From Opitutales bacterium (GTDB lineage: Bacteria; Verrucomicrobiota; Verrucomicrobiia; Opitutales; PNEW01): a stretch of 32,000 bases of DNA. The stretch lies in the NCBI GenBank assembly GCA_965219535.1, contig CBDCNV010000001.1, positions 270,001 to 302,000 of the forward strand, written 5' to 3'. The notes beneath the pieces were generated by a model that was not told where the DNA came from, searched no databases, and saw only the letters and a program-made list of their open reading frames with translations. Of this stretch, positions 1-32,000 are shown in pieces (positions within the stretch are counted from its first letter, which is position 1; each line of letters starts with the position of its first letter). The position numbers and the translations under genes are program-made.

Positions 1-360
1 AGTTGTCTTACCTGAGCCGTTAATTCCCACGAGGCAGATTACTATTGGTTTGGTCCCATCTGAATCCAGTTTGCGATCGGCACCGGCGAGCAACTGCTTT
101 AATACCGCGGATGCAATGGTCGTGACCTCTTGATGGCGTAGTGTTCGATCCTTTTCGTAGGCTGTTTTAATTTCATCGATAATTTTCATTGTGCCATCAA
201 CACCGATATCAGCACCATAGAGAGCTTCTTCAATGCGATCGATCGTCCCGGGCTCAATTTCTTTGCCGGAGATTAAACCGTCGACTGAACCGAAGACAGA
301 GTAAAATGTCGGTGCGGTTTTCTTGAGCCCGTCTTTAAATTTCTGGAAAATTCCCGACAT
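1..360 (-). CDS. ftsY: Signal recognition particle receptor FtsY, N-terminal part (partial; continues past position 1)
   Basis: Absent from the ORF track because the window edge truncates it. The reverse complement reads from ATG (complement of 358-360): MSGIFQKFKDGLKKT...GTKPIVICLVGINGSGKTT. The F-x-K-x-K-x-G-L-x-K-T start and the GxNGxGKTT P-loop are SRP-GTPase (FtsY) N/G-domain hallmarks. Confidence 0.85.
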   Translation of the reverse strand, partial: MSGIFQKFKDGLKKTAPTFYSVFGSVDGLISGKEIEPGTIDRIEEALYGADIGVDGTMKIIDEIKTAYEKDRTLRHQEVTTIASAVLKQLLAGADRKLDSDGTKPIVICLVGINGSGKTT

Positions 361-417
361 TGGGTAAAATATATAATAGAGGGAGATTCAATCTAGTGAA
401 TTACATAGATTGAAAAC

Positions 418-852
418 TCAATCGATTACTGGTTCCCGAAAGGGGCGGTTAAGCTTCGCTTTCAACTGGTCGAGGATACCATTGATAAAGCGCCTGGCGT
501 CGGGGATGGAAAATACTTTAGTTAAGTCGATGGCTTCATTGATAGAAACTACGGGGGGGATATCTGTTCGGAAGAGAAGTTCATATATTGCCAGTCGAAG
601 TATGGCCAGGTCGACTTTAGCGATTCTCCGAAAGGACCAGTTTTGTGCGTATGAATTTATCTCATTGTCGATTTCATCACGATTTTCTAACGTTCCACGG
701 ATAAGTTCATCGGCAAAATTATAGAATTCACGTGGATTTTCCTGATCATCAAAAAATTGCTTCAGTTCAATTTCCAGATCATCGGTGGGGTTGATATCCC
801 ACATATAGAGAAATTGAAAGGCGGCGATGCGGTTGTCACGTCGAGTACTCAT
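418..852 (-). CDS. nusB: Transcription antitermination factor NusB
   Basis: 144 aa. MSTRRDNRIAAFQFLY..., ...AILRLAIYELLF..DIPPVVSINEAIDLTK is the typical NusB signature. ATGA overlap with the ribH stop (849-852). The ribH-nusB order is widely conserved. Confidence 0.9.
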   Translation of the reverse strand: MSTRRDNRIAAFQFLYMWDINPTDDLEIELKQFFDDQENPREFYNFADELIRGTLENRDEIDNEINSYAQNWSFRRIAKVDLAILRLAIYELLFRTDIPPVVSINEAIDLTKVFSIPDARRFINGILDQLKAKLNRPFREPVID

Positions 853-1430
853 GAATCCCCATTCTTTGTATTCGATTCTCTTTCCGTAATACTGTCCCGC
901 GTTTCCTCTTCATGCTGAGCGGGCAATTCATTATGCTCTAAAACCCCTTGAGCTGACCACCATTTTAAGAGCCGATTGTTTACCTCTGCCATCTCGAGTG
1001 CGGCGAGCGCAAACTCTTTACCACGGTTAATATCACTACCACAACGAACCTCAGCCTGTTCACGCGTTGCGGTAATTATGCCATTAATAATAGGCGTGTT
1101 TGTATCGATCGCTATTTGCTGAATTGCCAAACTGGAACTTTGGGCGATGATCTCGTGATGATCAGTTTCCCCAGCAATAATAACACCCAGCGCGATGAGA
1201 CAATCAAAGTGCATCGGCTCGGCAAGCATACTGATGGTATATGGTATCTCATGTGAACCGGGGACGCGGATCAATTCAATGGCGTCTTCCTCTACGCCCG
1301 CTTGCGTGAGATTTTTCAGCACATTGTCGAGTAAAAGGTCCACCAGCTCTTGATTGTAGCGAGAGGCGACGATCGCAAAGCTGCGGTTGCGCGCATCAGT
1401 GCTTAAAGATTCTGGTATTTCGAGACTCAT
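849..1430 (-). CDS. ribH: 6,7-dimethyl-8-ribityllumazine synthase with an acidic C-terminal extension
   Basis: 193 aa. The core (FAIVASRYNQELVDLLL...VPGSHEIP...ALGVIIAGETDHHEII...PIINGIIT) matches the lumazine synthase fold. It sits in a riboflavin gene context. Confidence 0.9.
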   Translation of the reverse strand: MSLEIPESLSTDARNRSFAIVASRYNQELVDLLLDNVLKNLTQAGVEEDAIELIRVPGSHEIPYTISMLAEPMHFDCLIALGVIIAGETDHHEIIAQSSSLAIQQIAIDTNTPIINGIITATREQAEVRCGSDINRGKEFALAALEMAEVNNRLLKWWSAQGVLEHNELPAQHEEETRDSITERESNTKNGDS

Positions 1431-1459
1431 GAATGCTGAATAAAGTTAAACCGACGTCG

Positions 1460-2569
1460 TCAAGTTAATGGAATTTGCTCAACGATTTCCAAATCATAGC
1501 CATCGAGAGCGATGACCTTGCGGTGGGTACTGGATAGCAGTCTGATTTTTTTCAGGCCGAGTTCAGATAATATCTGGGCACCAATACCATAGTCGCGAAA
1601 GTCCATACGCGCGGGAGCTATTTTACCATTTTTTTCCTTACCTGTTTTCTCGACATTAAATCCACTATGAGGTTGTTCGAGGTAGAGTATGACCCCGTTC
1701 TTTTCTTTCGCGATCCATTCGAGAGAGGAAACGAGGGATTGATGACTATTCATATCGCGCGCTTGAAAAATATCACTCAGCAGGTTTTCACTGTGGACGC
1801 GCACAAGCGTTGGATCGGGACTGAGATTGCCAATGCTAAGTGCTATATGGTGGCGGCCATCAATTTTATTACGATAGACATGCAAATCAAACTTACCATA
1901 AGCGGAGGCGAAAGGTTGTTCAGTCAGCTTTTCGACGAGCTTTTCACGTTTGTGTCGATATTGGATAAGGTCGGCGATGGAGATCAGCTTAAGCCCTAAT
2001 TTTTCTTTAAATTTGATCAACGCGGGTAATCGTGCGCAGGTACCATCGTCGTTAAGGAGTTCACAAAGGACCCCACTCGGGTGCAGCCCAGCCAGGACAG
2101 CCAGATCAACGGCTGCCTCGGTGTGACCGGCGCGCTGGAGGACACCTCCCGGTTTTGCGCGCAAGGGAAAAACATGACCTGGTTGGACAAGATTTTCAGG
2201 ATGACTCTCTGGATTGGAGAGAATTTTAATTGTCGTCGCGCGATCAAAGGCACTGATACCGGTACTGATACCTTCCGCCGCGTCGACCGATATTGTAAAA
2301 TCGGTGCGATGGGATTCACGGTTATCGGGAACCATTTGGTTAATTCCTAAATGCTTAAGCTGGTGACTCGTGGTTGGGGCGCAAATGATACCGCTACAAT
2401 AACGAATCATAAGATTAATGGCTTCCGGAGTAACTTTAGAAGCAGCCATGATGAGGTCACCCTCGTTTTCACGAGTCTCATCATCGGTTACGATTACGAG
2501 CTTACCATCGGCAATGTCTTGAATTGCCTCTTCCACGGGATCGAAAGCATAATTTAAAGAATTATCCAC
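1460..2569 (-). CDS. ribBA: 3,4-dihydroxy-2-butanone-4-phosphate synthase fused to a degenerate GTP cyclohydrolase II-like domain (RibBX-like)
   Basis: 369 aa. The N-terminal half has the RibB signature (DDETRENEGDLIMAA...GHTEAAVDLA). The C-terminal half aligns to RibA (VRVHSE...DYGIGAQIL...), but the three Zn-ligand cysteine positions read N, M and S. Confidence 0.85.
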   Translation of the reverse strand: MDNSLNYAFDPVEEAIQDIADGKLVIVTDDETRENEGDLIMAASKVTPEAINLMIRYCSGIICAPTTSHQLKHLGINQMVPDNRESHRTDFTISVDAAEGISTGISAFDRATTIKILSNPESHPENLVQPGHVFPLRAKPGGVLQRAGHTEAAVDLAVLAGLHPSGVLCELLNDDGTCARLPALIKFKEKLGLKLISIADLIQYRHKREKLVEKLTEQPFASAYGKFDLHVYRNKIDGRHHIALSIGNLSPDPTLVRVHSENLLSDIFQARDMNSHQSLVSSLEWIAKEKNGVILYLEQPHSGFNVEKTGKEKNGKIAPARMDFRDYGIGAQILSELGLKKIRLLSSTHRKVIALDGYDLEIVEQIPLT

Positions 2570-2796
2570 GGCTATTAATTAATCTTAATTTCAGTAACAA
2601 AAAGGAATATTTTTACCCTATAAATCGTATATCCTTTGATTTAAAAGTAAATCACGGAAAAACATAACTCCAATTTTCAAGAATAGTTATATTCGCCATT
2701 AAAGGGTAGGAAAATGCAAGGAATCGATAAATTGACTTTCTTTATTGCGGAAAAACTTAATTATTCATTGTTTAAGAAAACCTGACTTAATCAAAT

Positions 2797-3768
2797 ATGA
2801 ATAAAGTTCACGTCCTCCTTTTACACAGACCTGATAGAGCCGGCATATGGGGAAATGAAGCTATTGAAGAAATAGGCAAACGTCATGATTTGCGCTACTT
2901 CAATTATGACGAACCCGTAAAACCACAATTTGAGGGAATCGATGTCGTGGTACAACTGAACTACAGCACACAGGAAATGATGGATGCCGCGAGTGAGGCC
3001 GGAGTAAAATTCTGGCAGTTGCAAAGTGTCGGGTTTGAGCACTTCGATTTGGAATACATGAAAAGCAAAGGAATCCCCGTGTCCAATTGCCCGGGTATTT
3101 TCAGCAGCGTAGCGCTCGCGCAAACGGCAATGATGTTTATTCTTATGTCAGCCCATAAATTTAATGAAGCTCAGGAGCATATCAGAGAGAGTGTGGTCGG
3201 GATGATCAAGGGATACGACCTCGTTGGGCGAACCTTGGCGCTTGTCGGATTTGGCGCCAGCGCCCAGGCACTGGCGCGCCGAGCTAAACCGTTCGGGATG
3301 ATTATAAAGGCCATTGATGTTCGTCCTATCGAGCAGGAAGTGCTGGATGAAATTCAACTTGATTTTCTCGGCACACCGGACGATCTCGATCAGCTCTGCG
3401 CCGATTGTGATTACCTTTCACTCCACCTTCATCTCAATAAGGAGACCGAAAAAATAATTAACGCCCACCGGATCTCTTTAATGAAAACGGACGCATGGCT
3501 CATTAATATCGCCCGCGGAGGGCTGGTCGATCAGGACGCTTTATTCGAAGCTTTACTCTCTAATAAAATCGGCGGTGCGGGGCTTGATGTCTTCGCCCAA
3601 GAACCTGTTGATCCGACAGAGCCGGTATTAGCACTGCCTAATGTTTTTGCCTTGCCGCATACCGCGGGTGGCACTGATGGCACGGCCAGGAATCGTGCCG
3701 TCTGCGCCGCTACAAACTGCGATCGCATAGCTGAAGGTCTGGATCCGCTTTACCGCATCGACCAGTAA
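2797..3768 (+). CDS. D-isomer-specific 2-hydroxyacid dehydrogenase family protein (paralog 1)
   Basis: 323 aa. Dinucleotide-binding stretch LALVGFGASAQALARRA. Catalytic-triad context NIARGGLVD ... DVFAQEP ... LPHTAGGT (Arg/Glu/His). Confidence 0.8.
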   Translation: MNKVHVLLLHRPDRAGIWGNEAIEEIGKRHDLRYFNYDEPVKPQFEGIDVVVQLNYSTQEMMDAASEAGVKFWQLQSVGFEHFDLEYMKSKGIPVSNCPGIFSSVALAQTAMMFILMSAHKFNEAQEHIRESVVGMIKGYDLVGRTLALVGFGASAQALARRAKPFGMIIKAIDVRPIEQEVLDEIQLDFLGTPDDLDQLCADCDYLSLHLHLNKETEKIINAHRISLMKTDAWLINIARGGLVDQDALFEALLSNKIGGAGLDVFAQEPVDPTEPVLALPNVFALPHTAGGTDGTARNRAVCAATNCDRIAEGLDPLYRIDQ

Positions 3769-4770
3769 ATGTTTAAAGTTGCCCATATCGCGAACGACAA
3801 CCACCCATTGCCGGACTGGGTGAGAGAAAAGTTTGAAAAGGCTGGCATTGATTATGTGTTCCACGATTGCCACACACGCGAGGACTTGGAAAAATATGCC
3901 GGCGATGCCGATGTTCTATTTTTAACATCCTCTCGTAAAGGGTTGGTGGTAGAAGAAAATATGGATATCTTCAAAAAGATGGGGTCGGTCATTAAATGCG
4001 GGAGTGGTACCGACAACATCGACCACGACGCCTGTACGAAAAGAGGAATTATTGTCGCGCATACCCCGGATGATCCAACGGAACCGACGAGCGACCACAT
4101 CATTTCTTTGCTCTTTACCGCGGTGCGGCAAACGGCCCGACAAGATCGGTTAATTCGTCGTGGTATATGGAGTGCCCAGGAAGCTTTACCCCTCGGGCAA
4201 TTTACGGGAGCTGATCTGGGCCTTATCGGTTTCGGGCGAATCGGCAAGGCGATCACGAGAAAGCTCTCGGGATTTGCGATGAATATTCGTGTTTTCGATC
4301 CCTATCTGGATGAGGAGACGATAAAATCACTGGGGTGCACGAAGGTAGAATTGAACGAGCTGTTGAAAGTTTCACAGTATGTCTTGACCGTATGCCCCCT
4401 GAATAAAGAAACCCGTGGCATCATAGGGGAGGAGGAACTTCAATTGATGAGACGGGACGCAGTCCTCGTCAACGGCGCGCGCGCGGGTATTGTAAATGAA
4501 GAAGCTTTGAAAAAAACCCTTCGCGAAGGAAGAATTATTGCAGCGGCATTTGATGTCCTGGAAAATCACCCCCTTAAAGCCGACGATGAATATCTCACTT
4601 TTGAAAATATGAATTTTACTCCACATTTAGGTGGTTATCACCATGACTATCCGGATGCGATCTATACCACCAGCGTCGAGGTCATTATCGAGATGTCAAA
4701 AATGCATCTTCCTAAATGGATCGCAAACAAAGGCGTCGTTCCCAAATGGGAGATGCGGGAAAGCGTGTAA
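3769..4770 (+). CDS. D-isomer-specific 2-hydroxyacid dehydrogenase family protein (paralog 2)
   Basis: 333 aa. GLIGFGRIGKAI (GxGxxG), VNGARAGIV, DVLENHP, TPHLGG. Its start codon directly abuts the upstream stop (TAAATG at 3766-3771). Confidence 0.8.
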   Translation: MFKVAHIANDNHPLPDWVREKFEKAGIDYVFHDCHTREDLEKYAGDADVLFLTSSRKGLVVEENMDIFKKMGSVIKCGSGTDNIDHDACTKRGIIVAHTPDDPTEPTSDHIISLLFTAVRQTARQDRLIRRGIWSAQEALPLGQFTGADLGLIGFGRIGKAITRKLSGFAMNIRVFDPYLDEETIKSLGCTKVELNELLKVSQYVLTVCPLNKETRGIIGEEELQLMRRDAVLVNGARAGIVNEEALKKTLREGRIIAAAFDVLENHPLKADDEYLTFENMNFTPHLGGYHHDYPDAIYTTSVEVIIEMSKMHLPKWIANKGVVPKWEMRESV

Positions 4771-4834
4771 GGGTGAATGGGTGTAAGCGAAAATGCGGAA
4801 ATACGGGAATGAAATAATGGAGTAAAATATAAAT
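4771..4834 (+). repeat. Degenerate 8-nt periodic purine-rich tract (consensus about G-N-G-R-R-A-A-T, 6-8 units)
   Basis: Units read in phase: gggtgaat gggtgtaa gcgaaaat gcggaaat acgggaat gaaataat ggagtaaa atataaat. Begins immediately after the stop at 4770. Confidence 0.6.
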
Positions 4835-4874
4835 TTCTTAATCAGATCGAGCAGGTAATTCAGGATATAATATA

Positions 4875-5786
4875 ATGGCATATAAATATACGGTTGTTTG
4901 CGATACCTTGGGTTTTTTAGGTTATGACGTTCTGGAGCAACCCGAGGAGATACTTAAGACGATAAAAGATGCAGGTTATGACGGGGCGGATTTACCGGGC
5001 GCACCGGACAGGGCGGATACAAAACAATTGCGTGGAATTATGGATACACTTGAGTTGGAAGTTCCGGAAGTCCTTGGGGCATGGGCTTATTTCCATGGCG
5101 GCGAGGACAGGGATCTGGCTGGCGACAACGGGGAAGCCCGTCAAAGAGGAATTAAGTATGCCAAGAAGGCGATAGACTATTCCGCCGAACTGGGTGCTAG
5201 CTTCTTCGAAATATGTGCGGCGCAGCCCCCTGTTTACCAAGTTCCCTTTCCGAAGCTACCCATTGATACTTTAAAAAAGAATTTTATCGACGCCTTACAG
5301 GAGATTTGCCCTTACGCAGAAGAGCGGGGAATAGCGATACTCCTTGAACCTTTGAACTGCTACGAAGCCTATCCCGGTGTTTTGACGACGATTGATGAAG
5401 CCTTAAACATTATCGAGGAGTCCGGTATGAAAAATCTGGGCATCCAACCCGATATATTTCATATGAATGTCGGTGAGGGGTCTATACCCGATGCCATCCG
5501 GGCGGCGGGTGAGAAGGTCAAACACTTTCACATGAATGAAACTAATCACCGGGAGCATGGAACAGGCCATGCTGATTACCCGGCGATAATCAAAGCGCTG
5601 AAGGATATTAACTACAACGGCTATATAGCATTTTATATGCCGTTCACTACACAGGAAATCTTTAATATGGCAGGAGAAGGTTATGGTCAATCAAGTGGAG
5701 ATGAAAGGGAGTCCAAGCGGCCTGATTTAAAAGCGTATCTTGAAAGACCGCTGAAGTTATTTAAAGAGTTGGAAGCTAATGGTTAA
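4875..5786 (+). CDS. Xylose isomerase-like TIM-barrel protein (sugar phosphate isomerase/epimerase family), paralog 1
   Basis: 303 aa. Shares the motifs LLEPLNCYEAYPG, GIQPDIFHMNVGE and HFHMNETNH (candidate Glu/Asp/His/Glu metal ligands) with the ORFs at 5810 and 9279. Confidence 0.8.
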   Translation: MAYKYTVVCDTLGFLGYDVLEQPEEILKTIKDAGYDGADLPGAPDRADTKQLRGIMDTLELEVPEVLGAWAYFHGGEDRDLAGDNGEARQRGIKYAKKAIDYSAELGASFFEICAAQPPVYQVPFPKLPIDTLKKNFIDALQEICPYAEERGIAILLEPLNCYEAYPGVLTTIDEALNIIEESGMKNLGIQPDIFHMNVGEGSIPDAIRAAGEKVKHFHMNETNHREHGTGHADYPAIIKALKDINYNGYIAFYMPFTTQEIFNMAGEGYGQSSGDERESKRPDLKAYLERPLKLFKELEANG

Positions 5787-5809
5787 GTAGCGCACAACGA
5801 ACAGGTATT

Positions 5810-6703
5810 ATGGCTTTTAAATATTCAGTATCCGGACTTACACTCGGCTTTTTGGGGTATGATTTTTCGGAAGAACCGGAATTTATTTTGAAGGCAATCA
5901 AGCATGCGGGTTTTGATGGCATCGATGTTTTTGACAATCCGAAAAATCGCAACACGGAACAGATACGACGAGTTGCAGATTCTCTCAACCTGGAGGTCCC
6001 AGAAGTTTTGGGCAATTGGGGTGGTGATGGCAGAGACCTGGCAGGAGGTGATGATGACACGAGAAAAAAAGCAGTTGAGTATGCAAAGGAAGCTATTGAT
6101 TACTGTGTCGATTTGAATTCTCCATTTTTTGGGTTTTGTCTTCCCCAGCCCGGTGTAACCGAGGCGCCCATTTCAGTAATGTCCGTCGAAACTCTGAAAA
6201 GCAATCTTGTCGACGGACTCAATGAAATATGTGCTTACGCTGCCGAACGAAAGGTAACTGTCGCCGTTGAACCATTGAATTGCTATGAAAGCTATCCCTG
6301 TTTAATGAATACGCTTAATGAAACGATGCATGTAATCAGGGAGCTGGATTGCGATAACATCGGTCTTCAACCGGACGTATTTCATATGAATGTCGGAGAA
6401 AAATCGATTACCGATGCAATTAAAACATTTAAAGACCACATCGTGACATTTCACATGAACGAAACCAATCACTTCAAGTTCGGGAGCGGCCATGCCAATG
6501 TAAAGGCAATTATGCAAGCATTGAAAGAGATAGAATTTTCCGGTTACATGACGATATACATGCCATTAATGACGAGGGAACTTTTCAACATGGCCTTTCG
6601 CGGTATTGTCGACGAAGGCGCGACGCCCGTGAAAGCCAATTTGGAGGCCGTTCTCACTGAAACAATGGAGTATATCAAATGCGTGGAGGCTGAGATCGGG
6701 TAA
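5810..6703 (+). CDS. Xylose isomerase-like TIM-barrel protein, paralog 2
   Basis: 297 aa. Collinear with paralog 1 (MAFKYSVSG.., VEPLNCYESYP, GLQPDVFHMNVGE, FHMNETNH). Lies 23 nt downstream of paralog 1. Confidence 0.8.
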   Translation: MAFKYSVSGLTLGFLGYDFSEEPEFILKAIKHAGFDGIDVFDNPKNRNTEQIRRVADSLNLEVPEVLGNWGGDGRDLAGGDDDTRKKAVEYAKEAIDYCVDLNSPFFGFCLPQPGVTEAPISVMSVETLKSNLVDGLNEICAYAAERKVTVAVEPLNCYESYPCLMNTLNETMHVIRELDCDNIGLQPDVFHMNVGEKSITDAIKTFKDHIVTFHMNETNHFKFGSGHANVKAIMQALKEIEFSGYMTIYMPLMTRELFNMAFRGIVDEGATPVKANLEAVLTETMEYIKCVEAEIG

Positions 6704-6719
6704 GAAAGCAATTGTAGTT

Positions 6720-6763
6720 CGATGCAGGTGTGGATGCGTGTAGAAGGAAATGAAATAATGGAG
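6720..6763 (+). repeat. Second, shorter copy of the 8-nt periodic element
   Basis: cgatgcag gtgtggat gcgtgtag aaggaaat gaaataat ggag. Shares the exact 15-mer AATGAAATAATGGAG (6749-6763) with 4808-4822. Confidence 0.5.
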
Positions 6764-6802
6764 GGACGTGCTCCGTCGCGTCCGCGGAACGGGACGAGGA
6801 CG
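6764..6802. terminator. GC-rich hairpin cluster between convergent genes (candidate bidirectional terminator)
   Basis: GGACG (6764-6768, 6792-6796, 6798-6802) can pair alternatively with CGTCC (6779-6783). There is an 8-bp palindrome TCCGCGGA at 6781-6788. On the minus strand the structure is followed by a T-rich run (CTCCATTATTTCATTT). No strong canonical U-tract. Confidence 0.3.
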
Positions 6803-6806
6803 AAGA

Positions 6807-7769
6807 TTACTGGTTATTGCAGACCTCGGCAACCAGTTCTTGTGCACGTTGCAAACTCGTCGATTTTTCCTCCAGCATGCGTCGCCGAACTTCAACGAGG
6901 GTTTCCTTGTCCGCGTGGGTCGTTACGTAGAGCGCACGACTGTTGATGATCGCATCAATCTGCTGGGCAACGCGCCGGACATCGGGCCCCAGGGTGTGCG
7001 CTAGCCAATTTACGGTGTCATTTATCGCTTGATACCGAAAATCGCACGAAAGCCTGATCCGGTCGGAACGATTGATGAGTCCACGATGAGCGGTAACATG
7101 ACTGAAGAAGATGGCATCACCGGGATGGTAATCGCTTGTTGCCCAGGTGAACTTATCCATGTCCAGTCCAAACCCCTTGGACCGTGATTCATCAGAAGAG
7201 CTGGGATTGGAACCCGCATGTTCCATAAATCCCATTTTGTGAGAACCTGGAACAATAGCGAGACCTCCTAATTTCTCGTCAATGTCCATGAGTGGTAACC
7301 AGCAGGTATAAAATCTATCTGCCCCATACCCAAGATTCTTTGCGCCGTCCTGGTGCGCGCCAACGCCGATATCATCAGAAGCGTCCGGGTCGGGGCACAT
7401 GACACGGATGAGACGCTGTTCCCATACTTGAACCGGTGCTCCGAAAACACTTTCCATGAGGGAAACAATTTCCAGTGATTGAGCGAAACTATTAAAAGAG
7501 TCGAGTCTTACGACTTTATCATAGTACTGCATATATTCCTCTTCCGTGGGGTGGGGCCCTCCGCTCCACAGGGGGTCATTCGTGCTGTCGTCTTCAATAA
7601 TATTATGCTCTTTCAGAATCGCCATGATCTCTCTTTTTACCTGTAAGGCGCGATCGGGATCGACGAGGCGCCGCAGCAAGAGATAACCCTCTTCATTGAG
7701 AATCTCCACAAGGCGCTTACTATCGCCCATGTGTTCCGTTGAATCTTTCAACTGAAGATAGCCGCTCAT
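6807..7769 (-). CDS. Phytanoyl-CoA dioxygenase (PhyH) family Fe(II)/2-oxoglutarate-dependent oxygenase
   Basis: 320 aa. H-x-D facial-triad context GVGAHQDG and distal His in GDAIFFSHVTAHRG. Overall PhyH-like layout. Confidence 0.7.
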   Translation of the reverse strand: MSGYLQLKDSTEHMGDSKRLVEILNEEGYLLLRRLVDPDRALQVKREIMAILKEHNIIEDDSTNDPLWSGGPHPTEEEYMQYYDKVVRLDSFNSFAQSLEIVSLMESVFGAPVQVWEQRLIRVMCPDPDASDDIGVGAHQDGAKNLGYGADRFYTCWLPLMDIDEKLGGLAIVPGSHKMGFMEHAGSNPSSSDESRSKGFGLDMDKFTWATSDYHPGDAIFFSHVTAHRGLINRSDRIRLSCDFRYQAINDTVNWLAHTLGPDVRRVAQQIDAIINSRALYVTTHADKETLVEVRRRMLEEKSTSLQRAQELVAEVCNNQ

Positions 7770-7789
7770 CGATGTCTCAACACTTCACC

Positions 7790-8554
7790 CTATGGTCGAT
7801 TGAATGCATCTACCGCGGCTTTGATAGCATTTCTAACTAAATAATAGTCGGGACCGTAACCTAAAAAGGTCATACCCTGTGCCTGACGTTGTTTTAAATC
7901 CTCGGGAGAGTTAGATCCGATTCCAATCGCGACTCCATTCTTTTTACCGATTTCCAGCGCACGTTCTATTACTGCGTCTGTTTCCGGGAATGGCATTTCC
8001 ATAGGGTTAAACCCCATGGAGAAACACAAATCCCACATTCCCAGGTAAAGGGCGTCAAGACCAGGGACAGAAGTAATCTCTTCCAGATTCTCTACGGCTT
8101 CTTTTGTCTCGAGGAGTCCAGTGACGAGAATATTGTCATTGGCCCGTTTAATATAATCATCTTCGTCGAGGGTATACTTGCTGGCACGCATCGGACCCCA
8201 TCCACGCGTACCGTGCGGAGGGTAGCGAGTAGCGGCCACAATTTTTTCTACTTCAGCTGCGGTTTTTAGCATGGGAACAAGAATTCCCATTGCGCCCATA
8301 TCCAAGGCTCGCTGAATAAAGACGTAGTCATGTGAAGGGACGCGGACAATAGGTATAGTCTCCGTGCCCTTTATGGCCATTAGCATGTGTTCAATTTCAG
8401 CTGAATCCAGACCGTTGTGTTCGGTCTCAATGACCAGATAGTCGAGGCCGACATTGGATAAAAGTTCAGCAAGGTTGGGGCTGCCTAAACCCATGAAAGT
8501 GCCGAGAGCCGCTTGACCCGCATTTAATTTTTCTCGTGTCCTGTTTGTCTGCAT
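7790..8554 (-). CDS. HpcH/HpaI family 2-keto-3-deoxy/4-hydroxy-2-oxoacid aldolase
   Basis: The family signature begins at MQTNRTREKLNAGQAALGTFMGLGSPNLAELLSNVGLDYLVIETEHNG. I chose the ATG at complement 8552-8554. The track ORF start at 8614 would overlap the upstream gene by 34 nt and add 20 non-conserved residues. Confidence 0.8.
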   Translation of the reverse strand: MQTNRTREKLNAGQAALGTFMGLGSPNLAELLSNVGLDYLVIETEHNGLDSAEIEHMLMAIKGTETIPIVRVPSHDYVFIQRALDMGAMGILVPMLKTAAEVEKIVAATRYPPHGTRGWGPMRASKYTLDEDDYIKRANDNILVTGLLETKEAVENLEEITSVPGLDALYLGMWDLCFSMGFNPMEMPFPETDAVIERALEIGKKNGVAIGIGSNSPEDLKQRQAQGMTFLGYGPDYYLVRNAIKAAVDAFNRP

Positions 8555-8580
8555 AAGTTTTAATAGAATTAACGTTTTAT

Positions 8581-9111
8581 TTAATAATCTTCCAACGCTT
8601 TTGCCGTCGCCCATTCATAATGATGCGGCGCCTGTGCCCCGGTTCCCATTTCGTTCAATTCGAGCAGATTGCCATCCGGATCATAGAAAAACAATACATG
8701 CCAGTCTCCCTCTCCGGAGAAACTTACGGGGGGCGAGACAAACTCAACCCCTTCTGCTTTGAGCCTTTCGTAAGTGGCCGGCACATTTTCTACCCCAAAA
8801 CAGAAATGGGCGCTGGGCACATGGTGAAGAGGATAGCGATCGACTGGACTTTCGGGATTTATCCATTGTATAATATCAAAGGTAAAGCCGGGTCCTTTAT
8901 TTCTATTGTGACCATGGACCCCGCCTTTGGGACGCAGGCGGTACTCACGCATGTGCACCTTGGGCATGTTTACCATTACCGATATTGGCCCGTCGTTGTG
9001 TTCTTCCGGGGATACGACTTCAAGCCCCAGCAAGTCACGATAGAAGTGGAGCGACTTTTCAATATCTTTTACCATGACAGCTACATGGTCCATTGTAATT
9101 ACCATACTCAT
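8581..9111 (-). CDS. VOC (glyoxalase/bleomycin-resistance/extradiol dioxygenase) family protein
   Basis: 176 aa. MDHVAVMVKDIEKSLHFYRDLLGLEV ... FFYDPDGNLLEL is the typical paired beta-alpha-beta-beta-beta VOC signature. Confidence 0.75.
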   Translation of the reverse strand: MSMVITMDHVAVMVKDIEKSLHFYRDLLGLEVVSPEEHNDGPISVMVNMPKVHMREYRLRPKGGVHGHNRNKGPGFTFDIIQWINPESPVDRYPLHHVPSAHFCFGVENVPATYERLKAEGVEFVSPPVSFSGEGDWHVLFFYDPDGNLLELNEMGTGAQAPHHYEWATAKALEDY

Positions 9112-9278
9112 TTTATGATCCCTTTCTTTAATATTTAGATTAATTAATAAATACCTCTAATTAAATTATTCCATAAAGTGAAAAATTAATGGGGGTTTTT
9201 TTCAATAGGATTCATATTATAGGTAAATATGCCCTTGGATTAAATAAGTTGATTACAACAAGCGAATCCGCGGTGTCT

Positions 9279-10253
9279 TCAATAAACTTTATCGGTCTCT
9301 CCTGGTTCCTTGGTTTCTTCATCAGTAATGTAGGAAGCACTCGTGCTATATATAGATCGTTGTTTGTCGACGGACCTTTCAATTGCTTTCAGAAAATTTA
9401 ACTGCTTCTCTAAAACTTCCTGTAAATCCGGCTTTGATGTAGAATCATCACTGCTTTCCCGATAAGACAATTCTCGAGGGATCAAGGGCATATAGATAGA
9501 GAGGTAACCATCAAAATTAATTTCCTTAAGAATCTTTATAATCGTGTAATAGTCAGCGTGACCCTCGCCCAAATAATAATGATTGGTTTCATTCATGTGC
9601 ATGACTTTGATTCGCTTACCTGCCGCGATGAGGGCATCGGGGATGGAAGCCTCGGCGATATTCATGTGATAAATATCGGGTTGAATGCCCAGATTGGGCA
9701 GTCCCAGATCATTTATCAGGTTGATTGCATCGTAGACCGAAGTTAGGACCCCGGGATAAGCTTCATAGCGATTCAATGGCTCGAAGAGGACAGTAATATT
9801 TTGCCTGGCTGCATATTCGCAGATTTCCCTTGAGGATTCGAGAAAGTTACTTCTCAAAGTATGAAGCGGCAACTTGGGAAAGGGAATTTGCGGGATAGGA
9901 GTTTGCGCGGAGCAAATTTCAAAATACCGCGCACCGAGGGTAGAAGCGAGGTCGATACAGGTTTTACCATATTCGATTCCTCTCCTTCTTGCTTTCGCAT
10001 CATCACCCGCAAGGTCTCTGCTTTCTCCCGCGTGATGAAAAGCCCAGGCTCCCTGCACTTCAGCCACCTCGAGCCCGGTAGTGCCGATAAACTGCATGAG
10101 TTCACGGACATTGATTTTCTGCGGATCACCGGGAATATCGACTGCGTCAAACCCCGCGCCCTTGATAGCCTCAAGAACCATTTGCGGAGTCTCAATTATA
10201 CTATATCCGAGTCTTCTTACGGTGTCAGAAATGGCAGAATATTTAAACGGCAT
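9279..10253 (-). CDS. Xylose isomerase-like TIM-barrel protein, paralog 3 (about 25-aa C-terminal tail)
   Basis: 324 aa. MPFKYSAISD.., FEPLNRYEAYPG, GIQPDIYHMNIAE, VMHMNETNH. Collinear with the ORFs at 4875 and 5810. Confidence 0.8.
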   Translation of the reverse strand: MPFKYSAISDTVRRLGYSIIETPQMVLEAIKGAGFDAVDIPGDPQKINVRELMQFIGTTGLEVAEVQGAWAFHHAGESRDLAGDDAKARRRGIEYGKTCIDLASTLGARYFEICSAQTPIPQIPFPKLPLHTLRSNFLESSREICEYAARQNITVLFEPLNRYEAYPGVLTSVYDAINLINDLGLPNLGIQPDIYHMNIAEASIPDALIAAGKRIKVMHMNETNHYYLGEGHADYYTIIKILKEINFDGYLSIYMPLIPRELSYRESSDDSTSKPDLQEVLEKQLNFLKAIERSVDKQRSIYSTSASYITDEETKEPGETDKVY

Positions 10254-10267
10254 CTGACGGATTCAGG

Positions 10268-11308
10268 TTAAGCAGAATTCACCTCTGCTGGATTTCCGGT
10301 TTTCATTGATTCATAAACGGCATCGATGACCCGCATATTACCAAGACTGAATTCAGGCGGTATACGATGCGGGATGTTCGTCTCGAGGCACTCAACCAAG
10401 TGGTCGAGCTGCATGGCAAACTGGTCAATGGGAGTGAAGCTGAGAATTTCCTTTTCGAAGTTGTCATAAAATATCTCGAGAGTAGCTGGTAAATCTTCCT
10501 TCTCGACAAATTCCTGTTCTCTTACACTGCGTTGATCAAAGGGCAAATCAGCGCGTATCCAACCGTTCATGCCGAGCACCTCTGTTGCCTGGCAGTAACC
10601 GTACTGGTAGCTGGAGGTTAATTTTGCGGTCGCGCCCCCGGGAAACTCAAGCATGATCGCCGCCGACATATCGGCATCGGATGCTTCAATATAATTTCCT
10701 ACTGCATAAACCCGATGGGGCTCCTCCCCAATGATAAGTCGCGAGAAATGTATGATGTAGGAGGCGGTGTCATAAACGGATCCCCCGCCGCGTTGGCGTT
10801 CATATCGCCAGTTGTCGGGCTCGGCAAAGCGAACGAGGGGAGATGAAAAAGTGCTTTGAACCGACATAACATTGCCAATGCGGCCGGAGTCGATGATCTC
10901 TTTTATACTTACATGTTGTGGATCATGTCTCCATTTGAATCCCTCCGCTAACAAGACATTATTTCCGCGTGCGGCGGCAATCATCGCTTCGCACTCAGGG
11001 GCATTACTGGAGATGGGTTTTTCACAGAGGATGGCTCGGACATTTCCCGAAACTGCAGCGGCCACACTAACTTCCGCGTGCGACGGCCCCCAGGTGGCTA
11101 CAATAACAATATCGAGCTGCTCTTTTTTGAGAAAAGCATCCAGATCGGTATAGCGATTTGAAATATTGAATCGGTCGCCAAATACAGCCAGGGCATCAGG
11201 CGAAAGATCACAGACCGCAGTTAATTCAACTTTTGCATTATTCTGGCAAGTTACGGCATGATCCAGGGCGATAGTCCCAGTGCCAATTATTCCTGCTTTT
11301 AAAACCAT
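10268..11308 (-). CDS. Gfo/Idh/MocA family NAD(P)-dependent oxidoreductase
   Basis: 346 aa. N-terminal Rossmann stretch AGIIGTGTIALDHA. Conserved LCEKPIS (EKP) motif. Confidence 0.85.
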   Translation of the reverse strand: MVLKAGIIGTGTIALDHAVTCQNNAKVELTAVCDLSPDALAVFGDRFNISNRYTDLDAFLKKEQLDIVIVATWGPSHAEVSVAAAVSGNVRAILCEKPISSNAPECEAMIAAARGNNVLLAEGFKWRHDPQHVSIKEIIDSGRIGNVMSVQSTFSSPLVRFAEPDNWRYERQRGGGSVYDTASYIIHFSRLIIGEEPHRVYAVGNYIEASDADMSAAIMLEFPGGATAKLTSSYQYGYCQATEVLGMNGWIRADLPFDQRSVREQEFVEKEDLPATLEIFYDNFEKEILSFTPIDQFAMQLDHLVECLETNIPHRIPPEFSLGNMRVIDAVYESMKTGNPAEVNSA

Positions 11309-11336
11309 GATGGTGCTTATCGAAATTTAAAATGAA

Positions 11337-12083
11337 CTACATTGTGGTATATCCACCATCAGCAACCATCACTGATCCGGTAACAAAGGATGCTTCATCG
11401 CTGGCGAGGAAAAGCACGGCGCGTGCCACCTCGATTGGTTCCGCGAAACGCTTTTGCACATTTAAGTTGTAATAGGGCTCAAGTTTTTCTTTGGGAATGC
11501 CCTGGATTAAAGGGGTATTCATCGATCCCGGGCAAATGGCATTAACGCGAATATTGTCGGGGGCGTGGTCGATGGCCATGGATCGCACCAGCCCGATGAC
11601 ACCGTGTTTACTCGCGTTATAAGATGCCTGCATGCCATTGCCTACTAATCCCGAAAGAGATGATACACAAATAATATTACCGCCGCCGTTTTTTTTCATC
11701 TGGGGGATCGCATATTTTGAGCAGAAAAACATGCTCTTTAAATTTGTGTCGAGGACAAAGTCCCACTCATCTTCGGTTGTCTCGACAATGTTCTTATTGA
11801 CTTGAACACCGACGTTATTGACAAGGATATCCAGTCTTCCGAACTGCTTCCTGGCCACGTGAACCATATTTTCTGCATCCACTTCTTTTTGCACGTCTGA
11901 ATGGATAAATGTTGCTTCACCTGTAGTTTCATGAATTTTCGCGGCCGTTTCCTCTCCTGCTTTTTGATTTATATCAGCAACAATGATCTTCGCCCCTTCT
12001 GAAGCGAAGAGAATGGCCAACGATTCACCTAACCCCATCCCGGCCCCGGTAATAATGGCAACTTTGTCTATTAGGCGCTTCAT
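11337..12083 (-). CDS. Short-chain dehydrogenase/reductase (classical SDR)
   Basis: 248 aa. ITGAGMGLGE (TGxxxGxG), NNVG, and catalytic S...YNASKHG (YxxxK). Confidence 0.9.
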   Translation of the reverse strand: MKRLIDKVAIITGAGMGLGESLAILFASEGAKIIVADINQKAGEETAAKIHETTGEATFIHSDVQKEVDAENMVHVARKQFGRLDILVNNVGVQVNKNIVETTEDEWDFVLDTNLKSMFFCSKYAIPQMKKNGGGNIICVSSLSGLVGNGMQASYNASKHGVIGLVRSMAIDHAPDNIRVNAICPGSMNTPLIQGIPKEKLEPYYNLNVQKRFAEPIEVARAVLFLASDEASFVTGSVMVADGGYTTM

Positions 12084-12274
12084 TGGATGACAAGTGATAG
12101 CACTTTAAGTCTCAGGGCGAAAGTTATTATTTCCGAAACCTGATAATTTATTGTCTTCGCGCAGAAATAATTGGATCGCTACCTGATTTTGAGTCAATAG
12201 TGTTTAAGTTCGTGAACATTAAGCAGTCACTCACCTTTTCATCAGTTACATCCTTGCTGCTTAGAACTAAAAAT

Positions 12275-12320
12275 ATAGCTTATCCCGATAAACTAATAGC
12301 TACCCCGATACCCCGAAATA
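12275..12320. promoter_or_regulatory. Direct repeats ATAGCT(T)A(T/C)CCCGATA spaced 21 bp apart, plus a third CCCCGAAATA half-unit, in a divergent promoter region
   Basis: 12275-12290 ATAGCTTATCCCGATA, 12296-12310 ATAGCTACCCCGATA, 12311-12320 CCCCGAAATA. They lie between the divergent SDR operon and the MFS gene. Confidence 0.3.
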
Positions 12321-12488
12321 TATGGTGAAATCCATAAACATTAAATTGCCGTCATTAGGTGCTGTCACGGCATTCGGGGGTAGTGCGAATGGGAGCGGAG
12401 TTGTAATGTATGCCAGGAACCTGATCATTCGTCATTTGTATACGCTTCGTTCAGACCGTATTGAAAAGGGAAGAGGGATTAATTCATC

Positions 12489-13649
12489 ATGAAAGACAAT
12501 ACGCTGCGTTTAGTCGTATTATTATTGATGAGTTGTTTGCCCCCTATTACGGGGGCGCTTGTGATTCCTGCTTTGCCAAAAATCCTGAATTCTTTTGAGG
12601 GTGAAGCGCATGCCGAATTGTTAGTCAGATTATTTTTAACCATGCCTTACCTTTTTACGGCGATTGGTGCACCGCTTGCGGGATTTATCATCGACCGATT
12701 TGGGCGTAAGCGATTACTTATCGGATCCGTTTTACTTTTTGGATTGAGCGGTACTACAGGTTGTTATCTGGATTCACTTTACATGCTGATTGCGGGAAGA
12801 GCAATTCTTGGATTGGCCGTGGGGGGGATCAGTACTGCGTGCATAGCCTTGATCGCGGATTACTATGAAAGCGAAAAACGTCAAAAAATCATAGGTATGC
12901 AGGTTTCCTGTATGAGCTTTTTCACGATGATATTTTTAGTTTTGGGTGGAGCACTGGCTGATTTCAGCTGGCGATATTCATTTTACTTATATGGCATCGC
13001 GTTTTTTTTCTTACCGGTGAGCTATTATTTCATTACCGAACCCCGTCGGGGAAAAACTCATGAAGTCAGTGAAAGTATACCTGTTAACGAGTTATTCCCC
13101 TATATAAAGATCATTTCTATCTATGGCCTGACTTTTATAATAACAGCGGCTTCATTCCTCACAGGGATTTTATTTCCCTTCTTTGCCGAGGAGTTATCAG
13201 TGACGAGTAGTACGCAATTAGGACTGTCAATGGCTTTGTCTACGCTTTGTATTACAATAGTTGCTTCACGTTATGGAATGATTAAAAGCAGATTCAGCTT
13301 TATCGGAATCATAACCGCTTCTATTTACTTAACTTCTCTCGGATTTATTGTCCTCTACTTATCGACAAATTTTACACTGGCGATCTTAGGATTGCTTTTT
13401 ATGTCGATTGGAATGGCGCTATTTTTACCAAACATTAACCTCTGGGTGAATACGGTATCACCGGAAGCTTATCGCGGCAGAGCGATTGGAGGTCTCACGA
13501 CCTGTCATTTTTTAGGAAGATTTTTTTCACCGTTTATCGCTCAACCGTTAACCGATCAATTTGGTCTATCTACAACATTCGGGATTGTAAGTGGATTTTT
13601 ATTAATTTTCGGCACTGTAATTTACTTTGTCAGTTTGCGCATCCGCTAA
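12489..13649 (+). CDS. Major facilitator superfamily transporter, substrate unknown
   Basis: 386 aa and highly hydrophobic, with about 12 predicted helices. MFS loop motif GFIIDRFGRKRLL between TM2 and TM3. Confidence 0.8.
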   Translation: MKDNTLRLVVLLLMSCLPPITGALVIPALPKILNSFEGEAHAELLVRLFLTMPYLFTAIGAPLAGFIIDRFGRKRLLIGSVLLFGLSGTTGCYLDSLYMLIAGRAILGLAVGGISTACIALIADYYESEKRQKIIGMQVSCMSFFTMIFLVLGGALADFSWRYSFYLYGIAFFFLPVSYYFITEPRRGKTHEVSESIPVNELFPYIKIISIYGLTFIITAASFLTGILFPFFAEELSVTSSTQLGLSMALSTLCITIVASRYGMIKSRFSFIGIITASIYLTSLGFIVLYLSTNFTLAILGLLFMSIGMALFLPNINLWVNTVSPEAYRGRAIGGLTTCHFLGRFFSPFIAQPLTDQFGLSTTFGIVSGFLLIFGTVIYFVSLRIR

Positions 13650-13760
13650 ACGAAGTGGCTTCATTCTTTTAGAAATGAACATTGGTCTTGCGCAGTTTAG
13701 CGACCGGAGGTATTATAAGAGAACCTTTAGGATATAAAGTTATAGCTCATTTTTTGAATC

Positions 13761-14537
13761 ATGATGTGGAGATTATTTGGCACTCTTTTTTTCGGAACGC
13801 TCCTTGGGTTTAGTCCACTGGAGGTGTTCGCTCGTAATTGGACAACGGCTGACGGTAAAACGCTGGACGCGGAAATCGTCAGTTACAAGGGGGGTATACT
13901 CATCCTGAAAAAAGATGAAGGGGGAAAAGTTCTCTATTCGATAAAACAGTTGTCGCCTGAAGACCAGGCTTACGTACGTGCAAAATTTCCTGACGGAGAC
14001 AAGAAACCGACAGTTTCTCGTAAACCGTTAAATCCCCAACCGGTCAAACCGAAGGTCACAACCCCGGTGAGAAAAACCCAGCTTCCAAAAGAGAATCCGA
14101 TACCTTCAAGACTGCTCAATTACAAACCAGGAGATATCGCGCCTAATGTCGGTGGAGTGATCTATGGCACTCCGGATTCAATCACTTTATCACAACTTCG
14201 GGGTAAGCTTGTGCTGGTCGATTTCTGGGCTACCTGGTGTCCCCCCTGTCAAAAAGACATGCCTCAAGTAGTACAAATTTATAATCGCTATAAAAACAAA
14301 GGTTTTGAAATTATCGGTGTAAGCCTGGATAAAAATTACAGCGCCCTTAAAAAGTTCAAGGACCAGTACGGAATGACCTGGCCCATGGCACAGGACAAGT
14401 TCAAAATGATAAGTAAAAAATGGGGAGTTGAGACGATACCTACGATGGTACTAATTGACCAGAATGGGGTCATTATTTCCGATCGCCTTTATTCCCGAAA
14501 TCTCGAATCTTATATTCGAAAGCACCTCGGGTTATAA
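13761..14537 (+). CDS. Secreted TlpA-like thiol:disulfide oxidoreductase with an N-terminal SHD1-like domain
   Basis: 258 aa. Signal peptide (..LGFSPLEVFA). SHD1-like pattern RNWTTADGKTLDAEIVSYKGGILILKKDEGGKVLYSIKQLSPEDQAYV. Pro/Lys-rich linker. Thioredoxin fold with VDFWATWCPPCQ. Confidence 0.8.
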   Translation: MMWRLFGTLFFGTLLGFSPLEVFARNWTTADGKTLDAEIVSYKGGILILKKDEGGKVLYSIKQLSPEDQAYVRAKFPDGDKKPTVSRKPLNPQPVKPKVTTPVRKTQLPKENPIPSRLLNYKPGDIAPNVGGVIYGTPDSITLSQLRGKLVLVDFWATWCPPCQKDMPQVVQIYNRYKNKGFEIIGVSLDKNYSALKKFKDQYGMTWPMAQDKFKMISKKWGVETIPTMVLIDQNGVIISDRLYSRNLESYIRKHLGL

Positions 14538-14544
14538 GGAGATA

Positions 14545-15183
14545 TTAATTGGCAAAGGCAGCACGAATATCGCGAACTGCCGCCGCGGTATCCTGAGCGC
14601 ATAGCACATCGGAGACGACAACAACGCGTACTGCCCCTGCATCCTTTATTTCTCCGAGATTATCGCGGGTGATGCCGCCAATACTAAATAAGGGAAGATC
14701 TGTTTTCAGCCGCGATACCGTCCGTAGCAGGTTCAATCCAACGGGGTTATATTCTGGTTTAGTCATTGTAGCGAAGACAGGTCCAATACAGAAGTAGTTG
14801 AGAATATTACGGTGGGAGATTGCATTTTCGGCTTGCTCTAAGGAGTGTGAAGAGAGCCCAAGGAGACGATCAGTTCCCATTCGCTTTCGCGCTTCCAGGG
14901 GGGATGTATCCTCTGGCCCAATATGTAATCCTAAATTTGGGTATTTCAAAGCAAGTTCAAGATCGTCGTTAATGACCAGTCTTTCCAATTTATTCTTAAA
15001 GAGAGGCAGAATATTTTCCAGAAGTTGAATGCGTTCATCGTGGGATTCTTTTTTCGCGCGTAGCTGTACAATGTCCGCTCCACCATCAAGTAGTGCCTGG
15101 CATTTTTCTACCCATTGATCGGATTTTACATAGGCGGTATCGAGAATACCATAAAACCGAGCGTGTTGTGGATCATAGGACAT
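14545..15183 (-). CDS. thiE: Thiamine-phosphate synthase
   Basis: The family signature starts at MSYDPQHARFYGILDT..., followed by GADIVQLRAKK and ..PLFSIGGI. I chose the ATG at complement 15181-15183. The track start at 15276 adds 31 non-conserved residues. Confidence 0.85.
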   Translation of the reverse strand: MSYDPQHARFYGILDTAYVKSDQWVEKCQALLDGGADIVQLRAKKESHDERIQLLENILPLFKNKLERLVINDDLELALKYPNLGLHIGPEDTSPLEARKRMGTDRLLGLSSHSLEQAENAISHRNILNYFCIGPVFATMTKPEYNPVGLNLLRTVSRLKTDLPLFSIGGITRDNLGEIKDAGAVRVVVVSDVLCAQDTAAAVRDIRAAFAN

Positions 15184-15315
15184 GAGGGTAATTATTTTCA
15201 GATACAATCTTCGTTTACCAAATCCAACGCAAATTAAGATTCGTGTATAGCGATTTAATTCGCTTAAAAATCTCAATGAAGAAAAAGAGACGCTTCTTCG
15301 AAAACAGAAACAATA

Positions 15316-15819
15316 TTAATTTTCCGATTTAGTCCCGAGATCTGAAAGCTCCTGTGAATACTCGCTTTCGATTGATTCAGTGTCTGGAGGAGGGGTGGAA
15401 GATTCAGCATTGCCTATAAATCCGGTGACAATGACATTAATTTCTCCCAAATTTTCGATCCCCAGAATTTCACCTAAAGCATGGTTGAGCCTGTCCTGCA
15501 AATCTGAAGTTACATCACCAAGTTTAGAACCGGCCATCATTTGAATGCGAACTTCAATTTTCAATGTCCCGCCGCGGGTTTTTATGCGGGTTGAACATTT
15601 TCCAACTGTATCTGTTTGATCACATATTCGCTGGGCCAATTCACTGATCGCCGATCGTGTGATCATGATCTTACCGGATGTACTTTTAAAAGCAGTGAAA
15701 GATCGCGGCTGTCGCCGCGTCAAGAGCCACAAAATAAGAAGGAGGAAGAAAACGGCTACTCCGACCCAAAGGTAAGGTATATCGGGCAGGGATTCGAGGA
15801 CTTTATTAATGTATTCCAA
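15316..15819 (-). CDS. Membrane-anchored Asp23-related protein (AmaP-like)
   Basis: 167 aa. A single N-terminal TM (YLWVGVAVFFLLLILWLL) is followed by an Asp23-like segment (ITRSAISELAQRICDQTDTVGK...LKIEVRI) and an acidic tail. Lies directly downstream of an Asp23 gene. Confidence 0.5.
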   Translation of the reverse strand: MEYINKVLESLPDIPYLWVGVAVFFLLLILWLLTRRQPRSFTAFKSTSGKIMITRSAISELAQRICDQTDTVGKCSTRIKTRGGTLKIEVRIQMMAGSKLGDVTSDLQDRLNHALGEILGIENLGEINVIVTGFIGNAESSTPPPDTESIESEYSQELSDLGTKSEN

Positions 15820-15854
15820 AGGTATTTATCCGGTTTTTATCTTAAATGAATTTA

Positions 15855-16328
15855 TCAGTCAGTATGTTCAGGTTCAACCCAATTTTTTTTCTCATCTTCC
15901 GAGGTCGATACAGGTGTCTTTACACCATCAATGATGACATCAACTTTAGCGACATCTTTATTTGTCATTTTACTGACTTGGTCGCGCACTGAAGTTTGAA
16001 TTTCATAAGCGGTCCTGGCGAGCTCGATTCCAAAAGAGAGAATGACACGAATCATGATTTCGTAGTGACCATTTTCATTTTCATCGACCCGAATCCCAGC
16101 TCCCGAATCTTTTTTTGAGAACATTCCCGCGAGTTCATCGACAAAGCCACCGGCAACCATGACGACACCCGGAACTTCAAGAGCGGCAAGTTTTACGATA
16201 CTTGCAATCACGGTATGGTTTATTTTAATTTCACCCATCGAGGACGACTCTTCATTAATTGTGGGAATATCACGAATCTCTACCGGTTTTTCCAATTCAT
16301 TATTATTCTTAATTTTTTTCTTACTCAT
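15855..16328 (-). CDS. Asp23/Gls24 (DUF322) family envelope-stress protein
   Basis: 157 aa. INHTVIASIVKLAALEVPGVVMVAGG ... YEIMIRVILSFG ... VDVIIDGV is the typical Asp23 family pattern. Starts 5 nt after the accC stop. Confidence 0.8.
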   Translation of the reverse strand: MSKKKIKNNNELEKPVEIRDIPTINEESSSMGEIKINHTVIASIVKLAALEVPGVVMVAGGFVDELAGMFSKKDSGAGIRVDENENGHYEIMIRVILSFGIELARTAYEIQTSVRDQVSKMTNKDVAKVDVIIDGVKTPVSTSEDEKKNWVEPEHTD

Positions 16329-16333
16329 TGGTC

Positions 16334-17710
16334 CTAATGGGTTTTATTGTTAAAAAAGTCTTTGGGTTTACCGTTGAGGAACTCATCGATGAAATTGGTA
16401 GTAGCACCCACTCGACGAAATACGGGATCATTAACTACTGCCATATTGAAAGGGATGGTAGTTTTTACACCGCGAATAATATATTCGCTAAGCGCGCGAT
16501 GCATCCGGTCGAGAGCTAGATCGCGTGTTCGCCCAGTGGTGATAAGTTTACCAATCATACTGTCATAATCAGGAGGGATAAAATAACCGCCATAGATGTG
16601 AGTGTCAACTCGCACTCCGTGACCGCCAGGTTGGTAATAAAGGGTAATTTCACCGGGACTGGGCGCAAAATTGCGATCCGGATCTTCTGCACAAATTCTG
16701 CTTTCGATGGCATGTCGATTGATTTTAATGTCCCGTTGATCAAATGCCAGGGGTTCGCCTGCGGCAATCAGGATTTGCTCTTTTATCAAGTCTATTCCCG
16801 TGACTTCTTCCGTGACCCCATGTTCAACCTGGATGCGAGTATTCATTTCGATAAAGTAATAATTACCGTCTTTATCGACAAGAAATTCGATCGTCCCCGC
16901 GTTTACATAATCGCAGGCTTCAGCCGCGCGGACAGCATAACGGCCCATCTTTTTACGCAGATCGGGTGTGAGAAAAGGAGAGGGTGCTTCCTCAATCAGT
17001 TTTTGATACCTCCTTTGAACCGAGCAGTCACGTTCTCCCAGATGTAAGGTCTTTCCTTGTTTATCGGCAATGACCTGAAACTCGATATGTCTTGGATTAG
17101 ATATATACTTTTCGACGTAAACAGCACCATTATCAAAGGCTTTCTCGGCTTCTAACTGGGCAGTATCAAATTCCTTGGAGAAAGTCATAGCGTTATGCGC
17201 TAAGCGCATACCTTTTCCGCCACCGCCAGCGACAGCTTTTATAATTACGGGAAAACCAATTTTTTGGGCAACCTTAAGAGCCTCCGCTTTGGATTCGAGA
17301 GTCCCTTCACTTCCAGGGATTACTGGAATACGAGACTTTCTGATCGTATAGCGGGCAATAGATTTATCACCCATCTTACGTATGACATCGGATGGGGGTC
17401 CGATAAAATTAATATTACAGCTTTCACATTGTTCCGCAAATTCCGCTTTTTCCGCAAGGAAACCATAACCCGGGTGAATAGCGTCTACATCGGCAATTTC
17501 TGCCGCGCTGATTATACGGTCAGATTTAAGATAACTCTCCGCACTTTTAGCGGGCCCGATACAAATGGCACCATCTGCCAACTGTACATGTAAAGATTGT
17601 TCATCAGCCTCAGAATAAACTGCAACCGTTTTAATGCCGAGCTCTTTGCACGCACGAATAATTCGCAGTGCAATCTCGCCGCGATTAGCGATGAGAATTT
17701 TTTCAAACAT
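16334..17710 (-). CDS. accC: Acetyl-CoA carboxylase, biotin carboxylase subunit
   Basis: 458 aa. [26 protein letters not shown]..., an ATP-grasp region with GGGGKGMR, and [10 protein letters not shown]. Confidence 0.95.
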
Positions 17711-17720
17711 GATTTAATAC

Positions 17721-18197
17721 TCAGGCTTTTTTTAATTTAAAAATTGGCTGTCCGTAATCAACAGTCGCTCCATTTTCCACGAGTATCTCAACAATCTTTC
17801 CCTCCATCTCCGCCTGAATTTCATTCATCACCTTCATCGTTTCGACAATACACACTACTGTTTCAGTATTCACTTCAGCTCCTACCTCGATAAAGGGTGG
17901 ACTATCTGGAGTGGGTGAACGATAGAATGTTCCCACCATCGGTGAATTTATAGAGGCAAGGGTTTTATCTTCTTGAGGTTCTGAAATTTCTTGAGGGTGC
18001 CGAGGATCGACTGCTTCTTGTCCCCACGGAGGGAAGGTCGCGGGGAAAGGCGAGTGAGTAGCGGTAGTAAAGATCTGAGGGGTGTCGCCATTCTTGCGGC
18101 GAATACGAATCTTCAATCCCTCTTCTTCGACCTCAAATTCAGTGAGATCAGATCTTTTCATTAATTCTACAATTTGTTTTATAAGTTTAAAGTCCAA
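17721..18197 (-). CDS. accB: Acetyl-CoA carboxylase, biotin carboxyl carrier protein
   Basis: 158 aa. Pro-rich linker. Biotinyl domain with a VETMKVMNEI (MKM-type) attachment motif. Lies upstream of accC. Confidence 0.9.
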   Translation of the reverse strand: MDFKLIKQIVELMKRSDLTEFEVEEEGLKIRIRRKNGDTPQIFTTATHSPFPATFPPWGQEAVDPRHPQEISEPQEDKTLASINSPMVGTFYRSPTPDSPPFIEVGAEVNTETVVCIVETMKVMNEIQAEMEGKIVEILVENGATVDYGQPIFKLKKA

Positions 18198-18402
18198 GGC
18201 TTGTGTTCGTTTAATTTAATCGATGGATAGATTTAAAAAGTTGGGGATTAGAAAGAATTTAGCCTTTTGAGGCAATCACTTAATTTTTAATCAGTTTTAG
18301 TGTGCAAACTATATAAAAAATCGAAACACAAACTCAAAAGCTATTGCTTAAACCAGTAGTGTTGCTGCCCGTGCTGAGAAGTGTAATAAATATTCAGATC
18401 CT

Positions 18403-21186
18403 TCACTGAGGTAATTCTACCCCATCAAGCTGGTAGAGCGGTGTGGGTTCTTCAAGCGCTTTTCGTGGATCAAGTGCAAATCGCCATTGAGGTTCTGCGA
18501 GGGTGCCTCGTAATCGTAATTGTAGAGCCTGGCCGAGGGGGAAAAAAGGGATACCGATGATATTAATGAAAGGATTTTCTTTATTTTCCAGATAAGAAAC
18601 AAAAACGCGAAAATCGAGATCTTTATTTGGCAAAATGATATTGCCGTCTGCACGGACGATGCTATAAGGTCCGGTAAAGGTTATTTTTGGGAAATGAATT
18701 AGTTTTCGATCGAGGATAAAATCACCGCCGGCTGTTTCAAGACCAAGCGGGGTAAATCCCAAAATAGTGCTTCCAAATAGACGGGAGAGAAGTCCAACAA
18801 TTTTAAATTTCCCCAGTTCAGCTTTAGTAATACTGAACCAACCCTCACCTTCGAAACTGAGTAGATCTCCCGGAACTCCTACCGCGTTAAGATAGACATC
18901 GAGTTTGCCCGTGACTAAATCGCTGAGGTAATTTTTATTACCATTTATTTGAGACTTTAAATACTTCTCTTTATAACCAGTCGTTTCCAGGAAAGGCAAA
19001 TAGAGTGCATCTTTTAGGAGGAGATCGAATTCAATTCTCGGCCCCTCTTTTGTTTTTCGGAAATGCATATTTCCAGAACCTCGACCTCCTCCAATGCCGA
19101 AATCCATGTTATTGATATCGAGGAAATCATCAGTTAGATGCCCCTGAAATGTCATATCGTCAAAAGGATATCCATAAATGGAATGAGGTTGCGTTGCTAC
19201 AGCGTCGAAAGTGATGTCACGTTTAAGCAGTTCATTCTTACCCTGAAGGTGACGCATACCGAAATAGTGTATTCTAGGCGCCGAGCTAAAGCTGAAATTG
19301 TCCATAATCGCAGCGACATCTTTCCCGAGAAGAGGGCTCAGTTCAGGAATTGAGAAGTGCGTCTCAATGTCGAAATGATAAGTTCTTGTTTTTAAGAGAT
19401 CGAGGGCAAAAAACATATCTATGGATCCAGCGGCGTTCCCTTCATTGCGTTTGGATTCTATATTAAACATTCGCACGTAGCCGGGGTATGCCCAGATATT
19501 GGCGCTACCGCTCTGCAATAGAAGTCCTTTGTATTCTAAATTTTCAGCTTTTAGCTCACCGTAGAACTGACGTTTCAATTTATCATTCCAATAACCACGA
19601 TAGTCCATGTCTGTGTACATATACTCTTCGTGAAATTTGTATTTAATCCACATCTCGGGCCACCAGGGCTGCATCACGCTGTTAAAATCAGAGGGGAGAA
19701 TGGTCCCGTTGAGGAGCATCCGAAAATCGCTCTCGATAAGATTTTGTTTATAGGACCCCGAGATTCGATACTCATTGTTTTCAAGAACAGCATTGTCGAT
19801 GAAAAGGTAAGGGGGAAAAAATGATCCATCGGCAGTTATTCGATCAATCGCTATGTCTCTAAAAGTGAGCTGGGAGGCATCCAGGGTGTAATCCAGATGA
19901 TCGAGCTTAAACCCTTCATTCAGTACAGCCTTGATCCCAATACGAGGAGGTTCATTAAAAGATAGATCTTTTATCAGTGATGATTCATTTAACAGGGGGT
20001 GAAGTGTAAGGTCATCTATATTGATCCAAGAGTTGATATCTAAGTTTGAAGTCTTTTTCTCGATATCAACGGTTCCGCTAACCTTTAACGGGGCTCCGTT
20101 CAGGTGGGTTAGAACATTACCGCTGACGAGGGGAAATTGTTGAGGATAAATGTCTGCCACGAGATTTTCAGTGAGAAGATCATCGTGCCAAACTTTATCT
20201 GCTGCCAGGAGTATTTCGTTAGGAATTTTAATCTGCTTGGGATGAAGTGAATTGAGATTAAACTTTGCTTTCAAATTCTCTGCCCGCGTCATATTCAACC
20301 AGGAAATTGAATCTGTTTCGACAGTAACCAGTCCACGAGGATCCAACTGGAAGTAATCGACATCGGTTATTTTTAACCGAATCTGTCCCAGTTGGATAAT
20401 ATCGTTAAAGTTAGCATGGCGCGCGATTAATTCGAGATCAGCGCTAGGCATACCCTTGTCATCAGTGTGCAGGGTAACGTTTAAAGTTGGCGATTTAAAT
20501 TCTCGAAAAATAGAGTTCAACATGATGATTTTACTGCACAGAAAATAATAGCGGTCCAAGATTAATTCAGGTAGTACAGTATTCTCTTCAAATAGCGGCA
20601 GAGGTTCAGTTGAATCCCATCTTTTTGGTGGCGGTTTCCAGCTGCCTTCCGCTTCCACTTGAAGATTGTGCAGATGATAATTTAATTGATTCATTTGCCA
20701 GCGAGATCCCTTCAGTTGCAGGTTGCAATTCAGTCTCTCGATGACGGGTTCATTCACTCCGCTGGCTGAATACAATGCCGGTAAATACAAGGTAGTATGG
20801 CTTAGTCGTAGCGTATTAATGTGAAGCTGACCAAGCATGAGCGAAGATAATTGAAAGCTGAAATGCGCAGCTTCGCTGCTGACTAAAAGTTCATCATTTT
20901 CGATCAGGGCTATTTTCAAATTGCGAACAAAGACTTTACCCGTGAGGTCGACATAAAACTCGCCGGTTTGGGAATAAACACCGATTTCAGCAAACTCACT
21001 TTCAATTTTCTTAAATAGAAAACGAGGAACGGGTAACTCACGGTTAAAATATGAGAAGACCAGAATTGCACACTGAATGAGAGCAATGATGATTAGTAGA
21101 TACGTAATACAAGACTGACAGACCTTCCAAGCGCCCGTGAGCCCGCCCTTCATCCGGGATTCGGCTTTTTCGCCAATCATTTTCAA
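18403..21186 (-). CDS. Large bitopic envelope protein, AsmA/TamB-like (function unknown)
   Basis: 927 aa. A single N-terminal hydrophobic helix (ITYLLIIIALIQCAILVFSYF) is followed by a long beta-rich region without catalytic motifs. The C-terminal ...LQLRLRGTLAEPQWRFALDP resembles the AsmA-family C-terminal motif, from memory. It is the last gene of the ABC operon. Confidence 0.45.
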   Translation of the reverse strand: MKMIGEKAESRMKGGLTGAWKVCQSCITYLLIIIALIQCAILVFSYFNRELPVPRFLFKKIESEFAEIGVYSQTGEFYVDLTGKVFVRNLKIALIENDELLVSSEAAHFSFQLSSLMLGQLHINTLRLSHTTLYLPALYSASGVNEPVIERLNCNLQLKGSRWQMNQLNYHLHNLQVEAEGSWKPPPKRWDSTEPLPLFEENTVLPELILDRYYFLCSKIIMLNSIFREFKSPTLNVTLHTDDKGMPSADLELIARHANFNDIIQLGQIRLKITDVDYFQLDPRGLVTVETDSISWLNMTRAENLKAKFNLNSLHPKQIKIPNEILLAADKVWHDDLLTENLVADIYPQQFPLVSGNVLTHLNGAPLKVSGTVDIEKKTSNLDINSWINIDDLTLHPLLNESSLIKDLSFNEPPRIGIKAVLNEGFKLDHLDYTLDASQLTFRDIAIDRITADGSFFPPYLFIDNAVLENNEYRISGSYKQNLIESDFRMLLNGTILPSDFNSVMQPWWPEMWIKYKFHEEYMYTDMDYRGYWNDKLKRQFYGELKAENLEYKGLLLQSGSANIWAYPGYVRMFNIESKRNEGNAAGSIDMFFALDLLKTRTYHFDIETHFSIPELSPLLGKDVAAIMDNFSFSSAPRIHYFGMRHLQGKNELLKRDITFDAVATQPHSIYGYPFDDMTFQGHLTDDFLDINNMDFGIGGGRGSGNMHFRKTKEGPRIEFDLLLKDALYLPFLETTGYKEKYLKSQINGNKNYLSDLVTGKLDVYLNAVGVPGDLLSFEGEGWFSITKAELGKFKIVGLLSRLFGSTILGFTPLGLETAGGDFILDRKLIHFPKITFTGPYSIVRADGNIILPNKDLDFRVFVSYLENKENPFINIIGIPFFPLGQALQLRLRGTLAEPQWRFALDPRKALEEPTPLYQLDGVELPQ

Positions 21187-21206
21187 CGGGTTCAGCTAAA
21201 TACCGG

Positions 21207-23174
21207 TTATTGTTTTTGCTCCTCCAAGGCCGGTTGTGGAGGAACAATAATTGACGAATCGGATGATTCCATAGGTGCGGTTTCACTCTCGCCCTGCTCA
21301 GTTGAAGGAGGAAGTGGCTCTTCGGCTAAACCTTTATCATCCGGGGATTTTTGTTCAAAGGTCAGTTCAAATAGTGAATCAATCAGATTTTGATTGATAG
21401 AAAAAACTACATCAGCATCGGGTGATCCACCAATTTGTGTTGTTCCACCTAAACGCTCACTGAAAGAAAAAGTGCGGTTCTGCATCCGATCTTCGTTGCC
21501 GCCCGGTAAATGGATTTCGACATCCAAACGAAATATCCATGGAAATTCCTTATCTCCCAGTTCAAATCGACTACTGAATTCGTTGCGTATATATTCCTTA
21601 ACTTCAAATTTTCTCACCGTATCTATTAACGCTAATATAGCTTTCTGTTTTTTCTCCGGGTATTCTTTGAGCACTGACGACCAGGATTCATTAGAAAGAT
21701 CGATTTCTTTATCGAAGATCATGGTTTCATTTACTGAATCAGTAAGGGAAATTCTTTGCACGCGCGCCCCTTGCGGCAACTCTTCAAGGACCCTTAAGCG
21801 ATAGTATAACGCCCGCGTTTTAAGCAGGTGGAGGATGTCTTTTTTAATCTTATAAATAGTGGGAGAATCAGTCATCTTGGCGAAGAGTAATTCTGATTCC
21901 GGATCCAGATCGCCTATGAGAAGAGTTGTTTTATCTTGAGTCTGGAGTACGACTCGGCGCTGTGGATCATTAAAACCATATTTTTCGAGATCCGCGGCGG
22001 AGGGTGCATCACTAATGAACTGAACAGCTTCCATTTCATGAAGTGCGCTGATAACTTCGTTCAGCAATTGAGGGTCCGCGGTCCAGGTTGAGAGATCACC
22101 TGTATTGTTTGACTGCAGGACCTGCCAGGTTCCGGTTTCAAGTTTTTGCAGTTCGACGGAAGTATTGGACATCACTATTTCAATCGAGGTGAGCGCCGAA
22201 GGATTGATATCGACAAAACTTTTATTCCTTAGACTTTCTTGAACATCACGCAGGTCATTAATGGGTGCGGCAGCGAGAGTAAAGACAGTCGGGTTGCCTT
22301 CCATTCTTGCGAAATAAATTTTTCGCTCATCTTCTGTCAGCTCTTCACCAACGAGAAGTGTCTGTCTTCGATTATTACCTTCCAGCGTAATACGCAGGGA
22401 AGGATTAGCTGAAATCTCCTGAGCGCGGTCGGTTTCTTGAAAATCGATTACCTTAAGTCCGGTCAGACGGTTGATCGTGTTCATAACGCGCTGGGAATCG
22501 GCTTCGGTTTGAATGGGCGATTCAAAAATCCAATTTTTGTCATTGCGGGTGAGGCGAACCTTGAGGTTACTCGGATCCGTAATCTGTATACTGATCGAGC
22601 GTACTTCAAAGAGGGGAATATCGAATATGTTTTGACTGCGCAGATTCTGAAGGTCGACGGTGATACTTTGAAGTAACTCGCGATTTACAACATAGACCTC
22701 TTCCTCAGCCGGGGAGAGAATGTAGAGGCGTTTACCAATTTCCGTCGATTCACCAATTTTCAGTTCCTTTTTCTTGTCGCCGTGACTGAGTGAGAGGATA
22801 GCTTTTGGGTCCTCTAAACCATAATCTGCCAGGCTCCTCCCCGCTTTTTTGATTTCACTAACAGAAAAACGAGTCTCCCATTCGAGAAATTTAAGCTGAT
22901 TTACCATCCGGCTCACGGCATAAATGTTTGCCGGCCAGTTTATCGGACTGTCGAGGAACCATTGATCCATTTTGCGTACCAAGACCCAATTTTGTGTCAG
23001 CTCCCGCCCTTCAATCTCGAGGCGATCGCTATCTTCTACAAATCCGGGTGGATATACTAATCGCTTAGCACGTTCAAATGCCCCAATCGTCGCAGCTTGC
23101 TTTTCAAGATAAAATATCAAGCTAAATAAGCCGAGATTGAGAATGACTAATAATATCGTAAATTTATACCGCAT
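21207..23174 (-). CDS. DUF4340-like membrane-anchored periplasmic protein
   Basis: 655 aa. N-terminal TM (FTILLVILNLGLFSLIFYL). W-x-L-x-x-P pattern (QWFLDSPINWPANIYAVSRMVNQL). Classic position immediately after a GldG-like gene. Acidic/Pro-rich C-terminal tail. Confidence 0.55.
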   Translation of the reverse strand: MRYKFTILLVILNLGLFSLIFYLEKQAATIGAFERAKRLVYPPGFVEDSDRLEIEGRELTQNWVLVRKMDQWFLDSPINWPANIYAVSRMVNQLKFLEWETRFSVSEIKKAGRSLADYGLEDPKAILSLSHGDKKKELKIGESTEIGKRLYILSPAEEEVYVVNRELLQSITVDLQNLRSQNIFDIPLFEVRSISIQITDPSNLKVRLTRNDKNWIFESPIQTEADSQRVMNTINRLTGLKVIDFQETDRAQEISANPSLRITLEGNNRRQTLLVGEELTEDERKIYFARMEGNPTVFTLAAAPINDLRDVQESLRNKSFVDINPSALTSIEIVMSNTSVELQKLETGTWQVLQSNNTGDLSTWTADPQLLNEVISALHEMEAVQFISDAPSAADLEKYGFNDPQRRVVLQTQDKTTLLIGDLDPESELLFAKMTDSPTIYKIKKDILHLLKTRALYYRLRVLEELPQGARVQRISLTDSVNETMIFDKEIDLSNESWSSVLKEYPEKKQKAILALIDTVRKFEVKEYIRNEFSSRFELGDKEFPWIFRLDVEIHLPGGNEDRMQNRTFSFSERLGGTTQIGGSPDADVVFSINQNLIDSLFELTFEQKSPDDKGLAEEPLPPSTEQGESETAPMESSDSSIIVPPQPALEEQKQ

Positions 23175-23213
23175 AAAACAAATAGGACTTCAATTAACGA
23201 TCCAGGTTCTGAA

Positions 23214-24689
23214 TTAATTTTTTCGAATCCAGTAAATCATTAATCCACAGATGGCGACCGCGCCCGGTAAACTCAAAAGCACGAGGCTGAGCTGAGTTAA
23301 TTCTTGTCTGCTGAGCAGGAGATGGAATTCTTCAATAGGTCTTGGTTGAATGGCGAGCAATTGTTCACGATCCAGGCACCAGTTGATAGTATTGAGGATA
23401 AGCATAATATTTCCAATCGATCCAATCCGATGATTGGAAATAATATCGGTATTGCCGAAGACCACCAAGCGTCCACCTTTAACATCGATACCCAAACTTG
23501 AGGATACTCTTTTTTCTGATATAGCGGCCAGACTTACTTGTCCTTTCAAGTCCACCTCGGGATTATATTTAAGATTCTGGTTATCGCGATATGAGCGTTC
23601 AGCCCAACTTTCTGGAGAACTGCTAATGAGCGGGGTTATGATAAGTCTATCGTCGACGGGGCGGTCGAGGTTGCGTCTTACGGGTCGACTCAAGCCCGCG
23701 ATCACGGGAATAGGATTATCGCGAAGGATATCAGTGATGGGGTGTCCAGCGAAGCGGCGAATGAGAAGATCGCCGCTTGCGGCTTGAAAATCTTCCCCCA
23801 TATCAAGGACCACCATGTCATCGGAAATTATTCCCCATTCGTAAAATAAATCACTTAAGCCATGTTCTATTGCCGGTTCAATTAAAACAATGAGTTTGCC
23901 GGCAGTTTCGGCCAGGTAATTGCGCAACTTTTCTACATCCTGGGGACGGTATGGACCTTGTGGAGAAGCTAAGATCAAGAGGTCTGCATCCTCAGGGATT
24001 TCTTCCGCGCGTGTAATATTTAAAGTCTCGAGTAAAATATTTCCCCACTTAAGTTTCTCAGCGATATTCGATAAACCGCGCAGAGGATCGACACTATCCA
24101 AATGCATTTCGCCATACCCGGAGATGAAGTATACTTTTTGCTGGTCGGTATTGGAAACATCGATCAATGCTGAGGTAAAGGCGCGTTCGCCTTTGAAAGC
24201 GGACATCTTGCCATTTTTCATTTCGATAATATCGGAGTAAATGAGTCGGTGTTGACGATCTTCACAAACCATTAACACCACATCTTGTTGATCTATACCA
24301 TAGGTGCGGGCGAGGTATTCGGCTCGTTTTCTTTCCTTAAGGACGTCGACGACTTCAATTTCAATTTTTTTCTTACCGCCAATGTTGCCCGCGTATTCAT
24401 ATTCTTTAAGCAAGTTTCGCACATGTTTAAAGACTTGCTTCATTTCACCATCGATGGCGTCGGGCGATAGGGTAACGATAATCTTAATCGGTTTGTCGAT
24501 TTGACGGATATAAGCAAGCGATTCCGGTGAAAGAGAATAAATATGGTCGCGGGTGAGATCAGAACGCCAGTAGAGATTATTGGCGAAATAGTTTAGACCT
24601 ATGATAAAGCTGATGCAGAGGCAAATTTGCACTAACTGGTTAATGCTCTTTATCCAGTTAACATATTTAAAATTTTCAACAGCGGCCAT
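23214..24689 (-). CDS. GldG-like ABC transporter auxiliary component
   Basis: 491 aa. N-terminal and C-terminal TM helices flank a large soluble domain. Lies directly downstream of an ABC-2 permease, as for gldF-gldG. Confidence 0.7.
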   Translation of the reverse strand: MAAVENFKYVNWIKSINQLVQICLCISFIIGLNYFANNLYWRSDLTRDHIYSLSPESLAYIRQIDKPIKIIVTLSPDAIDGEMKQVFKHVRNLLKEYEYAGNIGGKKKIEIEVVDVLKERKRAEYLARTYGIDQQDVVLMVCEDRQHRLIYSDIIEMKNGKMSAFKGERAFTSALIDVSNTDQQKVYFISGYGEMHLDSVDPLRGLSNIAEKLKWGNILLETLNITRAEEIPEDADLLILASPQGPYRPQDVEKLRNYLAETAGKLIVLIEPAIEHGLSDLFYEWGIISDDMVVLDMGEDFQAASGDLLIRRFAGHPITDILRDNPIPVIAGLSRPVRRNLDRPVDDRLIITPLISSSPESWAERSYRDNQNLKYNPEVDLKGQVSLAAISEKRVSSSLGIDVKGGRLVVFGNTDIISNHRIGSIGNIMLILNTINWCLDREQLLAIQPRPIEEFHLLLSRQELTQLSLVLLSLPGAVAICGLMIYWIRKN

Positions 24690-24702
24690 TAGGAAAGTGG
24701 AG

Positions 24703-25458
24703 TCAGACTTTGGATTCAGTGATGAGCACGGATATTCCGAGAACCAAAGTCGTGTAGCTGAAATAGAAAACTATATGCCTGGTGTCAATTACCCCGCGGC
24801 TGAAATCTTCAAGATGTTTAAAATTGTTAAAATACTCCAATGCTCCTTCTAACCATTCAAACCAACCGATGCTCTGGGTTTTAACCGCGGGCACACCTAA
24901 TATAATAATAAAAAGAATACTAAAACATAACATTCCTGCTACAAGCTGGCTACGCGTCAGGCTGCTGGAAAAAATTCCCACCGAAATAAACAACAGTCCG
25001 CTAATCGCCACAAAGATGTATCCACCTAATAAGGTTGCTGGATCAAGCAGCCTCACCGTCATCGCCGATGATCCAATCGTCAGATTTACGAGAAGAGGGA
25101 AACCGAGAGTGAGTAACCAAAGTAAACAGTAGAATAAATAAGCGGCGAGAAACTTACTAAAAATAATCTCCGTAGCCGTAACGGGTGTGGTCATGAGCGT
25201 CTCTAAAGTACCCATTCGCCGCTCTTCAGCTATACTCTTCATCGTCAAGAGTGGGACAATAAAAAAAACGGGAATCCAATAGAGTTGAAAAAAGTATTCA
25301 GAGGGAAGATTGTCGTGGGGTTGTAAGGTAAAATCGGCAAGGATAAGGATATAAATGAATCCCATGAGAAGGAGAAAAATGACACCGGTCACGTAAGTTG
25401 ATGGAGCGATAAATAGCGCTCGCAACTCATGTTTTAATAAGCAGGTAAAATGGTTCAT
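24703..25458 (-). CDS. ABC-2 family transporter permease (GldF-like)
   Basis: 251 aa with about 6 TM helices. Conserved loop SIAEERRMGTLETLMTTPV. ATGA overlap with the upstream ATPase gene. Confidence 0.8.
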   Translation of the reverse strand: MNHFTCLLKHELRALFIAPSTYVTGVIFLLLMGFIYILILADFTLQPHDNLPSEYFFQLYWIPVFFIVPLLTMKSIAEERRMGTLETLMTTPVTATEIIFSKFLAAYLFYCLLWLLTLGFPLLVNLTIGSSAMTVRLLDPATLLGGYIFVAISGLLFISVGIFSSSLTRSQLVAGMLCFSILFIIILGVPAVKTQSIGWFEWLEGALEYFNNFKHLEDFSRGVIDTRHIVFYFSYTTLVLGISVLITESKV

Positions 25459-26495
25459 TCCACTGCGGCCGTTTCTTGATTATTCTTTTTACCGCGATCG
25501 ACCTTGTTATTAGATAAGGGAATATCCTCGTCCCAGCTGCGCCGTGTGGCGGCGAGAAAAATATCTTCAAGGTTGGGCACCTTGCGCCTGAGCTCCCGCA
25601 ATCTGAACTGTGGATGCTCATACAGTCGTGTTAAAATTTCCTCACTCAAGTCACGCGTATGAGGTGTTGTCAGTTCAAGGTCGTAATAATCATCATTTAC
25701 AACGGGGAGCGATGAGCTGATCTCAAGATCGGGGTCAATTTCTCTGAGCAGAGAATCGAGGGCTGAAGTATTTCCCTTCAAATTCAGGGTATAGGTTGTA
25801 GTATTGATAAATTCATTGCGCAAGCTCTCCGATGTCCCACAAGCCACAATGTGTCCCTGGTTAATAATGATTACTCGATCACAGCACAGTTCCACTTCTG
25901 AAAGTATATGGCTCGATATTATGACCGTCATTTTACCGCGCAGATTTTTTATGAGGTCGCGAATCATGAGGACCTGATGTGGATCGAGGCCGATCGTAGG
26001 TTCGTCCATGATGATAACTTCCGGTTCAGATAGAATGGCATCGGCGATACCAACGCGTTGTCGATACCCTTTCGAAAGGGTGGCAATAACTTTACGCCGC
26101 GCTGTTCGGTTTAAATCACACAATTCAAGTGTTTCTTCGACGCGGTCTTTTAATTGTTTGCGTGGGATCTCTTTAAGACGACCTCGATAATATAAGTACT
26201 CAACGACCCGCATATCTTCAGGCAGCGGATTATTTTCTGCCATGTACCCGATGCGCCTTTTTATTTCGTCGGGGTTGCTGGCAATGGGGATACCACATAT
26301 TTTAGCGGAACCTGATTTCGCGGTGATCAACCCGCAGAGGATACGCATGGTCGTACTTTTCCCTGCGCCATTTGGGCCGAGAAATCCTACAATTTCTCCT
26401 TTTTCAACATTGAAAGAGACTTCATGAATGGCCATCACCGGGCCATAATATTTTGTCAGGTTTGTTACTTCTATGCTATGTTCTTGGTTGAGCAT
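25455..26495 (-). CDS. ABC transporter ATP-binding protein (GldA/DrrA-like) with a C-terminal accessory domain
   Basis: 346 aa. Walker A GPNGAGKST, signature LSKGYRQR, Walker B IIIMDEPT, H-loop SSHIL. Confidence 0.9.
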   Translation of the reverse strand: MLNQEHSIEVTNLTKYYGPVMAIHEVSFNVEKGEIVGFLGPNGAGKSTTMRILCGLITAKSGSAKICGIPIASNPDEIKRRIGYMAENNPLPEDMRVVEYLYYRGRLKEIPRKQLKDRVEETLELCDLNRTARRKVIATLSKGYRQRVGIADAILSEPEVIIMDEPTIGLDPHQVLMIRDLIKNLRGKMTVIISSHILSEVELCCDRVIIINQGHIVACGTSESLRNEFINTTTYTLNLKGNTSALDSLLREIDPDLEISSSLPVVNDDYYDLELTTPHTRDLSEEILTRLYEHPQFRLRELRRKVPNLEDIFLAATRRSWDEDIPLSNNKVDRGKKNNQETAAVE

Positions 26496-26572
26496 AAATT
26501 AATGCATAATGATAAAATTCGGTGATGACTATAGGAATCAACTAATAAGACACACAGAGCTGAGGACGACTT

Positions 26573-27352
26573 TCAATCTTTTTTACACTCTATAAAAGCT
26601 GCAGCGAGGCCTTGCAACGTAATGTCAGGATTAAATTCTATATCTTTAAGCCACTTTTGCGGTAAAATACCTGCACTTCCTCCGGTTGCGATGATCGTGG
26701 GTTCTGAATGCCCAAGTTGAATTAATTCAGCACGCACACAATCCAATAGTGATTGAATCATGCCCTCGAAGCCTACCACGCAACCTATTTTCATTGCCTC
26801 CACGGTGGTCTTTCCAATTCCGGCGGAGACGATTAATTCTTGCGGGTTGAGTTCGGGGAGCAATGCCGTTTGTTCATGAAGATAGCGAGTGATTACGGTC
26901 AACCCGGGAGCGATGATCCCTCCTTCGTATCCATCTTTTGTAACAATATCAAAATTAACCGTCGTTCCCATATCGATAACAACTGTAGGGACACCGTAGA
27001 GTATCTTGGCCCCAATGGAATTGGCTAACCTATCCTGTCCGATTTCTTGTGGATTCGGGTAATTAATAGGAATAGGACAATTCTCACAAGTCAAATGAAG
27101 GAAAGGAACTTGAGATTGTGTCGTTGATAATATCTTTTCCAACCACTTAGTGGCGGGTGGAACGACAGAGCTAAAAGCAATACCATCAAGTAAATCTCCA
27201 CGCAAATGTGCGTCTGTTAACGCCGTCGATAACTCATTGTCCGCTTCTTCGAGAGAAGGAGTTAAAACACTCGCAGTGTGTTTTGTCTGGTTCTCAATAA
27301 CTAACCCGAACCGGGTAGTAGTATTGCCTATATCGATAGAAAAAATCTTCAT
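26573..27352 (-). CDS. coaX: Type III pantothenate kinase
   Basis: MKIFSIDIGNTTTRFG (DxGNT), ...DMGTTVNFD..., ...ATGGSA. I chose the ATG at complement 27350-27352, which gives an ATGA overlap with the birA stop. The track start at 27364 adds 4 residues. Confidence 0.85.
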   Translation of the reverse strand: MKIFSIDIGNTTTRFGLVIENQTKHTASVLTPSLEEADNELSTALTDAHLRGDLLDGIAFSSVVPPATKWLEKILSTTQSQVPFLHLTCENCPIPINYPNPQEIGQDRLANSIGAKILYGVPTVVIDMGTTVNFDIVTKDGYEGGIIAPGLTVITRYLHEQTALLPELNPQELIVSAGIGKTTVEAMKIGCVVGFEGMIQSLLDCVRAELIQLGHSEPTIIATGGSAGILPQKWLKDIEFNPDITLQGLAAAFIECKKD

Positions 27353-28359
27353 GGGGATAGACAAGATAAAGTTTCAGCGCTGCCCAAACTGACTTCTCCC
27401 GCTCGCAGCACGTGCATTTTATCATGTTCATCTTTCAGAAGCAATGAACCTTCCTCATCAATACCTTCTACCTTCCCGCTTAGAGATGAAGTCTGAGTCT
27501 TTACAGTTACACGTTTTGATTTTAATGCGTTGTAACGGTCCCATAGTTCGAAAAAATCCGCACTATAATTACCAGCGCTAAATTGTTCGTATGCCTTCAC
27601 TCCGGCGATAACAAGGTTTGCGGCAAAATGGTTGATCTGCAGAGGTTTTCCAATTTCAGAAGCCAGCGAGGTAGCGTTGGCCGCAATTTCAGAAGGCCAT
27701 TGCTTGCAGTCGCTGTTCACATTCAGGCCGAGCCCAAAAACAAGATCACGCATTTGATCGGCGTCGACTCTTGCCTCGGTCAAAATACCCGCAACTTTTT
27801 TCTTCTTAAGCACTATATCATTTGGCCATTTTAATTCTACTGGCAATTCGCAGATTCTATTTAACAATTCACAAATGTTAAGTCCCATCCACAAGGTAAA
27901 AGGCTGCATCCGCGCGGGGGGAAGTTGTGGACGAAAGACATAACTCATATAAATATTACCTTCTTCCGGGCTATGCCATTTTCGACCTAACCGCCCGCGT
28001 CCCACTTGCTGTTTAGAGGCCATAATAATAAATGGCACTTCTCTTCCATCGGCCAACTGGCGTTCAGCTTCGGAGTTGGTACTGTCAATCTCGGGGAAAA
28101 AAACAATTTTTGTAGAAGAACTTTCCAACGCGAGGTAGGCGCGTATGAGAGAGGCATTTAATTCCCCGGGTTCACAACTGATACGATAACCGCGATGACG
28201 CACCGCATCAAAGGTAAAACCCTGTTCTCGTAACTTTTCCAGCCGAGCCCAAATGCCGACTCGTGAGATCCCCACTTTTTTTGCCAGAATATTACCGGAA
28301 ATATACTTACCCCGCACTGCAAGCAGGGATTTAAGAATAATGACGTCAGGATCATCCAT
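27349..28359 (-). CDS. birA: Bifunctional biotin-protein ligase / biotin operon repressor (class II BirA with N-terminal HTH)
   Basis: 336 aa. N-terminal winged HTH (ISGNILAKKVGISRVGIWARLEKLREQG). Ligase motif QQVGRGRLGRKWHSP. Confidence 0.9.
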   Translation of the reverse strand: MDDPDVIILKSLLAVRGKYISGNILAKKVGISRVGIWARLEKLREQGFTFDAVRHRGYRISCEPGELNASLIRAYLALESSSTKIVFFPEIDSTNSEAERQLADGREVPFIIMASKQQVGRGRLGRKWHSPEEGNIYMSYVFRPQLPPARMQPFTLWMGLNICELLNRICELPVELKWPNDIVLKKKKVAGILTEARVDADQMRDLVFGLGLNVNSDCKQWPSEIAANATSLASEIGKPLQINHFAANLVIAGVKAYEQFSAGNYSADFFELWDRYNALKSKRVTVKTQTSSLSGKVEGIDEEGSLLLKDEHDKMHVLRAGEVSLGSAETLSCLSP

Positions 28360-28454
28360 GTGTTAAAATGAGGGTCGCTATACCGCGTAAGAGAAAGCTG
28401 ATATAGACGAGAAATTAAATTAAATTGTTTAACGAAAACACGTTCTCGGCAATC

Positions 28455-29405
28455 TTAAATCAGTTTCCAATCCAGACCAATATCCATCCATTTGCTTTGA
28501 TGGATGAGCGCACCCAGGGAAATGAAATCGAGTCCGAGATCGGCCATTTGAGGTAACAACTCAATAGAAATGCCGCCACTCGCTTCTTTTATCGCTCGAT
28601 TACCGACGATTTTAACAGCTTCATTCAGTTCATTGACACTGAAATTATCGAATAGAATGATATCTGTACCCGCCTCTAGTACGGGATCGATTTGTTCGAG
28701 GTTATCGACTTCGACTTCGATTACGAGACCGGGTGAATTTTCACGCGCCCGGCATATCAGCTCCGTCAATGCATGGCCGGCGTTTACGCCAGAGACAGCT
28801 AAATGATTGTCTTTAAGTAAGACCCAGTTGAATAAGCCCATTCGATGATTCCATGCTCCACCACGAGCGACGGCATATTTTTCCAGGACGCGAAGACCGG
28901 GTGTCGTTTTCCTCGTGTCCAGGAGTCGAGTTTGGCTATTTCCCAGAGCAGAAACATAAGCTGAAGTGAGCGTTGCGATTCCCGACAGGTGCTGGAGAAA
29001 ATTCAATAACACGCGTTCGGCCTGCAGCAAGGTATTGGCGGGGCCGCTTATTGAAGCGAGGATTTCATTTTCATGAACGCGAAATCCTTCTTCAACCTCT
29101 TGTTTATAGACACAGCCTTCACCATAAGCATTAAGGACGATAGGAACCAGAGGCAGGCCGGCGATTACAAATTCAGAACGCGCGACGATTGATGCTTCAC
29201 TTTCAAAGCTTTCATCTAATTTAAGGCTATTTGTGGATACATCGCCAACCACCTTCGGTAATGCCACTAATCCAGATCCTTCAAAATCTTCCTCTTTGGC
29301 TATAAGGATAAGTTGTCGTAAGTAGACCGGATCAAGATCATCCCAGGACAGCTGGCGAAAGAGATGTGACTTCGCGTCAATATGCTTGTGGTTATCACTC
29401 GCCAT
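28455..29405 (-). CDS. nadC: Nicotinate-nucleotide pyrophosphorylase (carboxylating)
   Basis: 316 aa. LLDTRKTTPGLRVLEKYAVARGGAWNHRMGL...LLKDNH is the QPRTase signature. Confidence 0.9.
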   Translation of the reverse strand: MASDNHKHIDAKSHLFRQLSWDDLDPVYLRQLILIAKEEDFEGSGLVALPKVVGDVSTNSLKLDESFESEASIVARSEFVIAGLPLVPIVLNAYGEGCVYKQEVEEGFRVHENEILASISGPANTLLQAERVLLNFLQHLSGIATLTSAYVSALGNSQTRLLDTRKTTPGLRVLEKYAVARGGAWNHRMGLFNWVLLKDNHLAVSGVNAGHALTELICRARENSPGLVIEVEVDNLEQIDPVLEAGTDIILFDNFSVNELNEAVKIVGNRAIKEASGGISIELLPQMADLGLDFISLGALIHQSKWMDIGLDWKLI

Positions 29406-29496
29406 TTTAATTATTTATTTATTGCTTTCAAAGACTGGACTTAATTTCTATAAACTCCAGTGCATAATTTAAAATTAACTAAGAAAGGCACAACTC

Positions 29497-29877
29497 ATGA
29501 CATTATTTTTGCATACTCGAGTTCGCGTAAGCGATTTAGAAAAATCAATTAAATTTTATTGTGATAATTTTGATTTTCAGGTGAAGAGCCGATCTGAGAA
29601 GTCACCGGCCGGTAATCAAATCGTACACCTGGAACTTCCCGGGAATGCCCATACTCTGGAATTAACTTATTCTTCTGACTACGAGGTAAAAGTTCCCGAC
29701 GATCTGATGCATTTTGCACTCGGGGTTCCCGATCTCATTGCCTATTGTGATAAACTGGAAAAGGCGGGAATTGAAATCTGGCCTGACGGATGGCGCGAAC
29801 AGTTTCCCACGGGATTGAAAATGGCTTTTGTCGACGACCCTGATGGGTACGAAATAGAATTACTTGAAAATGATTAA
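29497..29877 (+). CDS. Small VOC protein, lactoylglutathione lyase (glyoxalase I)-like
   Basis: 126 aa. LHTRVRVSDLEKSIKFY... and FVDDPDGYEIELLE resemble short GloA-type enzymes. Confidence 0.7.
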   Translation: MTLFLHTRVRVSDLEKSIKFYCDNFDFQVKSRSEKSPAGNQIVHLELPGNAHTLELTYSSDYEVKVPDDLMHFALGVPDLIAYCDKLEKAGIEIWPDGWREQFPTGLKMAFVDDPDGYEIELLEND

Positions 29878-29902
29878 TGCTTTGTTTTCGACCACGTTAG
29901 TT

Positions 29903-29969
29903 TTGTCATTGCGAGGGAGACTATATGGCGACCGCGGTAGCTTCGTCGTTTCACTCCTCGCAATGACAA
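29903..29969. repeat. Perfect 14-bp inverted repeat (TTGTCATTGCGAGG / CCTCGCAATGACAA) with a 39-nt spacer
   Basis: Read directly. The arms lie at 29903-29916 and 29956-29969. They sit between convergent genes. Confidence 0.85.
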
Positions 29970-30044
29970 CAGTGTGAAGAAGGCAGACGAAAACGAAGAC
30001 GAAGATGGCATTCGCTAAATTGAACGTGAACCCTGAACCCCTTC

Positions 30045-30139
30045 ATTCGTATATCATTCTACCTGATATTCGACGTTTGATATCCGATATTCGATTTTTG
30101 AAGTGATTAAATTACTTCGTATATCGGATATCGTATATC
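30045..30139. repeat. Array of five TCG(T/A)ATATC 9-mers in mixed orientation that form two hairpins
   Basis: Forward copies at 30047-30055, 30117-30125 and 30131-30139. Reverse copies (GATATTCGA) at 30065-30073 and 30086-30094. 30079-30094 pairs with 30117-30132 at 15/16 positions. 30047-30055 pairs with 30065-30073 at 8/9. Confidence 0.75.
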
Positions 30140-30206
30140 TTTCTCCCAGAACGAAAACGAAAATTGTGCCAGGCTTCCTTACTCTTCACACATTCAAACG
30201 GATTAA

Positions 30207-30986
30207 TTAATAGGATCGCGATTTGGATAGATGGACAAAGAGGAGCAGAGTGCTGAGGATTAATCCAGGCCATGCTACAAGCATTGGGTTGCGGAAGAGA
30301 TAAGCCTGATTTTGCTTGAGGATAGAGCCAAGTTCTGGAAAATCGGGATCACCGATAAGACCGAGAAAAGCTAATCCGCTAAGTTCGAGGACGCAGATTG
30401 CTAAAATAAGTTTAGCCAGTCCGAGAAGGTCCGGTCGCAAATTAGGCCATAATGTATAGGCCAAAAGATGGCGTCGCCCCGCGCCGAGAATTTCAGTGGC
30501 GAGAACATAGAGCGCATTGCGTTGTTCGATCCACAGAATACGCAGTTGTCGAAAGGCTAAGGGCACATTTCCCAGTGAAACAGCAATAATGAGCGTACCA
30601 ACAGAAGGTTTAAGAAAGACCATTATCACTAACCCGATGAGAATCACAGGGACTGCTACCCATATACCAATCCCCAGCGGAATGACGCGTCGCAATAATC
30701 GGGGCCCGCTTTGTTCGATGAAGAGGAGAACCGATGCGACAATAAAGTTTAAAGATAAAGCGATCAAAGCCATCGCGACGGTATTGCCTGCACCGCGCCA
30801 AAGGCGACTGCCGAAGTCACGACCGAGCCCATCGATTCCAAACCAGTGAGAAAAACTGGCACTGGAAAAAGCAAGGTTTCGAAAATCCTGCTCCATTGGA
30901 TTATAAGGGGTGTAGAATAAACCTATAAGTGACAGGCCCAGAGCACTCCAGGTGGCGTATTCAAAAATGGTAGAAAAACGATTCAT
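30207..30986 (-). CDS. Peptide/nickel (Dpp/Opp-type) ABC transporter permease, DppC/OppC-like
   Basis: 259 aa. HWFGIDGLGRDFGSRLWRG and LATEILGAGRRHLLAYTLWPNL are the family motifs. Confidence 0.85.
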   Translation of the reverse strand: MNRFSTIFEYATWSALGLSLIGLFYTPYNPMEQDFRNLAFSSASFSHWFGIDGLGRDFGSRLWRGAGNTVAMALIALSLNFIVASVLLFIEQSGPRLLRRVIPLGIGIWVAVPVILIGLVIMVFLKPSVGTLIIAVSLGNVPLAFRQLRILWIEQRNALYVLATEILGAGRRHLLAYTLWPNLRPDLLGLAKLILAICVLELSGLAFLGLIGDPDFPELGSILKQNQAYLFRNPMLVAWPGLILSTLLLFVHLSKSRSY

Positions 30987-30997
30987 GCTATTTTAAT

Positions 30998-31999
30998 TCA
31001 ACTTGTTGAATCGGAATGTCTCCTCACAGTTGGGTTAGAAAGAAAGGCGAGTAAATCTGCTGTGCTGATTATCAAATAGGCCAGGAGGATGATCAAGAGC
31101 AGGCCGTTCTCGACGACAAAGAGATCGCGATTCAACACAGCTTCTACGAGGTAACGTCCCATACCCGGCCAGGAAAACACCGATTCTGTGAGTACCGCTC
31201 CGCCGAGGAGAGCGCCGAAATTTGTACCGACGACAGTGATGACTGCAGCGCCCAGTAAGCGAAGAACATGGATTAGCCAGATGCGCGATTCGCTTAGCCC
31301 TTTAGCCCTTAAAGCGCGGACTAAAGTGTGCAAGCGCGGATCGGCAAATCGAGCTTGTAAAACGCCGCAAACCAATGCCGCTGGGTAAAGTGAAAGGCAG
31401 CAGACCGGCAGGGCGAGATACTGGAAAGTAGCGCCTAACATATCTAAACGCCCGGCAGCCAGGGAATCAAAAATTAAAAATCCGCTGCCCTGGGGAATTG
31501 GGAGAGTGAAATCGAAGCGCCCTCCGCTGGGAAACCAGCCCAACCATAAACTACCTACGACGATGAATAAAAAGCCCAACCAGAAAATGGGTACTGTGAG
31601 GCCTAATGCACCCAACCCAAGCGCGGTATTGCGCAATAGACCGGACTTGAACCATTGAGCGCTGAACGCCGCGCCGAGACCCAAAATAACACCCAGAAAT
31701 AAAGCGACGAATGCCAATTCTAAAGTAGCGGGAAAATACTCGCTGATCTCCTCTCGAACAGTTTGTCCAGTGATTAAACTATCGCCCCAATTGCCACGCA
31801 CAAAGCTGGTAATATAATGAAGGTATTGATTAATTAAAGGTTCATCCAGTCCCAATTCTGCACGAATTGCCGCCACTCTTTCTGGATCAGGATTCTTCAG
31901 GCGGAGGGAGACTGGATCCCCAGGGACAAGATTGACAGCAGTAAAGATCACCGCACTCGCAATAAAGAATACGAGTAGCAGCACCCACCCCTTATGCAA
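30998..31999 (-). CDS. Peptide/nickel (Dpp/Opp-type) ABC transporter permease, DppB/OppB-like (possibly N-terminally truncated by the window edge)
   Basis: 333 aa. LVPGDPV near the N-terminus, RAKGLSESRIWLIHVLR, WPGMGRY. The first in-window codon is TTG at the window edge, so the true start may lie beyond 32000. Confidence 0.85.
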   Translation of the reverse strand: MHKGWVLLLVFFIASAVIFTAVNLVPGDPVSLRLKNPDPERVAAIRAELGLDEPLINQYLHYITSFVRGNWGDSLITGQTVREEISEYFPATLELAFVALFLGVILGLGAAFSAQWFKSGLLRNTALGLGALGLTVPIFWLGFLFIVVGSLWLGWFPSGGRFDFTLPIPQGSGFLIFDSLAAGRLDMLGATFQYLALPVCCLSLYPAALVCGVLQARFADPRLHTLVRALRAKGLSESRIWLIHVLRLLGAAVITVVGTNFGALLGGAVLTESVFSWPGMGRYLVEAVLNRDLFVVENGLLLIILLAYLIISTADLLAFLSNPTVRRHSDSTS

Positions 32000-32000
32000 G

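What the first reader, a model, noticed from the sequence alone, without database searches (positions are those of the whole stretch)
2797..13649. Eleven-gene oxidative catabolic island with no kinase, hydrolase or regulator and an unknown substrate
Seen in sequence: two operons converge at 6703/6807, and an MFS gene diverges from the second operon. The gene set is two 2-hydroxyacid dehydrogenases, three xylose-isomerase-like TIM-barrel proteins, a PhyH-type Fe/2OG oxygenase, an HpcH-type aldolase, a VOC protein, a Gfo/Idh/MocA oxidoreductase, an SDR and an MFS transporter.

Established knowledge: a Gfo/Idh/MocA oxidoreductase paired with xylose-isomerase-like TIM-barrel proteins occurs in myo-inositol catabolism (IolG with IolE/IolH/IolI). 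The same pairing occurs in C-glycoside deglycosylation (DgpA with DgpB/DgpC) and in 3-keto-glycoside oxidation/beta-elimination routes. HpcH aldolases split 2-keto-3-deoxy acids into pyruvate plus an aldehyde.

Inference: this looks like a non-phosphorylative oxidise, isomerise or eliminate, then aldol-cleave route for a sugar, cyclitol or glycoside. The added PhyH oxygenase does not match any pathway I can name. No transcriptional regulator is encoded in or next to the island.
Basis: partly seen in the sequence, partly recalled or inferred. Interest (0 to 1): 0.65.

Follow-up and report, generated by a model that had tools for sequence, protein, structure and literature searches.

The report
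Kinase-free sugar-acid island with aldolase–oxygenase core
A marine Opitutales bacterium carries a real ten-enzyme oxidative sugar-breakdown island with an adjacent efflux-like transporter, and its conserved heart is an uncharacterised pyruvate aldolase fused in operon with an iron/2-oxoglutarate oxygenase, a pair shared by uncultured marine bacteria of seven phyla.

Summary
The gene inventory is confirmed. There are eleven ORFs, two convergent operons plus a divergent MFS gene, and no kinase, hydrolase, regulator or riboswitch. No enzyme reaches an equivalog cut-off for a characterised function.

The whole island is kept only in three near-identical Opitutales genomes. The PhyH oxygenase forms one tight orthologous group, essentially a single 50%-identity cluster among 1.84 billion representatives. 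In 38 of 45 loci from seven phyla it sits on the same strand as an HpcH class-II pyruvate aldolase. In 37 of those 38 the gap is under 110 nt.

A single TIM-barrel subfamily (24 of 45 loci) is ketose-3-epimerase-like but lacks the second catalytic Glu. Gfo, VOC and one 2-hydroxyacid dehydrogenase join the pair in other phyla. The other dehydrogenase clusters with HpcH aldolases in four unrelated genomes. The MFS is efflux-like and not co-conserved.

Best reading: a horizontally spread, non-phosphorylative route in which a 2-keto-3-deoxy acid sugar is de-blocked or hydroxylated by PhyH and split to pyruvate. The substrate is unknown. Methylated ulosonic acids of prasinophyte scales are the most interesting candidate. 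This is a new variant of a known kind.

The parts
2797..3768 (+). 2HDH1: D-isomer-specific 2-hydroxyacid dehydrogenase, glyoxylate/hydroxypyruvate-reductase-like
   Evidence: Pfam PF02826/PF00389. The best NCBIfam model is glyoxylate reductase at 158 bits against a cut-off of 455. 49% orthologs lie next to PhyH-HpcH-TIM in Lentisphaeria.
3769..4770 (+). 2HDH2: second 2-hydroxyacid dehydrogenase, start abutting the 2HDH1 stop
   Evidence: Pfam. Orthologs of 64-70% identity in Planctomycetota, a Clostridiales MAG and two metagenome contigs all lie in clusters with an HpcH-type aldolase plus SDR, ADH, Gfo or TIM genes.
4875..5786 (+). TIM1: xylose-isomerase-like TIM barrel of the 'MxFKY' subfamily
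   Evidence: Pfam PF01261. 48-54% identical to TIM2, TIM3 and to the TIM genes beside HpcH-PhyH in other phyla. The fourth ligand/base Glu of ketose 3-epimerases is replaced by invariant Tyr254.
5810..6703 (+). TIM2: most divergent paralog of the same TIM subfamily
   Evidence: It keeps E158, D193, H196 and H219 and carries a 4-residue deletion near position 72.
6807..7769 (-). PhyH-family Fe(II)/2-oxoglutarate oxygenase, defining gene of the conserved core
   Evidence: Pfam PF05721. Invariant H139-x-D141...H228 and R239. AF2 pLDDT 88, closest structure PtlH at 24% identity. One tight orthologous group.
7790..8554 (-). HpcH/HpaI-type class II (metal-dependent) pyruvate aldolase. The ORF runs to 8614 but the likely start is M21.
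   Evidence: Pfam PF03328. 31% identical to E. coli GarL with H50/R75/E153/D179 equivalents invariant. Adjacent to PhyH on the same strand in 38 of 45 orthologous loci.
8581..9111 (-). VOC/glyoxalase-fold protein, function open
   Evidence: Pfam PF00903. No informative PDB or NCBIfam relative. 67-71% orthologs lie divergent from the Gfo ortholog near HpcH-PhyH in Spirochaetia.
9279..10253 (-). TIM3: same TIM subfamily, partner of Gfo
   Evidence: Gfo-TIM3-HpcH-PhyH is a tight four-gene operon in Acidobacteriota. TIM3 is absent from the Sargasso SAG relative L005.
10268..11308 (-). Gfo/Idh/MocA NAD(P) sugar oxidoreductase
   Evidence: Pfam. The closest structures are aldose-aldose oxidoreductase, GFOR, sugar 3-ketoreductase and inositol dehydrogenases. 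No equivalog cut-off is met. 77% orthologs in Acidobacteriota and 58% in Spirochaetia.
11337..12083 (-). SDR, aldose-1-dehydrogenase-like
   Evidence: Pfam. It passes the NCBIfam subfamily model 'glucose 1-dehydrogenase' at 243 bits against 215. Homologs of 45-48% identity lie within 10 kb of the PhyH gene in one Acidobacteriota locus (adjacent, L028) and two Spirochaetia loci; orthology not established.
12084..12488 (.). Divergent intergenic spacer between the SDR operon and the MFS gene
   Evidence: No convincing ORF, regulator, riboswitch or enriched promoter/terminator motif.
12489..13649 (+). MFS transporter, doubtful member of the pathway
   Evidence: MFS_1. The best models are Tet(A)/Bcr/DHA1 efflux types. 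It is kept only in the three Opitutales loci. Its GC3 of 0.40 is host-like, against 0.46-0.54 for island genes.

Best explanation
The locus is a horizontally acquired, kinase-free oxidative catabolic island for an acidic or keto sugar.

Its conserved functional core is a translationally close pair. One member is a class II pyruvate aldolase (HpcH). The other is a dedicated Fe(II)/2-oxoglutarate oxygenase (PhyH). The pair is usually joined by one subfamily of ketose-3-epimerase-like TIM barrels.

Shown:
- The aldolase has a complete GarL-type active site.
- The oxygenase has a complete iron triad and a 2OG-binding Arg.
- The pair is co-inherited across seven phyla.

Inferred:
- A 2-keto-3-deoxy sugar acid is the common intermediate. 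It is either taken up as such or made by Gfo/SDR oxidation plus TIM-catalysed isomerisation or beta-elimination.
- PhyH acts on that anionic sugar directly before or after the aldolase. It hydroxylates a C-H so that a blocking substituent (most plausibly an O-methyl ether) leaves, or so that a needed hydroxyl is installed.
- HpcH then releases pyruvate plus an aldehyde or aldose.
- Gfo, SDR, the two 2-hydroxyacid dehydrogenases, the TIM paralogs and the VOC protein convert the fragments and stereoisomers into central metabolites without phosphorylation.
For: - Gene families are confirmed.
- HpcH keeps the H/R/E/D catalytic set of GarL. Its best models are HpaI, GarL and RhmA, all 2-keto-3-deoxy-acid aldolases.
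- PhyH has H139-x-D141, H228 and R239 invariant. It gives a confident DSBH model.
- PtlH is its nearest structure, and invariant R122 aligns with PtlH chain residue R120. I recall that residue as the binder of the substrate carboxylate.
- HpcH-PhyH are adjacent on the same strand in 38 of 45 orthologous loci from Verrucomicrobiota, Acidobacteriota, Chloroflexota, Latescibacterota, Lentisphaerota, Spirochaetota and Gemmatimonadota.
- Sugar-acid neighbours in other phyla include UxaA/GarD-type, enolase-type and UxuA-like dehydratases, an Amidohydro_2 lactonase-like gene, PfkB, rhaM, ABC sugar systems, sulfatases, GH32, GH95 and a BNR_2 sialidase-like protein.
- 2HDH2 orthologs cluster with HpcH aldolases in four of four unrelated contigs examined.
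- The SDR passes the glucose-1-dehydrogenase subfamily cut-off.
- Evidence for horizontal transfer: 72-83% amino-acid identity of PhyH, HpcH and Gfo between Opitutales and Acidobacteriota, island GC3 above the flanks, and the pair lying between restriction-modification genes in a Caldilineaceae genome.
- PhyH-family enzymes that O-demethylate a sugar ether are documented (PMC12709175).
Against: - No enzyme has a characterised ortholog, so every substrate statement is inference.
- The window island has no dehydratase or lactonase to make a 2-keto-3-deoxy acid from an aldose.
- It has no obvious importer. The MFS is efflux-like.
- It has no formaldehyde-handling gene.
- Similarity of this PhyH to the known O-demethylase PHYHD1 is weak and partial (profile E 8e-7).
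- The role of PtlH R117 is recalled, not verified, because the paper is not held.
- Neighbour genes differ between phyla and could reflect several different substrates.
- Many loci come from related MAGs, so the 38 of 45 count overstates independent events.
Confidence: 0.45

Rival explanations
1. The eleven genes are not one pathway. Two or three independent modules happen to be juxtaposed in this Opitutales lineage: a 2HDH-TIM module, the Gfo-TIM-HpcH-PhyH module, and an unrelated efflux MFS. They may act on different substrates.
For: The full set is kept only in three genomes with about 90-96% identical proteins. 2HDH2 and the MFS never accompany PhyH elsewhere. The two operons are convergent, so they are separately transcribed. 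The MFS has host-like composition and an efflux-type profile. TIM3 is missing in L005.
Against: TIM1/2 on the + operon and TIM3 on the - operon belong to the same subfamily that accompanies HpcH-PhyH in other phyla. 2HDH1 lies in the PhyH-HpcH-TIM operon of Lentisphaeria. 2HDH2 orthologs always sit with an HpcH-type aldolase. The ten enzyme genes have mean GC3 about 0.49 against about 0.42 for the flanking genes, with overlapping ranges.
Confidence: 0.2
2. The island is a variant of cyclitol (myo-, scyllo- or methyl-inositol) catabolism. Gfo acts as inositol dehydrogenase. A TIM barrel acts as inosose dehydratase or isomerase. PhyH demethylates or ring-opens. HpcH cleaves the opened chain.
For: The best NCBIfam model for Gfo is IolG at 145 bits. 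All three TIMs hit IolO (5-keto-L-gluconate epimerase of the Thermotoga inositol route) at about 125-132 bits. Inositol dehydrogenases are among the PDB hits.
Against: IolG and IolO scores are far below their cut-offs of 355 and 300. There are no IolD, IolB, IolC, IolJ or IolA families in the island. The IolI match is marginal at 30 bits. Neighbours in other phyla are sugar-acid dehydratases and lactonase-like genes, not iol genes.
Confidence: 0.1
3. The island is a 3-keto-glycoside type route, as for levoglucosan, C-glycosides or 3-keto-disaccharides. Gfo oxidises C3 of a glycoside or anhydrosugar. TIM barrels perform beta-elimination and hydration. The remaining genes are downstream clean-up.
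For: The Gfo plus multiple TIM barrel arrangement matches LgdA/B1/B2/C and DgpA/B/C (established knowledge). YcjR, a 3-keto-D-glucoside 4-epimerase, is among the PDB hits for the TIMs. Loss of the second catalytic Glu fits a one-base eliminase or isomerase better than an epimerase.
Against: Levoglucosan dehydrogenase scores 83 bits against 650, and glycoside and disaccharide 3-dehydrogenase about 34 against 750 and 650. This scheme does not explain the invariant pyruvate aldolase-PhyH pair. That pair also occurs with no Gfo or TIM nearby, as in Caldilineaceae.
Confidence: 0.12
4. PhyH and HpcH act on a non-carbohydrate 2-oxo acid. For example, C4 hydroxylation of an aliphatic or amino-acid-derived 2-oxo or 2-hydroxy acid is followed by retro-aldol cleavage. 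The sugar-type genes are incidental.
For: The hydroxylate-then-retro-aldol logic is established, for example trimethyllysine hydroxylase followed by an aldolase. The nearest structural relatives of PhyH act on non-sugar acids or amino acids: PtlH, GriE and proline hydroxylases. The two 2-hydroxyacid dehydrogenases would feed 2-oxo acids. The pair stands alone in some genomes.
Against: Recurrent sugar-type partners occur in at least five phyla. No aminotransferase or acyl-CoA genes are present.
Confidence: 0.1

Closest known systems
Non-phosphorylative sugar-acid routes ending in an HpcH-family aldolase (E. coli galactarate/glucarate GarD-GarL-GarR-GarK; L-rhamnonate RhmD-RhmA)
   Same: A class II pyruvate aldolase with the same catalytic residues. 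2-keto-3-deoxy acid logic. Dehydrogenases for the C2-C4 fragment. A GarD/UxaA-type dehydratase sits directly after HpcH-PhyH in Caldilineaceae.
   Different: Only 31% identity to GarL, and far below all equivalog cut-offs. No dehydratase, GarR-type reductase or glycerate kinase in the window. An obligatory Fe/2OG oxygenase partner that none of these pathways has.
PtlH (1-deoxypentalenic acid 11-beta-hydroxylase) and SnoK/SnoN, PhyH-fold 2OG oxygenases
   Same: Closest sequence and structural relatives. Same iron triad positions. R122 aligns with a PtlH active-site Arg. SnoK/SnoN act on a sugar moiety (entry titles).
   Different: 17-25% identity. Those are antibiotic tailoring enzymes inside biosynthetic clusters. 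This family carries a conserved extra C-terminal helical region (about residues 255-319). It sits in catabolic sugar contexts.
PHYHD1/FJS 2'-O-methylribonucleoside demethylases (PMC12709175)
   Same: Members of the PhyH family that remove an O-methyl group from a sugar by 2OG-dependent hydroxylation. This is a direct chemical precedent for the proposed de-blocking role.
   Different: Only a weak partial profile match to PHYHD1 (E 8e-7 over residues 135-250). Their substrates are neutral nucleosides. No aldolase partnership is reported.
Ketose 3-epimerases and relatives (D-tagatose/D-psicose 3-epimerase, TM0416/IolO, YcjR)
   Same: Best sequence and structural matches of all three TIM barrels (TM-score about 0.7-0.8). 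E158, D193 and H219 ligands and H196 are kept.
   Different: The second catalytic and metal-binding Glu (MEPF motif) is replaced by invariant Tyr254. The substrate-binding Arg is replaced by His. There is a conserved MxFKY N-terminus. Scores reach less than half of the equivalog cut-offs.
Gfo/Idh/MocA plus TIM-barrel systems (IolG/IolE/IolI, LgdA/LgdB, DgpA/DgpB/DgpC)
   Same: A pairing of an NAD(P) sugar oxidoreductase with xylose-isomerase-like TIM barrels. Gfo-TIM3 are adjacent here and in Acidobacteriota.
   Different: No equivalog model is met. Other pathway-specific genes are absent. Those systems contain neither a pyruvate aldolase nor a 2OG oxygenase.

Membership tests
HpcH/HpaI class II pyruvate aldolases | Full-length PF03328 domain | tested here: met
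   119 bits, profile positions 3-221 of 221.
HpcH/HpaI class II pyruvate aldolases | Catalytic His, Arg and metal-binding Glu/Asp (GarL H50, R75, E153, D179; numbering from memory) | tested here: met
   H46, R71, E149 and D175 (numbered from M21) are invariant in window HpcH, eight orthologs and E. coli GarL.
HpcH/HpaI class II pyruvate aldolases | Orthology to a characterised member (HpaI, GarL, RhmA) | tested here: not met
   167, 162 and 129 bits against cut-offs of 369, 393-407 and 441. 31% identity to GarL.
PhyH-type Fe(II)/2OG oxygenases | HxD...H iron triad and 2OG C5-carboxylate Arg about 11 residues after the distal His | tested here: met
   H139, D141, H228 and R239 are invariant in 28 sequences. 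The triad aligns with that of PtlH.
PhyH-type Fe(II)/2OG oxygenases | Double-stranded beta-helix fold | tested here: met
   AF2 pLDDT 88. Foldseek top hits are PtlH, SnoN, AndA and proline hydroxylases with probability 1.0.
PhyH-type Fe(II)/2OG oxygenases | Orthology to any characterised enzyme (PtlH, EctD, PhnY, PAHX, PHYHD1) | tested here: not met
   The best NCBIfam model scores 62 bits against 550. PtlH is 24% identical. PHYHD1 and PAHX give only weak profile hits. The next full-length representative drops to 38% identity or less.
Ketose 3-epimerases (DTE/DPE family) | Glu-Asp-His-Glu metal site with two catalytic Glu on opposite faces | tested here: not met
   E158, D193 and H219 are kept. 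The second Glu aligns with invariant Tyr254 in HMMER alignments to 8xix and 4q7i and in 28 family members.
Ketose 3-epimerases (DTE/DPE family) | TIM-barrel fold closest to DTE/DPE | tested here: met
   Foldseek E 2e-19, TM 0.73-0.80 to D-tagatose, D-allulose and L-ribulose 3-epimerases.
myo-Inositol catabolism (iol) | IolG equivalog plus IolE, IolD, IolB, IolC, IolJ and IolA | tested here: not met
   IolG model scores 145 bits against 355. No ThDP, kinase, class II FBA-type or aldehyde dehydrogenase families in the island.
Levoglucosan / 3-keto-glycoside / C-glycoside routes | LGDH or glycoside 3-dehydrogenase equivalog | tested here: not met
   83 bits against 650, 34 against 750 and 34 against 650.
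Levoglucosan / 3-keto-glycoside / C-glycoside routes | TIM barrels orthologous to LgdB1/B2 or DgpB/DgpC | not testable with these tools
   No model or structure of these appeared among the PDB or NCBIfam hits. Absence from the hit lists is not a direct comparison.
PHYHD1/FJS sugar O-demethylases | Close sequence relationship and formaldehyde-releasing activity on an O-methyl sugar | tested here: inconclusive
   Weak partial profile match to PHYHD1. Activity cannot be tested here.

The most novel reading that the evidence does not exclude
The HpcH-PhyH pair may be the first gene-level catabolic route for 2-keto-3-deoxy ulosonic or ulosaric acids (Kdo, 5-O-methyl-Kdo, Dha).

These sugars are already 2-keto-3-deoxy acids. 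That would explain why the island has no dehydratase or kinase. PhyH would oxidatively remove the 5-O-methyl group or a similar block. HpcH would act as the long-orphan Kdo-type aldolase.

The window's lineage peaks after the Sargasso Sea spring bloom, and the paper's authors link it to eukaryotic-phytoplankton carbohydrates, prasinophytes among them (PMC6003095). Prasinophyte scales are built from 5-O-methyl-Kdo and Dha (PMC10762512).

In PhyH-less, probably anaerobic relatives of the 2HDH2-HpcH cluster, a MtaA-like methyltransferase and a corrinoid protein may play the demethylase role.

If true, this would also assign a function to part of the unexplained PhyH expansion in sponge symbionts (PMC3909097).
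Probability: 0.13. Interest if true: 0.85.

Novelty: new variant of a known kind. Interest (0 to 1): 0.62.

Why it matters
- PhyH-domain oxygenases are the most over-represented protein family in some sponge symbionts, and their roles have been unknown for over a decade (PMC3909097).
- This locus singles out one sharply delimited PhyH orthologous group with a fixed enzymatic partner, a pyruvate aldolase. It also has a small set of recurring helpers. The open question becomes a two-enzyme in vitro experiment.
- The locus defines a ketose-3-epimerase-like TIM subfamily that lacks one catalytic Glu.
- It shows cross-phylum transfer of a carbohydrate module among uncultured marine bacteria.
- If the substrate is a methylated ulosonic acid, it would fill a gap in marine carbon cycling, namely the fate of prasinophyte scales and LPS-derived Kdo. 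It would also give a gene to an orphan aldolase activity.

Tried and rejected
- NCBIfam equivalog assignment for all ten enzymes: none reached cut-off except the SDR subfamily model.
- PDB sequence searches for VOC and for the BNR_2 neighbour gave only weak, uninformative relatives.
- Promoter and terminator scans did not exceed shuffled expectation. The convergent spacer has no significant hairpin (z 0.27). There were no Rfam hits.
- There was no plasmid match for the HpcH-PhyH DNA.
- My first greedy ORF clustering of neighbour loci was spoiled by spurious long ORFs in high-GC genomes. I replaced it with tblastn counts and database gene calls.
- Literature searches for a described PhyH+HpcH pathway, Kdo aldolase genes or Dha catabolism found nothing relevant.
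- The PtlH structure paper could not be read, so the role of PtlH R117 stays a recollection.
I rebuilt it from database hits.
- I rejected a homoprotocatechuate meta-cleavage remnant. No hydratase, isomerase or decarboxylase genes are present, and the VOC protein is a small single unit of 176 aa. I also rejected secondary-metabolite tailoring, because there are no biosynthetic core genes.

Full report
**1. Observation**

The eleven ORFs exist exactly where stated.
- Two D-2-hydroxyacid dehydrogenases: 2797-3768 and 3769-4770, + strand.
- Three xylose-isomerase-like TIM barrels: 4875-5786 and 5810-6703 on +, 9279-10253 on -.
- PhyH: 6807-7769, -.
- HpcH/HpaI: ORF 7790-8614, -.
- VOC: 8581-9111, -.
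- Gfo/Idh/MocA: 10268-11308, -.
- SDR: 11337-12083, -.
- MFS: 12489-13649, +.

The two operons converge at 6703/6807. The MFS gene diverges over a 405-nt spacer.

The flanks are housekeeping genes. On the left are nusB, ribH and ribBA. On the right are a TlpA-like thioredoxin, thiE, AmaP, Asp23, accC and accB. Further on come an ABC-2/GldG-like system, coaX, birA and nadC. There is no kinase, hydrolase or regulator. The whole window has no Rfam hit. The spacer holds nothing convincing.

Three corrections apply:
- Orthologs are 253-275 aa (most 257-258 aa) and begin at the position of M21. The aldolase is therefore probably 7790-8554, and it does not overlap the VOC gene.
- The MFS is DHA1/Tet(A)/Bcr-like rather than a sugar porter.
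- The SDR is the only enzyme to pass a curated NCBIfam cut-off. It scores 243 bits against 215 for the 'glucose 1-dehydrogenase' subfamily.

**2. Source and relatives**

A genome scan with a PhyH alignment found the whole island in three Opitutales genomes with 90-96% identical PhyH: L004 (OY829953.1), L005 and L006. L005 is the Sargasso Sea single-cell genome Opi.OSU.00C. This free-living Opitutae peaks near the surface in late spring. Its authors link it to carbohydrates of eukaryotic phytoplankton, prasinophytes among them (PMC6003095). L005 lacks TIM3.

**3. What is actually conserved**

PhyH homologs of 52-74% identity occur in MAGs of several other lineages. These are Acidobacteriota, Caldilineaceae (Chloroflexota), Latescibacterota, Lentisphaeria, Spirochaetia, Gemmatimonadaceae and 'Candidatus Moanabacter'. 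No cultured isolate is among them. Isolates such as Paenibacillus and Cohnella appear only at 27-35% identity.

Against 1.84 billion 50%-identity representatives, the family collapses to one full-length representative (P0084, 374 bits) plus fragments. The next full-length proteins score 170 bits or less at 38% identity or less. Only 16 representatives reach E 1e-30. It is therefore a sharply delimited orthologous group.

Co-occurrence across the 45 orthologous loci:

| Partner gene | Loci out of 45 | Lineages |
|---|---|---|
| HpcH ortholog (52-98% identity), same strand | 38 (gap 108 nt or less in 37) | all eight lineages, seven phyla |
| TIM subfamily | 24 | seven lineages |
| Gfo | 15 | Opitutales, Acidobacteriota 77%, Spirochaetia 58% |
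| VOC | 6 | Opitutales, Spirochaetia 67-71% |
| 2HDH1 | 5 | Opitutales, Lentisphaeria 49% |
| SDR (45-48% homologs outside Opitutales) | 6 | Opitutales, Acidobacteriota, Spirochaetia |
| 2HDH2 | 3 | Opitutales only |
| MFS | 3 | Opitutales only |

Acidobacteriota carry a tight Gfo-TIM-HpcH-PhyH operon. In one Caldilineaceae genome the pair stands alone between restriction-modification genes.

Three observations point to horizontal spread of the module:
- PhyH, HpcH and Gfo are 72-83% identical between Opitutales and Acidobacteriota.
- Island GC3 is 0.46-0.54, against 0.37-0.47 in the flanks.
- The MFS gene has GC3 0.40, like the host background.

**4. The individual enzymes**

*HpcH.* It aligns with E. 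coli GarL at 31% identity. The His, Arg, Glu and Asp catalytic and metal residues are invariant. Its best models and structures are HpaI, GarL and YfaU/RhmA. It is a competent class II pyruvate aldolase of unknown specificity.

*PhyH.* H139-x-D141, H228 and R239 are invariant. AlphaFold gives pLDDT 88. The nearest structures are PtlH (24% identity), then SnoN/SnoK, AndA, and proline and leucine hydroxylases. Invariant R122 aligns with PtlH chain residue R120. I recall this residue as native R117, the binder of the substrate carboxylate, but I could not verify that because the paper is not held. A conserved Arg-rich C-terminal helical extension (about residues 255-319) is specific to the family.

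*TIM barrels.* The three TIM barrels are paralogs of each other (40-51% identical; TIM2 is the most divergent), and TIM1 is 50-54% identical to the TIM genes next to HpcH-PhyH in other phyla. All share an MxFKY N-terminus. Their closest sequence and structural relatives are ketose 3-epimerases, TM0416/IolO and YcjR. However, the second catalytic and metal-binding Glu of the 'MEPF' motif aligns with an invariant Tyr254. A canonical two-base epimerase mechanism is therefore excluded. A one-base isomerase or eliminase, or a Tyr-assisted variant, is more likely. This last step is inference.

*Gfo.* It resembles aldose-aldose oxidoreductase, GFOR, a sugar 3-ketoreductase and inositol dehydrogenases at about 110-70 bits. 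It fails all equivalog models.

*VOC.* It has no informative relative.

**5. Context in other phyla**

Neighbours of the pair:

| Lineage | Neighbours of HpcH-PhyH |
|---|---|
| Caldilineaceae | UxaA/GarD-type dehydratase (SAF + GD_AH) directly downstream; PfkB; ABC sugar transporter genes; rhaM; three more PhyH genes |
| Lentisphaeria | enolase-superfamily dehydratase; Amidohydro_2 (lactonase-like) |
| Moanabacter | UxuA-like dehydratase |
| Gemmatimonadaceae | GH32; an SGSH-type sulfatase |
| Acidobacteriota | sulfatase |
| Spirochaetia | BNR_2 propeller with weak sialidase similarity, immediately downstream |
| Latescibacterota | a second HpcH, cupin, Rieske, amidohydrolases and five further PhyH genes |

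A second, shorter PhyH (277-282 aa) recurs in five lineages (Pfam checked for three members). Taken together this is sugar-acid catabolic company.

**6. The + strand operon**

2HDH2 has its own well-conserved family. Four contigs carrying 64-70% orthologs were examined: Planctomycetota L090, Clostridiales MAG L091, L092 and L093. All four carry an HpcH-type aldolase (31-38% identical in the three compared; another subfamily) together with SDR, ADH, Gfo or TIM genes, and no PhyH.
- L091 starts with an Apiosidase-family gene.
- L092 has GH127, UxaC and UxaE.
- L092 and L093 contain MtaA/CmuA-like (URO-D family) genes.
- L093 also has an MtgC-like corrinoid protein.

The URO-D proteins are only 25% identical to each other. 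Reading them as an anaerobic O-demethylase substituting for PhyH is therefore a lead, not a result. The analysis does show that 2HDH2 is functionally tied to HpcH-type aldolases. That link connects the two convergent operons of the window.

**7. Mechanism**

Best-supported reading (confidence about 0.45): a non-phosphorylative oxidative route in which a 2-keto-3-deoxy acid sugar is the hub.
- HpcH cleaves it to pyruvate plus an aldehyde or aldose. The active site is shown. The substrate class is inferred from family and neighbours.
- PhyH acts on the same anionic molecule immediately before or after. This is inferred from obligate adjacency and the conserved Arg. Most plausibly it hydroxylates a C-H so that a blocking group leaves or a required OH is created.
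- Gfo and SDR oxidise sugars or fragments.
- The TIM paralogs isomerise or eliminate next to a carbonyl.
- The two 2-hydroxyacid dehydrogenases interconvert 2-oxo and 2-hydroxy acids.
- The VOC role is open.

PhyH-family O-demethylation of a sugar ether has a published precedent in FJS/PHYHD1 (PMC12709175). This family is only distantly related to PHYHD1, however.

**8. Most novel reading**

The island lacks a dehydratase and a kinase. That would be expected if the substrate already is a 2-keto-3-deoxy acid. [quoted passage not shown] The Opi.OSU.00C lineage peaks in late spring, after the phytoplankton bloom; the paper names prasinophytes as dominant at the surface during late-winter mixing. 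I found no paper describing genes for Kdo or Dha catabolism. A methyl-Kdo demethylase plus Kdo-type aldolase is thus a coherent and testable hypothesis. I give it about 0.13 probability.

**9. Rivals**

- A mosaic of independent modules (0.2).
- A cyclitol route (0.1).
- A 3-keto-glycoside or levoglucosan-like route (0.12).
- A non-carbohydrate 2-oxo-acid hydroxylation and cleavage pair (0.1).

The inositol, levoglucosan and glycoside-3-dehydrogenase equivalog models all fail by wide margins.

**10. Novelty and significance**

All folds and the aldol-cleavage logic are known. Three things are new:
- A fixed aldolase-2OG oxygenase partnership.
- A Glu-less epimerase-like TIM subfamily.
- Cross-phylum distribution in uncultured marine bacteria.

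Sample labels (ROBB21, NGUY21) and the mix of taxa suggest that many of these bacteria are sponge-associated. That is my inference and is not verified. PhyH proteins are the most abundant Pfam family in Poribacteria, and their functions remain unknown (PMC3909097). This locus offers a concrete entry point.

This is a new variant of a known kind, with interest 0.62.

Noticed in passing
window 18403-21186 (-): A 927-aa ORF with no Pfam match. It lies directly upstream of a DUF4340 / ABC_transp_aux (GldG-like) / ABC-2 permease / ABC ATPase operon. It is a large uncharacterised protein, possibly part of that export system.
   Followed up: no
L005 (Opi.OSU.00C) about 7408-8657, compared with window 9279-10253: The Sargasso single-cell relative has Gfo followed almost directly by VOC. 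TIM3 is missing there, while TIM1 and TIM2 are kept. TIM3 may therefore be dispensable or redundant.
   Followed up: partly
L085 9201-20993 (Latescibacterota): HpcH-PhyH is followed by a second HpcH, a cupin, two Amidohydro_2 genes, a Rieske protein, a TIM barrel and five more PhyH paralogs in one direction. This is an unusually dense oxygenase array.
   Followed up: no
L002/L087 15102-18518 (Caldilineaceae): Three further PhyH genes sit next to an MFS transporter. One of them is fused to HEAT repeats (463-473 aa).
   Followed up: no
L087 11412-12518 compared with L002 11289-12521: The UxaA/GarD-type dehydratase downstream of HpcH-PhyH is intact in L002 (410 aa). In L087 it is split into 238-aa and 128-aa pieces. 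This may be a pseudogene or an assembly error.
   Followed up: no
L001 1-14496 (Caldilineaceae): The HpcH-PhyH pair sits alone between two Eco57I-like N6-methyltransferase/restriction genes, a HicAB toxin-antitoxin pair and an SNF2/PLD helicase. This is a defence or mobile-type neighbourhood consistent with horizontal transfer.
   Followed up: partly
L092 8703-9770; L093 7153-8325 and 17125-17760; L084 19241-20356: MtaA/CmuA-like (URO-D family) genes lie in or next to the PhyH-less 2HDH2-HpcH clusters. An MtgC-like corrinoid protein lies in L093. Another MtaA-like gene lies 9 kb from HpcH-PhyH in a spirochaete. This may be a corrinoid-dependent demethylation counterpart.
   Followed up: partly
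window 1-2800 and 14545-15276: No FMN riboswitch was detected near ribBA/ribH and no TPP riboswitch near thiE at Rfam gathering thresholds.
   Followed up: no
L091 1-748 and L092 10015-13677: 2HDH2-HpcH clusters in a Clostridiales MAG and an unassigned contig are flanked by an Apiosidase-family gene and by GH127 + UxaC + UxaE. These are enzymes typical of pectin or rhamnogalacturonan-II breakdown, which releases Kdo, Dha, apiose and aceric acid.
   Followed up: no

What the first reader, a model, noticed from the sequence alone, without database searches (positions are those of the whole stretch)
18403..26495. Five-gene envelope operon: ABC ATPase, ABC-2 permease, GldG-like, DUF4340-like and a 927-aa AsmA-like protein
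Seen in sequence: five same-strand ORFs are tightly packed, with a 4-nt ATGA overlap at 25455-25458 and gaps of 13, 39 and 20 nt. The three distal products each start with one hydrophobic helix followed by a very large soluble region. The GldG-like protein also ends in a TM helix. This is the architecture expected for a periplasm-spanning assembly on an inner-membrane ABC engine.

Established knowledge: GldA/GldF/GldG-type ABC modules and the frequently adjacent DUF4340 proteins are widespread, but their substrate is unknown. AsmA-family proteins (YhdP/TamB/YdbH) are implicated in bulk phospholipid movement to the outer membrane.

Inference: physical linkage of an AsmA-like bridge to an ABC/GldG/DUF4340 module suggests an ATP-energised trans-envelope conduit, possibly for lipid. 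I do not know of any description of such a system. The operon sits between coaX/birA and accBC, which fits a lipid theme.
Basis: partly seen in the sequence, partly recalled or inferred. Interest (0 to 1): 0.75.

Follow-up and report, generated by a model that had tools for sequence, protein, structure and literature searches.

The report
ABC exporter operon with AsmA-like protein
A five-gene cluster kept intact across one class of Verrucomicrobia joins an uncharacterised ABC export module (ATPase, permease, GldG-like, DUF4340) to a ~925-aa AsmA-like (lipid-bridge family) protein. I found no description of this pairing; it could help explain how such bridges are powered, but so far only gene order links the parts.

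Summary
Five tightly packed minus-strand genes (18403-26495) encode an ABC ATPase, an ABC-2 permease, a GldG-like protein, a DUF4340 protein and a 925/927-aa protein, with the stated overlap, gaps and membrane helices.

The last protein passes no Pfam threshold on its own. It belongs to a family of ~900-aa proteins (771 representatives). Half of the 51 members scanned hit Pfam YhdP or AsmA below threshold. The family profile aligns with the C-terminus of E. coli YhdP (hhalign probability 80-90%) and with AsmA (72-76%). NCBI and UniProt already name members "AsmA-like C-terminal region-containing protein". The fold could not be confirmed: the AlphaFold models were weak and the needed structure libraries were unavailable.

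The five-gene order held in every evaluable related locus (73/73 genomes, 39/39 metagenome contigs). Every record that names a lineage below phylum names the class Opitutae (Opitutales, Puniceicoccales). The flanking genes changed on both sides.

Functional coupling into an ATP-driven trans-envelope conduit remains an inference. More distant 820-aa relatives are not next to the module, and a preprint describes the four-gene module in a SAR11-related genome without naming an AsmA-like gene.

Verdict: a real, conserved pairing that I found described nowhere. It is a new variant of known kinds, moderately to highly interesting, with an unproven mechanism.

The parts
25455..26495 (-). ABC transporter ATP-binding subunit (346 aa), GldA/DrrA-like, with a ~30-aa Lys/Asn-rich C-terminal tail
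   Evidence: Pfam ABC_tran E 8.8e-30. NCBIfam GldA TIGR03522 scores 285 bits, below its 402.6 cutoff. Its stop overlaps the permease start in ATGA. Median 57% identity to the Opitutaceae orthologues.
24703..25458 (-). ABC-2 type permease (251 aa, six hydrophobic segments), GldF-like
   Evidence: Pfam ABC2_membrane_2/_4/_3. NCBIfam GldF TIGR03518 scores 119 bits, below its 288.5 cutoff. Hydropathy scan. No relative by sequence in PDB.
23214..24689 (-). GldG-like auxiliary protein (491 aa): TM helices at both ends, with a periplasmic DUF7088 + ABC_transp_aux (GIFT-type) region between them
   Evidence: Pfam PF23357 E 7.6e-14 and PF09822 E 1.2e-19. NCBIfam GldG TIGR03521 scores 75 bits, below its 389.85 cutoff. 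TM helices at residues 18-36 and 467-485. No relative by sequence in PDB.
21207..23174 (-). DUF4340 protein (655 aa): N-terminal TM anchor, three DUF4340 stretches, and an acidic/Pro-rich C-terminal tail
   Evidence: Pfam PF14238 E 1.5e-52, 178.9 bits, three stretches. TM helix at residues 5-23. No relative by sequence in PDB.
18403..21186 (-). AsmA-like protein (927 aa from the TTG at 21186; more likely 925 aa from the ATG at 21180): N-terminal TM anchor followed by a long beta-rich periplasmic region
   Evidence: - Family of 771 representatives, about 900-950 aa.
- Of 51 members scanned, 26 hit Pfam YhdP, 6 AsmA, 3 DUF748 and 1 TamB. The YhdP hits run from C-terminus to C-terminus.
- hhalign of the family against E. 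coli YhdP 961-1257: probability 80-90%. Against AsmA: 72-76%.
- Members are named 'AsmA-like C-terminal region-containing protein' by NCBI and UniProt.
- TM helix at residues 26-44.
- The AlphaFold2 models are mostly long antiparallel strands with interspersed helices, at low confidence.
- The ATG start is supported.
18198..18402 (-). 205-nt AT-rich spacer between the AsmA-like gene and accB. It is the likely 3' boundary of the five-gene unit (context, not a component).
   Evidence: Sequence read. A sigma-70-like TTGAGT-18-TATAGT lies at 18337-18308 and no terminator-like site is present. No ORF longer than 21 aa. No Rfam match.
26573..28359 (-). coaX (26573-27364) and birA (27349-28359) upstream. 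These are context genes, syntenic with the cluster in most Opitutae loci.
   Evidence: Pfam Pan_kinase E 4e-43; BPL_LplA_LipB + HTH_11 + BPL_C. Found upstream in most loci, but absent in the L002 lineage.
16334..18197 (-). accB (17721-18197) and accC (16334-17710) downstream. These are context genes, linked to the cluster only in some lineages.
   Evidence: Pfam Biotin_lipoyl; Biotin_carb_N/CPSase_L_D2/Biotin_carb_C. They are downstream in the window's lineage (L001, L208-210) and the L002/L250-252 lineage, but not in Opitutaceae.

Best explanation
The five genes form one conserved envelope operon of the verrucomicrobial class Opitutae.

Shown:
- An ABC-2-type exporter (ATPase plus a six-helix permease) is encoded together with two membrane-anchored periplasmic accessory proteins. 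These are a GldG-like protein anchored at both ends and an N-anchored protein with three DUF4340 stretches.
- The cluster ends with an N-anchored, ~925-aa remote homologue of AsmA/YhdP.

Inferred:
- The ABC-2 exporter sits in the inner membrane.
- The products assemble into a single trans-envelope machine that works like Lpt.
- ATP hydrolysis by the ABC dimer extracts a lipidic or lipid-anchored cargo from the inner membrane.
- GldG-like and DUF4340 form the periplasmic adaptor.
- The AsmA-like protein provides the hydrophobic groove along which the cargo's acyl chains travel towards the outer membrane. ATP-driven loading would give direction to the flow.

The cargo is unknown. Candidates are phospholipid, another glycolipid, or lipoprotein. 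No outer-membrane partner is encoded in the cluster.
For: (1) Anatomy. The genes are on one strand with an ATGA overlap and gaps of 13, 39 and 20-26 nt. No terminator-like site lies in the gaps. The membrane topology puts all three distal proteins in the periplasm, anchored to a membrane.

(2) AsmA-like identity.
- 26 of 51 family members hit Pfam YhdP, with a best E of 3.6e-9. The hits always pair C-terminus with C-terminus.
- hhalign of the family against E. coli YhdP 1004-1257 gives probability 79.6%. The C-terminal sub-alignment gives 90.2% (E 1.5e-6).
- Against AsmA the probability is 72-76%. The family N-terminus 22-133 aligns in register with AsmA 4-115 (probability 33%, E 4.5e-4).
- Controls with DUF4340, GldG-like and permease profiles against Mla, Lpt and AsmA-family proteins all give probability below 1%.
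- Distant full-length relatives P0155 and P0156 hit the Pfam AsmA/YhdP/DUF748 N-termini.
- NCBI and UniProt names agree.
- Predicted strands alternate between hydrophobic and polar residues more than shuffled ones do (2.27 against 1.59±0.21).

(3) Co-conservation.
- Starting from the AsmA-like gene, 73/73 evaluable genome loci carry ATPase-permease-GldG-DUF4340 directly upstream.
- Starting from DUF4340, 39/39 evaluable metagenome loci carry the AsmA-like gene directly downstream.
- Three flank configurations exist: birA-coaX | 5 genes | accBC; birA(-coaX) | 5 genes | histidine kinase; TPR/PGM | 5 genes | accBC. Only the five-gene block is constant.
- In the L002 lineage the DUF4340 stop overlaps the AsmA-like start by 4 nt.

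(4) Identity to the Opitutaceae orthologues falls from the cytoplasmic to the outermost component: 57, 48, 38, 33.5 and 22.5%. This is what one would expect of a single envelope-spanning assembly.

(5) Precedents.
- An ABC engine feeding a hydrophobic-groove bridge is how Lpt works (PMC10345924).
- AsmA-family proteins transfer glycerophospholipids in vitro (PMC13542527).
- An AsmA-like protein, GspN, serves another envelope machine, the type II secretion system, by helping lipoproteins reach the cell surface (PMC12439988).
- DUF4340 was predicted by AlphaFold-multimer to be a subunit of an ABC transporter complex in a SAR11-related genome (bioRxiv 10.64898/2025.12.11.693642).
Against: - There is no direct evidence of co-transcription, interaction or cargo.
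- The window protein itself passes no curated family threshold.
- The groove fold is unverified: pLDDT was 54 and 67, and Foldseek against PDB gave TM-scores below 0.25.
- birA and coaX, which have unrelated functions, are also syntenic across most of these loci. The DUF4340-to-AsmA-like gap (median about 35 nt) is not clearly tighter than the birA/coaX-to-ATPase gap (45-62 nt). Part of the conservation may therefore be inherited gene order within one class.
- More distant 820-aa relatives of the AsmA-like family are not next to the module; one sits next to priA.
- A preprint describes the four-gene module in a SAR11-related genome without naming an AsmA-like gene.
- No outer-membrane partner is encoded in or next to the cluster.
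- All the linkage evidence comes from one class of one phylum.
Confidence: 0.5

Rival explanations
1. Neighbours by descent, not partners. The ABC/GldG-like/DUF4340 module is a self-contained exporter of unknown cargo. The AsmA-like protein is an Opitutae AsmA-family lipid bridge that works passively, as is currently proposed for YhdP and YdbH. The two sit together only because this chromosomal neighbourhood, which also includes birA and coaX, has been inherited largely unchanged within the class.
For: - birA and coaX are unrelated in function, yet they are also conserved upstream in most loci.
- Gap lengths at the DUF4340/AsmA-like junction resemble those at the birA/coaX junction.
- Distant 820-aa relatives of the family are not linked to the module.
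- A preprint reports the four-gene module with DUF4340 as a predicted complete complex in a SAR11-related genome, with no AsmA-like partner mentioned.
- All the linkage data come from one class.
Against: - The flanks on both sides were replaced in different lineages, while the junction between DUF4340 and the AsmA-like gene was never broken in 112 of 112 evaluable loci. This holds even though the AsmA-like protein has diverged to about 20% identity.
- The stop and start codons overlap by 4 nt in the L002 lineage.
- No locus shows an insertion or strand switch at that junction.
Confidence: 0.3
2. The AsmA-like protein has a TamB-like or other non-conduit role, for example in outer-membrane protein assembly or as an envelope scaffold. 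The ABC module exports a non-lipid product such as a polysaccharide, in keeping with the sugar-related ideas attached to the GldG/IFT52 'GIFT' domain (recalled from my own knowledge, not tested here). The operon would then group envelope-biogenesis functions without forming a shared conduit.
For: - ABC-2 permeases commonly export polysaccharides and other non-lipid products (established knowledge).
- The only Pfam hit of the window protein itself is to TamB (E 0.014).
- The cargo of the Gld-type modules is unknown.
Against: - The family profile shows no similarity to E. coli TamB (hhalign probability 0.7-4.7%), but it does to YhdP and AsmA.
- No TamA/Omp85 gene is adjacent.
- AsmA-family members tested so far transfer glycerophospholipids (PMC13542527) or assist lipoproteins (PMC12439988).
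Confidence: 0.1
3. The 927-aa protein is not a true AsmA-family groove protein. It would be a lineage-specific beta-rich periplasmic subunit of the GldG/DUF4340 transporter, and its weak similarity to the YhdP/AsmA C-termini would reflect amphipathic beta-strand composition rather than shared fold.
For: - All Pfam hits are below the gathering thresholds.
- hhalign probabilities are 72-90%, not above 95%, and were obtained against single-sequence templates.
- The structure models have low confidence, and no AsmA-like structure was recovered by Foldseek against PDB.
Against: - The hits are collinear and region-specific: C-terminus to C-terminus and N-terminus to N-terminus.
- They recur in half of the diverse family members scanned.
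- Control profiles give probability below 1%.
- Independent curators at NCBI and UniProt reached the same label.
- The architecture matches the family: an N-terminal anchor followed by about 900 residues of long strands broken by helices.
Confidence: 0.1

Closest known systems
Lpt pathway (LptB2FGC ABC transporter + LptC/LptA/LptD bridge) of Gram-negative bacteria
   Same: Both have an inner-membrane ABC engine encoded with membrane-anchored periplasmic proteins. In the proposed logic, ATP-driven extraction pushes a lipid stream along a continuous hydrophobic groove to the outer membrane (PMC10345924).
   Different: There is no homology. The permease is ABC-2/GldF-like, not LptF/G. No OstA/LptC beta-jellyroll domain is present, and hhalign of DUF4340 and GldG-like profiles against LptA and LptC gives probability below 1%. 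The putative bridge is a single AsmA-like polypeptide rather than stacked jellyrolls. No outer-membrane translocon is encoded nearby.
AsmA-like / bridge-like lipid transfer proteins YhdP, YdbH(-YnbE), TamB(-TamA) and AsmA of E. coli
   Same: Both have an N-terminal TM anchor and a long beta-rich periplasmic region. The family's C-terminal ~250 residues are homologous to the YhdP C-terminus and to AsmA 140-541. Its size (925 aa) is close to that of YdbH (879 aa; figure from my own knowledge).
   Different: None of the E. coli genes is encoded with an ABC transporter, and the energy source for their transport is unknown. The window protein passes no Pfam AsmA-clan threshold and shows no similarity to TamB. 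No YnbE-like lipoprotein or TamA-like barrel is adjacent. Sequence divergence is extreme, at about 20% even within the family.
GldA/GldF/GldG gliding-motility ABC transporter of Flavobacterium (Bacteroidota)
   Same: The same three protein families are present, in the order ATPase, ABC-2 permease, then a GldG-type auxiliary protein with an ABC_transp_aux domain. The best NCBIfam hits are GldA, GldF and GldG.
   Different: All three score far below the equivalog cutoffs (285/402.6, 119/288.5 and 75/389.85 bits), so they are paralogous relatives, not Gld orthologues. The verrucomicrobial module adds DUF4340 and the AsmA-like gene. There is no link to gliding or to the type IX secretion system here.
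Four-gene ABC/DUF4340 module predicted as a transporter complex in the SAR11-related genome HIMB59 (bioRxiv 10.64898/2025.12.11.693642)
   Same: A DUF4340 protein is conserved next to ABC transporter components. AlphaFold-multimer predicted an octamer of four homodimers, and the authors proposed DUF4340 as a novel transporter subunit.
   Different: That description names no AsmA-like fifth gene. It comes from a different phylum. I could not inspect that locus with the tools available.
GspN/PulN, the AsmA-like accessory protein of the type II secretion system
   Same: It is an AsmA-like protein encoded within, and working for, another trans-envelope machine. It widens the cargo range of the family to lipoproteins (PMC12439988).
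   Different: GspN is small and belongs to a type II secretion operon, not an ABC-2/GldG/DUF4340 operon. I did not test homology to the window protein.
MCE-type lipid transporters (MlaFEDB-MlaC-MlaA, PqiABC, LetAB)
   Same: In Mla, an ABC engine is linked to periplasmic lipid-handling proteins that connect the two membranes.
   Different: No MlaD/MCE domain is present. hhalign against MlaC, MlaD and MlaE gives probability below 1%.

Membership tests
AsmA-like clan (AsmA/YhdP/TamB/YdbH; repeating beta-groove lipid-transfer proteins) | Significant sequence match to an AsmA-clan profile (Pfam AsmA, AsmA_2, YhdP, TamB, DUF748) at the curated threshold | tested here: not met
   The window protein has only a TamB hit at E 0.014, 15.1 bits, below the 22.4 cutoff. 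All ten members scanned individually are also below the cutoffs; for example, YhdP scores are at most 34 bits against a cutoff of 46.
AsmA-like clan (AsmA/YhdP/TamB/YdbH; repeating beta-groove lipid-transfer proteins) | Remote homology at profile level, collinear with known members | tested here: met
   - Of 51 family members scanned, 26 hit YhdP, 6 AsmA and 3 DUF748, with C-terminus matching C-terminus.
- hhalign against YhdP gives probability 79.6-90.2% (E 1.5e-5 to 1.5e-6).
- hhalign against AsmA gives probability 71.7-75.8%.
- The family N-terminus against AsmA 4-115 gives probability 33%.
- Controls give probability below 1%.
- NCBI and UniProt use the name 'AsmA-like C-terminal region-containing protein'.
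AsmA-like clan (AsmA/YhdP/TamB/YdbH; repeating beta-groove lipid-transfer proteins) | Single N-terminal transmembrane anchor followed by a long periplasmic region | tested here: met
   There is one hydrophobic segment at residues 26-44 and none elsewhere.
AsmA-like clan (AsmA/YhdP/TamB/YdbH; repeating beta-groove lipid-transfer proteins) | Open beta-sheet ('taco') fold with a continuous hydrophobic groove | tested here: inconclusive
   - The AlphaFold2 full-length model has pLDDT 53.7, and the C-terminal 391-residue model has pLDDT 67.2.
- Both show runs of long antiparallel strands separated by helices.
- The strands are amphipathic.
- Foldseek against PDB returned only generic beta-barrels with TM-scores below 0.25.
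AsmA-like clan (AsmA/YhdP/TamB/YdbH; repeating beta-groove lipid-transfer proteins) | Bridges the inner and outer membranes and transfers lipid | not testable with these tools
   This needs biochemistry or genetics. Precedent for the family: PMC13542527.
GldA/GldF/GldG gliding-motility ABC transporter (NCBIfam equivalogs TIGR03522/03518/03521) | Score at or above the equivalog cutoff for each subunit | tested here: not met
   GldA scores 285.2 bits against a cutoff of 402.6. GldF scores 119.4 against 288.5. GldG scores 75 against 389.85.
ABC-2 exporter with GldG-type auxiliary protein (Pfam ABC_tran + ABC2_membrane + ABC_transp_aux/DUF7088) | Domain matches above the Pfam gathering thresholds | tested here: met
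   ABC_tran 104.5 bits; ABC2_membrane_2 41.2 against a cutoff of 27.2; ABC_transp_aux 71.1 against 34.7; DUF7088 52.2 against 27.8.
DUF4340 (PF14238) | Domain match above the gathering threshold | tested here: met
   178.9 bits against a cutoff of 25, E 1.5e-52, in three stretches.
Lpt system | LptF/LptG permease and OstA/LptC-type beta-jellyroll bridge domains | tested here: not met
   No such Pfam domain is found in any of the five proteins. The LptB match of the ATPase is generic to ABC ATPases. hhalign against LptA and LptC gives probability below 1%.
TAM (TamA-TamB) | TamB/DUF490 C-terminal domain and an adjacent TamA (Omp85) gene | tested here: not met
   The Pfam TamB hit is sub-threshold. 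hhalign of the family against E. coli TamB gives probability 0.7-4.7%. No Omp85 gene is in the neighbourhood.
MCE lipid transporters (Mla/Pqi/Let) | MlaD/MCE domain protein and an MlaE-type permease | tested here: not met
   No MCE or MlaE Pfam match. hhalign gives probability below 1%.

The most novel reading that the evidence does not exclude
The cluster encodes an ATP-powered AsmA-like lipid bridge, a kind of machine I found described nowhere. An ABC-2 exporter, working through GldG-like and DUF4340 adaptors, would load lipid into the groove of an AsmA-family protein and drive one-way bulk flow to the outer membrane. That would be the functional analogue of Lpt for phospholipid or another membrane lipid. 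It would give a natural example of how transport through AsmA/BLTP-type bridges can be energised and given direction. It would also assign a first function to the widespread GldG/DUF4340 ABC modules.
Probability: 0.3. Interest if true: 0.85.

Novelty: new variant of a known kind. Interest (0 to 1): 0.6.

Why it matters
How phospholipids reach the outer membrane, and what drives and directs flow through AsmA-like bridges, is an open problem. In the model organisms the AsmA-like genes have no ATPase partner. A conserved operon that ties an AsmA-like protein to an ABC engine gives a concrete hypothesis that can be tested genetically in cultured bacteria such as Nibricoccus, Cephaloticoccus, Opitutaceae EW11 and Ruficoccus.

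It also offers a handle on two widespread but uncharacterised families, the GldG-type ABC auxiliary proteins and DUF4340. Neither has a solved structure detectable by sequence. DUF4340 is named in only four papers of the searched library, and none of them establishes a function experimentally.

If the coupling is not real, the finding is still a useful annotation: a class-wide, highly divergent AsmA-like family in Opitutae.

Tried and rejected
1. The search for homologous proteins returned only 4-7 relatives in all three searches: single sequence, 51-sequence alignment and 6-sequence alignment. The exhaustive representative search found 771. As a result the alignment allowed for structure prediction stayed at 8 sequences and the models were weak.

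I therefore used an Opitutaceae-only sub-clade for the genome scan. This limits the taxonomic breadth of the test made from the AsmA-like side.

3. I designed and tested locally a custom degenerate DNA pattern for the motif G..[YF]R.L..G...P...WW. I did not use it on a collection. DNA-search loci are uncentred chunks, and the version of the pattern designed to exclude Opitutaceae matched few of the remaining clades.

5. A sequence search of PDB with the family profiles found nothing relevant.

6. I looked for a small YnbE-like lipoprotein ORF or an RNA element in the 205-nt gap after the AsmA-like gene and found none.

7. I looked for a conserved outer-membrane partner downstream in relatives. 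I found a hybrid histidine kinase instead.

8. A plasmid search with the GldG-like protein, meant to find annotated contexts in other phyla, gave one unannotated hit.

9. The Verrucomicrobium spinosum essentiality paper flags only one DUF4340 gene, as having an 'essential domain'. Its neighbours were not retrievable from the stored supplements.

10. I tested whether DUF4340 or the GldG-like protein is related to the Lpt or Mla lipid-handling proteins. They are not.

Full report
**Observation**

The window carries five consecutive minus-strand ORFs at exactly the stated coordinates:

| Coordinates | Length | Product |
|---|---|---|
| 25455-26495 | 346 aa | ABC ATPase |
| 24703-25458 | 251 aa | ABC-2 permease |
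| 23214-24689 | 491 aa | GldG-like |
| 21207-23174 | 655 aa | DUF4340 |
| 18403-21186 | 927 aa | AsmA-like |

- The ATPase stop and the permease start share ATGA at 25455-25458.
- The other gaps are 13, 39 and 20 nt.
- The last ORF more probably starts at the ATG at 21180. That gives 925 aa and a 26-nt gap. It matches the gene call on an ENA contig carrying an identical DUF4340 protein, the sequence itself and the 922-925-aa close homologues.
The permease has six hydrophobic segments. The GldG-like protein has one helix at each end. The DUF4340 protein and the 927-aa protein each have a single N-terminal helix.
- Consensus scans find no terminator-like site in the internal gaps. Promoter-like and terminator-like hits are at chance level over the region.

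**What the first four genes are**

- Pfam assigns ABC_tran, ABC2_membrane_2/_4/_3, DUF7088 + ABC_transp_aux, and DUF4340 (three stretches, E 1.5e-52), all above the gathering thresholds.
- The best NCBIfam matches are GldA, GldF and GldG. All three score far below the equivalog cutoffs: 285/402.6, 119/288.5 and 75/389.85 bits.
- These proteins are therefore relatives of the Flavobacterium gliding transporter, not orthologues of it.
- None of the permease, the GldG-like protein or the DUF4340 protein has a relative detectable by sequence in PDB.
- DUF4340 is named in only four papers of the searched library. One is a preprint that predicts DUF4340 to be a subunit of an ABC transporter complex in the SAR11-related genome HIMB59.

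**What the fifth gene is**

On its own the 927-aa protein has only a sub-threshold TamB hit (E 0.014) and no NCBIfam hit.

An exhaustive profile search shows it belongs to a large, very divergent family of proteins of about 900-950 aa. There are 771 representatives at E ≤ 1e-3, and most matches are full-length.

- Pfam hits in the family. Of 51 diverse members scanned, 26 hit YhdP (best E 3.6e-9), 6 AsmA, 3 DUF748 and 1 TamB. The YhdP hits consistently pair the members' C-terminal ~250 residues with positions ~960-1200 of the 1224-position model.
- Profile comparison with E. coli proteins fetched from MG1655.
  - Against YhdP 1004-1257 the probability is 79.6%. The C-terminal sub-alignment gives 90.2%, E 1.5e-6.
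  - Against AsmA 140-541 it is 75.8%.
  - The family N-terminus aligns weakly but in register with AsmA 4-115 (probability 33%).
  - Against TamB there is nothing.
- Controls. The same test with the DUF4340, GldG-like and permease profiles against MlaC/D/E, LptA/C, AsmA, YhdP and TamB gives probability below 1% throughout.
- Distant relatives. Two distant full-length relatives, P0155 and P0156, hit the N-terminal parts of Pfam AsmA, YhdP and DUF748.
- Existing names. NCBI and UniProt already call family members 'AsmA-like C-terminal region/domain-containing protein'. Examples are Ruficoccus sp. ZRK36 WP_220623408.1 and Candidatus Moanabacter tarae AWT60718.1.

I therefore accept 'AsmA-like' as a remote-homology assignment.

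The fold itself is unverified.

- With only eight admissible sequences, AlphaFold2 gave pLDDT 53.7 for the full length and 67.2 for the C-terminal 391 residues.
- The models consist of runs of long antiparallel strands punctuated by helices. The strands are more amphipathic than shuffled ones.
- Foldseek against PDB gave only generic beta-barrel noise.

**Co-conservation**

- Close relatives. A 56%-identical relative has identical synteny.
- A divergent lineage. The L002 lineage (P0154, 17-18% identity to the window protein over the full-length alignments) has the same five genes followed by accB-accC. Its upstream genes differ (TPR_21, phosphoglucomutase), and the DUF4340 stop overlaps the AsmA-like start by 4 nt.
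- Scan from the AsmA-like side. A genome scan seeded with an Opitutaceae sub-clade of the family returned 80 loci. All are Verrucomicrobiota, and those named below phylum are Opitutaceae or Opitutales. Every locus with enough upstream DNA (73/73) has ATPase-permease-GldG-DUF4340 immediately upstream on the same strand.
- Scan from the DUF4340 side. A metagenome scan seeded with DUF4340 returned 46 loci. All 39 with at least 500 nt downstream have the AsmA-like gene right after DUF4340.
- Flanks. birA(-coaX) precedes the cluster in most loci but not in the L002 lineage. accBC follows it only in the window's lineage and the L002 lineage. In 80 of 104 loci with enough downstream DNA, a ~1,300-aa hybrid histidine kinase follows instead. 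Only the five-gene block is invariant.
- Divergence gradient. Identity between the window's proteins and their Opitutaceae orthologues falls steadily along the operon: 57, 48, 38, 33.5 and 22.5%.

**Limits of that evidence**

- All linked loci come from one class, the Opitutae (Opitutales and Puniceicoccales).
- birA and coaX are also syntenic, so inherited gene order contributes to the pattern.
- The estimated DUF4340-to-AsmA-like gap (median about 35 nt) is not clearly shorter than the birA/coaX-to-ATPase gaps (45-62 nt).
- The distant 820-aa relatives of the family are not next to the module; one follows priA.
- The SAR11-related module is described without an AsmA-like gene.
- I could not survey other phyla.

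**Mechanism**

Shown: a conserved, tightly packed, same-strand cluster. It encodes an ABC-2 exporter, two membrane-anchored periplasmic accessory proteins and an N-anchored AsmA/YhdP homologue.

Inferred, at about 50% confidence: the products form one trans-envelope machine that works like Lpt.

- The ABC dimer extracts a lipidic or lipid-anchored cargo from the inner membrane.
- GldG-like and DUF4340 form the periplasmic adaptor.
- The AsmA-like groove carries the acyl chains outward.

Precedents:
- ABC-driven flow along a hydrophobic bridge in Lpt (PMC10345924).
- In-vitro glycerophospholipid transfer by TamB and YhdP (PMC13542527).
- GspN, an AsmA-like accessory protein of the type II secretion system that assists lipoproteins (PMC12439988).

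The cargo is unknown, and no outer-membrane partner is encoded nearby.

Rival explanations:
- Neighbours by descent with independent functions (about 0.3).
- A non-conduit or non-lipid role (about 0.1).
- A mistaken AsmA-like assignment (about 0.1).

**Comparison and novelty**

- The cluster works like Lpt but shares no homologous periplasmic or membrane parts with it.
- Its last gene is a remote member of the AsmA-like clan but fails the curated thresholds.
- Its transporter is Gld-like but not Gld.
- Literature searches found no paper connecting GldG or DUF4340 with AsmA-like proteins.

I rate it a new variant of known kinds. The parts are known families; the pairing is undescribed and conserved across a class.

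Interest is 0.6. A specialist in envelope biogenesis would find an ABC-linked AsmA-like protein noteworthy, because the energy source and directionality of AsmA-like transport are open questions and cultured carriers exist. However, the coupling rests on gene order within one class, and the fold is not confirmed.

Noticed in passing
L128 ~13010-16940, L165 ~12950-16900, L202 ~12790-16590 (downstream of the AsmA-like gene); 80 of 104 related loci: In most Opitutaceae and metagenome loci, the gene right after the AsmA-like gene is a ~1,270-1,320-aa hybrid sensor histidine kinase. It lies on the same strand after a 50-250 nt gap. It has a multi-TM N-terminus, PAS domains, a HisKA 'SHEIRTPMN' motif and a receiver 'DLVLMDLQMPEMDG' motif. 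The window has accB-accC at this position instead. It might regulate the cluster, or be unrelated to it.
   Followed up: partly
window 18198-18402: A 205-nt AT-rich spacer lies between the AsmA-like stop and the accB start. It has a sigma-70-like TTGAGT-18-TATAGT (18337-18308), no terminator-like hairpin, no ORF longer than 21 aa and no Rfam match. It is probably the accBC promoter region.
   Followed up: partly
window operon 18403-26495 versus loci L125-L204: Identity to the Opitutaceae orthologues falls steadily along the operon: ATPase 57%, permease 48%, GldG-like 38%, DUF4340 33.5%, AsmA-like 22.5%. BirA (49%) and CoaX (47%) are given for comparison. The periplasmic and outermost parts evolve fastest.
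   Followed up: yes
L004 502-2976 and L254 591-3047: Two ~820-aa distant relatives of the AsmA-like family score E ~1e-36 to 1e-42 against the family profile. They hit the Pfam AsmA/YhdP/DUF748 N-termini. They are not next to an ABC/GldG/DUF4340 module; in L004 the upstream gene ends with a PriA C-terminal domain. Their taxon is unknown.
   Followed up: partly
window 21207-21350 (C-terminus of the DUF4340 protein) and 25455-25550 (C-terminus of the ATPase): The DUF4340 protein ends in an acidic, Pro/Ser-rich low-complexity tail of about 45 aa (…KSPDDKGLAEEPLPPSTEQGESETAPMESSDSS…EEQKQ). The ATPase has a Lys/Asn-rich tail of about 30 aa beyond the usual GldA/DrrA length. I did not examine either tail further.
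   Followed up: no
window 15316-15819 (-) and 15855-16328 (-): Downstream of accC lie an Asp23-family ('cell envelope-related') protein and a 167-aa ORF with no Pfam match, both on the same strand as the cluster. thiE (TMP-TENI) follows.
   Followed up: no
window 2797-12083: The rest of the window is ordinary metabolism. It holds two xylose-isomerase-like TIM-barrel proteins, a GFO/IDH/MocA oxidoreductase, an SDR, a 2-hydroxyacid dehydrogenase and a PhyH dioxygenase. This looks like a sugar or inositol-type catabolic neighbourhood. I saw nothing mobile or anomalous, and GC content is 0.40-0.50 throughout.
   Followed up: partly
tool behaviour: The word-indexed protein search returned only 4-7 family members, even when seeded with alignments containing sequences that are themselves cluster representatives in that collection. 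The exhaustive search found 771 representatives. Low hit counts from the indexed search should not be read as rarity for fast-evolving families such as this one.
   Followed up: yes
L208-L210 (metagenome contigs Ga0315339_1001077, Ga0114999_10000701, Ga0114996_10001291): These three JGI metagenome contigs (sample types not checked) carry the same nadC/birA-coaX | 5 genes | accBC arrangement. Their DUF4340 proteins are 92-93% identical to the window's. The window's organism is therefore an uncultured Opitutae lineage sampled repeatedly in metagenomes.
   Followed up: partly
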